From the NCBI GenBank assembly GCA_021647705.1, contig JAKIUF010000004.1, positions 74,878 to 138,877 of the forward strand: 64,000 bases of DNA, written 5' to 3'. Position numbers and translations under genes: made by a program. Below the pieces are notes generated by a model. That model made no database searches, was not told the DNA's origin, and saw nothing but the letters and a program-made list of their open reading frames with translations. Positions 1 through 64,000 of this stretch are shown here, piece after piece. The number at the start of each line of letters is the position of its first letter. The first letter of the stretch is position 1. Source of the stretch: Gammaproteobacteria bacterium. Lineage in GTDB: Bacteria; Pseudomonadota; Gammaproteobacteria; SZUA-152.

Positions 1-105
1 TTTATAAAATCATAAACTTACGGTTCTGCTCAAAAATAACCTGGACCACAAAGTGAGCGTATTCGATATACAAATATTATATGCTTAAAAAATTATGGAA
101 GATAA

Positions 106-435
106 ATGGAACTTGAAATTTTTATAAAAGAGACTTTGGTTCAAGTATCAAATGGCATTAAATCAGCAAATGAAGATTTAGCGCCAGAAAGAAAAAAAGA
201 AGACGGTACAAATTTACCAAAACTATTTTTACTTTCTCCTGGTAAAAACCAAGATCTAGGTAGTGGCATTCACTTTGATGTTGCCGTTACAACCAAAACA
301 AACGATGAAGGCGGTGGCGGCGCTAAAGTAAAATTGGCAATTTTTGAAGCTGACCTCGGCGGTAAACTCAAATCATCAGGGCAAGCTGTTTCAAGAATTC
401 AGTTTTCTATAAATGTAAATCAGTGGCATGGTTAA
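106..435 (+). CDS. hypothetical small protein (Gly-rich centre)
   Basis: 109-aa ORF in an AT-rich accessory region; no recognisable motif. Confidence 0.3.
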   Translation: MELEIFIKETLVQVSNGIKSANEDLAPERKKEDGTNLPKLFLLSPGKNQDLGSGIHFDVAVTTKTNDEGGGGAKVKLAIFEADLGGKLKSSGQAVSRIQFSINVNQWHG

Positions 436-506
436 TAAAAAAGCAGATAACAAGTCACTGCGGTTGACCAATAATACGCCGCTTCACTCAACCAAACAAA
501 ATAAAA

Positions 507-1215
507 CTAGAGAGCGTTTAAAAGCCATTTTATCGAGTGATTGCGGGGTAACGGCGAAGGACAATCGTCGTTTTGTGGAAGAAGTGCTGTGAATAACTCG
601 AACGGGCCCACCCTGGTGAGACTTACCGGCGTACTTTGGCCATTGACACCGAGTGTATGTGCGTTATAACCGCTGGTCACATAAGGGAGTCTGGACACGG
701 GTTTTTGAGTGAGCCGGATTTGAAATACTTGATGGTCGATGGAAGTATTGTACGGGTGCATCAACATGGCGCACCCAAAAAAAGAACAAAAAACGGAAGC
801 GGTAGGCAAGTCACGCGGAGGATTGAGCACAAAGACCCATGCGGCGGTGAATGGATTAGGTAATCCAGTACGCCTGTTATTAACCAGAGGACAAGCCTCG
901 GAATATGGCCAATCTCAAGCACTTATTGAAGGATATAGGGCATAGCATGTACTGGGAGACAAAGGCTATGATTCAGATGAATTTATCTGTACGGTAGAAA
1001 TGAGTGGTGCCGTGCCTAGTAGTACCACCGAGGAAAAACAGAAAATGGGCAAGAGAATATGACAAGGACATTCATAAAGAGCGTAATTTGGTGGAACGGT
1101 CTTTTCAGAAGGCAAAACACTTCCGTCGCATCGCCACCCGCTATGAGCTGTTGGGAAGAAACTATTTGGCCATGCTCAGTTTGGTTGCCTCGGTCATTTG
1201 GCTGGCTTAATTGAG
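507..1215 (+). mobile_element. IS5-family (IS427-like) transposase remnant, frameshifted
   Basis: Three consecutive ORFs in three frames (636..863, 739..945, 1004..1210) carry IS5-type motifs (NRRFVEEVLWI..RTGP, GGLSTKTHAAVNGLGNPV, ERNLVERSFQKAKHFRRIATRYE). Confidence 0.7.
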
Positions 1216-1834
1216 AATGCCCTCTAGGTAATATTTGTGTTTAGCTAGTTTTAAGGGGTCGAAAATTAATATTCCAATTAAAAAAAAAAGATATATAGCT
1301 ATAGTTTGGATTTTACTTTGGTTGCCTATTAGTCAGTTATTTCCAGAAAATAGCCACTTTCCCTTAGGGCCAATGTTAGCGCCAGTTACAGCATGGTTAG
1401 CACCATTTTCTGTAGGGTCTCAAAGTAACTTTTTATTTGACCTTCAGTATTTATACTTCCCAGCATTATTTTTTTGGGGGGGAGGCTTTATGTCAGTGTA
1501 TTGGATAAATAAACTATCTGGAGGAGTGAAATAGTATGAAATATGATGGGCACGTAAAGATAACGAGAAAGGCCATGGAAAAACTGAAAAATAATTGCCC
1601 TATTTCAACTGGTATATGCAATGCCCCTATGTTTGAAAAGGCGAGAAGGGTTTGGCTGAGCGATGAAAAAAAAGTAATCCTTCCGATAATTATTCGTCTG
1701 CAATAGTTAATTATATAACCCATAGTATTACCCCTGATATTATAAGGCTGGCTTCTCTTCCCGATGTCGTAGCATTTGTTGATCTAAAGGAAAGGTGGAC
1801 TCACGAACACCCTGACGGGCAGCGCTATCATTTT

Positions 1835-2338
1835 ATGCGTGCACCTGGGGAGTCGAGCAAACAAGCGTTTGATAACGGTGTAAGATTTATCAAAACACAC
1901 ACTGAAAATTGGGTGGAAATGGCAATAGTATCGATGGAAAGTGATGTTAAAAATAATAGACCTTTACAAAATGCCACCTGGAAAAATACACGCACTTATG
2001 TTTGGGAGTTAGCGCTGGCTCTACATGCTCTTCAAGACTCATTTTCTCCTGGGCACGTGAGTAGAAAAAAAACCGTTAAACTAGCGCCAGATCATCCAGG
2101 CATTACAAATTGGTCTGCACCTGTATCGGAACTGTACATCTATTCGGAACAAGACCATGACAAACATGGAGAGCACGATTATAACTCTGGAGGCACGGAT
2201 TCTAAATGGGGGAATGCGGCAGTCAATGCTTCAATTTCACTAATGTCTGTGGGTATAGTATCTATCGCACAGAAAAACAAAAATCTTGTTGGCTGGGACC
2301 AATTTAAACTGAAGTGGCTGAAATCATCTTTACAATGA
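1835..2338 (+). CDS. hypothetical protein (HALQDSFSPGH motif, possibly a metal-dependent hydrolase)
   Basis: 167-aa ORF with coding-like composition; weak motif only. Confidence 0.35.
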   Translation: MRAPGESSKQAFDNGVRFIKTHTENWVEMAIVSMESDVKNNRPLQNATWKNTRTYVWELALALHALQDSFSPGHVSRKKTVKLAPDHPGITNWSAPVSELYIYSEQDHDKHGEHDYNSGGTDSKWGNAAVNASISLMSVGIVSIAQKNKNLVGWDQFKLKWLKSSLQ

Positions 2339-2426
2339 TGTTCATGTACGTGATATAGAGCAATCAAGCCTATTTTGCTTTCTTATTTAGTTTTCTGACC
2401 AAAGTTACGAACACCGCAAACAATGG

Positions 2427-2885
2427 GTGGTGGATAAACTCGCTGAATTAGCCGGTGTTTTTTCTATCGATGTCTGTGCTTATGCCGTCACCACCCCGGA
2501 AACCTCAGACTACACATCCATTCAGGCACGGATACGAGCCCATCAAAGCTCGACCTCACCCCCTGAACAAGATCAAGCTCAATCACACTCCTCCCCGACG
2601 ACCGTCAAACTGGCCGATTTCATTGGAGATGAACACAAAGAACAACCCGAAGGCATCGCCTTTTCATACCCGGATTACCTGGAACTCGTGGACTGGAGTG
2701 GTCGGGCCATACGCGATGATAAAGCTGGAGCGATTGCTGACAACTTACCGCCCATATTAGCTAGGCTGGGGATTGAACAACAAAGCTGGCTGGATATGAT
2801 CAATCACTACGAGCAACGATTCTTCAGGGCTGTAGGCGCGATGGACAAACTGAAACAGTTTGCCCATCGGTTAGGCCAGTGTTGA
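2427..2885 (+). pseudogene. C-terminal fragment of a COG1943/RayT-like (IS200-like) transposase
   Basis: RAIRDDKAGAI..LPPILARLGIEQQSWL is typical of the C-terminal extension of REP-associated tyrosine transposases; the N-terminal HuH domain is absent. Confidence 0.45.
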
Positions 2886-3099
2886 ATGAAAGGGCAGCCT
2901 GCGGACAAGTGCGCTTATAAACAGACACTGCCCACATAACCCTCAATCATTTTCTTCAGGTTTTTATTTTCAGGTCGTCTGAGTAACAGGCGAAGGTCTT
3001 CTGTTGCCTTATATTTGATTATTATATTTCTTATTATTTGACAAAACCTCTCTCAGGAATTAAAGTCTAGTCATACTAGTCCGTTAAATAGATGTAATT

Positions 3100-3354
3100 A
3101 TGAAAAATAATACATGGCAATTACAAGAAGCAAAGAGCAAATTTAGCCAGCTGGTTGAAGATGCAATGAATAAGGAACCACAAATCGTCACAAAACATGG
3201 TGACAAAGCAGTAGTGGTTTTATCATTTGAGGAATATATTAAAATCACTAAGCCACAAACGGATTTGATAAGATTTTTGAGAGAGTCTCCATTGGCAAAA
3301 GTGACACTTGAAGCTACAAGGAGTAAAGATATCCCAAGGGATATCAGCTTATGA
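3100..3354 (+). CDS. type II antitoxin, Phd/YefM family
   Basis: 84 aa; KHGDKAVVVLSFEEYIKI motif; 4-nt overlap with the downstream PIN toxin. Confidence 0.75.
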   Translation: MKNNTWQLQEAKSKFSQLVEDAMNKEPQIVTKHGDKAVVVLSFEEYIKITKPQTDLIRFLRESPLAKVTLEATRSKDIPRDISL

Positions 3355-3779
3355 AATATCTTCTTGATACCTGTGTAATTTCAGAAATTATAAAACCGAA
3401 AGCTGATAGAAAGGTTATCGGGTGGCTAAAAAAGCAAGATGAAGCAAATTTATATCTCAGTGTGCTCACATTTGGTGAGATTGAAAAAGACATTGAAAAA
3501 TCAGTTGATGGAAGGAAAAAAAATAAACTTAGATTGTGGGTCGAGGAAGACCTAAAGCAACGTTTTGAAGGGCGAATACTCCCAATAGATATGCAAGTCG
3601 CATCTAAGTGGGGAAAAATACAAGGTAAGTCAGAGGCAGCAGGTAAACCGCTCCCTTCAATTGATGGCTTAATAGCGGTTACAGGACTAGTAAATAATTG
3701 TGTTGTAGTTACAAGAAATATATCGGATATGGAACAAAGCTCAGTGGCATTACACAACCCTTGGGATAATAATACATAA
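3351..3779 (+). CDS. vapC: PIN-domain toxin (VapC/FitB-like)
   Basis: MKYLLDTCVISE..D..LSVLTFGEIE is the PIN acidic-residue pattern; paired with the antitoxin. Confidence 0.75.
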   Translation: MKYLLDTCVISEIIKPKADRKVIGWLKKQDEANLYLSVLTFGEIEKDIEKSVDGRKKNKLRLWVEEDLKQRFEGRILPIDMQVASKWGKIQGKSEAAGKPLPSIDGLIAVTGLVNNCVVVTRNISDMEQSSVALHNPWDNNT

Positions 3780-3830
3780 CAAGACGCTTTAACCACCTGG
3801 TTATAGGCGACCTTATAAGGCTCCCCCACT

Positions 3831-4184
3831 ATGAAACGACTGCTAGTATTTCTTTTTGTTGGTTTTGGCCTTTATCAAGCTTGGCAAGAAGTTTCTACAT
3901 GGGGTGGCATTGAGCCTCTGTATGCCGAGTCATACGTTGTAGTGTATGGCAGAGACTCTTGTGGCTGGACGCAAAAAATGATCAGGGACCTGGAAGCATC
4001 CAATGTCGATTATTATTACCGCATCGTCGACGAAACGTCTACTGCAGACGTGCTACATTCGAGAATGGAACAGTCAGGCATCTCTACACGTCGCTATAAT
4101 TTGCCGGTAGTAGACGTCAATGGACAACTCAGCGTGAGACCTGATGTTAACGATATTCTTCCTCTATACAAAGAAGCCCTATAA
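3831..4184 (+). CDS. glutaredoxin-like protein with N-terminal hydrophobic segment
   Basis: VVVYGRDSCGWTQKMIRDLE is a thioredoxin-fold CxxT/C motif; N-terminal TM/signal segment. Confidence 0.5.
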   Translation: MKRLLVFLFVGFGLYQAWQEVSTWGGIEPLYAESYVVVYGRDSCGWTQKMIRDLEASNVDYYYRIVDETSTADVLHSRMEQSGISTRRYNLPVVDVNGQLSVRPDVNDILPLYKEAL

Positions 4185-4396
4185 CCGTATCAATGAGCTC
4201 AGACTTTCGATTAATTTTAAAAATATTGAAAAGTTATGAACTACTCACGAAGCAGTGTCGAAAGAATGAGAAGAAAGGTTAAAAAAATTGGAAATTATCG
4301 AAAATCAAATGAGCCTGACTCCATCTATATATTGAGAAATATCGAGCTCAACTTGGGTATGGTTATATATTGCCATACCCAAGTGACCAACGTTTA

Positions 4397-4960
4397 TTAG
4401 GGATTAATGCCAAATTTTTCGGTTAAAAAACTGTTTAATGGGGTGATTTTAGAGATGAGGGTTAGCTCAGCCAAGGCAATTTTATGCACGGTTTCTCCGG
4501 GTATAATAGTCCCGTCAAATTCAAGTGAGCGTGTTGCACAAGAATCTTGAATGATCGTAGTTTCAAAACCTCTTTCCATTGCGGCTCTTGCTGTTGTACT
4601 CACACACATGTGAGTCATCATTCCAGCAAGCACTAAATGTTTAATATTGTTCTCTTTTAAATATTCTTCTAGCTTCGTCTGCCAAAAGGCGTTGGGATAG
4701 TGTTTGGTAAAACAAGCCTCATCACCTGAAGGTTTAATACTATCGTGGATTTTTTGTCCAAAGCTTCCTGGTAGCATTAACCCCATTTCTTGCTTGGTCG
4801 TTTCGTGTTGAATATGAACGATGGGTAATTTTTTATCCCTGAAAATATCGAGTAAACGACGAGCTTTTGTTGCTGCATCAATTACCTCATCCAGCACTAG
4901 TGCGCCGTTAGGAAAATAGTCATTTTGAATATCAATTATCACTATTGCCGTGTTCTTCAT
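4397..4960 (-). CDS. isochorismatase-family cysteine hydrolase
   Basis: IVIIDIQNDY..LVLAGMMTHMCVSTTARAA is the isochorismatase catalytic Cys motif. Confidence 0.8.
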   Translation of the reverse strand: MKNTAIVIIDIQNDYFPNGALVLDEVIDAATKARRLLDIFRDKKLPIVHIQHETTKQEMGLMLPGSFGQKIHDSIKPSGDEACFTKHYPNAFWQTKLEEYLKENNIKHLVLAGMMTHMCVSTTARAAMERGFETTIIQDSCATRSLEFDGTIIPGETVHKIALAELTLISKITPLNSFLTEKFGINP

Positions 4961-5017
4961 TTTAATTTCTCCCCTGGGTTAATGGAGAATAGGTTATAGA
5001 CATCGAGAAAAAAAAGA

Positions 5018-5977
5018 ATGGCTAAAAAGGACTTTAAATGGTTAAATAACGCCATCATGAAAAATAAGTTGACGTTGTATATTCTTAATTATCCGGATGC
5101 GATGTCGTCAGCAATGACCGGCATAAAAGATATTTTCACTATCGCCAACCATCAGGCAGAGCGGGAATTATTCTCAGTTCATCCTTTAACGTCAATAGTG
5201 CCAAAAACTCGCGGGGAGCAAAGAGTTGTATTTATTCCACCGTGCTTGAGCAAGCAGTTACCTTCATTTTCTGACCCTGACATATTGGCATTACTAAGCC
5301 GCTGGCATAAGTCTGGAGCGGTTCTCGTTGCGGCTTGTGCGGGTGTCTTTTGGCTGGCTAATGCGGGATTATTGGACGGAAAACAAGCAACAACACATTG
5401 GAGGCTTTGCCAGCGACTATCTGATGGTTATCCGGCAATCAAGCAGGTCAGTGGCCGGGAGATGGTGGTTGACCAAGGAGATATAGTGACTGCCGCTGGT
5501 CTATATGCCTTTCAGGACTTGTCATTACACCTTATAGCGAGATTCTCAGGGTTTGAATTGGCCAAAAAAGTATCAGATTTTTGCTTGCTTGATCTTAATG
5601 GTAGGCTACAGGCGTACTACCAAAGATTTTATCCAGACTTTTCGCATGGTGATACATTAATGGTCAAAGCACAGCAATTTTGTTCTAGCCATCTTTGTCC
5701 AAGCATGAGTGTTTCACAGATTGCTAGTCACTGTCACATAAGTGAACGGACTTTGTTGCGTCGTTTTAAAGAGGCAACGGGTTTTACTCCAAAGCAATAT
5801 ATTATTCAGTTGAAAATTGAAAAAGCAAAACAGTTTATGGCGTTAGGAAAAATTAGTATTGATGAAATTGGCTATAATCTTGGTTACTCAGATACCAGTA
5901 ACTTTATAAAGATCTTTAAAAAAATTGCAGGGGTAACCCCCGCGGAATTCAGGGCTAAGCAAAGAATATTAAATTAG
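5018..5977 (+). CDS. GlxA-type AraC family regulator (DJ-1/PfpI domain plus AraC HTH)
   Basis: N-terminal DJ-1-like domain (VLVAACAGVFWLANAGLLDG); C-terminal AraC HTH (IGYNLGYSDTSNFIKIFKKIAGVTPAEFR). Confidence 0.8.
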   Translation: MAKKDFKWLNNAIMKNKLTLYILNYPDAMSSAMTGIKDIFTIANHQAERELFSVHPLTSIVPKTRGEQRVVFIPPCLSKQLPSFSDPDILALLSRWHKSGAVLVAACAGVFWLANAGLLDGKQATTHWRLCQRLSDGYPAIKQVSGREMVVDQGDIVTAAGLYAFQDLSLHLIARFSGFELAKKVSDFCLLDLNGRLQAYYQRFYPDFSHGDTLMVKAQQFCSSHLCPSMSVSQIASHCHISERTLLRRFKEATGFTPKQYIIQLKIEKAKQFMALGKISIDEIGYNLGYSDTSNFIKIFKKIAGVTPAEFRAKQRILN

Positions 5978-6048
5978 TCGTAAATATGTCTTATGTGGTA
6001 GAAATGCTCTTCTCACAACAACGTCCATGGGGTGTTGACATCCCCATG

Positions 6049-6996
6049 TTATTTTTCAGACTCAAAAACTGCTTCCAAAAACCTTGTTTTCGATATGTTA
6101 CTGACGTCCTCCGCAATTTGCATCATTTGCCAATGTTTGTTCACATTATCCGTGCCAGGAGTATCGATGTGATATTTCCAGAAACGCCAACAAGAGGTTG
6201 CAGCTGCCGCGTACTGAACAAATATTTGTAAGGTTTCTTTTTCTGTCTGCTCTAATTTTCTGACTTGTTGGTATCCACTGACCAGAGCGTGCGCCTTATC
6301 AAGCACCACGGTCGCATTTTCGACACACAGCCCGAGAATTCCCATCCCTAGATCAAATGCTTTGTAATAGTGACAAGCTTCTTCAAAATCGATAATTGCT
6401 CTGAATTTTTTTTCCTCAAATATCACATTGTCATAAAACAAATCACCATGAATCAGCCCACAAGGCAGGCTGCTCAGGATGTTTTGTTTAAGATAATCGT
6501 GCTGTTTCGCCAGCCAGGATTCATACTCTGTATTGATATTACGACCAATGACATTTGAAAAAACCTGTAGCCCGTAGGCGTGTTTATCAGGTAAAAAATC
6601 AGGTGCAGGCACCTCATGTAATCGGGCCATTTCCATGCCCACCTGGTGCAACATATCATCATCCAGATTTTCACAAACCTGTCCATTTACATAGGCCTTC
6701 AACATCACAGGTTTATTCCTGTATTTTGTGATGACAGGTTGATTTATGGGAGGCAACAGACGTGTAGCGGGAAAATTGTGTGTTTTAAGCAGTAACAGTA
6801 AATGGCCCATGTTGGCCGCATCGCTCAGGCTTTTATCATCGCAAACGGTTAATACATATTTACCATTCCCAGTGTGCAACAAATAACTGGAATTGCCTGC
6901 GCCACCGTCAATAACCTCAAAGCGGGTGACCACAAGGTTATAATCGGCGGTTATTTTCTGGATGTCACTTTGATGCAGTTGTGTATATCTGGCCAT
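6049..6996 (-). CDS. phosphotransferase, APH / homoserine kinase type II family
   Basis: LIHGDLFYDNVIF..IIDFEEA has the kinase-fold HGD and DFE motifs; 315 aa. Confidence 0.7.
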   Translation of the reverse strand: MARYTQLHQSDIQKITADYNLVVTRFEVIDGGAGNSSYLLHTGNGKYVLTVCDDKSLSDAANMGHLLLLLKTHNFPATRLLPPINQPVITKYRNKPVMLKAYVNGQVCENLDDDMLHQVGMEMARLHEVPAPDFLPDKHAYGLQVFSNVIGRNINTEYESWLAKQHDYLKQNILSSLPCGLIHGDLFYDNVIFEEKKFRAIIDFEEACHYYKAFDLGMGILGLCVENATVVLDKAHALVSGYQQVRKLEQTEKETLQIFVQYAAAATSCWRFWKYHIDTPGTDNVNKHWQMMQIAEDVSNISKTRFLEAVFESEK

Positions 6997-7126
6997 TATG
7001 ATTTATAACATTTTCTCTGTAAAATGGTTTGCTAGAAGTTTCTGGCGGACTGGTCAGGGAATATGTATGCCCCTGACCGGTAGAATCATTTTCCTTGGCG
7101 GAAAAAGTTTGATGTTTCTCAAGAAA

Positions 7127-7900
7127 CTATCCTGATTGTGCATATGCCAGTTGATCAGGCCGTTCGAGATCCGGCTCATGAGAATAGCCTATCAGTAGCG
7201 TGTCACGAATGGCCTGTTTGCGAGGGTTCTCCGGGAGAAGGGCGCTGACTCCGTGCATGACCCGCGGATCCCACAGAATCATCGAATCCATGGGTTGGCT
7301 CAATGTGCAGCTTTCCAGTGGATTTCGGTCATTGTCATAAATGGTGCTGATACCACCAACAGCATTTTTTCGACTAACAAGATGTATGCAAACAAAATCA
7401 TTTTCGTCGTGATGAATTCCTTCAGGCGTGGGCAAGCCTTCGACATCTGGTGTGCCCACAACTCGTATTTGATGCACGTCAAGCCTCCATGGTTGTCGAG
7501 CCTTTTTCAGGCTCACCGGGAGCTGACAAAAATTAAATTTAATCAGATTATGGAGAAATTTATTTTGGAGTGTCGAATCTAGCAATGGCGCAAAATCACG
7601 TTCAATGCCGCCCGCATAGCTATTGAGTTCACTCGACTGGAAATAAGGTGTTGGAGGATAAGGCAAAATTTCTCCAGTGTCTGGTAGAAAATAAATGTAG
7701 GCAAACCGTCGTAGCCTAAAGCAGGCATTATCTTTCAGGTAGTTATCCGCCTGCAAATCATTCCAACCCATCGAAAAATGATGCCAGTCATCCAGCAATC
7801 GTGGGGCCACAGAAAAATCATCGGCCAAAATTTTTGCATATTTATTCTCCTTTAACTCAGAACAAATATCCAAATTAGTCGTAATCGGGTTTTTGACCAT
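7127..7900 (-). CDS. hypothetical protein, possibly a 2OG-Fe dioxygenase-like family member
   Basis: 257 aa; H..D...H-like spacing (IHHDENDFVCIHL ... VMHGVS); weak. Confidence 0.35.
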   Translation of the reverse strand: MVKNPITTNLDICSELKENKYAKILADDFSVAPRLLDDWHHFSMGWNDLQADNYLKDNACFRLRRFAYIYFLPDTGEILPYPPTPYFQSSELNSYAGGIERDFAPLLDSTLQNKFLHNLIKFNFCQLPVSLKKARQPWRLDVHQIRVVGTPDVEGLPTPEGIHHDENDFVCIHLVSRKNAVGGISTIYDNDRNPLESCTLSQPMDSMILWDPRVMHGVSALLPENPRKQAIRDTLLIGYSHEPDLERPDQLAYAQSG

Positions 7901-8439
7901 TTACCTTTTTTCCTTTTTTGGTAATTGATAAGACAAGCACTCATTACTGCCATAAAATTTCTGCATCGTTAAATAGAATGGCTGAAATGTAAGGGACGTA
8001 CACAAGTCAGAATGCAAAAGACCATCCCGGGCGACGTGCAGAGTTAATGCTATTGATGTGTGAGGGTTTAAACGATGACAGGTTTTTTTGTTATGCTTCT
8101 GCTGGCTTTATCGTTGGTCGATGACTAATGATTTTTGCCTTTATATTTTTTCCTGTATTACATTTTACTCATTTATGCCTATATTTTTCTTTGGGCTAAT
8201 TACTCATTTTTTTACCTTTTATTTTTTCATTAACCGCTAACAGCGGGCATCAGGAAGTGGCATGTTTCTGTTATCCGGTTCCCCGCTGCCTGACCCGGAG
8301 CGCACAGTACCATAAAGTAATGTTTTATGAGTGTTTTTCTTATCCAGAAAGACCGAAAACAAACTCGTGGTTTTCTATAACAGTAAAAGAGCTTTCTTTG
8401 TTGTTAAGCTGGTATCGCTCACAAGGGATGAGGCTTATA

Positions 8440-8650
8440 CCACGTAAACCACGTTTTTCTTGCCGGATGTGCCAGCTCATATTGTTCAGCGAGACACCAT
8501 CGTGAGTCGGTGTTTTTTAGGACAGTGATTATCAGGTCTATCTCTGCTGGTTGTTGGAGGCGGCTGAGCGTTATGATTGCGACATTCATGCTTACATGCT
8601 GATAACGAACCACATCCACATTTTATCAACGCCACATGAAACGCAGGGAA
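8440..8650 (+). pseudogene. N-terminal HuH fragment of a COG1943/RayT-like transposase
   Basis: Translation VPAHIVQRD...RYDCDIHAYMLITNHIHILSTPHETQGINRV contains the HuH motif; interrupted by stops. Confidence 0.5.
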
Positions 8651-9067
8651 TCAATCGAGTCTGCTCCCATCGATAATCGACTAGCAACAATTTCTGGAAA
8701 GCAAAGACAGCTTACCGGCCTGTGCCACATGTGGTTTAAAATCAACCAAAATGGTTGACGTATTACCGCAGCGTCAGGCGGCATAGCACGTTGGTTGAAG
8801 TATAATCATTTGAATCGTGAGGATTGACGGTGCCCGAAGGAAAATAAATGCGCATTGTAAAGTCAGCGGCGACATGTTGAAATGAAAGAACCCGGTATTT
8901 CCTGGGTTACACGGAGAAAAAAGACCCATTGAATGGCCATGAACCTAACAGCTTGGCGATCTCAGTGGGATGACTCATCTAACAAGTCGATAAAGGCGAC
9001 ACTAAAAATAAGGTGGCGCTGCGCGTTTTGGTCTGGGGGAATGCCGCTTATCTAAGCGTTATATGCA

Positions 9068-9391
9068 ATGAAAAATAATCAATTAACAAAAGGTGAAAAT
9101 CGCCGTGTGATGTACGTCGAAAACAAGGATGGTGACATAGACGGTGTTGATGCACGAATTGGCTGGGTTACATTCTCAAAGTCGGGACGTAGCGTTTACT
9201 ATCGAGGTAAAACACTTAAACGCGCTAAAGGCGGAGGCATAGCCGGCAATCACTTTGACGAAGAAACTGGGGAGGAGTATTGGGTTTCTGGTATTAAGAA
9301 ACGTGGGTCAAATGCACACTGGGCAGAATCCGCGAGTATCGCCGTGGATGATGACGCCAAAGAAGAATACGAGAGAATTTTGAATGAATAA
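9068..9391 (+). CDS. hypothetical protein
   Basis: 107-aa ORF; no motif. Confidence 0.3.
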   Translation: MKNNQLTKGENRRVMYVENKDGDIDGVDARIGWVTFSKSGRSVYYRGKTLKRAKGGGIAGNHFDEETGEEYWVSGIKKRGSNAHWAESASIAVDDDAKEEYERILNE

Positions 9392-9592
9392 AGCATATAA
9401 CAAATCATTAAACTGGGTCGGCGCAAAAAATGCGCCTCCCGGCTAACTCAAACGTTAGCAAAATATGGCCGGTTTGTTGGACAAGCCCGTTGGCTGGCAA
9501 TATGGATTTGTTATGCTAAAGTAGCTGAATCAGTCATTTGCTGTTGGAGTGCAAGAAACCAAAATTCCGCACGCACCGAAAACAGTGTGAAT

Positions 9593-10321
9593 TTATTTAC
9601 GCACATCCTTGATACACATGGCTTTTCCATCATTTCTCATTTCCACATCAAATAATTCACTGGCTCTTATCAAGTCACCCAGTTTCTTGTAACCATAATT
9701 GATGGATGAAAAAGAGCTGTTGTTGGATATATAGTGGCCGACTCTGCTCATGTCTGCCCAGCCATCATCATCGGATGTTTGTTCAACAGCCGTTCTCAGC
9801 AATCTGACGAGTGAAGTGTCTTTTCTGAGCTCCTTTTTACTTTTCTTGACCGGCTGTTGAGGCTTGTCCGTTTTCTCTTCTTCTGCTGAAGCGAGATTCT
9901 CTGTGTAAATAAAGGGCGAGCAGGCATCCACAAATGGCTTGGGTGTTTTCTTTTCTCCAAACCCATAAACAGGCAGTCCACTTTCCAATATTCTCAATAC
10001 AAGAGGAGTAAAGTCACTGTCGCTTGTCATCAATGCAAATGCATCCACATTTTTGCTGTAAAGCAAATCCATGGCATCGATAATCATCGCGGCATCTGTC
10101 GCATTCTTTCCTTTTGTGTATGCGAATTGTTGCATGGGCCTGATTGCGTAAGGGTGTAATCTGTCTATCCAGCCGGATAATGATGGGTTATTCCAGTCTC
10201 CATGCGCATGACGAATATTCACCATGCCATATTTTGCAAGTTCTTCGAGAACACCTTCAATGGAGTTATGACTCACATTGTCACAATCAATAAGAAGTGC
10301 TATTCGTTTCCGCTCTGCCAC
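9593..10321 (-). CDS. NYN-domain protein with C-terminal OST-HTH/LOTUS-like domain
   Basis: IALLIDCDNV...DAFALMTSDSDFTPLV is the NYN/LabA ribonuclease-fold motif; C-terminal part resembles an RNA-binding domain. Confidence 0.7.
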   Translation of the reverse strand: MAERKRIALLIDCDNVSHNSIEGVLEELAKYGMVNIRHAHGDWNNPSLSGWIDRLHPYAIRPMQQFAYTKGKNATDAAMIIDAMDLLYSKNVDAFALMTSDSDFTPLVLRILESGLPVYGFGEKKTPKPFVDACSPFIYTENLASAEEEKTDKPQQPVKKSKKELRKDTSLVRLLRTAVEQTSDDDGWADMSRVGHYISNNSSFSSINYGYKKLGDLIRASELFDVEMRNDGKAMCIKDVRK

Positions 10322-10367
10322 TGAAAGTCCGCCTAAATTTATAATCTGTTAAAGAAAGCCGAGTGGA

Positions 10368-11480
10368 TTACGGCGATACATCAAGCATGCGATTCAATGC
10401 CAGCAGGGCATGCTCGGCCTCGGCCTGTGGCACGGTGATTTGGTTCACCACCCTGCCCTCCAATAAGTTTTCCAGAACCCACAACAGGCTCGACGGCCCG
10501 ATGCGATACATGGTGGAGCACATGCTCACGGTACTGGACATGAAATGCACATTTTTACCTTCGTGTTTGAATTGCTCGTGCAGTCGGTTAACCAGATTCA
10601 GTTCAGTGCCCACCAGCCAGCGGGTACCGGGTTCAGCATCACGAATAGTATTAATAATGTATTCGGTGGACCCCACATAGTCCGATTTCTGACACACTTC
10701 GAAGGAAGATTCCGGGTGGGAAATCACCTTTGTTTCAGGGTATTTTTCTTTGAACTCGTCGATATATTCAGGTTTGAACAACTGATGCACCGAACAATAA
10801 CCTTTCCACAAAATGATTTTGGCTTTTTTGATCTGTTCCGGGGTCAAGCCGCCTAATGGTAAGTCGTAATCCCACACTACCATTTGATCCAACGGGATAT
10901 CCATGCTGAAACCCGTGTTGCGACCCAGGTGCTGATCCGGGAAAAACAATATTTTTTCGCGCTGTTTAAAGGCCCATTCCAGCACATGGGGCGCATTGGT
11001 GGAGGTGCAGACGATACCGCCGTGGCGACCACAAAACGCCTTTAAATCCGCCGCTGAATTGATGTAAGTCATGGGGGTAATCTGTTCGTCTGGCTCCAGC
11101 ACGGTGGATAACTCGCGCCAGGCGCGTTCCACGTTGGCAAGATTGGCCATATCAGCCATGGAACAACCGGCGGCCAGGTCAGGCAGAATGGCAATCTGTT
11201 CAGGACGGGAGACGATGTCCGCCACTTCTGCCATAAAATGCACGCCACAGAAGACGATGTACTCGGCTTTGGAATTCGCGGCACTGCGTGACAATTTTAG
11301 TGAATCACCGCTGACATCGGCATGCCGAAAGGTTTCCTCACGCTGGTAATGATGACCAAGAATGATCAGCCGATCGCCCAGCGCGGCCTTGGCGGCAACG
11401 ATACGTTCCTGGATTTCATCTTCACTCATGGCGGTGAAGTTTTGCATTTCTACTTTCAGCAATGTGGGATTTGCGGACAT
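10368..11480 (-). CDS. nadA: quinolinate synthase A
   Basis: IILGHHYQ, VHFMAE and GCSMADM motifs; 370 aa. Confidence 0.9.
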   Translation of the reverse strand: MSANPTLLKVEMQNFTAMSEDEIQERIVAAKAALGDRLIILGHHYQREETFRHADVSGDSLKLSRSAANSKAEYIVFCGVHFMAEVADIVSRPEQIAILPDLAAGCSMADMANLANVERAWRELSTVLEPDEQITPMTYINSAADLKAFCGRHGGIVCTSTNAPHVLEWAFKQREKILFFPDQHLGRNTGFSMDIPLDQMVVWDYDLPLGGLTPEQIKKAKIILWKGYCSVHQLFKPEYIDEFKEKYPETKVISHPESSFEVCQKSDYVGSTEYIINTIRDAEPGTRWLVGTELNLVNRLHEQFKHEGKNVHFMSSTVSMCSTMYRIGPSSLLWVLENLLEGRVVNQITVPQAEAEHALLALNRMLDVSP

Positions 11481-11706
11481 CTGACAATTTCTCGGTTACG
11501 TCGGTGAGACGATGGTATCACTTTATATTTGAAGTACAACTCAGGAGGGGAAAACGGCATGCATTTCGATGCCGAAAAGGAGTACGAAACCGGTATTTTG
11601 GGAGGGCTTGGGCATACTCAGCAGGCTAAATCCTGTCCGCGAATATGGTGGAATTGAGGCGTTTATCGATTTTTTTGTTCTGCTCTATTCAGCACAAAGT
11701 AAACCC

Positions 11707-11927
11707 GTAGGGTGGAACAAGCGTAGCGGTTCCACTAACAGGCTAGCAAGGAACAACAAATTGTCTCTGTGCTCACGACGGCTGACCCAAAAACCCTGCG
11801 ACAAAAATCCGATTGCTTGAAACAGGAGAGAAAAACCCTCATGCAATTGAGGGTCGAGGGCCGATCGAGCCTTTGAATATGTCCTTTGCCTGCTTGGTGG
11901 AACCGCTGCGCTTGTTCCACCCTACCC
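11707..11927. repeat. REP-like hairpin doublet (GTAGGGTGGAAC..GTTCCAC) in inverted orientation
   Basis: 11707-11737 and the reverse complement of 11893-11927 are near-identical; each is internally palindromic and begins GTAG. Confidence 0.7.
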
Positions 11928-12023
11928 GCTCATCCGTACTTTTAGATGGAATCCAGGCGTTTTAGCCTCCGGACAAGCGCCTCATAATACAAGAAGATTG
12001 TAATTATAATGGTGCTGAAAGTG

Positions 12024-12118
12024 ACGTGTTATAAGCGCAAAGACGCAGAGAACGCAAAGTCTGCTCTTTTTCTCTGCGCTCTCTGCGCCTTTGCATCTCT
12101 GCGTTAGGTTTTATAGCC
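12024..12118. repeat. internal hairpin fragment of the CTCTGCG-rich MITE family (no terminal inverted repeats)
   Basis: gcgcaaagacgcagagaacgcaaag ... ctctgcgctctctgcgcctttgc matches the cores of the full copies at 14685, 28889 and 36315. Confidence 0.6.
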
Positions 12119-12133
12119 CGGTGGGTGAAATGC

Positions 12134-13930
12134 CTACTGCGCCGCACTGTCCTCTTCCACCTTGGGTTTGCTGCGCAATTTAATACCCAATTCGCGTAAC
12201 TGGGCATCACTCACATCGGAAGGCGCATTGGTGAGCAAACAGGCGGCAGTCTGGGTTTTGGGGAAAGCCATCACTTCACGAATGCTGGCCGCGCCGGTCA
12301 TTAACATTACCAGCCGGTCCAGACCGAAGGCGATGCCGCCATGGGGCGGGCAACCGTATTTGAGCGCATCCAGCAGAAAACCAAACTTTTCCTGTGCCTC
12401 TTCGTCAGAAATACCCAATTGGCGGAACACCGCTGCCTGTATGTCCGCGCGATAAATACGCTGCGAGCCACCGCCCACTTCGGTGCCGTTAAGTACCATA
12501 TCGTAGGCACGGGACAGGCAATTGCCCGGGTCGGATTCCAATTTGTCGATATCACTTTCTTTCGGTGCGGTGAAAGGATGGTGCAGTGCCGTCCAACGTT
12601 TACCATCGTGCTCAAACATGGGGAAATCCACTACCCACAGCGGTTTCCAGCCGTGTTCCACCAGACCGCGATCATGGCCCAGCTTGACACGCAAGGCACC
12701 TAACGCCTCGCTGACAATATTAGCCTTGTCGGCACCGAAGAACACCAAATCGCCGTCTTCCGCGCCAGTACGCTGCATGATGCCATCGACGGTTTCATCC
12801 GGCAGGAATTTCAAAATCGGGGATTGCAGGCCATCACGACCTTTGGCCAGTTCGTTGACCTTGATATAAGCCAAGCCCTTGGCACCGTAAATACCCACGT
12901 ATTTGGTGTAATCGTCGATTTCTTTACGGCTTAATTCGTTGCCTTTGGGCAGACGCAACGCAGTCACACGCCCATTCGGGTCTTTGGCCGGACCGGCAAA
13001 CACTTTGAAATCCACGTTTTGCATCAGATCAGCAACATCCACCAATTCCAGTGGAATACGCAAATCCGGTTTATCGGAACCAAAACGCTGCATGGCCTCG
13101 GCATAAGGCATGCGCGGGAAGGGTTTGGGCAGCGGTGCTTCCAGCACATGCGCAAAAATATCGCGCATCATGTCTTCCATTAACGACATAAGCTCTTCCT
13201 CGTCCATAAACGAGGCTTCAATATCAAGCTGGGTGAATTCCGGCTGGCGATCAGCACGCAGATCTTCGTCACGGAAGCAACGCACGATCTGGTAATAACG
13301 ATCCATGCCGGACATCATCAGCAGCTGTTTAAACAACTGTGGCGACTGTGGCAGGGCAAAAAACTGCCCGGGATGGGTACGGCTGGGCACTAAATAATCG
13401 CGTGCGCCTTCCGGGGTGGCTGCGGTGAGCATGGGGGTCTCTATTTCGAGAAAACCCTTTTTATCCAGTGAGTTACGCAGTGTGCGGGCAATTTCAGAAC
13501 GCAGTTTGAGGCGCTGAAACATGGCCGGACGGCGCAGATCAATGTAACGATAACGCAGACGATGCTCTTCGGAGACTTCGTCGTCCTCGATGTCCAGCAT
13601 AAACGGTGGCGTCTCGGCACGGTTGAAAATCTCCAGTTCCTTGCCCAGCACTTCCACCATGCCGGTGGGCATTTCCGGATTTTCCGTGCCTTCAGGACGT
13701 TTGCGTACACGACCGACGACTTTCAGTACAAATTCATTGCGCACGCTTTCGGCCAGAGCAAAAGCTTCCACGGTATCCGGGTCGAACACCACCTGGCTGA
13801 TGCCTTCGCGGTCACGCAGGTCGATGAAAATCACCCCGCCATGGTCGCGACGACGATGCACCCAGCCGCAAAGAGTGACGGTTTCATCAATATTGGATTC
13901 GTTAATCTGGCCGCAATAATGGCTGCGCAT
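12134..13930 (-). CDS. aspS: aspartate--tRNA ligase
   Basis: 598 aa; class II aaRS motifs and AspRS N-terminal OB fold (MRSHYCGQI..). Confidence 0.95.
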
Positions 13931-14035
13931 GGTGATTCTGTCCTGTCAGTAGTGACTTAATTTGAGAAAGGCGGGAATGGTACGGATTGGGCCACTTCCT
14001 TGCAACCCGGGCCGCACCTGAGTCAGGGCGGCATA

Positions 14036-14668
14036 TCAGACATCTGTAGCTGGAATTGCTTTAGCACCGCCAGGGGCTTGCTTCCACTCCGGTACCATTA
14101 CTCCGGCAGAGATGATCATCTTCAGACCATCATCTACATTCATGTCCAGTTCCACCACATCACTGCGCGGTACCATGATAAAAAAACCGGAGGTGGGGTT
14201 TGGCGTGGTGGGAATGAATACATTAATCATCTCCTGCCCGGTTTTGATCTGTGCCTCACCCTGGGTAGTGCTGGACTGAAAAGCCAGCGTCCATAATCCT
14301 CTGCGCGGATACTCCACCAGCAGCACCTTGCGGAAAGACTGCCCGGAGGAAAACACGGTTTCCAGAATCTGTTTGACACTGGCATAAATCGTACGCACCA
14401 GCGGAATGCGGGCGAGGATATTCTCCCACACTTCCACCAGCTTGCGGCCAAACAGATTGGCAACCACCACCCCTGTGCCCAGCACAATAATCACCGACAG
14501 CACCACACCCAGGCCCGGTACATGAAAACCCAGCAGGGCTTCTGGCCGATAGGGCTCGGGCAGCCACAGCAAAGTCTGGTCCATGATGCCCACTAACAGT
14601 TTGATGACCATCACAGTCACCCCCAGAGGCACCCATACCAACAAACCGGCAATGAGATAACGCTTCAT
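14036..14668 (-). CDS. DUF502-family membrane protein
   Basis: Two N-terminal TM helices and a conserved DUF502 core (RIPLVRTIYASVKQI). Confidence 0.7.
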   Translation of the reverse strand: MKRYLIAGLLVWVPLGVTVMVIKLLVGIMDQTLLWLPEPYRPEALLGFHVPGLGVVLSVIIVLGTGVVVANLFGRKLVEVWENILARIPLVRTIYASVKQILETVFSSGQSFRKVLLVEYPRRGLWTLAFQSSTTQGEAQIKTGQEMINVFIPTTPNPTSGFFIMVPRSDVVELDMNVDDGLKMIISAGVMVPEWKQAPGGAKAIPATDV

Positions 14669-14684
14669 TTATTTGCTAACCCTT

Positions 14685-14911
14685 ACAATGTGAATTAAAC
14701 GCTAAAAACACGCTACTTTTAAAAATTACCGGGTATTTAACACAGAGGGCACAGAGTTTTGAGTGTTTTTCTCTGCGTTCTCTGCGCCTTTGCGACCTCT
14801 GCGTTTATAACACGCCACTTGGTCAGTACCACCACAACATAAGTTCCCAATGTATTGGAACGATTGCCCGCGGGTTTAAACCGCTGGATTCCAGCTAATT
14901 CACATTTAAAA
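14685..14911. mobile_element. MITE-like element, full copy (~228 bp)
   Basis: Terminal inverted repeats ACAATGTGAATTAAACGCTAAAAA / AGCTAATTCACATTTAAAA; CTCTGCG-rich core shared with other copies. Confidence 0.75.
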
Positions 14912-14921
14912 TGACCGGCGA

Positions 14922-15230
14922 TTAATGGCAGCCACAACCACCGGAACCACACCCTCCCGCTGGCTTGGACTTGGGTTTAGATTGGGCTTTAGTGGTGCTG
15001 TCAGCGGATTTTCCGGCTGACTCATCTTTACTGACATTCTTTTTATTACCGCCTTTAAAGTCGGTCTCATACCAACCGCCGCCCTTAAGACGAAACGCTG
15101 CGGCCGACACCAGCTTTTTCAATTCAGGCTTGTTGCAGACAGGACAATCCACCAGGGGATCATCACTCATTTTCTGAATGGCTTCCTGACGATGACCACA
15201 GGCTTTGCATTCATATTCGTAAATTGGCAT
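14922..15230 (-). CDS. FmdB-family zinc-ribbon protein
   Basis: MPIYEYECKACGH...CPVC plus C-terminal Gly/Cys tail; start taken at MPIYEY inside the longer ORF. Confidence 0.8.
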   Translation of the reverse strand: MPIYEYECKACGHRQEAIQKMSDDPLVDCPVCNKPELKKLVSAAAFRLKGGGWYETDFKGGNKKNVSKDESAGKSADSTTKAQSKPKSKPAGGCGSGGCGCH

Positions 15231-15344
15231 TTCTACCTCCTCAAACGGACCAACAAAAAAACATCCACGCATTATACCTGTCCGCTGGACCTTACCGCCA
15301 ATCTGCCCACGAATGCGGAATACTGATAAACTGCGCGCCGTCAG

Positions 15345-15830
15345 TTGGTTACCCCATTAATTAACAAACAAAATCCAACAGTATCAAGAACGAGCGATTC
15401 CATGTCCCCAAAAACCACCTTCAACGGCATCAAAATCACCACAGAAAACAAATGCGGTTTCTGTGACGGTGCCAAGTGCTGCACCTACATCACCGAAGAA
15501 TTGGAGACGCCACGCTCCATGCACGACTTCGACCATATGTTGTGGCAGATTTCTCACGAAAATATTCGTATTTATAAAGATGATGACGGCTGGTATCTGC
15601 TGGTGGAAACCACCTGCCTGCATCTGCAAAAAGATGGCCGCTGCGGCATTTATGACGACCGGCCGCATGTTTGCCGACAGCACGATAACGATTACTGCGA
15701 ATTCGACGCCCCGGCCGAAGATGGTTTTGACCTGTATTTCCAGGATTTTGAGCAGCTGACAAAATATTGTAAAAAACGCTTCAAGGGCTGGAAAAAACGG
15801 TTTAAAAAGTTTGAAAAAGAATACGAATAA
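15345..15830 (+). CDS. YkgJ-family Cys-cluster protein (PF03692 / UPF0153)
   Basis: CGFCDGAKCC...CLHLQKDGRCGIYDDRPHVCRQ. Confidence 0.75.
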   Translation: MVTPLINKQNPTVSRTSDSMSPKTTFNGIKITTENKCGFCDGAKCCTYITEELETPRSMHDFDHMLWQISHENIRIYKDDDGWYLLVETTCLHLQKDGRCGIYDDRPHVCRQHDNDYCEFDAPAEDGFDLYFQDFEQLTKYCKKRFKGWKKRFKKFEKEYE

Positions 15831-15838
15831 AGAATATT

Positions 15839-16537
15839 TCAGCGCTCAACGGTGGGCGGTGGCTGATCAGCTGGCGGCATAATATCGACAAAACTGTGAA
15901 TCGCGGCAAACTCACCCACATCCTTGTCCGGTGCCTGGCTGTCTGGCCGATGCACACACAACAGACTACCCATACCGTATTCCTGCGCCGAGCGCAGCAC
16001 CGGTAAACTGTCATCCACCAGCAACGTCGTTTCCCGCGCAAATAATTCCACGGTTTGCAGCTTGTTCCAAAAACCCGGATCTTCCTTCGGTACGCCAATA
16101 TCATGAGCACAGATAATGGCATCCAGATGCCCGGCCAGACGGGTACGCTCCATTTTCAGCGTAAGGCTCTTCATATGCGCATTGGTCACCAGCACGACAC
16201 GACGACCGCTGGTACGCACCACATCGAGAAAAGTCACTACATGAGGATGTATCGCAATGAGATGATCCACTTCCTCCTTGAGTGCCGCTACATCCATGTC
16301 CAGTTTCTCGGACCAATAATCGAGACAATACCAATTCATCGTACCCGCCACCGCACGATAGAGCCGAAATAACTCGGTGCGAGCCTCTTCCAGCGGCACC
16401 TCCCGCTCCTCTGCGTAACGGCGCGGCATATGCTCCCGCCAAAAATGGTTATCAAAATGCAAATCCAGCAAGGTGCCATCCATATCCAGCAGCACCGTGC
16501 GAATATCATTCCATTGGATCAAAGCCGTCTCGCTCAC
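15839..16537 (-). CDS. HAD-family GMP/IMP nucleotidase (YrfG-like)
   Basis: VLLDMDGTLLDLHFDNHFW is HAD motif I; 232 aa. Confidence 0.75.
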   Translation of the reverse strand: MSETALIQWNDIRTVLLDMDGTLLDLHFDNHFWREHMPRRYAEEREVPLEEARTELFRLYRAVAGTMNWYCLDYWSEKLDMDVAALKEEVDHLIAIHPHVVTFLDVVRTSGRRVVLVTNAHMKSLTLKMERTRLAGHLDAIICAHDIGVPKEDPGFWNKLQTVELFARETTLLVDDSLPVLRSAQEYGMGSLLCVHRPDSQAPDKDVGEFAAIHSFVDIMPPADQPPPTVER

Positions 16538-16702
16538 CGTCTATCGCTCCCGCTATCGCCAAATTCATCACAAAGTGTACCTGAATTTGGGGTTTGAGTA
16601 CGCAGCCCAGCCATTTTGGCCTAAACCCTGGCTACCAGATGCCGACGTTACAGTAGCGACCCTCTTTCCGCGGACAAAAAAACATCAAAACAGACCCGTG
16701 TT

Positions 16703-17170
16703 ATGCCAACAGAAAACGATAATATTTCGGCCATTCTGCAAAAACTGCCGGTATTTGCCGGGCTGACGGAGGATGAATACGGCCATATCCAGAAAATTTG
16801 CCAGCCTGCCCGTTTTAACGATGGGGAAACCCTGTTTGTGGAAGGCGACAGCAGCCCCTGCATGTATGTATTGCTGTCCGGCGACGTGCAATTGCGCACC
16901 CATAATCAGGGACCGATTCACTCGCTGAACCCTGGGGAACTGTTTGGTGAGATCGGTTTCATCAGCCAGCAAGACCGCACGGCCACCGCCATCGCGCGCG
17001 CGCGCGCTGTATTGCTGCAAATTAACTACGATGTCTTTCAGAATCTAGTACTACGCGAGCCACGCATCAGCTTCACCATCATGCGTAACATCATCATGAA
17101 TCTCTCCAACCACATCACACGTATGAACAAAGGCGACGTGCTGGATTTTATTTCCACGGACAACGCTTAA
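16703..17170 (+). CDS. cyclic-nucleotide-binding domain protein
   Basis: GELFGEIGFIS...RTATAIA is the cNMP-binding signature. Confidence 0.75.
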   Translation: MPTENDNISAILQKLPVFAGLTEDEYGHIQKICQPARFNDGETLFVEGDSSPCMYVLLSGDVQLRTHNQGPIHSLNPGELFGEIGFISQQDRTATAIARARAVLLQINYDVFQNLVLREPRISFTIMRNIIMNLSNHITRMNKGDVLDFISTDNA

Positions 17171-17284
17171 ATGTGAATTAAGGGCTAAATTATTCTGTTT
17201 TAGGCATATGCAGCAAAGTTTGGGGAATGAAAACCAATGATTTTATTCGTTTGGATATTTTTAGCGCTTAATTCACATTTAAAT
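17166..17284. mobile_element. short MITE-like copy (terminal repeats only, ~119 bp)
   Basis: CTTAAATGTGAATTAAGGGCTAAA ... TTTAGCGCTTAATTCACATTTAAA; lacks the CTCTGCG core. Confidence 0.7.
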
Positions 17285-17347
17285 CCGGACATAAATATAA
17301 TTATGTCCATAGCCTTTGCTTCAAATTGATTACTGAGCACCCATAAA

Positions 17348-17938
17348 TTATCGTATTAATGGTTCATTTTGTACCGCCGCCAATCGATCATCCGCAGTTT
17401 GTATCGTCACTGGCAAACAATTGGAAAGAACCAATTGTGGTGGTTCAAAAGAGAAAGTGAAATTACCGGCCTTGCGCAGCCCGCTAAGCCCCAGAATATG
17501 TCGTGTGCGACCAGGAAACACAGCCGCCTCCACATCATGCAACTCGCAATCGTCACCCAGGCGGATAACATCAAGACGATACACCGCAACCCGCTCACGC
17601 TGACCATTGGCGAGCACACCCGTAAGATCTCTAACAAAACTGGCCCGACCCTGCTCCTGCAATATTGCCAAACTGTGCTCATCAATCGTGTTGTAACTGG
17701 AGCCGGTGTCAACCAGGAAATCGACCCGACCAATCCCGGCAATCAAACCCTGTACATAAAAGGTCTTAACACGTTTTTCCACCATGGGGACAATATGCCC
17801 TGGCGGCACAGCTAAAGCCACGGAGCCCCCCCCCATGCCAAACAACAATACCCCACAGAGCAATCGTTTTGTTAAATTCACCCGCCATACCTCGTTTTGT
17901 TGCATACCACCGCGAGCAGGAAGCGGTAGCCTTACCAC
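17348..17938 (-). CDS. retropepsin-like aspartic protease (clan AA) with signal peptide
   Basis: FLVDTGSSYNTI is the DTG active-site motif; N-terminal hydrophobic signal. Confidence 0.7.
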   Translation of the reverse strand: MVRLPLPARGGMQQNEVWRVNLTKRLLCGVLLFGMGGGSVALAVPPGHIVPMVEKRVKTFYVQGLIAGIGRVDFLVDTGSSYNTIDEHSLAILQEQGRASFVRDLTGVLANGQRERVAVYRLDVIRLGDDCELHDVEAAVFPGRTRHILGLSGLRKAGNFTFSFEPPQLVLSNCLPVTIQTADDRLAAVQNEPLIR

Positions 17939-18157
17939 AAGAATAACGACTCAACCAACGTGATCCTGAAGGGATATCGCACTGCAAGGCAGGAAAACAA
18001 GTGTAATTGGAGCAGGAAGCGACTTACAATGCCTTCGCCCACATGAGCCACCAAGCCTTGAATATTATGACTAAGTCCAGGGATGTTGAGCACAAAAAAG
18101 CGATAAAAATATTGATGCGCAGAGTAATTTCAGACTAAGTTTTTTGGAGTTAATGAC

Positions 18158-18616
18158 ATGATTCACCACTACTCAATAGCAGTAAGTAATACGAAAAAAG
18201 TTGCCGATATTCTTTCCCGGTTGTTTGAAGGATCAGTTTCAGAATTTGGTCCTTATAAAAATTCGTACATGGTCTGGTTAGGAGACGAATATGGTACTGC
18301 CATAGAAGTGTACCCCGATGGCACTGAAATGATCCCGGACACAGAAAACGGGCAAGCCAGGTTTGCGCATAATGCGACACACTCTGGTTTTACTGCCACA
18401 CACGCAGCGATATCGATTAAACGAACGAGGGAAGAAATCTATACATTTGCAAAAGAATCAGGCTGGCGGGCTTTAGAATTATCGCGAGGCGAATTTAACG
18501 TAATCGAGTTTTGGATAGAAAACAAAGTAATGATTGAGCTGCTAACTCCTGATATGGCAAAAAATTATTTGGCGGTAACTGACAAATACAAATCAATTTC
18601 GACAACACCGGTTTAG
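18158..18616 (+). CDS. VOC/glyoxalase-like protein
   Basis: MIHHYSIAVSN...RLF N-terminal pattern typical of VOC folds. Confidence 0.45.
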   Translation: MIHHYSIAVSNTKKVADILSRLFEGSVSEFGPYKNSYMVWLGDEYGTAIEVYPDGTEMIPDTENGQARFAHNATHSGFTATHAAISIKRTREEIYTFAKESGWRALELSRGEFNVIEFWIENKVMIELLTPDMAKNYLAVTDKYKSISTTPV

Positions 18617-18641
18617 TAAGATTGAGATTTGAATTTTATAC

Positions 18642-19322
18642 TTACGCCGCAACTATGGCTTCAAAACTGCCAATCCATGCATTGAAAACCGGGCATTTTT
18701 CTCTCATTTGAATGACACCAATACGAGTTGCTATGGTAATACCAAGTGTTGTTTTAGAAAATTTTTTGTTTTTTGACCACTCGTCAAGATGTTTGGAAGG
18801 AGCTGTTTGAGGGCTGTTGTTAATAGCTTCTGGTTCGCCGTTTTGAGCTAAAACTCCTGAAATTTTGTGTTCATCAACATCAAGTTCCGCAGCAAGAATT
18901 TCACTGTCACTGAATAACAATGCTTCAAATTCATGGATTGCCATATAGGGAATAAACCTTCGTTCAGATTGTTGCTCTTTAAAAAGTGTATTAACTTCTG
19001 TTTTAGTTGCTTGGTTAATGCACGCTGCTATTTGTTCTGGCCCCGCATTGGGTGAAACTAAATCGATACCTGGCCACTCTTTGATTCCATAATAATCCAC
19101 CAAGGTTGTAACATAAGTATCTTGCTGCTGTTTCAAATGCAGCCCAAGATCTTTTTTGATGCGTTCAAAGCGAACATCGCCACCTTTTTGACCCGGCTTG
19201 CTCACTTGGGTGGCGACCATAAAAACCATCTTTTTTGCTAAATAAGGTGCAAGCACAGATTCCACAAAAATCTGTTCTGTTTTTCCCTCAACGATGGCAA
19301 CGACATTAATAAAATTACTCAT
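18642..19322 (-). CDS. DUF4276-family protein (TOPRIM-like), partner of the upstream ATPase
   Basis: Start taken at MSNFINVVAIVEGKTEQIFV, 4 nt after the ATPase stop; VEGKTE is the conserved DUF4276/TOPRIM-like N-terminal motif. Confidence 0.65.
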   Translation of the reverse strand: MSNFINVVAIVEGKTEQIFVESVLAPYLAKKMVFMVATQVSKPGQKGGDVRFERIKKDLGLHLKQQQDTYVTTLVDYYGIKEWPGIDLVSPNAGPEQIAACINQATKTEVNTLFKEQQSERRFIPYMAIHEFEALLFSDSEILAAELDVDEHKISGVLAQNGEPEAINNSPQTAPSKHLDEWSKNKKFSKTTLGITIATRIGVIQMREKCPVFNAWIGSFEAIVAA

Positions 19323-20421
19323 ATACCGGCCCCCCGGCAATGACATTTTTCGTCCAAAGCTCACCCACTGAATAATTTTCCAACCATTCAGAAAAGTCAG
19401 CTTCATTTAGCCTTTCAAACGATGAAGCCCCCTCTTTTCGGTTAACCACAATAATGTCATTAATGCCAAATTGGTCAACTAGTGCTGGGGACTGGGTCGC
19501 AACAATCACCTGAGTACGCTGTGCTGCTTGCTGAACCAGCTCTGCTAAAATCACAATTGCAGCAGGGTGTAGCCCTAACTCTGGCTCATCGATAATAATA
19601 GCGGAAGGTGGATTCGGTTGTAATAATGCTGTCGCAAGACAGATGAAACGTATAGAACCATCCGAAAGGTGATAAGGCTGCATAGGATAATCAGAGCCTT
19701 TTTGTGTCCAACTAATGTTGACTTCTTCTTTTTCACCACTTTGCCTGGGTTCTAATATAAAATCATCAAAAAATGGGGTAACCAAGCGTATAGCATTTAA
19801 TATTTCCTTGTATTCGCTGTTATGTTGGCCTCTTAACTTAAGCAAAAATGCACCCATATTTGATGCGTCTGTTCGCAGTACTTTGTTATCTTGCACGATC
19901 CCATAATGACGAATACCCGCTGTTGAGCCAGTATCATGGAAATGGTAAATCTGCCAGGATGCAATTGAGTTATAAACGGGCTGTGAATTTTTAGCGTCGG
20001 CTTTTTTATTTTTAACCTCGGCCACCATATGCGATGACCCCTCATCGCTGTCACCAAGCTCCCACCATTTTTTTAATCCGTCTTGATAATATCGTGCTTC
20101 ATCTTCAATAGCACAGGAATCACTCGGCGTTGCTACAAGCTTGAAGCGAAACCCACGAGGACCAAATCGTGTTTCAAACACCATTTTTTTGGTTACTTTT
20201 CTGCCGTGAAAAAGCAGATCACTGGCACCGCCATTATCTCTAACATAGCGATTCAAGTTCCCATCGATCAAAGCACTTAACATTTTAAAAAAGGAGATAA
20301 AGTTACTTTTACCCGCACCATTCCCCCCCACAATCACATTGAGGTTTTTTAATTCAAAGTCAACCAATTCACAGATTGATTTAAAGCCTTTTATGGTTAA
20401 TTTATCTAATGAATCAGTCAT
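19315..20421 (-). CDS. ABC-type AAA_21 ATPase (OLD/RecF-like)
   Basis: Walker A VIVGGNGAGKSNF; Walker B plus signature IIIDEPELGLHP; ATQSP D-loop region. Confidence 0.8.
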   Translation of the reverse strand: MTDSLDKLTIKGFKSICELVDFELKNLNVIVGGNGAGKSNFISFFKMLSALIDGNLNRYVRDNGGASDLLFHGRKVTKKMVFETRFGPRGFRFKLVATPSDSCAIEDEARYYQDGLKKWWELGDSDEGSSHMVAEVKNKKADAKNSQPVYNSIASWQIYHFHDTGSTAGIRHYGIVQDNKVLRTDASNMGAFLLKLRGQHNSEYKEILNAIRLVTPFFDDFILEPRQSGEKEEVNISWTQKGSDYPMQPYHLSDGSIRFICLATALLQPNPPSAIIIDEPELGLHPAAIVILAELVQQAAQRTQVIVATQSPALVDQFGINDIIVVNRKEGASSFERLNEADFSEWLENYSVGELWTKNVIAGGPVYE

Positions 20422-20657
20422 GGAACCTCCTAAATTGATTTCACTTCGGTGCCGGATATATCATAAAAAGCCATCGGTGTTTTTACCTGTGCCGATATCG
20501 ATCATTTTCATAACGCCGCGAAAATGATCATCTCTTTGATTTACTCACCGTGCCAAATTTAACGATTAGAAGATACCTGCTCAGGGTATTCGTTCCGAAT
20601 GATTTCATTTTCAGAAATCACAACCGCAGTACCCGTTTTTTTGAGTAATTTCTTACT

Positions 20658-21422
20658 TCAGGCTTCCGCACCCAAAACAGCGCGCACCACATCAAGATCC
20701 TTTTTGGTATCCACCCCGGCGAGCGGTACTTCAACTGCTTCGGCAACGTGGATACGATGCCCATGCCACAACACACGCAGCTGCTCGAGGGATTCCGTTT
20801 GCTCCAGCGGGCATGGTGACCACTGGCTGTACTCACGCAAAAAACTCGCACGATAAGCATAAAGGCCAATGTGCCGAAAGTGCTCACCATGATCGGGAAA
20901 AATTTCCGCCGTATTGGCAAAAGCCTCCCGGTCCCAGGGAATACTGGCGCGGCTGAAATAAAGTGCCATGCCCTGTCGGTCTTTCACCACTTTCACTGCG
21001 TGCGGATCAAATAATTCGGCCGTGGTGGTAATCCGGGTGCAGACGGTGGCCATGCTCGCTGCGGTACAAGCCGCAAGATTTTCCGCCACCTGATGGATCA
21101 CTGCCGAGGGCATCAATGGTTCATCACCTTGCAGATTCACCACAATCTGGTCGTCGGCAAATGTTAATTTTTCTGCTACTTCCGCAATACGATCAGTACC
21201 GGATTGATGTGCCACCGAAGTTAAACAGGTTTCAGCACCAAATTGCTGTGCGGCGGCTTCAATTTGTGAGCTGTCTGTAGCAATAATCACCTGTGCTGCA
21301 CCGCTTTCCAGCGCACGCTCGTAAACATGCTGAATCATCGGTTTGCCTGCAATATCCAGCAGCGGTTTTCCCGGCAGGCGGGTTGCCGCATAACGTGCAG
21401 GAATGATGACGCTGAACTTCAT
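20658..21422 (-). CDS. kdsB: 3-deoxy-manno-octulosonate cytidylyltransferase
   Basis: [16 protein letters not shown]...GDEP motifs; 254 aa. Confidence 0.9.
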
Positions 21423-21601
21423 GCAATTTCCTCATCAGCAGCCAGTACGCGCGCTTCTTCTTCGAGCATTACCGGAATATCGTCACGAATGGGATACGCC
21501 AGCCGGTCTGCTTTGCATACCAGTTCTTTTGCATCTTTTAAATAAACCAACGGCCCTTTGCAAATAGGACATACCAAAATATCGAGTAGTTTTTTATCCA
21601 C
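21419..21601 (-). CDS. Trm112/YcaR-family protein
   Basis: [14 protein letters not shown]...DIPVML; conserved position between kdsB and lpxK. Confidence 0.85.
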
Positions 21602-21659
21602 GTTATTTACCTGAAGTTGTTATCTAAATTGTTGCCCAAAAAGTATGTTTGATACACAC

Positions 21660-22631
21660 TCAGCGTTTTATCAAACGCAAAATTAATGGAATAATACGTT
21701 CATCCAGTGTTGCGTCAACCGGCACACACCAGTGTTGCTCTGTTGCAAATACCTGACATTTCACTGCATCTTTTTCCGTCATCAGCACGGGTAGCTCATC
21801 GCCAAAAATAATATCCTCCTGTGCAAAAGGATGATGGTCGGGAAACGCATGTTCAATCACTGTCATGCCCAGCCCTTCCAGCTGACGAAAAAACCGCGCC
21901 GGATTGCCGATACCTGCGATGGCATGCACGGTTTGCCCGGCAAAACTATCCAGCGTCACCCGCCGCTTTGGTCGTTTCATATTACGCACGGTGCCCGGAA
22001 TCAAGTCCATGCGATATTCACGCACACTTGGCATACCATTGGTGACCACGGCATCCACCGAACGTAACCGGCTCAGCGGTTCACGTAACGGCCCGGCAGG
22101 CAGACAATGTTGATTACCAAACCGGCGCACACCATCCACTACGGCAATTTCCATATCGCGCCCCAGTGCATAATGCTGCAAACCATCATCCGACACGATG
22201 ATGTCACACTCCGTGTGCGCCAGCAGTGCCTCGACCGCGTCAACACGATCAGGCCCCACGGCCATGGGGCAGGCGCAACGTTGTGACAATAATACGGCTT
22301 CATCACCTACCATGCGTGGGTCACTGTCGGCGCGCACCTGCTGTGGCCAGTTTGTCGCCTGTCCACCATAGCCTCGACTCACAATACCTGGGGTATAACC
22401 ATGATTACGCAACATATCCACCAGCCAGGTCACCAGTGGCGTTTTGCCTGTACCTCCCACGGAGATATTGCCTACAATAATCACCGGGATCGGCAGGTGA
22501 TAGACCTTCAGCACACCTGTACGATATAACAGCCGTCGGGTAACCGCGACAAGGCAAAATAACCAGGACACAGGCAACAACAATAAAGGAATAAAACCTT
22601 TGTTGTACCAATAATAATCCAGCCTTTTCAC
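21660..22631 (-). CDS. lpxK: tetraacyldisaccharide 4'-kinase
   Basis: VGNISVGGTGKTP P-loop; 323 aa. Confidence 0.9.
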   Translation of the reverse strand: MKRLDYYWYNKGFIPLLLLPVSWLFCLVAVTRRLLYRTGVLKVYHLPIPVIIVGNISVGGTGKTPLVTWLVDMLRNHGYTPGIVSRGYGGQATNWPQQVRADSDPRMVGDEAVLLSQRCACPMAVGPDRVDAVEALLAHTECDIIVSDDGLQHYALGRDMEIAVVDGVRRFGNQHCLPAGPLREPLSRLRSVDAVVTNGMPSVREYRMDLIPGTVRNMKRPKRRVTLDSFAGQTVHAIAGIGNPARFFRQLEGLGMTVIEHAFPDHHPFAQEDIIFGDELPVLMTEKDAVKCQVFATEQHWCVPVDATLDERIIPLILRLIKR

Positions 22632-22701
22632 AATGCCTCACCCACCGAAATAAACAATGCTTGCTTAAAGAGATAACCTGTACGTTCCAATATCACCACA
22701 G

Positions 22702-22789
22702 GTAGGGTGGGCATGTTTTTTTGCCCACGCGGTAATCCCGCAATGATTTTCTGTAACCCGTGAGCACAAACAACGTGCCCACCCTACCG
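22702..22789. repeat. REP-like hairpin doublet (GTAGGGTGGGCA..TGCCCAC), inverted pair
   Basis: 22702-22731 and the reverse complement of 22758-22789 match each other and the copy at 32851. Confidence 0.7.
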
Positions 22790-22794
22790 GGTAC

Positions 22795-24555
22795 TTACTT
22801 CTCTCCAACCTGGAGCTGGTAAAGCGATGCGTAATCTTTACCCGCCGCTAACAGTTCTGCATGCGTGCCGGACTCGACAATTTCCCCTTCGCGCATTACC
22901 AGGATTTTATCCGCATTTTCAATGGTTGATAACCGATGTGCAATCACCAGTGTTGTTCGATTTTTCATCAGAACACTCAGGGCATCCTGGATATAACGCT
23001 CGGACTCTGTATCCAGTGCCGATGTCGCTTCATCGAGAATCAGTATAGGCGCATCTTTCAGCAAGGCACGGGCAATGGCGATGCGTTGACGTTGGCCACC
23101 GGACAACAACACACCTTTGTCACCCACCTGGGTTTGATAACCTTCGGGCAATTGGGCGATAAATTCATCGGCGTGCGCGGCCTTGGCTGCCGCAATAATC
23201 TCTTCTTCAGAGTGGCTGGCCAGTGCGCCATAGGCAATATTGTTAAACACCGTGTCGTCAAACAGGGTGATATCCTGGCTCACCAGGGAAATGTGATTGC
23301 GCAAATCATCCAGTTTCAGTTCCTGTACCGGCACGCCATCCAGCAGAATCTCTCCCTGGCTGATGTCATAAAAACGTGGCAACAGGTTCACCAGTGTTGA
23401 TTTACCACTGCCGGAGCGTCCTACCATGGCGACAGTCTCGCCTGCGGCGGCAGAAAAACTGATGGATTTCAGCACATCACCCTTGGCTCGGTCGTAACTG
23501 AAAGTGACATCCCGAAATTCAATATCACCCTTTATCGGGGACAGTGTTTTTGTGCCGGTATCTTTTTCCGCTTCTTCGTCCAGCAGCGAAAAGACACTTT
23601 GCGCAGCAGCTATGCCTTGCTGCACCGTGGCTTGCACCATGGTCAGGCGTTTCATCGGTGCCAGTAATAACATGCTGGCGGCTAAAAAAGACATGAACGT
23701 ACCTACCGTTAACGCTTCCAACAGATCTTTCGAGGTGGCGACGTACAAAATCACCGCGACCCCACAGGCACCCAGAAACTGTGAAACCGGCACACTGATG
23801 GCGCGTGTTGCTGCCAGTTTCATATTCTGCCGACGATTAAACTCATTGGCTTTGGAAAATTGTTTGTCTTCACATGTTTCACCACCAAATATCTTTACCA
23901 CGCGATGACCTTCGGTGATCTGCTGTGATAGCTGTGTCACATTACCCATGGAGGCCTGAATACGCTGACTGATACGGCGAAAGCGTTTGCTCACCGCAAC
24001 GACCAAAAGGGTAATTACCGGACCTAACACTAAAAAGACAATCGCCAGTTTCCAGCTGGTATAAAACATCAAAATCAACAAACCGATAATCGTCAACGTA
24101 TCACGCACTACGATGGTGACCGCTTTGGTGGCCGCCTGGGCCACACGCTCTACGTCATAAATTAATTTTGAGGTTAATTGGCCCGAGGCATTGCGGTCAT
24201 AAAATGCAGTGGGCAGGCGCATTAAACGGGTAAACATCTGCTTGCGCATGTCGCGGATAATATTGCGCCCGACATGCTCCATACCGTAGGTGGCAACAAA
24301 ACCTGCCAGCCCGCGAACAATAAAAATACCCATAAAAGCAAAGGGCAACCAGCTGATAATCTCGGGGTCTTTTTCTACGAAACTGCCATCCAGCATGGGT
24401 TTTATGATCCAGGCCAGCCCCGCCTCTGTGCTGGCGACCACGGCCATGCCGATAATCGCCAGAATAAAAATAGAGGAATACTGCCAGGCGTAACCCAGCA
24501 GGCGTCTATAAACCTGGGTGGGAGACATGGGGTCAGTCCTGGGCTTCACGCACAA
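22795..24555 (-). CDS. msbA: lipid A export ABC transporter (ATP-binding plus permease)
   Basis: Six-TM N-terminal domain; Walker A GRSGSGKST; LSGGQRQR; ILILDEATSALD. Confidence 0.9.
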   Translation of the reverse strand: MCVKPRTDPMSPTQVYRRLLGYAWQYSSIFILAIIGMAVVASTEAGLAWIIKPMLDGSFVEKDPEIISWLPFAFMGIFIVRGLAGFVATYGMEHVGRNIIRDMRKQMFTRLMRLPTAFYDRNASGQLTSKLIYDVERVAQAATKAVTIVVRDTLTIIGLLILMFYTSWKLAIVFLVLGPVITLLVVAVSKRFRRISQRIQASMGNVTQLSQQITEGHRVVKIFGGETCEDKQFSKANEFNRRQNMKLAATRAISVPVSQFLGACGVAVILYVATSKDLLEALTVGTFMSFLAASMLLLAPMKRLTMVQATVQQGIAAAQSVFSLLDEEAEKDTGTKTLSPIKGDIEFRDVTFSYDRAKGDVLKSISFSAAAGETVAMVGRSGSGKSTLVNLLPRFYDISQGEILLDGVPVQELKLDDLRNHISLVSQDITLFDDTVFNNIAYGALASHSEEEIIAAAKAAHADEFIAQLPEGYQTQVGDKGVLLSGGQRQRIAIARALLKDAPILILDEATSALDTESERYIQDALSVLMKNRTTLVIAHRLSTIENADKILVMREGEIVESGTHAELLAAGKDYASLYQLQVGEK

Positions 24556-24567
24556 TGAGCAAAAAAA

Positions 24568-24990
24568 TCACTGCTCTTCGGGGGTGCGCGTTGTGGCGAA
24601 GTTCAGATGGACGAACCCGAGTCGGCTGGCGGCATCCATGACCGTTATCACTGACTGGTGCGGTGTTTTTGCATCGGCACTGAGGATGATCGGCGGGTCT
24701 TTGCGATCTCCTGCCACTTCCTGCATGGCTTTCATCAGGGTGGTCAGTTTGGTGTTGATCACTCGTTTGTTATTAACGTAATACGTGCCTTCGGCATCCA
24801 CAGTCACTTGCATGACAAAATCATCTGTCACTTTTTTGTCCGTCGTGGCCTGTGGCAGCATGATTTCAATTTCGGATTCACGCTCAAAGGTGGTGGACAC
24901 CATAAAAAAAATCAACAGCAAAAACACCACGTCAATGAGTGGCGTGATGTTAACGTCCAGTACTTCTTTTTGCTTGGGTGAAATATTCAC
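24568..24990 (-). CDS. exbD: ExbD/TolR biopolymer transport protein
   Basis: INITPLIDVVFLLLIFFMV is the ExbD motif; 140 aa. Confidence 0.85.
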   Translation of the reverse strand: MNISPKQKEVLDVNITPLIDVVFLLLIFFMVSTTFERESEIEIMLPQATTDKKVTDDFVMQVTVDAEGTYYVNNKRVINTKLTTLMKAMQEVAGDRKDPPIILSADAKTPHQSVITVMDAASRLGFVHLNFATTRTPEEQ

Positions 24991-25007
24991 AATGGTTAAC
25001 GGGCGGC

Positions 25008-25658
25008 TCAGGTTGCAGGGGGTGCCTGGGTGGTGGGTACGGAGACATCGGATTCACGATCACCGTGAATCACTTCCACCATTTTGATGGCTTCTTGCTC
25101 CATATACACTACCAGACCATCAATGAGCCCACGGAAATAACGGTGGGCCATCAGAGCAGGAATCGCCACCGACAAACCAGCGGCCGTGGTGATTAGCGCT
25201 TCGGAAATACCTCCGGCCAGCACGGCGGGATTACCCACGCCCTGGGAGGTAATCACGCTGAATACCTTGATCATGCCGATAACTGTGCCCAACAGGCCCA
25301 ATAAGGGTGTGATGGCGGCGATAGTGCCCAGACTGTTCATGTAACGCTCAAGCTCATGCACCACATGGCGACCGGTTTCTTCGATGCTTTCTTTCATCAC
25401 CTCGCGGCTGTTATTGACATTGCTCAACCCTGAGGCCAGCACCTGTCCCAGTGGGGAGCTGTTGCGTACCGTGCTGATCTGCTCGCCGGAAAGCTTTCCT
25501 TTGGATTGCAGGTGCCAGATTTGTGCCACCAGATGCTTGGGAATAATGCGTTTGCGCTGTAACGACCATAAGCGCTCGCCAATAATGGCCAGGGCCACGA
25601 TGGAACATAAAATGATGGGAACCATCAACCAGCCGCCGGATTTTACAATTTCAAACAC
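25008..25658 (-). CDS. exbB: MotA/TolQ/ExbB proton channel
   Basis: Three TM helices; conserved GLLGTVIGMI motif. Confidence 0.85.
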   Translation of the reverse strand: MFEIVKSGGWLMVPIILCSIVALAIIGERLWSLQRKRIIPKHLVAQIWHLQSKGKLSGEQISTVRNSSPLGQVLASGLSNVNNSREVMKESIEETGRHVVHELERYMNSLGTIAAITPLLGLLGTVIGMIKVFSVITSQGVGNPAVLAGGISEALITTAAGLSVAIPALMAHRYFRGLIDGLVVYMEQEAIKMVEVIHGDRESDVSVPTTQAPPAT

Positions 25659-25749
25659 GAATACTTGTCCTCTGGTATCAATTGCTGTCTTTCATTAATG
25701 GCAAAATGCGAAACGACTTTGCAAACAGGGCGCTACTTTAGCAGAGACC

Positions 25750-28200
25750 TTATTTTGCAGGAAGGTTTTGCTGAAAGGTTTTGTCGGCGGGGTGTATTAA
25801 AAGATGTGGTAGCTTTGCATCCGGTTTGTCCTTCACATGCCAATAGCGCGCAGCTTGCTGACGATGGGTGTTCACAGCATCCAGCCCGTCTTTACTGCCT
25901 AATTGCAGTTCGATGGCACCATGCCGGGCCGTGTCGAACAGGCGCACCTGCTGATCCCTATAACGTTGTACGATGTGTGCTTTGGGAAAACCGTAACGAT
26001 TACGGTAACCTACAGGAAACAACGCTACTGTCGGTGATACCGCCGCCAAAAATGCCGGGGTGGACGAGGTACGGCTGCCGTGATGCGGTGCCACCAGTAC
26101 ATCACTGGCCAGTTTGTTGCCAAACACTCTCACCAGTTCATCTTCTGCTGCCCGCTCGATATCACCTGTAAGCAATACACTGTGTTCACCCGCCTGCACC
26201 CGTAACACACAAGAGCGGTTGTTGCTCTCACGCCCACCCACATGCACATGTTTCCCCGGACTCAACATCGTAAAAATCACCCCATCCCATTGCCAGCGCT
26301 GCCCGGCCTGACACAGTTCGGCTCCGTCAATGCGCTGCGGCACACTGCTGAGCACCTGCTGTACCGAAATAGTTGCCCGCAGTCCTGCCACTCCGCCAAT
26401 GTGATCGTTATCACCGTGGCTCACCACCAACGTATCGATGTGCCGCCGTCCCTGCGCACGCAGATACGGCGCGACCACTGCCTCTCCGGTATTAAAGCCG
26501 CTGGAAAATTGTGGCCCCGTATCAAATACCAGTACGTGATTTTGTGTCTGCACCACCGCCGCCAGCCCCTGCCCCACATCCAGCAGAGTGAAGCGCGCCT
26601 GTCCCTGCGGAATAACTGCCGGGGATACAAACAACAATGGCAACAATCCAACCAGCCATACCCATCGCGCCGGTACACCCCGCGGTGCCAGTAACCAGAG
26701 AATACCCATCACCGCCACCGGCATGGCCCACAGCGGCGGAGCCATCTGCTGCCATGCGGCCAGTTTCCATTGTGCAAGCCCATCCAGCCACCACCACAAC
26801 GCATCCAGGCTCAATGTTGACAAGCCCAGCAGCCATCCGCCCAGCGTAGTGGAAAACCCCAGGCAAATACTGCCCAGCAACGTTAGAGGCACAGTCACCA
26901 GACTGACCCATGGCACCGCCAACAGGTTGGCCAGTGGTGCAACCACGGAGGCCTGCTGAAATAACAGCAGTAACGCAGGAAACAAACCCACAGCCACCAG
27001 CCATTGCACCCGTCCCCAGCGCCACCAGTACGAATTCATTGCCAACCGGCCAGACATGCCGTACACGATCACCGCCACTGCGCCAAACGATAACCAGAAA
27101 CCGGCGGCCATGACGGCCAACGGGTCAATCATCAATACCAGCAACAAAGCCAGCGCCAGCAAATGTGAAGGACGTGTGTGGCGCTGCACAATGATCGCCA
27201 GCATCACCACAGCCACCATTACCAACGCCCGCTGCGTGGGCACGGAAAAACCGGCCAGCATGGCGTACACGGCGGCGGCCAGCAAAGCGGCCACAGCACC
27301 CGCTTTGGCCGCAGGCCAGTGGATTACAGCATGGGCCGAGCAACGCCACAGCCTGTGCATCAGAAAAAAGGCAAAGCCTGCCACTAATCCCACATGCAGA
27401 CCGGAAATAGCCACCAGGTGATTGGTCCCGGTACGCATCAGCACATCCCACTGCGGCTGGCTGATTTGCTGACGGTCTCCAATGGCCAGTGCCAACACAA
27501 TGCCACGCAATGGATGATCATCGAGGGCCGCAAGAATCCGGGTACGCAGTGTTTCCCGTAGCTGGCCTACCCGGTAAGCATTGCCCGCCGGGGTCAGGCG
27601 TTGATTCAGCGAAACCGTAGCATCCACTGCCGGATGCTTTGTAGCATGACGCACGTAACCTTTGGCACGAATACCCTGCTGGAACAACCATGCCTCGTAA
27701 TCAAATCCTCCGGGGTTGGAAAAACCGTGCGGGCGTTTCAGGCGCACTTGCAGCCGCCAGCGCTCTCCCACATGGACAGAGGGTATTTTATGCTCCTTGC
27801 GGGAGTACCAGCTCAGTAACAGTTTACCCGGCACCGCTTGAATTTCGCCCTGCCAATGCAGGCTGTGCGGCACAAACTGAAAACGCAATCGACGCCCCTG
27901 CCACTCCGGCAACGAGGCGATATAACCTTCCACCACCACATCCTGCCCTTCCAGTTCCGTTGGCAGTGCGCCAGCCAATAATGAGTGGGCAATAATGCTG
28001 GCCATGAAAAAACCCATGCCGGTGCCGATAACCAAATTCATGAAAACCGGCCAGGGACGCCCCCGAAAAAACCAAGCCAGTGCGGTTACGGCCATCAGCA
28101 ACGTGACCAGTAAACCCAGCAGAAAAGCCCTGCCCGGCAACACCGATAATGGCTGCAAACCCGCAGTACCTATCAAAAATCCCAGCGCCATCCTGCGCAT
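25750..28200 (-). CDS. comEC: DNA internalisation competence protein ComEC/Rec2
   Basis: 816 aa; N-terminal OB/DUF4131, multi-TM competence domain, C-terminal metallo-beta-lactamase (VVSHGDNDHIGG). Confidence 0.85.
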   Translation of the reverse strand: MRRMALGFLIGTAGLQPLSVLPGRAFLLGLLVTLLMAVTALAWFFRGRPWPVFMNLVIGTGMGFFMASIIAHSLLAGALPTELEGQDVVVEGYIASLPEWQGRRLRFQFVPHSLHWQGEIQAVPGKLLLSWYSRKEHKIPSVHVGERWRLQVRLKRPHGFSNPGGFDYEAWLFQQGIRAKGYVRHATKHPAVDATVSLNQRLTPAGNAYRVGQLRETLRTRILAALDDHPLRGIVLALAIGDRQQISQPQWDVLMRTGTNHLVAISGLHVGLVAGFAFFLMHRLWRCSAHAVIHWPAAKAGAVAALLAAAVYAMLAGFSVPTQRALVMVAVVMLAIIVQRHTRPSHLLALALLLVLMIDPLAVMAAGFWLSFGAVAVIVYGMSGRLAMNSYWWRWGRVQWLVAVGLFPALLLLFQQASVVAPLANLLAVPWVSLVTVPLTLLGSICLGFSTTLGGWLLGLSTLSLDALWWWLDGLAQWKLAAWQQMAPPLWAMPVAVMGILWLLAPRGVPARWVWLVGLLPLLFVSPAVIPQGQARFTLLDVGQGLAAVVQTQNHVLVFDTGPQFSSGFNTGEAVVAPYLRAQGRRHIDTLVVSHGDNDHIGGVAGLRATISVQQVLSSVPQRIDGAELCQAGQRWQWDGVIFTMLSPGKHVHVGGRESNNRSCVLRVQAGEHSVLLTGDIERAAEDELVRVFGNKLASDVLVAPHHGSRTSSTPAFLAAVSPTVALFPVGYRNRYGFPKAHIVQRYRDQQVRLFDTARHGAIELQLGSKDGLDAVNTHRQQAARYWHVKDKPDAKLPHLLIHPADKTFQQNLPAK

Positions 28201-28337
28201 TTTTAACGTCCCTGTGTTGTACCTGGATTACCCTTATTGGTTGCTATCGAGACAACCCCTTTCCCACCGCCTGAAATTGTGGATAATGGCCGACCTTGCC
28301 GCCCATTAAAACAGCCCGTTAAAAACAAACAATCCGC

Positions 28338-28892
28338 ATGCCAAAACGATTTATCAAACGCTTCATGCCGAATCAACAAAAGATTCGTGACCATAAGCAT
28401 TTGCGATTTCTGGGCGTCCTGCTGCACGACCCCAACATTTTCCACTTGAACCGGCGTTCGGTCTCCGGCGCATTCAGCGTCGGCCTGTTTATGGCTTTTG
28501 TACCTATACCGCTGCAAATGATATTCGCCGCCATTGGGGCCATTGTATTGCGAGTAAACCTGCCCATTTCCGTGGCACTGGTATGGATCACTAACCCGCT
28601 AACCATCCCTCCCATCTATTATTTTACTTATAAAGTGGGCACCTGGATTTTGCAAACACCCACGCGGGACATCCAGTTTGAATTATCGACTCACTGGCTA
28701 ATGGGGGAGCTGGGTGTGATTTGGCAACCACTGTTGTTAGGCTGCCTTGTCACCAGTACGGTTCTTGCCGTGCTGGGCAATTTATCAATTCGCCTGTTTT
28801 GGCGTTTGTATGTCAATCAGAGCTGGCGCAAACGCCGACAGGATCGTGCCGAGAGAAAAAAGCAGAAAAAGGCAAAAAACAATACGGGTTAA
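28338..28892 (+). CDS. DUF2062-family membrane protein
   Basis: RGVLLHDPNIFHLNRRSV..GLFMAFVP is the DUF2062 pattern; the stop codon lies inside the MITE terminal repeat. Confidence 0.7.
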   Translation: MPKRFIKRFMPNQQKIRDHKHLRFLGVLLHDPNIFHLNRRSVSGAFSVGLFMAFVPIPLQMIFAAIGAIVLRVNLPISVALVWITNPLTIPPIYYFTYKVGTWILQTPTRDIQFELSTHWLMGELGVIWQPLLLGCLVTSTVLAVLGNLSIRLFWRLYVNQSWRKRRQDRAERKKQKKAKNNTG

Positions 28893-29178
28893 ATGTGAAT
28901 TAAGTGCTAAAAATATTCAACCGAATCACAGCGTCATAAAATCCAACGCAAAGGCGCGAAGACGCAGAGAGCGCAAAGGGTTTAGAGGATCACAAGCAAA
29001 AGACATGCCCCTCGTAGCCATTGCGATTTTATTGCATGCAGGTTCAGTAAACACCCGAATCACAAATGCTGTAGTGTATCTCTCTGCGCTCTTTGCGTCT
29101 TCGCGTTGGGTTTTCATTATTCAGGCCCAACCAGCATGCGAATAAAAACAAGGTAATTTAGCCCTTGATTCACATTTA
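28889..29178. mobile_element. MITE-like element, full copy (~290 bp)
   Basis: TTAAATGTGAATTAAGTGCTAAAAA ... TTTAGCCCTTGATTCACATTTA; internal long imperfect hairpin gcgcgaagacgcagagagcgcaaag / ctctctgcgctctttgcgtcttcgcg. Confidence 0.8.
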
Positions 29179-29183
29179 GCTGT

Positions 29184-29870
29184 TCAGCTTTCTTCAAATT
29201 CACCGTTCGTCAAACGCAACACCCGCGACATGCGTTGCGCCAGTTGCAGATCATGTGTCACCAGCACCAGACTAGTACCCAGTTCGTCATTAAGTTCCAG
29301 CATTAAATCGTAAACCTGTGCTGCGGTGTGCTGATCCAGATTACCCGTGGGCTCATCGGCCAGCACACACAGGGGTTTGGTGATCAGCGCACGGGCGATG
29401 GCGGTACGTTGACGTTCGCCGCCCGAAAGCTCCGCCGGTTTGTGCCGCAACCGTGCCGCCAGCCCCACTTTGCTCAGCAGGTCAGCCGCCTGATCACGGG
29501 CCTCTGCCGTTGATAAACCACGAATCAACAACGGCATGGCCACGTTTTCCAGCGCTGTGAACTCCGCCAGCAAATGGTGAAACTGGTAGACAAACCCCAG
29601 CATTTTATTGCGCAACCGACCTCGCTCCGCCTCGTTAAGTGCATCCAGACGCTGGCCATCCACGCTGACTTCGCCGCGTGTCGGTTTGTCGAGCCCGCCC
29701 AGCAAATGCAGCAAAGTGCTTTTACCCGAACCTGATGCCCCCACAATAGCCACCCGTTCACCGCGCTGGATATCCAGCTGGATATTGCGCAGCACTTCCA
29801 CGGCCAGTCCACCTTCATCGAAGGTTTTGTTCAGCCCCTGACACTGCAATACGCTGTGTTGATCACTCAT
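29184..29870 (-). CDS. lolD: lipoprotein-releasing ABC transporter ATP-binding protein
   Basis: Start taken at [10 protein letters not shown]; Walker [10 protein letters not shown]; LSGGERQR; overlaps lolE by 8 nt. Confidence 0.85.
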
Positions 29871-31116
29871 AACGCAATGCCTCCGCGGGTTGGGTGCGCG
29901 AGGCTCGCCAGGCCGGATACAAGGTCGCCAACACACTCAGTCCAAAGGAGATGGCGGAAATTTTGAACACATCATCCCAATGCAGCTCCGAGGGAAAGGT
30001 ATTGATGTAATACACATCCCCCGGCATGAACTGAATACCCAGCACCCCTTCCAGCCAACCCACCACAACATCGAGGTTAAGCGATAACGTGACGCCAAGC
30101 GCTGCGCCCAGTAATACGCCAATGATGCCAATCACTACGCCCTGTATAATGAAAATTGTCATAATAGAACCCGGTGTACTGCCCAGAGTGCGCAAAATGG
30201 CGATATCGGCCTGCTTGTCCGTCACCACCATCACCAACGTAGAAACGATATTAAACGCCGCCACGGCCACAATCAGCATCAAAATAATAAACATCATCAT
30301 TTTTTCAATTTTTACCGCACGGAACAGATTGGCATGCCGCATGGTCCAGTCGGAAATCCAGTAACCACCCGGCAATGCATCCGCCAGTTCATTACGCACA
30401 GGTACAGCCTCAAACATATCCGTCAGTTTCAAGCGCAGTCCGGTAACGCCATCCCCCATACGAAACAGGCGCGAAGCATCATCAAGATGAATCAGCGCCA
30501 GGGCGCTATCGTATTCATGCATGCCCACTTCAAAAATGCCCTTCACGGTAAAACGCTTCAAGCGCGGCAGAATGCCCGCCGGGGTATTACTGGCCTGCGG
30601 TGTCACCACGGTGACCTTGTCACCCAAAGCGGCGTTCAATTTACGCGCCAACCCCACCCCCAGTACGATGCCAAACTCCCCCGAGTGCAAATCATCCAAC
30701 TTGCCATAAATCATTTTCTGCCAGACATCTGACACCGCCGGATCACGATCAGGCAACACGCCGCGCAACAAACTGCCCTGCACTTGCGAACCAAAACTGA
30801 GCATCACCTCCTTGCGCACATAGGGTGCGAGCCCCACGACACGGGATTCATGTTTTTCGATAGCCTCCCCCAGCGCAGCCCAGTCCGTCAACGGCTCACT
30901 GCTCAAACGAGTGATGGTAATGTGCGAAGCCATGCCCAAAATGCGCTCGCGTAGTTCCTTTTCAAAGCCATTCATCACTGACAACACGGTAATCAGTGCC
31001 ATTACCCCAAGCACGATGCCCATCATGGATGTCAGGGAGATAAAAGAAATGAACTGGTTGCGACGTTTGGCGCGTAAATAACGCAGACCGATGTAAAGTT
31101 CCAGAGGTTTAAACAT
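29863..31116 (-). CDS. lolE: lipoprotein-releasing system permease
   Basis: 417 aa; FtsX/MacB-like topology with large periplasmic loop; conserved position upstream of lolD. Confidence 0.85.
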
Positions 31117-31346
31117 GAGGTGCCAATGTGGTAACTGAATTTAGTAGTGACGGTAAATAATACAATGTGCCCGACCGAGCACTACCCGCGAGCGCCGATG
31201 TTAACACGCGACAATTGACAGAGGTACTCAGAGCCTTGCCCCGGTATGAAATGAATCAGGTGGAAAGGTGGACTTTTCCAATCGCACCAAGCTGTATACA
31301 CTGCAAGACGATTTACACCGTTTTGCACCCGTAAGCGAGGTTACCG

Positions 31347-32267
31347 ATGCGCCAATACCATTCGACACCCAAATACCCGCACAATTTCCGCCCGGTCGCG
31401 CTGCTGCTCGTCCTGCTGGGTCTGAGTGCCTGTGCCACTTCGGACAAAATGACAGACACCACCGCAAACGACACCACCCTGCAAACTGTCACACAGATAC
31501 CTGATACTGCACAGAACGACAACACTGGCACCACTACCGAATCAACAGACATTGAGCCTTCCGCGACAGAGTCCGCCATAAGCGAACCCGAACCCAGCAC
31601 ACAAGAGCCTGTCACTTCTCGCACGGAAACCGAGCCAGTCTCCATTGACGCTCCCTGCAAAAATTCGCCCTACAACAAATATGAAAAACAGTCACTCGCC
31701 AGCATTGCCAAGGGATTGAGCGCAACCACCGCAGGCACTTACGGCGTCGGTTTCCGAAATCTCGACGAACACAAAAAATGGAGCGACACTCATAATGCAT
31801 TGTTCAGCGCGGTTAATCAGGCCTGCACCACATTGAGCAAATGTGCAAAACAGCATCCAGAAGACAAAACAACAGAATGTGCAAAAGAGGCCAAACAGTT
31901 TGACGAATGGCAAAACCTAGCAGCACGCTTCGCAGAAAAGGCAAAACAAAGCGAAACCACACAACCTCCGAAAATTTGTTCTTTCACTGCAAACCTTGAT
32001 GATGCTGCCAATTGCTTTCATGCCCTGGCCGACAATATCGATAACACTTGCACCACCAGTGATTGCAAAAAAACCAGCAACTGTTGGCGAGGTATCGGTT
32101 TTCTCGACGGCGCGATCAATCAAGCCGTTTCTGCCTGCGCATTTGTACGCACACCATTAGCGGAATGTCATGGTTATGTGACGGCAACCCAGCGACGCAA
32201 AGACAAGTTTGAACGCTGCGTGCAGATGCAGAAAGGCCTCAATACACGTATTATTCCCGTGTTATAA
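31347..32267 (+). CDS. lipoprotein with Thr/Glu-rich linker and Cys-rich C-terminal domain
   Basis: Lipobox LLGLSAC; low-complexity T/E/S region; about 12 Cys in the C-terminal 190 aa. Confidence 0.55.
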   Translation: MRQYHSTPKYPHNFRPVALLLVLLGLSACATSDKMTDTTANDTTLQTVTQIPDTAQNDNTGTTTESTDIEPSATESAISEPEPSTQEPVTSRTETEPVSIDAPCKNSPYNKYEKQSLASIAKGLSATTAGTYGVGFRNLDEHKKWSDTHNALFSAVNQACTTLSKCAKQHPEDKTTECAKEAKQFDEWQNLAARFAEKAKQSETTQPPKICSFTANLDDAANCFHALADNIDNTCTTSDCKKTSNCWRGIGFLDGAINQAVSACAFVRTPLAECHGYVTATQRRKDKFERCVQMQKGLNTRIIPVL

Positions 32268-32305
32268 GCGTCATGCAGATATTAACGAGACGCGCGTGAG
32301 AAAAT

Positions 32306-32539
32306 TTACCGCCCTGAAACACCATAATCGATAACTGATTGTGTTCTGGCTTTTATTTTATCGGTGTGCGCCTGTCCATTTTTTGCATTAATGGCCATTT
32401 GATACTTTTCTTTAACGGTGGCTTTCTCAACATCAGTGAGCTTGTCCCACTCCGTTTTGGTGTGACCGAAATAACCCGTTGAACATCCCGGTAATAAAAC
32501 AATGATAAAAGCGAGCGAGTAATATTTAAGCATTTTCAT
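32306..32539 (-). CDS. small lipoprotein
   Basis: Signal peptide plus lipobox LLPGC; 77 aa. Confidence 0.5.
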   Translation of the reverse strand: MKMLKYYSLAFIIVLLPGCSTGYFGHTKTEWDKLTDVEKATVKEKYQMAINAKNGQAHTDKIKARTQSVIDYGVSGR

Positions 32540-32584
32540 GACTATCCAAAAATTTGATCTGTTTATGTTAGCAACATCTGTCCT

Positions 32585-32740
32585 GTGATGTGAATTAAGG
32601 ACTCACTCTGCTCGCACTTTTTACTGAAAATACCGTCATCCCGTTGTTTTTCTCTGCGCCCTTTGCGCCTCTGCGACCTCTGCGTTAAATACTCGGTTAT
32701 TTTTTGAGCAACCCTGAGCGCTAAAATACCTTTTTAAACA
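32585..32740. repeat. partial or rearranged MITE-like copy
   Basis: TGTGATGTGAATTAAGGACT end plus tttttctctgcgccctttgcgcctctgcgacctctgcg core; opposite terminal repeat not intact. Confidence 0.6.
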
Positions 32741-32850
32741 ATCATCGGATATGTAATATTAAAAAACACAATGGTTTCTGCTTTTAAATGATCTTTATGT
32801 TTAGGGCTTCGGCATTACCCCAAAACAATCCGTTTTCTCATATGAAATAT

Positions 32851-32933
32851 GTAGGGTGGGCACGTTGTTTGTGCCCACGAGTTACAAGAAACCTTTCGGG
32901 GTGCCACGTGGGCAAAAAAACATGCCCACCCTA
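32851..32933. repeat. REP-like hairpin doublet (GTAGGGTGGGCAC..), inverted pair
   Basis: 32851-32879 and the reverse complement of 32901-32933; same family as 22702. Confidence 0.7.
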
Positions 32934-32997
32934 CTTATGCTGCGTTAAATACCCATGATTTTTAAAAGTAACGTGCTTTAAAACTCCTCAATTCATA

Positions 32998-34326
32998 TTA
33001 TAAATACACTTTGGCTTGCAAAATATCTTCCAGCTTAACCGGGAAAGAAAACTCGCCATTTCCAAATCTCATCAAAATACGGATGCGTTCGTCATCCACA
33101 CTTTCCAGTTGCCCCTGACGGCGTTTTCCTATTGACGTTTCCACTTGAATATTTTTCCCGATATATCGGGAAAGCTGTGATTTTCGAACCTTTCGATATT
33201 CCCTTGTTTTTGCAGAACCTGCTTTTGCTGGAGGACTTACTCGGGCGGCAGTCGGGTTTGACGAGCGCCCTCCTCTAACATTAGCTGTATCATTTTTTCT
33301 TGCTGTTGTTTTGCCAGCCGAGACATTCCATTCAATTTGACTAAAATCAACATTGTTTCCGTTAATAACAACTTCCATACCAAGAATATCCAGAATATCA
33401 GCTGTTTCATAAAATTCCAGACCACTCAGCAGGGTAGACTCAGCAGGATTCAAGCTGGCAGTAAAGCGTCCTCCAGTGGTCAGAAACTGACGGTAGTCAT
33501 CCACAACTTTTTTCGGGAAAACTGCGCCAAGTTCTGCCGTCAACTGAGCAGTATTGGCATCAACATATTGTTCAATACTGCCTCCGTTTTGCTCCGCACA
33601 GTATCTGTTCCTGAGTTTATAATAGCCTGTATCGTTATACTCTATTTCCAATTTTGATATTTCAGGTTCGGTGGGTTGTAAACCTGCCGACTTCATTTGA
33701 TTCAAATCAAGTCTGGTCTGTACAATAAGGCCAACACTATAAAGGTCACTATCCTTAATACGCATCTCCACGTTCATTTGTCCTGATTTTTGCTCAAATT
33801 TCATGGCAACACTAAGATTCAATAGGTTGTAGCCCATCGCAGAAAGTTCATTAATACCAAATTTTTTAATATCTCCACAGCCCAGCGCATCCATTCGCTC
33901 AATTAAAAGTGGCTCTTCAGGTGTTTCTGACTCTATTGACTGTGCCTGCATGTCACCCAGCATCACGAATATTTCACTATCGATATCAATATTCGCGTTT
34001 TTCATTTCAAAGCCAACATACTCTGGAAACTCCCCGTCCTTAATACGGCTCCCCAACATAAAAATATCAAGAATATTGGGGGCAGAAAAATTTATTTCCT
34101 GAATAGTGAATTCATCTGAAGTCATTTTTGGCCGAATAACAACACCTGTTATACCGATGACACCATCCAGCAATGAACTGAATATTGAGTCATAGGTTAT
34201 ATCAACAAAAGGAGCCACCGTAACAATAGCATCATCAACATTACTCTTGATGTCATACCAGATATAGGCCTTGATACCGCCATATCCTAAAACAGGCAGA
34301 ATTAATAGTAATTTCAAAAAACGCAT
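32998..34326 (-). CDS. hypothetical membrane-anchored protein
   Basis: Start taken at MRFLKLLLILPVLG (signal/TM); 443 aa; no recognisable motif. Confidence 0.45.
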   Translation of the reverse strand: MRFLKLLLILPVLGYGGIKAYIWYDIKSNVDDAIVTVAPFVDITYDSIFSSLLDGVIGITGVVIRPKMTSDEFTIQEINFSAPNILDIFMLGSRIKDGEFPEYVGFEMKNANIDIDSEIFVMLGDMQAQSIESETPEEPLLIERMDALGCGDIKKFGINELSAMGYNLLNLSVAMKFEQKSGQMNVEMRIKDSDLYSVGLIVQTRLDLNQMKSAGLQPTEPEISKLEIEYNDTGYYKLRNRYCAEQNGGSIEQYVDANTAQLTAELGAVFPKKVVDDYRQFLTTGGRFTASLNPAESTLLSGLEFYETADILDILGMEVVINGNNVDFSQIEWNVSAGKTTARKNDTANVRGGRSSNPTAARVSPPAKAGSAKTREYRKVRKSQLSRYIGKNIQVETSIGKRRQGQLESVDDERIRILMRFGNGEFSFPVKLEDILQAKVYL

Positions 34327-34679
34327 ATTGTTTTTCCTTTGGATTTCCTGAGGTCTAATTTCCTCAACGCACCTGTTTCTACCTAAACATTCACTTTTTG
34401 GGGATAGTACGAACACCATCATTGAGCAATACTGAAAGCGGATAAAGACAATCAGAACACCCATAGCAGGCAGTTTTTAGGTAATATGGCGCAGTATTAC
34501 TTATGAAAAATCGTGTATTATCAACAACTTTGCCAAAATAAAGCATCTCTACTCAGGCTTTATCGACATCCTGGCCTGTTACCTGAGGATCTTTGATTGC
34601 GGCGGCGAATATTGGACTCAATCTCAATTATCACCCTGCAACTTAACACCGGTATGAACCTGCCGATGACTAACATAAT

Positions 34680-35762
34680 ATGTTGATCATTCCCTACAGT
34701 GCTGAGCTGAGTCTGGCCAAACCTCCTTTGGTCACCTACGCTGTCATCCTACTGTGTTTGATCATTTATTATATGCAGGATACTAACCGTGCAGACATCA
34801 TTCAGGCAACCCAGCCATTTTGCAACCAGCTCTACGATGAAACCTTGGATCAGAACGATCTTGATTTCCTCAGCACCCAAAAATCCACCTGTGTCGGTTT
34901 TATCTACAATATGCACTCCCAACCGGATAAAAGCATTATTGACCACTGGATAAAAAAAGAAAATGACAAATCACACATATATTCTGATGAAGAACTAGAG
35001 GACGTAATACAGATAGCCAAACAACATTATAATAATTTCAGTCTGGAGGCACCGGCCAGCCTTGATGCCAAACTAATGTATAACCCGGCATCCTGGAACC
35101 CCATCAGAACAATATCCTCCGCACTTTCACATGCAAGCTGGTGGCATGTTATCGGCAATCTGATTTTCTTTTTTGCCTTCGCCGCCGCTATTGAAACATT
35201 GCTTGCTCGTAAACTGCACTATATCGGCTTTATGATAATGGTGGCATTAATCACCGATATCACCTATTCCCTCACCATCGCGATCAACAACTCTCCTCCC
35301 ATACCTTCTTTGGGATTATCTGGTGTGGTATCTGGCGTCATTGGTTTATCAGCCTTTTTGATGCCCAAAGCCCGTATTCGCACCTTTATCTGGGTGATCG
35401 TATTTTTTGTTAGGGCATTTCCAATGCCCGCTTGGATATTGGCACTCTGGTTTATTGGCTGGGATGCCTATAATCTGATGGCTTATTCAGACCACGGCGG
35501 GATCAATCTCGTTGCCCATGTCAGTGGAGGAGTAGCCGGTTACCTTTATGGCTTTTTCTTTTTAAAAAACCGCCGAGAGGAAATCCAGGATGAATTGAAT
35601 GATGAAATTGAATATATGAAAAGCACCCGCAATAAACAATTCGCTACCACAAACTCCTACAAACTCCTACAAAGGGGGAGACAAGTATCTACAAAATATC
35701 CGAGAGCAGGACGCAAAGCGAGAATACGCAAATTACAACCAAAAACTGTATCGATTAGTTAA
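34680..35762 (+). pseudogene. rhomboid intramembrane serine protease; apparent N-terminal part of a split rhomboid-TPR gene
   Basis: Catalytic GLSGVVSG (Ser) and AHVSGGVAG (His) in TM helices; the reading frame is broken after a 10-bp tandem duplication at 35651-35670. Confidence 0.7.
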
Positions 35763-35856
35763 TGCTGGCAATAGCAGTGAAGCAATTATTCTGTTTCTGA
35801 AAGATTATGACCATTATAAAGATAGCATAGAAGTTTACGAAGAATTATTTCAGGAA

Positions 35857-36264
35857 ATGGAAAAATGGCAGAAATGCCGTGCGTTACTATGCCTGGGCCG
35901 ACTTGTTATCAGCTTGTTCCTTGAGAAAAATAATAATAAAGATGCATTAAGAATCACAAAACGCTGCCTGGATATACAAGAGGACTTTGTGCTTTCCGAA
36001 CCGGCTGAAGCATTGAAACTCACTCTCTATGCTATAGATCTACAGCAATATCCGCTGGCTTTACGAGTTATTCGTAGAGCCGATCTACGCTACGGCGAGC
36101 ATATTGACTTGGTATACAGTCAGTTATTGGAGGCCAGACTGCTATTATTGCACTTGGACAATCGGAATGAAGCAAAAGCTGTCTTAAAAAGACTGATCGA
36201 AAAAAAACCGGACACATATCGAAAAGAGATTTCTACATTGATACAAATATATAAACACGGATAA
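35857..36264 (+). pseudogene. C-terminal helical/TPR-like part of the split rhomboid gene
   Basis: Frame +1 is open from at least 35671 and joins the rhomboid frame if one 10-bp repeat unit is removed. Confidence 0.5.
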
Positions 36265-36314
36265 ATTTAGCATCTTTAGAGGTCGGCATTAACACCCAAA
36301 TTCAAAGGACATGG

Positions 36315-36621
36315 CTTAAATGTGAATCAAGTATGAAAACACGCTACTTTTAAAAGTCACTGAGCATTTAACATAGAAATCGCAGAGACGCAGAGAGAAA
36401 CAACACTAAACACTCTGTGCACTTTGCGTCTCTGCGTCTCTGCGACCTCTGTGTTTATAACACGCCACTGAGCAATGCCACGACAACCTAACTTCCCAAT
36501 GTATTGGAACGCTTATCCGGGAATGTAAACCTCTGGAGGTCCGACTAAAAACAGGTCGGAATGATAGTGTTTTCAGCAAAAATAGCTAACAAAATTATTT
36601 AGCGTTTAATTCATATTTAAA
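36315..36621. mobile_element. MITE-like element, full copy (~307 bp)
   Basis: CTTAAATGTGAATCAAG...TTTAGCGTTTAATTCATATTTAAAG terminal repeats; core nearly identical to the 14685 copy (cccaatgtattggaacg, ctctgcgacctctgtgtttataacacgccact). Confidence 0.8.
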
Positions 36622-37309
36622 GAAATGACTTAAAGAGCCAAACAAAAGCCCTGCTGCTATTAAACATATCGGCAATTTGATAAGTAATTATAAAAAACAC
36701 AGGATAAAACATTTCGGGCCTGGCCTTTGGGAAATGATGAGCTGATTGAGCGAGCTTCTCAATAAAATTATTTGAGTTACACAGTAAAACAACGGCTATA
36801 CCAACAAATGCGCCGCCAATGATATCAGTAGGGTAATGTAGGCCCAAATATACCCGTGGAAAGGCTATAAATAGCGTTGTGTATACAAGCGAAAATATTC
36901 CAACTTTTTTAGATATATAAAACATTCCAGCGGATAAGGCATAAAATAATACTGCATGATCACTGGGAAATGAAGACCATCCTTCCAATGCTGTTATCTG
37001 CATAGTATAGGGAAGTGTAAAATCCAGGCTTTCCTCATGTATAGGACGAGGCCGGAACGGTAACAACATTGCCAAAGCTCTTGCTAAAACCATAGCAATA
37101 AAACAACTAAACAATGTAGAAATTAAATGTACCTGAACAGCCGATTGATTTTTATCAACCCGAAACCAACCCCACCAAAAAATAGCGAGCAAAACACCAC
37201 CTTTAACCAGGTGATTTTCTGAAATAAACTTTATTGTAGAATCAACAGTCCATGACTGTTGGGAAAATTGATTGAAAAAATCAATTATTATTGAGTCAAA
37301 TAAATTCAT
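36617..37309 (-). CDS. PAP2-family phosphatase
   Basis: SFPSDHA and GLHYPTDIIGG are PAP2 motifs; the stop codon lies in the MITE terminal repeat. Confidence 0.8.
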   Translation of the reverse strand: MNLFDSIIIDFFNQFSQQSWTVDSTIKFISENHLVKGGVLLAIFWWGWFRVDKNQSAVQVHLISTLFSCFIAMVLARALAMLLPFRPRPIHEESLDFTLPYTMQITALEGWSSFPSDHAVLFYALSAGMFYISKKVGIFSLVYTTLFIAFPRVYLGLHYPTDIIGGAFVGIAVVLLCNSNNFIEKLAQSAHHFPKARPEMFYPVFFIITYQIADMFNSSRAFVWLFKSFL

Positions 37310-37361
37310 TACAATCCCATCATTGCGTTTAAAAAAAGAAACTAAAATTATTATTAATATT

Positions 37362-38489
37362 TTATCTGCTACCGACTAACTCATAAATTTCATTCTTAAT
37401 ATTGCTGACATAGCTTTTCTCAGAAAACTTTTTATCAACCATTTCCTCACCGCACAATCCCATTTCCAACCTTAGCTTATTGGATGATGCAAGACGCTGT
37501 ATATATCTTGATAATTCATCTTTATTATTTTCTTTAAATAAAAATCCGGTTCGACTATGTATTATGGTTTCTTTTATGCCGGTGCCATTTGTACCTATAT
37601 TAGGCAACCTACAAGCCGATGCCTGCAATAATACCAAACCCAATCCTTCTTCATTTGAAGCCAATATATTGACATCAACAACTTGTAAAAAATATTCAGC
37701 CACACTATCGACATAACCTAAAAATAATATCGAATCTGTTAATCCTCTTTCTTTTACGATCGTTAGGTATTTTTCTTTTTCTGGGCCATCCCCAATAAAT
37801 ACAAGCTTAATATTAGGGTTTGTTTTTTTAACTTCTTCAAAAGCATTAATCACTAATCCAACGCCTTTATATTCCCCGACAAAACCAACCTGAGAAAATA
37901 CTACATCAGCAGAATCTATTCCCAATGCATTTCTATATCGGCATTCCCTTTTATTTTTTATTGCATACACATCAATATTATCAATACCAAGGTAAATGAC
38001 TTTACCGTCCAGGTTAGCCTTATATTTAGAATGATTTGCAGTGAATTGGCTTGGAAAAAATACTCTATCTGCCAATTTAACAAGCCAAATATAATAATAT
38101 CTTTTTGGTGCAGGATGATGAAACTGGCAAATAAGAGGGATTTTTATTATTTTCTTGAGTGGGACAGCTAATTGACAGGGTCTTCCACCATTAGCATAGA
38201 GTAAATCTATTTTTGACCTCTTACACAGGTTTAACAACCAACGAAAAGCACGGACATATTGAAATAACGGAAATGATGCGTAACTACCCTCAAACATAAA
38301 CTCAGGAAATTTTCGCAAATAACATTCAATATTAATTGATTTCAGTTTTAATAAAAAAACCTCGCTATCACAAACGACAATTGGATAAAAAACACTTTTA
38401 TCCAAGCTCTTAAGTACAGTAATAAGCGTGAACTCTGTTCCTCTTATTTGGTTTCCACCGCTATGTAAAAATAAAATATTTTTTTTCAT
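37362..38489 (-). CDS. glycosyltransferase family 4
   Basis: C-terminal GT4 E..E region (SNEEGLGLVLLQASACRLP). Confidence 0.75.
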   Translation of the reverse strand: MKKNILFLHSGGNQIRGTEFTLITVLKSLDKSVFYPIVVCDSEVFLLKLKSINIECYLRKFPEFMFEGSYASFPLFQYVRAFRWLLNLCKRSKIDLLYANGGRPCQLAVPLKKIIKIPLICQFHHPAPKRYYYIWLVKLADRVFFPSQFTANHSKYKANLDGKVIYLGIDNIDVYAIKNKRECRYRNALGIDSADVVFSQVGFVGEYKGVGLVINAFEEVKKTNPNIKLVFIGDGPEKEKYLTIVKERGLTDSILFLGYVDSVAEYFLQVVDVNILASNEEGLGLVLLQASACRLPNIGTNGTGIKETIIHSRTGFLFKENNKDELSRYIQRLASSNKLRLEMGLCGEEMVDKKFSEKSYVSNIKNEIYELVGSR

Positions 38490-38991
38490 TTATGTTTTAT
38501 CACTGTAAAAACCCAACAAATCACCCTACAGAAACCTGTAAAACAATCAGCCCGAGGAGACTAAATGAAATGCCATGCTTAATTTTATAGCTATAAATAA
38601 TAATCACTAATCTTCGTGTTTTGGTAAAAATAAACACAACCATAGAATAAATAAAGCATGAAATAAAATCGAAACGACTACGAGCAGTATAATATTTGTT
38701 TCTTCCCAGCCCCGATGAAGCACTAAAATTAATTCAATATGCTATAGAAGATCTACAACAATATCTACTTATGAATTAGTCATTAAAAAGAATGGGTGAG
38801 TAAATTTATTTACACTTAAAAGTTCAGTGATAATAAAAACGCGGATAAATTTCTATAAAAATACATACAACTGATTTTTTTGCAAAACCATTCGCATTCT
38901 GCGATTACTCAAAGAAAGTTATCACTAACTCCGAGCATGAGATTAATATAATTCCTTGTTTTCATTGATCTAAAATAATTCTATTGCCTGC

Positions 38992-39007
38992 TGGCATGGT
39001 CTCTGCT
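38992..39007 (+). promoter_or_regulatory. candidate sigma54 promoter (-24 TGGCAT / -12 CTGCT)
   Basis: TGGCATGGTCTCTGCT has GG and GC spaced 12 nt apart, ~40 nt upstream of the STAS gene. Confidence 0.35.
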
Positions 39008-39047
39008 CTATCCCTCCAAAACAAGCAAACTATTTTTGGAGGTGGTA

Positions 39048-39404
39048 ATGGACTTTGAATGTATCGACACGACCGATGGTGATCTGATCGTCAAGCTATG
39101 TGGTGAAATGGATGCCCTGGGCTGCACAAAGATACGCACCGAGCTGGAACAGATAACTAATACTGAAAATAGCAATGTGTCTCTTGACTTAAGTCAGGTG
39201 AGTTTTCTCGATTCCTCTGGAATTGGTGCTATCGTTTTTCTGTACAAACGCCTTAAAGCCCAGGGAAGAACACTGATTATTGTCGGCGTGCAAGGTCAGC
39301 CTCAAGAGCTAATGAAACTACTGCGTATCGATAGCGCTATCCCGGTCAGCGTGATGCCTGTTAATGAATTATATGACGCCACCCCTTTACAGAAAACACA
39401 CTAA
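39048..39404 (+). CDS. STAS-domain anti-sigma-factor antagonist
   Basis: Start taken at MDFECIDTTDGDLIVKLCGEMD; VSFLDSSGIGAIV is the conserved phosphorylatable-Ser region. Confidence 0.8.
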   Translation: MDFECIDTTDGDLIVKLCGEMDALGCTKIRTELEQITNTENSNVSLDLSQVSFLDSSGIGAIVFLYKRLKAQGRTLIIVGVQGQPQELMKLLRIDSAIPVSVMPVNELYDATPLQKTH

Positions 39405-40219
39405 TGCACCAGTTAAGTATTAGCATTATTTGCTTTGCTTTGCTTGCTCTTGGTGGATGCGTGAATTGGCCTGTCGGGGGCCATGGTGGCATGGCTGAAC
39501 ATTATCAAGGAACACTAACCCCTGTTATGCCTGATCAACCACTAGGCCCGGAGCATGGCTTACGTTTTGATTTGGACCTGGCCCGCCAGCACCTGGACAT
39601 ACTCATACTGGAAGGTGCGGAATTGTGTTTTCCTGCAACGGTAATACAGGCCAGACAACGCCAAAATGATATCACTCGCGAGCTTTACGGTAATCTTGAT
39701 TTTGATGCGGCCAACAATCTGGTTGTGCAGCGTAAATTGTTGGCCCGTCTGGAGCGTCAACTTGACTATGTAAAACAACAAAGTGTTTGTATCCTGCCCA
39801 TAACTGAAGGCCAGGAAAAACCCGGAGATATTGGCAAGCATATCTATGATTTATTAAATGGTGATAATCAGTTTTCCGCTGACTCACCTGAGCTCAACCC
39901 CAAATATGTGGGCCAACTGGCTGAGGCTGCTCAACTGTTGCGCAACCAGCCGGGTTATCATTTGCGCATCATTGGTCATCCCGACACTTTGGAAAGACCG
40001 GAATATAATCGCAAACTCTCTTTGCAACGAGCCAAAAAGGTCGGACGTTATTTACAAGTTATGGGACTTCCCACTGAACGCATCCTGGTTGATGCAGTTG
40101 GTCCAGACCATCCATTATTGGCTACTGATGATAAACAGACACACACTCAACGGATAAACCGGCGTGTCAGTATTGAATTAATAGAAGCCCCGCCCTTGCC
40201 CCAAACAACCCGGAAATAA
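39404..40219 (+). CDS. OmpA-family lipoprotein
   Basis: Lipobox LALGGC; C-terminal OmpA-like domain (YHLRIIGHPD...NRKLSLQRAKKV...NRRVSI). Confidence 0.75.
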   Translation: MHQLSISIICFALLALGGCVNWPVGGHGGMAEHYQGTLTPVMPDQPLGPEHGLRFDLDLARQHLDILILEGAELCFPATVIQARQRQNDITRELYGNLDFDAANNLVVQRKLLARLERQLDYVKQQSVCILPITEGQEKPGDIGKHIYDLLNGDNQFSADSPELNPKYVGQLAEAAQLLRNQPGYHLRIIGHPDTLERPEYNRKLSLQRAKKVGRYLQVMGLPTERILVDAVGPDHPLLATDDKQTHTQRINRRVSIELIEAPPLPQTTRK

Positions 40220-40224
40220 ACACA

Positions 40225-42027
40225 ATGCCATCAAAAATAAACCTGGGGATAACCCTGTTATTACTTTTTTTTCCATTGCTGGTAAATGCTGAGGAGTACC
40301 GGGTACAGGTAAGCGATCTGATCCAGGTATCACTACCGGGTGAAAAAACCCTGGAAAAACCCATCAGCGTGAATCGACAAGGCAGTATCTTGTTACCCGA
40401 AATAGGCCTTATACCGGTAGCTGGTATAACCGAATCCGAAATGAAAATACGGGTCACTGATCACCTAAGCAATGTATTTCGTGACCTAACTCATTTACAA
40501 GTTTATGTCTATAAAAAACAATTGCTAATAAATGTATCAGGATATGTAAATCGACCGGGCGAGTTTACATTAGAAGCCAACGGATCAATACAAATGGCAC
40601 TTCATGCCGCCGATGGGCTACGCACCGGGGCACAACTGGACCGTATACAATTGATTCGCGACGGTACTACCCAAGTGTTTAATTATAAACAATACCTCGA
40701 TAGCGGAAATCATAGCTCACTACCTAAACTGAAGTCTCTGGATACCCTTTTCATACCCGCATCACCCATGACAGGGAATGTTGAAGTAGACTTTGACCCA
40801 TCCAAAATTGCAGATGCCGGTGATGCTGCTGATAACCGCAATGCGGTCAAAATATTTGGGGAAGTAAACCGGCCGGGTAGCTTTTCTCACCGGAAGTCGA
40901 TGAACATTGTCGATCTGCTTATGCGTGCTGGAGGTGTTACTCGTCATGCTGGGGTTGAACAAATCCGGGTAATCACTCAAGGCACACCTGTTTTGTTTGA
41001 TCTGACACAATACCTTGATACCGGTGACGAAAAATTTTTACCCATAATGATGCCGGGTGCTACCATTTTTGTCCCGCGACAAGAGGATGAAATAAAAACC
41101 GGTGAAAACCGGATTTATGTAATGGGTGCGGTCGCCCGACCCGGTGCATTCCAAGGTAAAGAGGGGGCCACATTAATGGATGTGCTGGCCAATGCAGGTG
41201 GGCCAACACGTTTCGCCGAATCAGAACAGATTCGCATTATAAAAACCAACGGTAATATCATCCCGTTTAATCTGGTTGGCTACATGGAAGGCACAACCTC
41301 CCTCCCGCTCCCCGAAATTACACCGGGTGATGCCATTTTCATCCCCGAAAAAAGAAATAGCAATGATAAAAAATCACAATGGATACACCAGGCCTCAGAA
41401 AAATCCATTTACATCTTTGGCCAGGTCGGCTCACCAGGTCGATATGTATTTACTGATGCTATGCATTTTCTGGATATTCTTTCCGCTGCTGATGGCCCTA
41501 CAGGTAATGCCGATATTCACAATATCCGCATTAGTCATCGTAATGCTAAACATGCCCGGGTCAGTAAATTAAATCTGGCATTGTATTTTGAAACCGGTGA
41601 TGAATATCTATTACCTTCAGTAAAAACAGGGGATACTATTTATGTGCCAGAAAAAAACCGCATTTGGCTGGATCAAAGCAAAGAAACTACAATACGTGTA
41701 CTCGGTGCCGTTAATAAACCAGGACGCTATCGCTTCAACAACAGCATGACCCTGCTCGATCTACTTGCAGAAGCTGGCGGCCCAAGCTCAAATGCATATG
41801 TTAAAAAAATTACTGTGGTAAATCTCTCATGTTGCCGGGATCAGGCCCGCAGTTTCGATTTAGCAAAATTCAGCCGTACCGCATCCTTTGCAGACTTACC
41901 CGTATTGCGAGTCGGTGACACCGTATATGTACCCAGCAAAGATGAAAGCACTCTGGAAAAAATGCGCGCCGGCTTGAATGATATATTTCAGCTGACTGCA
42001 CTCTCTGCACTGCTAGGCTTTCTCTAA
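40225..42027 (+). CDS. periplasmic polysaccharide export protein (Wza/EpsA-like, five SLBB repeats)
   Basis: Sec signal; five repeats of a [VI]xGxVxxPGxF...L...L..AGG...A....I.[IL] unit. Confidence 0.8.
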   Translation: MPSKINLGITLLLLFFPLLVNAEEYRVQVSDLIQVSLPGEKTLEKPISVNRQGSILLPEIGLIPVAGITESEMKIRVTDHLSNVFRDLTHLQVYVYKKQLLINVSGYVNRPGEFTLEANGSIQMALHAADGLRTGAQLDRIQLIRDGTTQVFNYKQYLDSGNHSSLPKLKSLDTLFIPASPMTGNVEVDFDPSKIADAGDAADNRNAVKIFGEVNRPGSFSHRKSMNIVDLLMRAGGVTRHAGVEQIRVITQGTPVLFDLTQYLDTGDEKFLPIMMPGATIFVPRQEDEIKTGENRIYVMGAVARPGAFQGKEGATLMDVLANAGGPTRFAESEQIRIIKTNGNIIPFNLVGYMEGTTSLPLPEITPGDAIFIPEKRNSNDKKSQWIHQASEKSIYIFGQVGSPGRYVFTDAMHFLDILSAADGPTGNADIHNIRISHRNAKHARVSKLNLALYFETGDEYLLPSVKTGDTIYVPEKNRIWLDQSKETTIRVLGAVNKPGRYRFNNSMTLLDLLAEAGGPSSNAYVKKITVVNLSCCRDQARSFDLAKFSRTASFADLPVLRVGDTVYVPSKDESTLEKMRAGLNDIFQLTALSALLGFL

Positions 42028-42734
42028 TGCATATCCCATCACAACACATCGAAATCGAACGAATTTACTCCCAGGTTCTCGGCGAAGGAAAACGCTCGAT
42101 AGCCATCAGTTCGGCAAACTCCGGTGAAGGTGTAAGTTCCCTTGCCCAGGCATTGGTACAACGTAATCTTCTGGCCGGTCATTCCACACTGCTGGTTGAC
42201 CTTAATTTACATCATCCTTCTCTCAGCAGCCTGCTCAAACTGGACGAATCGGAACAGGAGGCGGACCTGCTTGATAAACCACAACTGGTTACCGTACAAC
42301 AATCCATTGCATTAACCGGAGTCACTCCTCCAACCCATCGCAGTCTAGTGATGAAACTGCGCAAACCTGGCGTGCTCGAACAATATATCGCAGAGTGGCA
42401 ACAGACATATGATGCTGTAATTTTCGACACGTCACCCATTAATCGCACTAATGCCAACAATATTCCGCCAGAACGGGTTGCTGCTGCCTGTGATGGCAGT
42501 TTGCTGGTTGTGTTGGCAGGCAGTACGACCGAAGCAATGGTTTCCACCGCAGTGAATAAACTAAATGCCGCAGGCGCACAATTATTGGCTTGCATATACA
42601 ATGATCGTGATAACTCTTCCCTCAAAAGTGAATTACTCCGCGAACTTCATCGCCTGGAACCACGTTTCAGTAATATTTCTCATCGTCTCAAAAATTGGGT
42701 GCAACAGAATCAACTACTTTCTATGGAAACCTGA
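42027..42734 (+). CDS. BY-kinase-like P-loop ATPase with degenerate Walker A and A', no TM domain
   Basis: Aligns to the Wzc/CapB kinase domain, but Walker A reads SANSGEGVSS (Lys replaced by Val), A' reads LLVDLNLH (second Asp to Asn), Walker B VIFDTSP; no Tyr-rich tail. Confidence 0.6.
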   Translation: MHIPSQHIEIERIYSQVLGEGKRSIAISSANSGEGVSSLAQALVQRNLLAGHSTLLVDLNLHHPSLSSLLKLDESEQEADLLDKPQLVTVQQSIALTGVTPPTHRSLVMKLRKPGVLEQYIAEWQQTYDAVIFDTSPINRTNANNIPPERVAAACDGSLLVVLAGSTTEAMVSTAVNKLNAAGAQLLACIYNDRDNSSLKSELLRELHRLEPRFSNISHRLKNWVQQNQLLSMET

Positions 42735-42778
42735 AAAGGCGATCACTCAGGTGCCACAAAACTATTAACGGGATAATC

Positions 42779-44320
42779 ATGGATCGCCTACTATTTGAAA
42801 CTCAAAAACCAGTTACGCTGGAAGCAGTCCGTGAATTACGCCACCTGCTTGAGCCGGTTGTACAGGCCACTGTACCTGACCTTTCCATTCAACATCGTAT
42901 TTTGCTCTGCCTTTCTGAAGCAGTGACAAATCTCGTTTTACATGCCGCTCCCAAAGCAAACCTAGTCACTATGTGTTTTGGGCTCAATAGCTATGGATGG
43001 TGGCTGGAACTCCTGGACGATGGTGCATCATGGGATCCATCCCAACATAAACCAATCCATACCCAAAATCAGTTTGAATTGAGTGAACATGGGCGAGGTA
43101 CTTCTCTGCTACACACACAATGCGAACGAATGAAATATTATTCTGGTGATACTGAAAAGCCCAATCAATTACGAATGATCTGGGCAACACCGAAACAGCA
43201 CCTTCGTCCAACTATCTTGATAGTAGAAGACGATGCGTCTTTACGCCGAGTCTATGCCGCTTATCTTACTGAAGATTTCGAGCTACGCATGGCATCCAAT
43301 GGTCATGAAGCACTACAACAATTAAATACCAATAAAATTGATTTGGTTTTATCAGATATTAACATGCCACAGATGAGCGGATTTTCCTTACGGAAAAACC
43401 TGAAACAAGCATCGGGCACAAATATAATGCCCTTTATATTTTTAACTGCTTTTAATGATGCTCACATGCAAAAACAGGCAGCAAGCTTGGGTATTGATGA
43501 TTATTTGGTAAAGCCCGTTGATAAAACACAATTGGTTCACACGATTAACCGTGTGTTAGGACGTTCACAACAAATATATCGACACCTGACAGACCGAATA
43601 GATAAAAATATTACATCATCACTGGCTCCGAAATTACCGGATAAATCACACGGCTGGCGTCTTTGTTTTGCCAACCGTCATACAGGCATTGGTGGGGGAG
43701 ATTTACTCCTACACCGAAGCAGTGAAGAACAATTGGTACTTGTGTTAATTGATATCATGGGCCATGACGACTGTGCTAAGTTTTTTGCTTACGCTTATGG
43801 AGGATATCTTCGCGGATTAATGCACAGCAGTGCAACCGACATATCTCCTTCACAGTTATTGGAAAAACTATCAGAAAGTGCGCTACAGGATGAATTGTTG
43901 TCACAAGTGACATTAACCAGCTGCGTGGTAACTCTTTCACCAGGAGGGAAAATAACACTGGCCAGTGCAGGCCACCCACCGCCACTTATAATCAGTAAAA
44001 ACGGCACTGAAGCAATACCCATTGGCGGCATACTACCTGGCCTTTTGCCCGCCACAACGTATCAAACAAAATCCATACACCTTGCAAATGGGGAGCGTGT
44101 AGCCCTTTATACTGATGGTCTGTTCGAATCAGCTGAAGACAGTGATACCCGAAAAAAACTGGAATCCCGCATAACCACTGCGTTAACAGATACTCTCAAC
44201 AACCCCATTGAACAATCGATACAGACAGCTATGGACGTATTTGATGAACTTGCAGGAACCCCCCCCAAAGATGACACATTATTATTATTAATGGAGAAGA
44301 TAAAACCTTGCCCAATATAA
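42779..44320 (+). CDS. anti-sigma kinase (HATPase_c_2) - receiver - PP2C/SpoIIE phosphatase fusion
   Basis: EAVTNLVLHA...WWLELLDDGASWDP resembles RsbW/SpoIIAB; REC residues PTILIVEDD...LVLSDINMP...VKP; PP2C residues GGDLL...DIMGHD...YTDGLFE. Confidence 0.75.
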   Translation: MDRLLFETQKPVTLEAVRELRHLLEPVVQATVPDLSIQHRILLCLSEAVTNLVLHAAPKANLVTMCFGLNSYGWWLELLDDGASWDPSQHKPIHTQNQFELSEHGRGTSLLHTQCERMKYYSGDTEKPNQLRMIWATPKQHLRPTILIVEDDASLRRVYAAYLTEDFELRMASNGHEALQQLNTNKIDLVLSDINMPQMSGFSLRKNLKQASGTNIMPFIFLTAFNDAHMQKQAASLGIDDYLVKPVDKTQLVHTINRVLGRSQQIYRHLTDRIDKNITSSLAPKLPDKSHGWRLCFANRHTGIGGGDLLLHRSSEEQLVLVLIDIMGHDDCAKFFAYAYGGYLRGLMHSSATDISPSQLLEKLSESALQDELLSQVTLTSCVVTLSPGGKITLASAGHPPPLIISKNGTEAIPIGGILPGLLPATTYQTKSIHLANGERVALYTDGLFESAEDSDTRKKLESRITTALTDTLNNPIEQSIQTAMDVFDELAGTPPKDDTLLLLMEKIKPCPI

Positions 44321-44419
44321 AATAAAATCATTGGTTGATATTCAGTGGAGCAAGCTGTTTCTCGTTCACGAATCACAACATGATAACAAGAAAAATATAT
44401 TAAAAAATTCCAAATACCG

Positions 44420-44480
44420 TGAATCTCTGCATTCCTTGCGTCTTCGCACCTTTGCTTTGCTTTGCATTTTCATTATTCAG
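44420..44480. repeat. fragment of the MITE core
   Basis: gaatctctgcattccttgcgtcttcgcacctttgc...ttttcattattcag matches 29060-29125. Confidence 0.5.
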
Positions 44481-46791
44481 ATTTCACAAGTACAGCACCC
44501 TCATACCCGGTTAGACTAATCGTATTAGTGGCGGCTGTGAGTGTTCCATCATAATTTACACGACGGTAATAGCCGGGCAATACAAGTTCATGTGTAACGG
44601 ACATGAATTCTGGGTCACCACCAAAGAAATCAGTATGATACAAAACAAGGCCATTAGTGTAATCACGAGCAATAATCATTTGTTGCGGAAAATTAACACC
44701 ACCAATGGATTTTTTATCGTCTGATTGCCAAGCGTAGTAAATGTTCGACGGAGTCACTGGCACAGAACCCACCTGGTCAAACGTGGCTATACCTGGGTGA
44801 GCTAATACTAACTGAGTGCTATCACCTATCACCGCATAGTCATTATCTGTTGTTTTTGCTGTATAACGCAAAGGCTGAACAGTTTGATCAGGCCACTCTT
44901 GAACCTTTTTTGCAGGACTTCCGATATCGACAGATAACATGAGAGATGGTTGGTAAGCAATATTCTTAGGGATTCCTGGTTGATAAAAATTCCCTTCTTC
45001 AGTATTTCCAGAACCATAGTTATAACTATTATTCCAACTGGTATAAAAAGTTTTCCCAGGAATATTAACTAGATAATACATGGCCAGTCCCGTTGAAATT
45101 CTCGACTCCCAAGCAGTCTTTGTATTCAACATTGGAATAGAACCTGTCCACCCGGCATGAGCAATAATAGTTGTTGTTTTATTGCTTTGTGCCAGAGCAA
45201 AAATATCCCACATTTTTGCTATACCAAAATAACCATCAAGCCCCTGTCCAGGGCGAATATAATCTTCACGAAGAAACGTATCAAATACATCAACATATTT
45301 CATTTTGTTATTTCGGAGTGAAAAGATATTTTCCGCTGATGTGTTTGCTGCCACCCAAGAACTCCCTGACACGGACTTTATTTCCCGGATAGTGTCAAGA
45401 AAAGCATCCTGATACTTTTCTTTAAATACCGGATCATCAACCATAAGTCCATGTTCTATCGTTTTACCACCAACTCCGGCAACATTTACCCCCTCAAGTT
45501 TGAAGACATCATCGTTATATGCACCTGCCCGAGAATTTTTAATCCATTCCTGGTTTATGACATTTGCTATAGCTGCCCTGTAGGATGGGTTAAGAAAATC
45601 AGGCCTTTGAAAATTTGAGGTCTTACCCCACATATTACCAAGTGGTGTTACTCTTGATTCATAACGAAACCGTGCGGAAGCTGTCGTATTCACACGACCT
45701 TTAAATTCTGCGGCATCAATATACCCGTCACCATTTTTATCATTTTCCGAATCCCACCCACGAATCAGGCGCTTCTGGTTGAGTTTATTAATATATGGCA
45801 TAAAGTCTTTTATCATAATATCCTGAACAACCGGTTGATCATTAATATCTTCATCAACACGGCATATTTTTACAATATAAAACTTTTTGCCCTCCTTAAT
45901 ATACTTATTCCCAAAAAATTGCCCTGTTTTATTATTTGGGTCATATGTCGCCGCTTTCACCCAGTCACTAGCAGGCTGCCAACTTATGACACCCGAAATT
46001 TTCAACCCGTTAGTACCATCCATCATACCTGAATCACTGGTATTCCATTGATTCACTACACCATTATCGGCATCAATTCCGGAAGGATATTTCACAACCA
46101 ATCGCCCTGTTGTCGCTGTCGATTTCAGCATAAATTCCACTTGGTCAAACTTCTCTGGCATATAAATAAAAACACACCCCCCCTTTTCTGATCCGTTGAA
46201 AGGCTCAATTTCATAAGGGGGAAATTTCCAGACAAGAAACCCCGAGTGATTTTCCTCCGCTGTCCAGCCAGCAATCCATGGGCGTCGGTTTAAGGGTGTA
46301 TATATTGAATGATCTGGATATTGACCCTGAACAATAGTGTCTTCTGCGAAATGAAGAAAGTAACTTTCATAATCCTCACTAACACGTTCAGCATATTCAC
46401 GCAAATCAAACCCGACTGAGGTCGGAGAAAAATCTATTTTTTGAACATATATATAACCAATGTTAATTATATTATCAGCTGCTGACTTATCATAAGTTGA
46501 GCCAAATACAGCATCAGCATGATTCAACTCCCAGTCAATCAGTTGATCTTTTGTTGAAATGGGATACCCCATGGGGTCATAACTGTCAGCGTGATAACCA
46601 GGAATAATCCATGCTGTTAAAGTGGATGGATACACTTCTGTACGAAAGTTGGAATCAGTTACTGGTGCCGTGGCATCAATAGGGGTTTCTTCGCTTGCAC
46701 CCCCTCCACAGGAACTCAACAACGAAACGAAAATTATCATCAATAATAATCTATGAATAAAACGAGGAAATATAACCGGGTCTCTTTGCAT
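44473..46791 (-). CDS. large secreted lipoprotein, possibly a glycoside-hydrolase-like enzyme
   Basis: Lipobox LLSSCGGG; 772 aa; NGDGYIDAAEF is a Ca-binding-like loop; no confident family assignment. Confidence 0.45.
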   Translation of the reverse strand: MQRDPVIFPRFIHRLLLMIIFVSLLSSCGGGASEETPIDATAPVTDSNFRTEVYPSTLTAWIIPGYHADSYDPMGYPISTKDQLIDWELNHADAVFGSTYDKSAADNIINIGYIYVQKIDFSPTSVGFDLREYAERVSEDYESYFLHFAEDTIVQGQYPDHSIYTPLNRRPWIAGWTAEENHSGFLVWKFPPYEIEPFNGSEKGGCVFIYMPEKFDQVEFMLKSTATTGRLVVKYPSGIDADNGVVNQWNTSDSGMMDGTNGLKISGVISWQPASDWVKAATYDPNNKTGQFFGNKYIKEGKKFYIVKICRVDEDINDQPVVQDIMIKDFMPYINKLNQKRLIRGWDSENDKNGDGYIDAAEFKGRVNTTASARFRYESRVTPLGNMWGKTSNFQRPDFLNPSYRAAIANVINQEWIKNSRAGAYNDDVFKLEGVNVAGVGGKTIEHGLMVDDPVFKEKYQDAFLDTIREIKSVSGSSWVAANTSAENIFSLRNNKMKYVDVFDTFLREDYIRPGQGLDGYFGIAKMWDIFALAQSNKTTTIIAHAGWTGSIPMLNTKTAWESRISTGLAMYYLVNIPGKTFYTSWNNSYNYGSGNTEEGNFYQPGIPKNIAYQPSLMLSVDIGSPAKKVQEWPDQTVQPLRYTAKTTDNDYAVIGDSTQLVLAHPGIATFDQVGSVPVTPSNIYYAWQSDDKKSIGGVNFPQQMIIARDYTNGLVLYHTDFFGGDPEFMSVTHELVLPGYYRRVNYDGTLTAATNTISLTGYEGAVLVKSE

Positions 46792-47788
46792 CGCGATTGC
46801 TCCATTTTTTATTTATTAATGCGGCAACAAATTTTCTGCGGAACTTTTTCCAGCATTAACCATAATAATTTCAGGAAAGTCTTATTTCTTGATACCGCGA
46901 CGGTCTAAAATTACGATAAGATTAAATGATGCATCACCACTATTTGATGAAAAACAGTATAACGAGTTCAGCATTACAATGATATTGTACAAAAAAACAT
47001 TAAAGGCACACATTATGTGCTTTTATCTATTGAAGCTAATGAATGAACAATACTGAGAATAATTTTTGTATTCTTATTACTTAATATTGACAACCAAACG
47101 CAGATAAAACCCTGCCGTTCTTTTGCAAAACGCAAAGCAAAATAAAAAATAACTCGCACTAAAATCTCAATTTGATAAAAATATAACAACTAAGCTTTAA
47201 AAAATCTGTAAATCACTAGCCATACAAAGTATATTACAAGAAATGATTCATTGGCACGATAGTTGCTAATTTTACCTTGGGTGGGTTCCAGCCATATATA
47301 GATGCTATTAAAGAACCCCTTGGCGTTCATCATCACTAATAAAAATACTCATCATACTCAAGCATGCGTTAATTTTTTCATGCTTGGTTAAGGGTAGACG
47401 AAAAATGTAAGGACCTCCACGGAAGAAAAAAATCCTTGTATAAGCCGATTCCACCACCTTCGGTTCAGAAACTTACCTGTAATAATTCCCCTATCAGGCA
47501 TTCAGGCTTAGTCTGTAATTTTCCTAACTCACCTACTTTTGGTGCTCGTTATAATTTCCTGTTATTTTTAAGGAAAGAAAAACAGACAAGACGATAAAGT
47601 TCTAAATAAATATACAGGGAAATATTTTATTTCAAATTTTTTCATTAAAAAAATAGACGCCAAAAGCAAATGCTTTAGGCAAAAACTGGCTGAACAAAAT
47701 AATCGCAAGGATGCGGAAGGTAGGACGACTCAATAGATAAAACAAAATGGGGAAATAATTACATGCATATTTTAAAGGCAGGTATAAA

Positions 47789-50140
47789 TTGAACCTTTGC
47801 AAACACGGACAAACCCTATTGATCTATATTTCCAGATCAACCCACATACGACGGTGGCCCCTCTGGTTACAACTGGCACTGGCAATGACGATTGTTTTTT
47901 TTCTAGTCAATTTAATTGCTGCATCATTAGTCCGCTATGTGGTCAGTAATTTTGAATTCAAACAGGCGGAAGAACAAAGCCACAATTCTTTTGCGCTTTT
48001 TTCTGTCGCCATCATTGATGCTGTTATCACGGAAGATATACCCTTGATAAACACTGTTGTGGCGCGCTCTTTGGAGCGTATCCCCAACATCACGGCTCTC
48101 TCCATTGAAAGTGAGAAAGGTAAATTATTTGCCAAGCATTCACGAGAAGACACCATAATCAGCAACAATATACGTGACTACCACTACGCTATCGAGCTTG
48201 AAGGAAAGCGATTGGGCACTATTAATATCAGCTGGAATATGGCTCCGATCCAGAAAAAAATAAATCGTCATATAACCAAATTTCAATTATTTATTGCTAC
48301 TATTTTTTCTCTTTTGACCGGCCTGACAATCATACTCATACATTACCTTACCGTTCGCCCGATACATAATGCAACTCACTACCTAACTGCATTGTCAGAG
48401 AATAAACAATCTTTTCCGCTAAAAAATAGGTTCCTTACCAATCGCGAACTAGAGCTCCTCAAAATATCAGCGGACAATTTTGTCCGCATCATGCAACAAC
48501 GTGAGCACGATCTACTACAAACATGCAAAAAATTACAAATTTCCCGTGACGAAACCCTCAATGCCAACCGGGAAAAATCAGATTTTCTGGCTACGGTGAG
48601 CCATGAAATCCGCATTCCGATGAATGCTGTGCTAGGCGTTCTCAGCTTGCTTAAAAACACCTCTCTGGATAATAAACAGCTACAGTTGGTACGCACTGGC
48701 TGTGATTCTGGTGAACTGCTATTGACCATTATCAATGATATTCTCGATTTTTCCAAAATGGAAGCTGACAAATTACAATTAAAGCACACCAGCTTTAATT
48801 TACATCGACTGCTCACCAATAGCGTCGAATTGCTAAAACCACAGGCAGACCAAAAAATGCTGGCCCTCATTCTTTTTTTAGAGGCCGATCTTCCCTGTTA
48901 CGCCAAGGGAGACCCAGATCGCCTGTGCCAAATTCTAATCAACCTGATCAATAATGCCATTAAGTTTACTTCCGTCGGCAGAATCAGCATCAGAGCCTCA
49001 GCAACCTATCTTGGCAATGAAAGCTTTACCTTTCGCTGCTCTGTGCAGGACACAGGCATAGGTATTGCCAAAGACTTCCAGGCATCACTGTTTGAAAAAT
49101 TTACGATGGGAAATCAAAGCCACTCCAGAAACCATGAGGGTACCGGCCTGGGTCTGGCCATCTGTAAACACTTAGTTACTCTTATGCAGGGCAATATCAA
49201 CTTTGACAGCACACCTGGAAATGGCAGCACTTTTACATTTACCATTACACTGGGAACCGCAAACGAGCAGGAAAGCACGGATAGAACGACATTAAATAAA
49301 ATCCAAGAATTACCGACAACTAATACCCGAATTTTACTGGCTGAAGACAATCCGGCCAATCAAATGGTCATCAAAAATATTCTGGAACATGCCGGCCTGC
49401 AAGTGGATATTGCCACCAACGGCCGCGAGGCAATAGAAGCTGTACGCACCCTGCCCTATGATATTGTGCTAATGGATGTTTCTATGCCGGATATGGATGG
49501 TATCAGCGCTACACGAGAAATCCGCCAACTCCCCGGAGAAACCGGAAAACTGCCTATTGTAGCACTCACTGCTCATTCTCTGTCAGGCGATAGAGAACGC
49601 TTTATTCAAGCCGGTATGGATGATTATTTAACCAAACCCATAGACCATATTGCCACCTTGCATTGCATCGCCCGTTGGACAAAAAGCATTAACACCCAAG
49701 AATTGAAAAATGACCGTACAATAAAGCACACCAACCCATCTTCTGCCAATGCCGGGGATGGATATGTTGCCCCATTAGTCGATACAGATATACTACAACA
49801 GTTGGTATATGACACTTCACCAGAAATCATAACTGAATTGTTGACGCTGTATATTAATGATGCCCGTAAACGAATAAAGAAAATACAGGCTGCAATAACA
49901 ACGCCTGATTTCAACATTTTGGAATTTGAAAGCCATACCCTGAGTAGTAGTGCTATCACCCATGGCAACCTTAAACTCCATCACCTTGCGAAAAAAATTG
50001 AACAATTTTGTCAACGGGGTGATTATGAGAAAGTGCTCACATACGCCAGCTCGCTGTCAGCACTTGCGAATGAGTCCTTTATTTCATTAGAAAAATATCG
50101 GTCTACGATAAAGGTGGGACAGGAATCGCCCGAATCTTGA
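47789..50140 (+). CDS. hybrid sensor histidine kinase (two TM periplasmic sensor, HisKA, HATPase, REC, Hpt)
   Basis: H-box ATVSHEIRIPMN; G-boxes DTGIGI/GTGLGLAI; REC ILLAEDNPANQ...LMDVSMP; C-terminal Hpt ESHTLSSSA. Confidence 0.9.
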   Translation: MNLCKHGQTLLIYISRSTHIRRWPLWLQLALAMTIVFFLVNLIAASLVRYVVSNFEFKQAEEQSHNSFALFSVAIIDAVITEDIPLINTVVARSLERIPNITALSIESEKGKLFAKHSREDTIISNNIRDYHYAIELEGKRLGTINISWNMAPIQKKINRHITKFQLFIATIFSLLTGLTIILIHYLTVRPIHNATHYLTALSENKQSFPLKNRFLTNRELELLKISADNFVRIMQQREHDLLQTCKKLQISRDETLNANREKSDFLATVSHEIRIPMNAVLGVLSLLKNTSLDNKQLQLVRTGCDSGELLLTIINDILDFSKMEADKLQLKHTSFNLHRLLTNSVELLKPQADQKMLALILFLEADLPCYAKGDPDRLCQILINLINNAIKFTSVGRISIRASATYLGNESFTFRCSVQDTGIGIAKDFQASLFEKFTMGNQSHSRNHEGTGLGLAICKHLVTLMQGNINFDSTPGNGSTFTFTITLGTANEQESTDRTTLNKIQELPTTNTRILLAEDNPANQMVIKNILEHAGLQVDIATNGREAIEAVRTLPYDIVLMDVSMPDMDGISATREIRQLPGETGKLPIVALTAHSLSGDRERFIQAGMDDYLTKPIDHIATLHCIARWTKSINTQELKNDRTIKHTNPSSANAGDGYVAPLVDTDILQQLVYDTSPEIITELLTLYINDARKRIKKIQAAITTPDFNILEFESHTLSSSAITHGNLKLHHLAKKIEQFCQRGDYEKVLTYASSLSALANESFISLEKYRSTIKVGQESPES

Positions 50141-50741
50141 CGATTGTGCCGCTTGCCACCTTCGATATCCAAAAAATAAATAGAAACCTTGAGCTTATGT
50201 GCTTTCTTAAGTTTCTCGTTATCAAGCAAAAGGTTGTCGCCTTTGCCCAAAACATGGTTTTCACTGTGTTTTTCTGTACAAATAGAAACCCAAGAGACTT
50301 CTTGACAGGACTCATTACCCGATCTTGAAAAAATAATGATGGCTAAAGAATGCCCATGTTCCTGAATATTCCCTTGCGACACCAGCTTTTCATATTACCG
50401 ATAAAACTCACCATTACTTGCAAAATGCAAAGCAAATTGAAAATTTGTACCTTTTCAATATTTCGACCTATAAGGGAAACCGCTAAACCAATCAGTATTA
50501 TCCCGAAAAACACTAACAATGCTCCACCTGCTTCTGATCGTCCCCGCGCTGCATAAAAAGCAACCACCCATGCGTGTAAATTCCGTATTTTTCTGTGTTC
50601 CCGAACAAACCAAAGGAAAGCTGAGCATTTATTGTACACTTTCAATGCAGGCCAAATAATTATAGGAACCCATTGGCATGATCATTGCTGACATATTCAA
50701 AAGACCTGTTCCAGTTATTGGCATGTCACGAGGGAACCTCT

Positions 50742-51140
50742 ATGTTTTTTATCGCAAATAAGAAAAAAGTGCTCATTATCGATGATGACCCCAGTCTACA
50801 ACGACTACTGCATGCTCGCCTGGAAAGGCACGAGAATGTAAAGATCATAAAAGCAATGGATGGAAAAAACGGTCTTATACAGGCCAGCCTCCATAATCCT
50901 GATTTAATCATCCTGGACTGGATGTTACCGGACATCCAGGGGATTGAGGTTCTTGAACGCCTCAAATGCGAAAGAAAAACAAAAAACACCCCGGTATTAA
51001 TGCTCACTGGGTGCAATAAAACCGGTAACATCGAAGATGCTTTTTATCTTGGGGCTGATGCTTACCTCACCAAAACTGCTTCTTTACAGATATTAGGAAA
51101 GAAAGTCGATGAAATGCTGAGTTCATCCCGTTCGTATTAG
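50742..51140 (+). CDS. single-domain response regulator receiver (CheY-like)
   Basis: KKKVLIIDDDPS...LIILDWMLPD...LTGC...DAYLTKT. Confidence 0.8.
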   Translation: MFFIANKKKVLIIDDDPSLQRLLHARLERHENVKIIKAMDGKNGLIQASLHNPDLIILDWMLPDIQGIEVLERLKCERKTKNTPVLMLTGCNKTGNIEDAFYLGADAYLTKTASLQILGKKVDEMLSSSRSY

Positions 51141-51396
51141 GGATCATTCAAACGAGTCAAGCCAACGTATCTCCTGCCGATACCAAAGACACATTCTGGA
51201 TAGCAATATCATTCCCTATGACAACCTCAAACGTCACTATATCTATAGTGTTTGAGACTCAGGTGTTAAGTGTGCGTCATATCCATCATATGACTCCACT
51301 AAAAGCAGACGATCTTCGACTAGGAAAATAATACGCAACAGAAAAACCATTTTACAAAATTTAATGCATCCATGGAATAAAGAGAGCATGTGACCA

Positions 51397-54300
51397 ATGC
51401 CAGAGTCTCAAATGCTATGGTTGCCTCAGTACTTGCCGTTCAATAGAAAGATATCTTTCCAAAATAAAAGTCTGCGAGAAGCGTTTCTACAAAATGTATT
51501 ATTGACCCGGTTACTGGAGCCGTTTGAAAACATGCGCAATACATTAACTAATATATTCGCAACAAAGACAAGTAATACCAGTAGCCAAATTCCCACATCC
51601 CTGACTGTGGGGATTTTACTCGTCTGTGTGATGCCTTTTGTGCTCACACTTCTAGGTATGGATTTCGGGACTCGTGGTATACCCGTTGATCATTCATGGG
51701 CACTACAAGCGCCAGAATATGATGTGATTGATGCCCAGTTTCGCGCACTGTCCGGTGCCTTTACCCACACGCTACTGGAATGGAGTGCATTCTGTGTGGC
51801 AACCTTCGTGGTATTTCTGGCTTTCAGCCACTACAAAATCACCCATGATGTCACCACTCCTATTATTGGTGTCGCTTTTTTCATGGCAGGCTGCATGGAT
51901 GCTTTTCATACTTTGGCGGCAGACCGACTATTCGATGCAGTAGCAGACAACCACGACCTGATTCCTTTTACTTGGGCTATTTCCCGTTTGTTCAGCGCAC
52001 TCATTATGATCATTGGTGTGGGCATTGTGTTATTCCGCAACCCGGAAACCAATAAAAAACCCGGTTTTGGTTTTGTTATCGGCATCAGTCTGCTTTTTGG
52101 AATAGCTGCCTATATCATTATTCATATTTCCGCCACATCCACCCAACTGCCACAAACAACTTACCCTGATGCTATTTTAACACGACCATACGATGCCTTA
52201 CCGTTGGTACTGTTTGCTTTTGCCGGGTTAATAATATTTCCCCGCCTGTATAAACGTCATCCAAGTTTGTTCGCTTATACGCTCATTATCAGTGCAGTAC
52301 CGGAAGTTATCACCCAGCTGCATATGACTTTTGGCTCCACAGCACTGTTCGATAATCATTTTAATATCGCCCATTTTCTGAAAATCGTTGCCTATACCGT
52401 TCCTCTCATTGGCCTGACCCTGGATTATATCCGTGCTCAGCAAACATTGCAGCTGGAAATCGCAGAACGCATGGAAGCAGAAAGTGCATTAAAAATCATC
52501 GAAACCCGTCAGCGTACTATTCTGGAAACAGTGGCTGATGCCATCATCACTATCAATAAAAAAGGCATCATTCAAACATTCAATCCCGCTGCTGAGAAAA
52601 TTTTCGGTTACCCTGCTGCCGAAGCGTTAGGGAATAATATATCCATGCTTCTGCCGGAAAAAGAACAAAAGGAACACGACTGCTATGTCATAAATTCTCA
52701 ACTACATTCTCCCCGCATTTTCAATCAAGACCGTGAGCTACAAGGGCGACGTAAAGATGGTTCTCTATTACCGCTGGAACTCAATATCGCACCAATGAGA
52801 CTAGAGAAAGAACAAGGATTTGTTGGCGTCCTGCGTGATATCACTGAACGTAAAAAAAATGAAAGTGCGTTACAAAGTGCGATAGAAAAAGCCGAGGCGG
52901 CCAGTCAGGCCAAATCTCTTTTTTTAGCGACCATGAGCCATGAAATTCGTACTCCGATGAATGCTGTATTAGGCATTCTTGGCCTGCTCAAGGAAAGCAC
53001 TCTGAATAACCAACAGCGGCATTTAGTACACACGGGTCGTGAATCTGGTGAACTGCTGCTGACAATTATCAATGACATCCTCGACTTTTCCAAAATGGAG
53101 GCTGACAAGCTGCAATTGGAGCACACTTGTTTTGATCTTCATCGCTTACTGACTAACAGTATTGAGCTGCTCAAACTACAGGCTGAACGTAAAGGGCTTA
53201 TCCTTGAACTGAACCTCGATTCAGACTTGCCACGGTATGCCAAAGGTGACCCGGACCGGCTACGCCAAATTTTGCTCAAACTAGGTAATAATGCGACTAA
53301 ATTTACCCGCGATGGCCGGATTAACATTAGCGCCTCCGCTGCTCGCATTAATGATACAGCGTTCACCCTCCACTGTACCGTACAAGACACGGGCATTGGT
53401 ATTTCCCAAGAACACCAAGCTACCTTGTTCGAAGAATTCACAATGGCAGACCAGGGACACACCAGAACCCACGAAGGAACGGGACTGGGACTCGCCATTT
53501 GTAAACGCCTGGTCTCACTCATGCAGGGCAGTATTAACATGAGTAGTGAAGCTGGAAAAGGCAGCCTCTTCTTCTTTGATGTGAAGCTCGAATTGGCAAC
53601 AGAACAGGAATGTGGCAACGCACAAGCAATAATGAAACCACAGCAACTGCCTCCAACCAATACACGTATTCTGTTAGCAGAAGATAACCCCGCTAATCAG
53701 ATGGTGATCAAAAATATCCTGGAATCTTCTAACTTGCGAGTCGATATTGTTGCCAACGGTCGTGAAGCCATTGAGGCCGTACGCCATCTACCTTACGACA
53801 TCGTACTAATGGATATTTCCATGCCGGAAATGGATGGCATAACAGCGACGCGGGAAATTCGCCAACTCCCCGGAAAAATGAGCAAACTTCCCATTATTGC
53901 TCTTACCGCTCATTCACTCTCAGGGGATAAAGAACGCTTTCTTGCGGCAGGCATGGATGAGTACCTGAGCAAACCCATAGACCGCGCCGCCATGTTACAC
54001 TGCATCGCCCACTGTATCGGTAAAACCATAGAACAAAAAACCATCGAACAAAAACCTCAACCAGACTCAGTGATACCACAACCCAACACACCTCCTGCCA
54101 ATACCACAGATAATCATATGGATCCGTTTGTAGATGAAAGTGTACTGCAACAACTGACGCACGACACTGCCCCCGAAATCGTTCCTGGACTACTGATGTT
54201 TTACATCGAGGATGCCCGCAAGCGGGTAGAACAAATCCAGAATGCCATCATAAAAAAAGATATTGAAGCCCTGGAATTTGAAAGCCATACATTAGGCAGT

Positions 54301-54495
54301 AGCGCTGCGGCTCACAGCAACGCAAAACTGTGCGCTCTGGCACGAAAAATAGAATGTCTTTGCCAGGAAGGTGCCTATCAACAAGCACTATCGGAAGCTG
54401 CGTCGTTATCATCCATTGCCAATGAGTCTTTCCGTCAGCTGGCAGAGCGTGCCAACAAGAAATTTGAAATAACCAATAAAGAAGAAAAAACATGA
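51397..54495 (+). CDS. hybrid sensor histidine kinase (about 8-TM N-terminal domain, PAS, HisKA, HATPase, REC, Hpt)
   Basis: Multi-TM N-terminal ~340 aa; PAS LETVADAIITINKKGIIQTFN; H-box ATMSHEIRTPMN; REC plus Hpt ESHTLGSSA; C-terminal 600 aa about 70% identical to the 47789 kinase. Confidence 0.9.
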   Translation: MPESQMLWLPQYLPFNRKISFQNKSLREAFLQNVLLTRLLEPFENMRNTLTNIFATKTSNTSSQIPTSLTVGILLVCVMPFVLTLLGMDFGTRGIPVDHSWALQAPEYDVIDAQFRALSGAFTHTLLEWSAFCVATFVVFLAFSHYKITHDVTTPIIGVAFFMAGCMDAFHTLAADRLFDAVADNHDLIPFTWAISRLFSALIMIIGVGIVLFRNPETNKKPGFGFVIGISLLFGIAAYIIIHISATSTQLPQTTYPDAILTRPYDALPLVLFAFAGLIIFPRLYKRHPSLFAYTLIISAVPEVITQLHMTFGSTALFDNHFNIAHFLKIVAYTVPLIGLTLDYIRAQQTLQLEIAERMEAESALKIIETRQRTILETVADAIITINKKGIIQTFNPAAEKIFGYPAAEALGNNISMLLPEKEQKEHDCYVINSQLHSPRIFNQDRELQGRRKDGSLLPLELNIAPMRLEKEQGFVGVLRDITERKKNESALQSAIEKAEAASQAKSLFLATMSHEIRTPMNAVLGILGLLKESTLNNQQRHLVHTGRESGELLLTIINDILDFSKMEADKLQLEHTCFDLHRLLTNSIELLKLQAERKGLILELNLDSDLPRYAKGDPDRLRQILLKLGNNATKFTRDGRINISASAARINDTAFTLHCTVQDTGIGISQEHQATLFEEFTMADQGHTRTHEGTGLGLAICKRLVSLMQGSINMSSEAGKGSLFFFDVKLELATEQECGNAQAIMKPQQLPPTNTRILLAEDNPANQMVIKNILESSNLRVDIVANGREAIEAVRHLPYDIVLMDISMPEMDGITATREIRQLPGKMSKLPIIALTAHSLSGDKERFLAAGMDEYLSKPIDRAAMLHCIAHCIGKTIEQKTIEQKPQPDSVIPQPNTPPANTTDNHMDPFVDESVLQQLTHDTAPEIVPGLLMFYIEDARKRVEQIQNAIIKKDIEALEFESHTLGSSAAAHSNAKLCALARKIECLCQEGAYQQALSEAASLSSIANESFRQLAERANKKFEITNKEEKT

Positions 54496-55889
54496 GCGAT
54501 AAACCAAATGTACTTTTAGTGGAGGATGCAAAACCCCAGGCGGTACTCTTCCAGCAATATCTGAAAAATGAAATGATTAACCTGACCCATGTTGCTACAG
54601 GAGAGGATGCCAAGACAATCATTGCCACAAACCCACCTGATTTAATCCTGCTCGATCTTAAATTGCCGGATATGGAGGGACAGGAAATCCTGCGCTGGAT
54701 AAAACAGGAAAAGTTTCCCACATCTGTCATTATCATCACCGGCCACAGCTCAGTGGATGTTGCTGTAGATGTTATGCGCATCGGCGCAGAAGACTTTTTG
54801 GAAAAACCGGTCACTGCAAGCAGACTACAAATAACTGTCAGAAATCTGCTGGAACGGTCCCGCCTGCAACATTTAATTGATGACTACCAGAACACATTTG
54901 ATCGTCAACGCTACCACGGTTTTATCGGTTACAGTCTACCCATGCAAGCGGTCTACCGTATTATCGATGCCGCTGCTCCCAGTAAAGCTACCGTATTTAT
55001 TACGGGTGAAAGTGGTACTGGCAAAGAAGTTTGTGCCGAAGCAATCCACGCACAAGGCACCCGTGCCGAACACTCCTTTATCGCATTGAATTGTGCGGCC
55101 ATTCCCCACGACCTGATGGAGAGTGAAATTTTTGGGCACATTAAAGGTGCCTTTACTGGAGCTTCTGCCGAACGTAAGGGTGCCGCTTTACTTGCTAATG
55201 GCGGTACTTTATTTCTGGATGAAATTGGCGAAATGGATCTGGATCTGCAAACCAAATTATTGCGATTCATCCAAACCGGCAGCTTTCAAAAAGTTGGTGG
55301 CAGTAATCTGGAAAAAGTTGATGTGCGCTTTATTTGTGCCACCAACCGCGATCCACTGGAAGATATCGCTGCCGGACGCTTTAGAGAAGACCTCTACTAC
55401 CGGTTACATGTCGTTCCTTTGCATTTGCCACCTTTACGCGAACGTGGTGACGACATCATAGAAATTGCCCAGCACTTCCTGATTGCCTATGCGCAGGAAG
55501 AGGGCAAAGGGTTCACAACATTCACCCCTGAGGTCGAGGTTATTCTTCGTCGTTACAATTGGCCAGGAAATGTGCGCCAGCTACAAAATGTCATCCGTAA
55601 CATTGTCGTTCTGCACGATGAAAAATCCGTCACTCTGGCTCACCTTCCAGCACCACTCAACACGTCATTAAACAATCTGGAAATTTCTCATCTAACGCAA
55701 CCATTACAACAAACGGAGGCGACAGACAATCTCAAACATGCGCCAATAAAACCATTAGCCAGCGTCGAGCGTGATGTTATTGAACGAGCGATTAAAATCT
55801 GTGATGGCAATATCCCAAAAGCTGCCGCTCTGCTTGAAGTGAGCCCTTCAACAATATATCGGAAAAAGCAGGGTTGGGAGTCAACCTGA
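54492..55889 (+). CDS. sigma54-dependent NtrC-family response regulator (REC, AAA+, HTH)
   Basis: GESGTGKE Walker A; GAFTGA sigma54-contact motif; C-terminal Fis-type HTH; 4-nt overlap with the upstream kinase. Confidence 0.9.
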   Translation: MSDKPNVLLVEDAKPQAVLFQQYLKNEMINLTHVATGEDAKTIIATNPPDLILLDLKLPDMEGQEILRWIKQEKFPTSVIIITGHSSVDVAVDVMRIGAEDFLEKPVTASRLQITVRNLLERSRLQHLIDDYQNTFDRQRYHGFIGYSLPMQAVYRIIDAAAPSKATVFITGESGTGKEVCAEAIHAQGTRAEHSFIALNCAAIPHDLMESEIFGHIKGAFTGASAERKGAALLANGGTLFLDEIGEMDLDLQTKLLRFIQTGSFQKVGGSNLEKVDVRFICATNRDPLEDIAAGRFREDLYYRLHVVPLHLPPLRERGDDIIEIAQHFLIAYAQEEGKGFTTFTPEVEVILRRYNWPGNVRQLQNVIRNIVVLHDEKSVTLAHLPAPLNTSLNNLEISHLTQPLQQTEATDNLKHAPIKPLASVERDVIERAIKICDGNIPKAAALLEVSPSTIYRKKQGWEST

Positions 55890-56834
55890 TTTACGGCATT
55901 GCATAACATCGAAACTTATAGCTTCGGAGCGATCAATAAACATCTGCAATCCCTGGGCTAAGGTATACTTAGCCGTTACACCTAAAGCCTGTTGCGCATA
56001 ACCAGGATCGCCAACTGATACACGTATATCACCTTTGCGTGTTGATTGGTATACAACCGGTACTTGCAGTGCGGTAATCGACATCACTGTTTTTGCAAGC
56101 TGATTGATCGTAACAGCCTCACCAGTACAAACATTAAATACAGTGGGAGTGCGGTTTATATTTTTCATGGAGACACATAAAAACCGCACAACATCTCCAA
56201 CATAAATAAAGTCACGAGTCTGTTCTCCATCACCAAAAATAGTCAACGCCTGATGATTCATGATCCGATCCACAAAAATTGAAATAACGCCCGAGTAGAA
56301 TGAGGCAGGGTTTTGACGTGGTCCATAGACATTAAAGAAGCGCATACCCGTGGTGGGAACACCATGTACTAATGATGCAACTTGCGCATGCAATTCCGAA
56401 CCAAGTTTATCGGCCCCGTAGGCTACCAGAGGGCTTACCGCCGAACTTTCCTTCAAGGGAATATCGGCATTATCACCATAAACTGCGGCGGACGAGGCAT
56501 ACACCACTGGTATTCTTTTTTCTTTGGCCGCATCAAATACGTTAATTGTGCCAGTCAAGTTTACCTGATGAGTGCGAACCCAGTCTTCATTGGATTGTTG
56601 TACTGAGGCAATAGCCGCAAGGTGGAAACACCCATCCATATCTCGCATACAGTGACGAACCGTTTCACTGTCAGCAACATCTCCCGTAATAACTTCACAT
56701 TGAGGTGGAACATTCTCCATCTTACCGGTGGAAAAATCATCAAGGATACGTACCTGATGACCATCCTTCAGCAGACTTTCAGCCAAGTGTGAACCAATAA
56801 AACCACAACCACCGGTAACCAGATAATTTGCCAT
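55881..56834 (-). CDS. NAD-dependent nucleotide-sugar epimerase/dehydratase
   Basis: Start taken at MANYLVTGGCGFIGSHL (Rossmann GxxGxxG); YASSAAVYG catalytic region. Confidence 0.8.
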   Translation of the reverse strand: MANYLVTGGCGFIGSHLAESLLKDGHQVRILDDFSTGKMENVPPQCEVITGDVADSETVRHCMRDMDGCFHLAAIASVQQSNEDWVRTHQVNLTGTINVFDAAKEKRIPVVYASSAAVYGDNADIPLKESSAVSPLVAYGADKLGSELHAQVASLVHGVPTTGMRFFNVYGPRQNPASFYSGVISIFVDRIMNHQALTIFGDGEQTRDFIYVGDVVRFLCVSMKNINRTPTVFNVCTGEAVTINQLAKTVMSITALQVPVVYQSTRKGDIRVSVGDPGYAQQALGVTAKYTLAQGLQMFIDRSEAISFDVMQCRKSG

Positions 56835-56867
56835 TTTATACACTCTCTTTAATTTAGGTATTTGATA

Positions 56868-56950
56868 TTAATTAATCACTGAAAACATACCGGGATACGG
56901 TATTTTCAGTAACTAAAGTGCGAAAGAAAGATTTAGCCCTTAATTCACAC
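56868..56950. repeat. degenerate MITE fragment (terminal-repeat-like end plus CTGAAAATACCG hairpin)
   Basis: TTTAGCCCTTAATTCACA at 56931-56950; cactgaaaacataccgg..cggtattttcag resembles 32620-32640. Confidence 0.45.
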
Positions 56951-57227
56951 CTTACCTGCACGATAGGCAAGCGGCATGCCAAGCTAAAATAAGCAGGATT
57001 CAGGTTGTTTTTCAGAATACTGGAGAATGGTAGGCGACACTCTGCATTGCACTTTGCGGCAGTAGGTGTCGATTCTTGCAATCTGCACCCTTTAATAATG
57101 CGCATTAATATCACAATATCGTTAATTTAAGCGAAGTTTTCTGCATGTTACAAATAATCGGTAAGCTTGCTGTCCCCAACAGCGTTGATATTAATATTTT
57201 ACCCTGATCGATTTACGCAAATAAAAA

Positions 57228-57243
57228 CGGCATCAATATTGCA
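57228..57243 (+). promoter_or_regulatory. candidate sigma54 promoter (CGGCAT-N5-TTGCA)
   Basis: GG and GC spaced 12 nt apart; -12 element TTGCA exact; 30 nt upstream of the GT4 gene start. Confidence 0.45.
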
Positions 57244-57272
57244 GCTATATCTATAAAAAAATAAGGATTGAC

Positions 57273-58289
57273 ATGGAACAAAAAAATAACGGTATCTGGA
57301 TTTTATTGGATAGCCGAAAACCGGGTGGTATCGAATCCCATGTACTGCAATTGGCCAGGGGATTACATAACCATAATAAAAACGTAACTGTGGTCTTTCT
57401 TACTCACTATGGGAATCATCCATTGCGCGTTGACCTTCAGCAGTTTGGCATCAACACCCTCTGTCTGGATGGGCGTATCACCACGTTGTGGAGAGAAATA
57501 CAAAAAGCACAACCGTTGATTCTTCACACACACGGTTACAAAGCGGGAATTTTGGGTCGCATTGTCGCCATGTTCTGTAAAATTCCGGTTGCATCCACAT
57601 ATCATGCTGGTGAAGTTTCATCCGGAAAAATGAACATATATGACTGGCTGGACCGGAAAACCGCTTGCCTTGCTTCCAGTGTCTTTGCCGTTAGTCCACA
57701 AATTGCACAACGTTTACCTGTCAATGCTAAGGTGGTTGATAATTTTGTTGATTGTAATCACCTGAAAATGTCGAACGGACAGCAAATTGCTTTTGTGGGA
57801 CGACTTAGCTCAGAAAAAGGCCCCGATTATTTTTTGAGATTGGCCAGTCGATTTCCAGAATGCCATTTCCATGTTTATGGCGATGGACCACAGACAAAAG
57901 AACTAAAAATCTCTGCATCCGGAAACCTCTATTTTCACGGCCAACAGCATGACATGACATCGATCTGGCCCCGGATTGGGCTTCTGGTTATGCCTTCACG
58001 TCACGAGGGTATGCCCATGGCAGCACTGGAAGCGATGGCTCAAGGCATTCCGGTACTGGCTTCCCGCATCGGAGCACTCGACCAACTGGTCGATACCAAC
58101 AGCAATGGTTGGTTGGTAGCACCAGGAAATGATGATGAGCTGGCAGACCGTTTGCAATTATGGCTTAGCATGAGTGAACAGAAAAAATATTTATTCAAAC
58201 AGGCTGCAAGGCAAACAATCTTGCAACGTTTTTCTGCCGATATCGCCATACCGCAACTCATCTTCAACTACGGGCAGATCGCAAGCTGA
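57273..58289 (+). CDS. glycosyltransferase family 4
   Basis: EGMPMAALEAMAQGIPVLASRIG is the GT4 motif. Confidence 0.8.
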   Translation: MEQKNNGIWILLDSRKPGGIESHVLQLARGLHNHNKNVTVVFLTHYGNHPLRVDLQQFGINTLCLDGRITTLWREIQKAQPLILHTHGYKAGILGRIVAMFCKIPVASTYHAGEVSSGKMNIYDWLDRKTACLASSVFAVSPQIAQRLPVNAKVVDNFVDCNHLKMSNGQQIAFVGRLSSEKGPDYFLRLASRFPECHFHVYGDGPQTKELKISASGNLYFHGQQHDMTSIWPRIGLLVMPSRHEGMPMAALEAMAQGIPVLASRIGALDQLVDTNSNGWLVAPGNDDELADRLQLWLSMSEQKKYLFKQAARQTILQRFSADIAIPQLIFNYGQIAS

Positions 58290-58387
58290 TTGCAATCTGC
58301 GAAGCAAACCAGAAAAACATACTGATAAAAATAATATTTCTTATTATTTTTCGATGAAAATCAATTAACAAACCTCATTACAGCGCT

Positions 58388-58403
58388 TGGCTCGTCTCTT
58401 GCA
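58388..58403 (+). promoter_or_regulatory. candidate sigma54 promoter (TGGCTC-N5-TTGCA)
   Basis: 11 of 12 consensus positions with correct spacing; ~137 nt upstream of the next glycosyltransferase. Confidence 0.45.
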
Positions 58404-58539
58404 AACCCTTTGATTACAGAGCATTTAGCCATTCAGGGTATCCGTATGCAATTACATCATATCAACCACCAGAGTATCGTCCTTACCTTTTTTCATCATT
58501 GGGCCGCACACGAAACAAATACCCCAATAAGGTCACATT

Positions 58540-59691
58540 ATGCGCTCTAAACGCCACTTACTGGTTATCGATCCCATCGCTTTCACAGGTGGATCAAAAA
58601 TTGCCACCGAAAATATTTTACGCCTACTCGATAGCGAACAAATACGCATCACTATTCTGACAGCAGATGCCGACTCATGGCATTGGCCACAACTAAAACG
58701 AGTGCGCCTGATTGAACCCAAATGGCTATCCCGGCAGGAACAAGGCATTCCTTATTTCCTGCGCCATCTGTTCATTGCCTTTCAACTGATGTTGACACGC
58801 TTACGTTTTGGTCGATTAGATATTACTATGGGCGCGTCAGGTCCCGGAGTTGATCTGGCACTTTATTTGTTAAAACCTGTTTTGGGATTTTGTCTTGTAC
58901 AATTAATACATGGCCCGGTTGCCCGTTCTCGCACTATTGCCCGCTGTCTACACGCGGCGAATGAAGTTCATTATTTAGAAAGTACGGCCGCTTCCCTGAT
59001 TGATGCACTACACACGCTTACTTCTACACAACATAAACTCACAGCACCCCATTTTCAAATCATGCAAAATGGTCTACCCGGTCATGCTTGGCCAAGCCGC
59101 TGCCAAAACAAGCGTCCTGTTATTTTCTGGGCTGCTTCACTACTGAAATGGAAGGGACTGGAAACGCTGCTCGATGCATTAAAACTTCTTGAAACCGGGA
59201 CACGCCCCGACACTCATATCTGTTATATACGACCTCAAAAAAACCCACTGCCAATAAGTGATGCCCCAGTGACACTTGATGCGGTGTACTGGCATGAAAA
59301 TCCTGTGCATCTGGATAAAATACGTGCCACCGCTAATATCTTCGTTTCCACCAGTCATCATGAACCCTTTGGTCTTTCCATACTGGAAGCCATGGCGGCG
59401 GGTCACTGTATATTGATCCCCGCAGATGATGCCTACTGGGATCGCACTCTGAAAAACAATATCAACTGTATCAAATACAGCCCGGGCGATACGATGGATC
59501 TGGCCAACAAGCTACGTTCTCTCAGTTGTGACATGGAACGCATCCGAAACCTGGGAAGTGCTGCCGCCAAAATAGCTTGTCACTATCGCGCTGAAACCCG
59601 ATACGCCACAATTAAAAATTCCCTGCAAGGACAAATAACGTCTCAAGAGAATGGGCAAACCACCCAGGCAAATACGGAAAATATTCCATGA
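58540..59691 (+). CDS. glycosyltransferase (GT4/GT1-like)
   Basis: HHEPFGLSILEAMAAGHCILIP is the E..7E-like motif. Confidence 0.7.
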   Translation: MRSKRHLLVIDPIAFTGGSKIATENILRLLDSEQIRITILTADADSWHWPQLKRVRLIEPKWLSRQEQGIPYFLRHLFIAFQLMLTRLRFGRLDITMGASGPGVDLALYLLKPVLGFCLVQLIHGPVARSRTIARCLHAANEVHYLESTAASLIDALHTLTSTQHKLTAPHFQIMQNGLPGHAWPSRCQNKRPVIFWAASLLKWKGLETLLDALKLLETGTRPDTHICYIRPQKNPLPISDAPVTLDAVYWHENPVHLDKIRATANIFVSTSHHEPFGLSILEAMAAGHCILIPADDAYWDRTLKNNINCIKYSPGDTMDLANKLRSLSCDMERIRNLGSAAAKIACHYRAETRYATIKNSLQGQITSQENGQTTQANTENIP

Positions 59692-61121
59692 TTCATCAAC
59701 TACGCCGTTTGCCTGATGGATTAAAACAGGCCATCCTTTACGGCACAAGCATTGCGCTGATGAAGGGAGTATCACTGCTGATGCTGCCATTTATTGCCTA
59801 CCATTTGTCACCAGAAGAATTCGGTCGGCTTGAGGTCATCAGCACCTTCGCCATTATCGGCAGTATCCTGGTAGGCATGGGCATGGAAAATACCTTATTC
59901 CGCTTTGCTGGAATGTCACGTAACGCCAAAGATCGTCAACGCCTGGCCGCAGAAATTTTTACCCTGACCTTGATTATCGGCAGTACCGCTTGGCTTATCG
60001 GATGGTTTGCAGCGGAATTAATCGCCAGCTGGATACCGGGCAACCCCAGTCCCTATGAACTGCGACTGGTAATCTCAATGCTTGCACTAGAAGGATGTAT
60101 TTCCATCCCGCTTGGCTGGCTGCGTATGCGTAACCGAGCGACCCATTTTTTTCTTGCCACAGTCGGGCGCGCGCTAGCTCAGGCATTACTTGTTGTTATT
60201 TTATTAAATCTCGACAGAGGCGTGGAAGGTGTGTTGGAAGCAGGCCTGATAGCCGCTGTAGTGCAAGCACTGATACTCAGCTATCTGCATATTCGTGATA
60301 CCGGATTCGGCCTTAGTCGCACAACAGGGGTTCGCACACTTATTTATAGCCTTCCCCTTGTCGGCAGTGGCCTAGTGGCGTTTGCATTGAATGGTTTGGA
60401 TCGCTGGATTCTAGCGGACTATGCCTCCTTGACCGATGTAGCCCAGTTCGCTGTCGCCGCTAAATTTGCATTAGCGGTGGTGTTACTGCTACAACCCTTT
60501 GGCATGTGGTGGTTACCACGCCGTTTTGAGGTCATTAATGAACCTGACGGACATAAAAAAGCTGCTCATTTTATTGCACTGGGCATTGTCCTGGCTTTGA
60601 TTATCACAGTATTAGTCGGCCTTAGCTCCCCTCTACTGATAAACTGGTTGCTGCCCGACAGCTATGCCACAGCCAGTCAATATGCAATCGGACTAGTACT
60701 GGTTATGTTGCTCAAGGAAATGGCCGAGATGATCAACCCAGGGTGTTTCATTGGCAAAACTACCGGCACCCAGCTGCTTATCAATACTATTGGGGCCATT
60801 GTCGGCATTGTCGGCATGCTCTGGTGGACACCTGATTATGCTGTATGGGGTATTATCTTTGCGCTGCTGTCAGCGCAAGCTCTCCGTCTGCTGTTATTCT
60901 TCATTGCCAGTCAATATTTTTTACCATTACCCTATCCCGCCCGCTCACTGCTGATAATAATGATAATCAGTAGTGGCTGGTTAGCGCTAGGTTCTCAGGT
61001 CTCTACTATTGGGCAACAACTGCTGCTTATTACAGCAGCGATGATTACCCTGTTAGCAACCTCCCTACTACTCAAACTTATCCCGCTACCTAAAATGGCA
61101 GCAAAAAAAGTGTTCTCGTGA
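59688..61121 (+). CDS. polysaccharide flippase (Wzx/MOP superfamily)
   Basis: 477 aa; about 12-14 TM helices; start overlaps the upstream GT stop. Confidence 0.75.
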   Translation: MIHQLRRLPDGLKQAILYGTSIALMKGVSLLMLPFIAYHLSPEEFGRLEVISTFAIIGSILVGMGMENTLFRFAGMSRNAKDRQRLAAEIFTLTLIIGSTAWLIGWFAAELIASWIPGNPSPYELRLVISMLALEGCISIPLGWLRMRNRATHFFLATVGRALAQALLVVILLNLDRGVEGVLEAGLIAAVVQALILSYLHIRDTGFGLSRTTGVRTLIYSLPLVGSGLVAFALNGLDRWILADYASLTDVAQFAVAAKFALAVVLLLQPFGMWWLPRRFEVINEPDGHKKAAHFIALGIVLALIITVLVGLSSPLLINWLLPDSYATASQYAIGLVLVMLLKEMAEMINPGCFIGKTTGTQLLINTIGAIVGIVGMLWWTPDYAVWGIIFALLSAQALRLLLFFIASQYFLPLPYPARSLLIIMIISSGWLALGSQVSTIGQQLLLITAAMITLLATSLLLKLIPLPKMAAKKVFS

Positions 61122-62533
61122 TGGTTTTGGGCACCCAATGCCGATCCACTCAGATACTGCTGACACTGATTTTATGTCTGTTGATCGGCATTTTATGGAA
61201 ATTAATCCCACATCCGGCTGTGGCTATTGCCATCGGTTTGTTTCCTATCGCAATATTATTCACACTACACCAGCCTTTCCTGATAGTTTTATTGTTTGTA
61301 ATTTTTTCCTTCTTCCGCATTCATGAAGTCTTTCCACAACTCTACGATTTAAAAATCCCCTTATTACTCTCCATAGCCTCACTGGGTGCATTAAGCTGGC
61401 ATATCGGGCTGACACAAAAAATTAAAGCCTGGTGGTGCCCGGAACTCTCTGCCATGTCAGTGTTCTTTGGACTGGTATTGCTTGGCACTTTAATGGCCAG
61501 CAACATCCCCATCGCCATAGAGTATTTCAAAAACATCTATTGGAAAATTATCGTAATGACCTTTGCCATCGCCTGGCTTGCCTCCACCGCCCAGGATTTT
61601 TCCCTAGCCTCTAAACTCATTACATTCTCCGGCATGCTGGTCGGCTTAGTCGCCCTTTCCAACAAGATTAATGGTATCGGCCTAGTGGAAGAAACACGAG
61701 TCACCATCGGTCGAAATATTGGCTCGGTTTTGGGTGATCCTAATGATCTGGCTCTGGTATTAATGCTACCTGTTGCCTTTGCTATCAGCTTGGTCATGAC
61801 AGACAGCATGGGACGCTTCACCAAATTCTTCGGTTTGTTCAGTATGCTGGTGCTTTTTTTTGCGATAATTGCTACTCAAAGTCGAGGAGGCCTTCTCGGC
61901 ATCATGGCAATATTCGGAGTTTACGGTTATCGTCGTATTCAATCCAAAGCACTGTTTTTCAGCTTTGCAGGGATAGCCGCCATTGCGCTTTTTGTACTTG
62001 CCGACATCTCAGGCCGTGCCTCGGGTGGTGCCGCAGAAACAGGCATTGATGCCTCATCCATGGGTCGCTTGTATGCCTGGGAAGCTGCATATGGGATGGC
62101 GCTGCACAACCCCTTTAGCGGTGTCGGCATTAATAATTTTTACGCTAACTATTTTTCCTACAGCCCGCATTGGGATGGACGCAATCATGCCGTACATAGT
62201 ACCTGGTTCGGCGTACTGGCCGAAACCGGTTTTCTGGGGCTCATCGTCTTTGTCACCGCCATCGTCATGCTGGTGAAAACATCTCTTCGTTCCCTGTATC
62301 GTATCGAACAAAACCTCAACCAGGTTGATCCCGCAATACATGCCACAGCACAAGCAGTACTGGCAGGCCTGTTAGGCACAGTGGTTTCCGCCACATTCCT
62401 GACTCAGGGGTTTACCTGGCCAATCTACATTCTTGCCGCGCTGGTGATAGCTATTGCTCGATGGGTGAATTTACATCTTCCTCCAATACCGGTAACAAAA
62501 TCGCCCCCACATAATATCAATCCTAATAGGTAA
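61118..62533 (+). CDS. O-antigen ligase / Wzy-like polymerase family membrane protein
   Basis: Multi-TM; IATQSRGGLLGIMAI and a periplasmic loop typical of the Wzy_C domain. Confidence 0.7.
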   Translation: MMVLGTQCRSTQILLTLILCLLIGILWKLIPHPAVAIAIGLFPIAILFTLHQPFLIVLLFVIFSFFRIHEVFPQLYDLKIPLLLSIASLGALSWHIGLTQKIKAWWCPELSAMSVFFGLVLLGTLMASNIPIAIEYFKNIYWKIIVMTFAIAWLASTAQDFSLASKLITFSGMLVGLVALSNKINGIGLVEETRVTIGRNIGSVLGDPNDLALVLMLPVAFAISLVMTDSMGRFTKFFGLFSMLVLFFAIIATQSRGGLLGIMAIFGVYGYRRIQSKALFFSFAGIAAIALFVLADISGRASGGAAETGIDASSMGRLYAWEAAYGMALHNPFSGVGINNFYANYFSYSPHWDGRNHAVHSTWFGVLAETGFLGLIVFVTAIVMLVKTSLRSLYRIEQNLNQVDPAIHATAQAVLAGLLGTVVSATFLTQGFTWPIYILAALVIAIARWVNLHLPPIPVTKSPPHNINPNR

Positions 62534-62539
62534 GGAAAT

Positions 62540-63487
62540 ATGCGTACCAACAAACAACCGTACACACAACCATTATCAATTCTGATCATCGATGATTCCA
62601 GCAGTGAGCGCATACTACTGGGAACCATATTGAGAAAACAAGGGCATGCGGTAACAGAAGCCGCTATTGGTCTTCAGGCACTTACGCTTCTCTCTGATCA
62701 ATCAAAAATATTTGATCTTATTTTTCTGGATGTTCGTATGCCGGGCATAGATGGTTATGAAACCGCACGGCGTATTCGTGCCATTGAAAAAGAACAATCC
62801 GAAGAATGGTGTCCAATTATTTTTCTCAGCGGACAAACCAATCCTGAAAATATTGCTGATGGTATTGCTGCTGGCGGTGATGATTATTTGGCAAAGCCCG
62901 TCAACTCCATTGTATTAAATTCCAAAATAGCCGCTATGCAACGTATTGCTGATATGCGACAACAACTGCTCATATCCAATCAACAGCTGGAAGTGCTGGC
63001 GCATACGGACGAGCTAACACAACTGCCGAACCGTCGCCATTTCCTTGGCATACTCGATTCCGAACTGGCGCGAGCGCGACGCCACAATACGCCACTCTCA
63101 ATTGCCTATATGGACCTGGATCATTTTAAAGAAATCAACGACACACACGGCCACGAAGCTGGAGATGCTGTATTATTGTCCGTTGCCAAAGTGCTTTCCA
63201 AAAACTTGCGTATCGAAGACAGTATAGGCCGTATTGGTGGTGAAGAATTTTGCATTTGTTTACCGGGTGCAGATACAGCCCATTCTTTAGAACCCTGTGA
63301 ACGATACCGCTCACTCATTGAACGTTTAAAAATCCCAATGTCTTCTCAAGTATTAACCGTAACGGCAAGCTTCGGGCTGACCAGTATTCTCCCTGATTCA
63401 GATGATTCCACTCGCCTGCTGGCACGCGCAGACGAAGCCCTTTATCAAGCCAAACAGCATGGGCGCAATTGCATCGAAGTTATTTAA
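62540..63487 (+). CDS. response regulator with GGDEF diguanylate cyclase domain
   Basis: REC (ILIIDDSSSE...IFLDVRMPG); GGEEF active-site motif RIGGEEFCI; RxxD-like I-site region. Confidence 0.85.
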   Translation: MRTNKQPYTQPLSILIIDDSSSERILLGTILRKQGHAVTEAAIGLQALTLLSDQSKIFDLIFLDVRMPGIDGYETARRIRAIEKEQSEEWCPIIFLSGQTNPENIADGIAAGGDDYLAKPVNSIVLNSKIAAMQRIADMRQQLLISNQQLEVLAHTDELTQLPNRRHFLGILDSELARARRHNTPLSIAYMDLDHFKEINDTHGHEAGDAVLLSVAKVLSKNLRIEDSIGRIGGEEFCICLPGADTAHSLEPCERYRSLIERLKIPMSSQVLTVTASFGLTSILPDSDDSTRLLARADEALYQAKQHGRNCIEVI

Positions 63488-63752
63488 GGAATGATTATCA
63501 ATTAAACCCACTCTTTAAAAACTTATTTGCAAAGCGCACAGCAGTTTGCAAATTATCCATTATTGCAACCCTCCCACCCCGAAAACAATCGGTAACTTAT
63601 TGTTTTTGTTGAGCTATTAAAACTGGCCCGTTCCCTGCAATACCTTTCGTGAATAAACACAAAATATACCGACATGGATGGATTTTCCGAAGTGCGCAAT
63701 GAACCATCAACTTCACAAATCCCGTTAGCATTGGGCCATTAATATGATAAAT

Positions 63753-64000
63753 ATCAGCCTGAACAAAACCAAACAATGGCTGAAGCGTAGCGAAACTCCC
63801 TTGGCAAAAGGGTTGTTCACACAACTCAAAAAAATAGGTCGATTCGAAATACCCGCGCCTCGACTTGCTGTTACACCCTTGTATTTTATTCACTGCTCCC
63901 TACGCACGCTGATCACAACATTGACTCGAATATTATGGTGGACACCTTTATTGAAAGGACGATGTGACAGTGTTGGCCATAATTTGAATCTTTTTGGCGG
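63753..64000 (+). CDS. partial ORF running off the window end (possible acyltransferase N-terminus)
   Basis: Open frame from the ATG at 63753 to the window end; weak similarity only. Confidence 0.25.
   Translation, partial: MSLNKTKQWLKRSETPLAKGLFTQLKKIGRFEIPAPRLAVTPLYFIHCSLRTLITTLTRILWWTPLLKGRCDSVGHNLNLFG

Follow-up and report, generated by a model that had tools for sequence, protein, structure and literature searches.

A probable syp-type polysaccharide locus with a SypG-like activator and at least seven predicted sigma-54 promoters in an uncultured marine gammaproteobacterium

Which regulatory system governs the polysaccharide genes in this 64,000-nucleotide stretch of DNA (the window), and from which promoters would they be read? 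A first-pass annotation had described an NtrC-family activator, three candidate -24/-12 promoters and a resemblance to the PrsK/PrsR systems of exosortase loci. We consider it very likely that the region from 38.9 to 64 kb, together with about 7 kb beyond the window, is a syp-type (syp/scv/rbd) locus with a SypG-like activator at no fewer than seven predicted sigma-54 promoters, because of the gene order and the nearest characterised relatives of the regulator (Table 1). The host is an uncultured marine gammaproteobacterium; relatives occur in hydrothermal-vent metagenomes.

Table 1. Features of the locus, in order of position (PWM, position weight matrix score in bits)
Feature	Position	Strand	Basis
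Enhancer-like palindrome TCGCATTCTGCGA, 100 bp upstream of sypA-type promoter	38892..38904	+	exact match to TYGCANNNTGCRA
P(sypA-like) TGGCATGGTCTCTGCT	38992..39007	+	PWM 16.3; earlier site 1
sypA-E-like operon (predicted extent)	39036..44320	+	Pfam, synteny
STAS gene of this operon	39036-39404	+	Pfam
OmpA-like gene of this operon	39404-40219	+	Pfam
Poly_export/SLBB gene of this operon	40225-42027	+	Pfam
SypD-like gene of this operon, 235 aa	42027-42734	+	Pfam, synteny
SypE-like gene of this operon, HATPase_c_2-REC-SpoIIE	42695-44320	+	Pfam
LuxO-box-like TTGCAAAACGCAA, 129 bp upstream of 47252 promoter	47123..47135	+	one mismatch to TTGCANNNTGCAA
Strongest sigma-54 site of the window TGGCACGATAGTTGCT	47252..47267	+	PWM 18.5
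Hybrid histidine kinase 1, HisKA-HATPase_c-REC-Hpt, lineage-specific sensor domain	47789..50140	+	Pfam
Perfect LuxO-type box TTGCAAAATGCAA, 256 bp upstream of 50674 promoter	50418..50430	+	motif match
Predicted sigma-54 promoter before REC/kinase/regulator genes TGGCATGATCATTGCT	50674..50689	+	PWM 17.3
Single-domain response regulator, probable ATG 50742	50685..51140	+	Pfam Response_reg
SypF-position hybrid kinase MASE3-PAS-HisKA-HATPase_c-REC-Hpt	51397..54495	+	Pfam, NCBIfam
SypG-like (LuxO-related) sigma-54 enhancer-binding response regulator	54492..55889	+	Pfam, NCBIfam, PDB match, tree
NAD-dependent sugar epimerase/dehydratase, divergent from GT4 gene	55881..56843	-	Pfam
Predicted epimerase sigma-54 promoter TGGCATGCCGCTTGCC	56966..56981	-	PWM 15.5
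Enhancer region common to divergent promoters, CTGCATTGCACTTTGCGG + TTGCAATCTGCAC	57040..57088	+	motif match
P(sypH-like) CGGCATCAATATTGCA	57228..57243	+	PWM 12.8; earlier site 2
GT4 glycosyltransferase, SypH position	57273..58289	+	Pfam
Enhancer-like TTGCAATCTGCGA, 98 bp upstream of 58388 promoter	58290..58302	+	exact match
P(sypI position) TGGCTCGTCTCTTGCA	58388..58403	+	PWM 15.8; earlier site 3
Operon GT1-flippase-Wzy_C-REC-GGDEF (predicted extent)	58540..63487	+	Pfam, NCBIfam, synteny
GT1	58540-59691	+	Pfam
Flippase	59688-61121	+	Pfam
Wzy_C polymerase/ligase	61118-62533	+	Pfam
REC-GGDEF	62540-63487	+	Pfam, NCBIfam GGDEF
Enhancer-like TTGCAAAGCGCAC + AGCAGTTTGCAA, 85-97 bp upstream of 63624 promoter	63527..63551	+	motif match
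P(sypM position) TGGCCCGTTCCCTGCA; next operon Hexapep-GT-(487 aa)-GT-GT-Bac_transf	63624..63639	+	PWM 15.2

The regulator ORF encodes 465 aa with a REC, AAA+ and Fis-HTH architecture (Pfam domains Response_reg, Sigma54_activat, AAA_lid_14 and HTH_8), and the GAFTGA and Walker A (GESGTGKE) motifs can be read in its translation, bearing out the initial view of an NtrC-family activator with REC and Fis-type HTH domains. Its proposed coupling to the multi-TM/PAS hybrid kinase upstream also holds: the TGA of the kinase overlaps the ATG of the regulator as ATGA at 54492-54495. Judging from its sequence, the protein is SypG-like and belongs, among NtrC-type enhancer-binding proteins, to the LuxO/SypG branch. 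Its top NCBIfam model is LuxO, aligned full-length at 661 bits and under the cutoff of 800 (generic NtrC model, 384 bits); the regulators of Vibrio syp/scv loci score 599-611 bits on that model, likewise below the cutoff. LuxO and SypG are almost equally identical to it, at 58% for Photobacterium angustum LuxO (PDB 5EP0) and 58-61% for Vibrio syp-locus regulators (53-55% over the full length), and a neighbour-joining tree without support values places the latter as its sister.

If the resemblance to PrsK/PrsR held, the kinase and regulator would be a PEP-CTERM/exosortase two-component pair governing the EPS locus. In both cases sigma-54 regulators of two-component pairs adjoin EPS genes, and the PrsR model TIGR02915 aligns to the regulator full-length, but its 356 bits fall below both the model cutoff of 502.6 and the generic NtrC score, and Vibrio SypG reaches a similar score with this model (368-369 bits). 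The kinase has a different architecture (MASE3-PAS, REC, Hpt), and the PrsK model TIGR02916 is outside its best 25 NCBIfam hits. The window had already been noted to show no exosortase, and we found no exosortase domain in its scanned ORFs or, where a further check had been proposed, in the 7-kb continuation (L092). With a gene order that is that of syp, we rejected this reading on these grounds and regard it as highly improbable.

That order runs STAS-OmpA-export-SypD-SypE-kinase-activator-GT-GT-flippase-Wzy, then Hexapep-GT-(487 aa)-GT-GT-Bac_transf. The last operon extends past the window end; contig L092, 100% identical to the window over 1461 bp, supplies the continuation and adds the Hexapep, GT, 487-aa (without Pfam hit), GT4, GT2 and Bac_transf genes. 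The sypA-to-sypR gene list, reportedly set out by Yip et al. in 2005, matches the order of the window plus L092. By tblastn, the window genes are collinear with the Vibrio syp/scv loci L001, L003, L004 and L005, which have the same sypA-E-like order, as do L088, L090 and L091, and the GT4 protein is 38-42% identical to the product of the gene after sypG in the Vibrio loci. The regulator lies within the syp gene order and is kept together with it in ten relatives, and in every relative the single-domain REC gene precedes that of the kinase. The position of the epimerase is maintained in L081, L084, L089 and L090; in L091 it likewise diverges from the GT4 gene, with several genes between it and the regulator. 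The sensor domain of kinase 1 has a single, fragmentary homologue. The same module is present in Psychromonas aquimarina and in Thiodiazotropha and Ectothiorhodospiraceae MAGs, and homologous loci have been described in 28 aquatic genera, also outside the Vibrionaceae (Chromatiales, Alteromonadales including Psychromonas, Oceanospirillales and others; PMC8941931).

The syp cluster of V. (Aliivibrio) fischeri (SypG, SypF, SypE, SypA; Yip et al. 2005 and Ray et al. 2013, as cited in PMC3843225 and PMC10162802) shares with the present locus the order from STAS to Bac_transf, a LuxO-related sigma-54 response regulator encoded behind an Hpt-containing hybrid kinase, a SypE-type RsbW-REC-PP2C protein together with a STAS partner, and, before the sypA, sypI and sypM positions, sigma-54 promoters that each have a palindromic enhancer at a distance of 60-100 bp on the upstream side. 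Unlike that cluster, the present locus has a MASE3-PAS sensor, yielded no sigma-54 site at the sypP position, and has extra predicted promoters (REC-kinase-regulator genes, second kinase, epimerase, GT4 gene) and extra genes (REC-GGDEF, epimerase, single-domain REC and a 772-aa protein without Pfam domain). Four syp promoters, all of the sigma-54 type, are under positive control by SypG (PMC3843225). The scv locus of V. parahaemolyticus, activated by its sigma-54 regulator ScvE (PMC8941931), and the rbd locus of V. vulnificus, likewise activated by a sigma-54 regulator, belong to the same family; scv is without orthologues of SypE, SypF and SypM, whereas all three positions are filled in the window.

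The promoters were scanned, as the first-pass annotation had suggested, with a sigma-54 matrix that approximates the published consensus. It gave seven hits of at least 15 bits in 38490-64000 against 0.44 expected, a sixteen-fold excess equalled in none of 200 first-order Markov simulations, and no such hit in the other 38.5 kb (1-38489). Six of the seven are intergenic and point toward the next gene, in a 25.5-kb stretch that is 13.5% intergenic. Because the remaining one (58141, 15.1 bits) falls within the coding sequence of GT4 and only the 96% relative retains it, at least one high-scoring match is perhaps due to chance. Applied to the Vibrio loci as a positive control, the matrix detects sites ahead of sypA and of operons further along, including the junction equivalent to 58388 (e.g., L005 at 12575). 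The three 16-mers proposed earlier are indeed at 38992, 57228 and 58388, with GG-N10-GC spacing and conservation in relatives, and precede the STAS/export, GT4 and GT/flippase/ligase genes, whose content Pfam confirms; that list nevertheless missed four sites that are equally good or better, 47252(+), 50674(+), 56981(-) and 63624(+).

Every promoter class is kept in relatives with 75-84% regulator identity, although the flanking intergenic DNA has diverged. The 38992 site, ~40 bp ahead of the probable ATG at 39048, has orthologues before the STAS genes of L091, L087 and L086; the 50674 promoter is kept ahead of the single-domain REC gene in L081, L084, L082, L090 and L086, that of the epimerase in L081, L084, L089, L090 and L091, 58388 in five relatives, and 63624 in L081, L084, L089 and L090. 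This retention, with the excess over simulation and an orientation and placement consistent with function, argues against the view that the matches arose by chance in AT-rich intergenic DNA and that transcription of the operons starts at sigma-70 promoters. GG-N10-GC matches are common generally, and 57228 scores only 12.8 bits, a level reached by ~3.5 random hits per 25 kb; its form CGGCAY-N5-ATTGCW, unusual leading C included, is at the same place in L084, L089, L090 and L091 (regulators 75-84% identical). A sigma-70 scan gave no match in 56840-57280, no plus-strand match in 58285-58545, and a single plus-strand match before sypA, ~400 bp upstream and at chance level. We judge a chance origin very unlikely. 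The rpoN gene is not among the genes of the 64-kb window.

Inspection for upstream activator sequences, also proposed at first pass, revealed a palindromic box, TYGCA-N3-TGCRA, ~100 bp upstream of most sigma-54 sites and 129 and 256 bp upstream at two. The 64 kb contain three exact TYGCANNNTGCRA matches, each at a distance of 98-256 bp upstream of such a site. With one mismatch allowed, the motif shows no window-wide enrichment (14 found, 13.7 expected), and 6 of the 14 fall within 40-320 bp upstream of sites, which is 3% of the window (P ~2e-6); significance attaches only to the placement and conservation of the boxes. Both position and sequence are kept in relatives: the 38892 element recurs at -99 in L091 and L087; L081, L084, L082 and L090 carry a box, perfect or nearly so, upstream of the promoter equivalent to 50674; element CTGCATYGCAWTTYGC of the shared region at 57040..57088 is kept in L084, L089, L090 and L091; ATTGCARTYTGCRA is at -97 to -102 of the 58388-type promoter in L081, L084, L089, L090 and L091; and for the region at 63527..63551, L081, L084 and L089 have an almost identical sequence and L090 a related one. 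The 38892 box differs at one position from the published SypG upstream activator sequence TTCTCANNNTGMDWN (PMC10162802), which is matched by a TTCTCA-N3-TGAGAA palindrome found with each sigma-54 site in the Vibrio control loci. The half-site is T(C/T)GCA at about -100 in the window versus TCTCA at -63 to -85 in V. fischeri syp; because the latter is unused here, locus membership rests on context and not on enhancer sequence.

Could the protein instead be a true LuxO quorum-sensing regulator, with a Qrr-like small RNA (e.g., from 47252) as its primary target and the EPS promoters secondary? LuxO is its best NCBIfam and PDB match, the boxes are LuxO-type (one, TTGCAAAATGCAA, perfect), and its HTH (GNIPKAA..VSPSTIYRK) appears nearer to the LuxO sequence than to Vibrio SypG. 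Vibrionaceae LuxO (PDB 5EP0; NF041946) shares with it the REC-AAA+-HTH architecture, phosphorylation via Hpt and a TTGCA-N3-TGCAA-type box. The 47252 promoter, 537 bp ahead of kinase 1, is followed by 0.5 kb that is ORF-free (no leader ORF exceeds 53 aa), and V. fischeri SypG itself can drive qrr1 (PMC10162802). Unlike LuxO, however, the regulator scores under the equivalog cutoff, Hpt is fused to the kinases with no separate luxU in the window, and the predicted targets are protein-coding EPS operons and not small RNAs. Rfam searches, both at gathering thresholds and with E up to 10, returned neither Qrr nor any other family, the 47252 leader folds no better than shuffles (z = -0.08), and the regulator holds its place in the syp order across ten relatives. 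We therefore consider a true LuxO unlikely.

For the syp-type system, the sequence evidence suggests that the regulator is most probably the activator of seven or more conserved sigma-54 promoters in the cluster. One or both adjacent hybrid kinases, with a MASE3-PAS or a lineage-specific sensor, would autophosphorylate and pass phosphate in a His-Asp-His relay, by way of the REC and Hpt domains that they themselves carry, to the inferred recipient, the REC domain of the regulator. The phosphorylated regulator would bind the TYGCA-N3-TGCRA boxes, which are nearer the LuxO box than the Vibrio SypG box, ~100 bp from the promoter or 130-260 bp at two promoters; it would then oligomerise, and ATP hydrolysis and the GAFTGA loop would open closed complexes of the sigma-54 holoenzyme. 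Site 38992 would serve the sypA-E-like operon for export and partner switching, 47252 kinase 1, 56981 (minus strand) the epimerase, 57228 the GT4 gene, 58388 the GT-flippase-polymerase-GGDEF operon and 63624 the sypM-R-like operon, and 50674 would drive the REC-kinase-regulator genes themselves in positive feedback. A second, post-transcriptional layer may be added by action of the SypE-like kinase/phosphatase, encoded in this locus, on the STAS protein, and c-di-GMP input may enter through the locus-encoded REC-GGDEF.

The system is of a well-known kind, a syp-type biofilm polysaccharide cluster and not an exosortase (PrsK/PrsR) system. Its local peculiarities are enhancer half-sites of the LuxO type and not the Vibrio type, apparent autoregulation of the kinase and regulator, and an embedded REC-GGDEF gene.

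The gene at 54492-55889(+) encodes a 465-aa NtrC-type bacterial enhancer-binding response regulator with Response_reg, Sigma54_activat, AAA_lid_14, and HTH_8 domains (Pfam), and its translation carries Walker A (GESGTGKE) and GAFTGA motifs; by alignment, D55 is the predicted phosphoacceptor. Pfam, the translation, and matches to solved structures, the best being Photobacterium angustum LuxO (5EP0; E = 4e-144), agree on this arrangement of REC, AAA+ with GAFTGA, and Fis-type HTH. NCBI labels the protein only a "sigma-54 dependent transcriptional regulator," and thousands of homologues exist. The upstream kinase (51397-54495; 1032 aa; MASE3, PAS, HisKA, HATPase_c, REC, and Hpt by Pfam) ends in a TGA that shares ATGA with the ATG of the regulator, which bears out the kinase-regulator coupling proposed in the first-pass annotation. 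The resemblance to the PrsK/PrsR systems of exosortase loci that was proposed alongside it did not hold. The regulator scored 356.3 bits on the PrsR model (TIGR02915; cutoff, 502.6), the kinase architecture differs, with TIGR02916 (PrsK) absent from the top 25 NCBIfam matches of the kinase, and the open reading frames (ORFs) scanned in the window and in L092, a Logan contig that continues past its end, contained no exosortase domain. We rejected the PrsK/PrsR reading on these grounds of model score, kinase architecture, and exosortase absence.

The regulator also scored below the NCBIfam cutoffs for NtrC (384 versus 558.6 bits) and LuxO (NF041946; 661 versus 800 bits), and the regulators of Vibrio syp loci are likewise sub-threshold on the LuxO model (599-611 bits). 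In a neighbor-joining tree of the REC-AAA+ region, built without support values, the window clade is sister to the Vibrio syp-locus regulators, and LuxO falls outside; over the same region, identity is 58-61% to those regulators and 58% to LuxO. This tree without support values and the sub-threshold LuxO scores argue for placing it in the SypG branch of LuxO-like enhancer-binding proteins. Its closest homologues (75-98% identity) come from uncultured Gammaproteobacteria, Ectothiorhodospiraceae metagenome-assembled genomes, Thiodiazotropha, and Sedimenticola; the regulators of Psychromonas and Moritella are ∼70% identical to it, and near relatives of the window proteins occur in a hydrothermal-vent metagenome. 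The HTH of the window clade (GNIPKAAALLEVSPSTIYRKKQ) is unlike that of Vibrio SypG (GNVLNAAVLLELSPSTVYRKKQ) and presumably resembles that of V. harveyi LuxO.

The gene neighborhood points the same way. Four Vibrio loci (L001, L003, L004, and L005) that were found in a contig scan encode regulators with 53-55% identity to that of the window, and tblastn of the window proteins against these loci matched STAS, OmpA, Poly_export, and SypD genes upstream and GT4, GT, flippase, and Wzy genes downstream, in the same order. From these comparisons, the four are syp/scv loci, not luxO loci, and their regulators SypG/ScvE orthologues. Contig L092 matches the final 1,461 bases of the window at 100% identity and beyond this overlap encodes Hexapep, GT, a 487-aa protein, GT4, GT2, and Bac_transf, which completes the sypM-to-sypR order. 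The 487-aa protein, at the SypO position, has no Pfam match in L092, and its orthologue in the related locus L081 has a faint Wzz match. We characterized syp/scv/rbd loci by the series STAS, OmpA-like, Poly_export, SypD, (SypE), (SypF), sigma-54 regulator, GTs, flippase, Wzy-like, (acetyltransferase), GT, chain-length protein, GTs, and Bac_transf; judged by Pfam and tblastn colinearity, the window plus L092 holds this gene set in this order. The locus is a member of a known, already widely reported family. In V. fischeri, SypG activates four sigma-54 promoters of the syp locus, and the STAS protein SypA is under SypE control (PMC3843225).

We scanned both strands for sigma-54 promoters with a position weight matrix whose frequencies are our own approximation of the published consensus. 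As a positive control, the matrix was applied to the Vibrio loci, where it picked out sites ahead of sypA and of later operons, all with a TTCTCA-N3-TGAGAA palindrome 63-85 bp upstream. In the window, the three 16-mers of the first-pass annotation were recovered with the right GG-N10-GC spacing, and the seven best matches (at least 15 bits) all lie within 38.9-63.7 kb (see the table). Matches of this strength averaged 0.44, with a maximum of 3, in 200 first-order Markov simulations of the 25.5-kb stretch that holds them, versus 7 observed, and the remaining 38.5 kb of the window contains no matrix match of at least 15 bits. Six of the seven fall within the 3,450 intergenic bases of the 25.5-kb stretch and are directed at the next gene. 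The remaining one, which falls within the GT4 coding sequence 247 bp ahead of the 58388 promoter, is shared only with the 96% relative L081 and represents a chance match or an internal promoter. A sigma-70 alternative for the three intergenic regions first noted was rejected, as consensus scans gave nothing above chance there and no match at all in the epimerase-GT4 gap. The original observation is real, and the predicted sigma-54 regulon is larger than the three sites noted.

Predicted sigma-54 sites and enhancer-like boxes (window coordinates; box distances relative to the sigma-54 site)
Feature	Position	Strand	Score (bits)	Sequence	Remark
sigma-54 site	38992	+	16.3		in first-pass annotation
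sigma-54 site	47252	+	18.5	TGGCACGATAGTTGCT	best in window
sigma-54 site	50674	+	17.3		
sigma-54 site	56981	-	15.5		
sigma-54 site	57228	+	12.8		in first-pass annotation
sigma-54-like site	58141-58156	+	15.1	TGGCAGACCGTTTGCA	within GT4 coding sequence
sigma-54 site	58388	+	15.8		in first-pass annotation
sigma-54 site	63624	+	15.2		
box	38892			TCGCATTCTGCGA	-100
box	47123			TTGCAAAACGCAA	-129
box	50418			TTGCAAAATGCAA	-256
boxes	57047 / 57076				between divergent 56981(-) and 57228(+) sites
box	58290			TTGCAATCTGCGA	-98
boxes	63527 / 63539				-97 / -85

Each intergenic sigma-54 site has a 13-bp TTGCA-N3-TGCAA-type element upstream of it. Exact copies of TYGCANNNTGCRA number three in 64 kb (0.6 expected), all three among the listed boxes. 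With up to one mismatch, the box motif is not enriched over the whole window (14 found versus 13.7 expected), and the case for the boxes therefore rests on placement and conservation. As to placement, 6 of the 14 one-mismatch boxes lie within the 3% of the window that is 40-320 bp upstream of a sigma-54 match (binomial P ∼2e-6). The SypG enhancer is quoted as TTCTCANNNTGMDWN (Ray et al. 2013, as cited in PMC10162802) and the LuxO enhancer is TTGCAWWWTGCAA; LuxO sites at qrr1 are also read by SypG (PMC10162802). One-mismatch matches to TTCTCANNNTGMDWN occur at 38891 and 58289, and also at 47164 and ∼50429 upstream of the additional promoters at 47252 and 50674; none was found within one mismatch at 57228 or 63624. 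An IHF-like WATCAANNNNTTR between box and promoter, sought by eye, is a perfect match before sypA in the related loci L087 and L086, though not so in the window.

Conservation was assessed in ten related loci that were fetched individually; the contig scan with chosen peptide patterns gave only relatives of at most 60% identity. Across the ten, the kinase-regulator module with its single REC gene is nearly constant, the exceptions being L087, which has no called single REC gene, and L089, which has a cut gene at the contig end in its place. In most loci the module is preceded by STAS, OmpA, Poly_export, SypD-like, and HATPase_c_2-REC-SpoIIE genes and followed by epimerase(-), GT4, GT1, flippase, Wzy_C, and REC-GGDEF genes. 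The same matrix found every promoter class again at the same gene junctions, and anchored listings show boxes that are kept and DNA between box and promoter that has diverged. The window, L091, and L087 share TTCGCAWTCTGCRA at -99 to -101 ahead of the STAS gene; six loci carry ATTGCARTYTGCRA at -97 to -102 ahead of the GT downstream of GT4; and four loci have an almost unchanged TYGCAAAGCGCAC-AGCAGTTTGCAAA after the GGDEF gene. The low-scoring 57228 site recurs as CGGCAY-N5-ATTGCW in five loci, with its nonconsensus C kept. Conserved boxes and sites in relatives therefore support, by phylogenetic footprinting, all three promoters of the first-pass annotation. The 47252 promoter has no orthologous upstream regions for comparison because a search of 5.8 billion proteins turned up a single, fragmentary homologue of the sensor domain of hybrid kinase 1, whose gene this promoter precedes.

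Conserved predicted sigma-54 sites stand at the sypA (38992), sypI (58388), and sypM (63624) positions; at the sypP position in L092 there is none, whereas the Vibrio model has one. The locus differs from the Vibrio models in other respects. The box half-site, T(C/T)GCA, resembles that of LuxO and takes the place of the TCTCA of Vibrio syp loci, and the box lies at about -100, farther upstream than in the Vibrio controls. Unlike in the Vibrio models, predicted promoters precede the REC-kinase-regulator genes (50674), the second, lineage-specific hybrid kinase (47252), the epimerase (56981-), and the GT4 gene (57228), and the kinase and regulator genes appear to be autoregulated in this non-Vibrio branch of syp-type loci. 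Furthermore, the GT-flippase-polymerase operon of the window clade includes a REC-GGDEF diguanylate cyclase gene (62540-63487 in the window), which is the conserved last gene of this operon in L081, L084, L089, and L090 and which is not known to belong to the V. fischeri syp locus. From this placement, c-di-GMP output seems to be tied to the same sigma-54 regulon.

We consider a true LuxO/Qrr circuit unlikely. Besides the missed LuxO cutoff, the window contains no stand-alone Hpt gene (luxU), Hpt domains being fused to both kinases (Pfam); it contains no Qrr by Rfam; and its sole candidate noncoding region, 47279-47788, lacks a structure signal. After the 47252 site come 537 bp with no ORF longer than 53 aa and then hybrid kinase 1, and this stretch may be an extended leader or an RNA that lacks annotation. 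Searched against Rfam at gathering thresholds, the whole window yielded no match, to Qrr or to any other family; a permissive scan of 46700-47900 gave chance-level matches only; and the fold of 47278-47460 was no better than those of shuffled sequences. A Qrr or other small RNA after 47252 was set aside, as neither Rfam nor folding gave it support.

We regard as a long shot the idea that non-Vibrio syp-type loci are run by a regulator with a LuxO-type DNA-binding helix and LuxO-type boxes, and that the Vibrio LuxO-Qrr switch and the divergent SypG box both derived from such an ancestral exopolysaccharide (EPS) regulator. If true, it would account for the continued ability of V. fischeri SypG to read LuxO boxes at qrr1. 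Under the strongest form of the idea, the 47252 promoter, with its 0.5-kb ORF-free transcript, would make a regulatory RNA with a Qrr-like role.

The first 36 kb of the window are housekeeping in character (aspS, nadA, kdsB, lpxK, msbA, exbB, comEC, and lolCD-like genes). Among these genes, a low-GC patch at 18642-20421 (-) carries an AAA_21 ATPase (368 aa) and a DUF4276 protein (254 aa), a pair that looks like a small defence or toxin-type cassette, and 9593-10321 (-) encodes an NYN-domain and OST-HTH/LOTUS protein that is predicted to be an RNase and to carry an RNA-binding domain. At 34680-36264, a 360-aa rhomboid-domain membrane protein and then a small helical-repeat-like ORF lie just upstream of PAP2 phosphatase and GT4/GT1 glycosyltransferase genes (36617-38489, -), which border the syp-type locus and are divergent from the STAS operon. 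Because this divergent glycosyltransferase matches the Vibrio sypI-position gene (26-29% identity by tblastn), a sypI-like gene may have been relocated here; the matrix scan of the window found no sigma-54 site directed at it. Between the SypE-like gene and kinase 1, 44473-46791 (-) encodes a 772-aa protein with a lipoprotein-like N terminus (LLSSCGG) and no Pfam domain, a location at which relatives carry a VanZ/CBM_11 protein and a divergent REC gene. In L081, the 96%-identical relative, an insertion sequence element (4052-5595; rve transposase and HTH_Tnp_1) stands instead of kinase 1 and the 772-aa gene, so this part of the locus varies between close strains. The G+C content in 2-kb windows ranges from 36% to 58%, high at the comEC/lol genes (26-32 kb) and low at 36-38 kb and 46-48 kb, which suggests a mosaic origin for parts of the region.

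No new kind of system is revealed here. What is gained is a correct name and a testable regulon map, comprising seven predicted promoters with boxes, for an unannotated locus of an uncultured, vent-related gammaproteobacterium. The analysis documents, at the level of sequence, LuxO-like boxes and a c-di-GMP synthase gene in the non-Vibrio branch of syp-type loci, which is useful for comparing how the SypG and LuxO circuits diverged.
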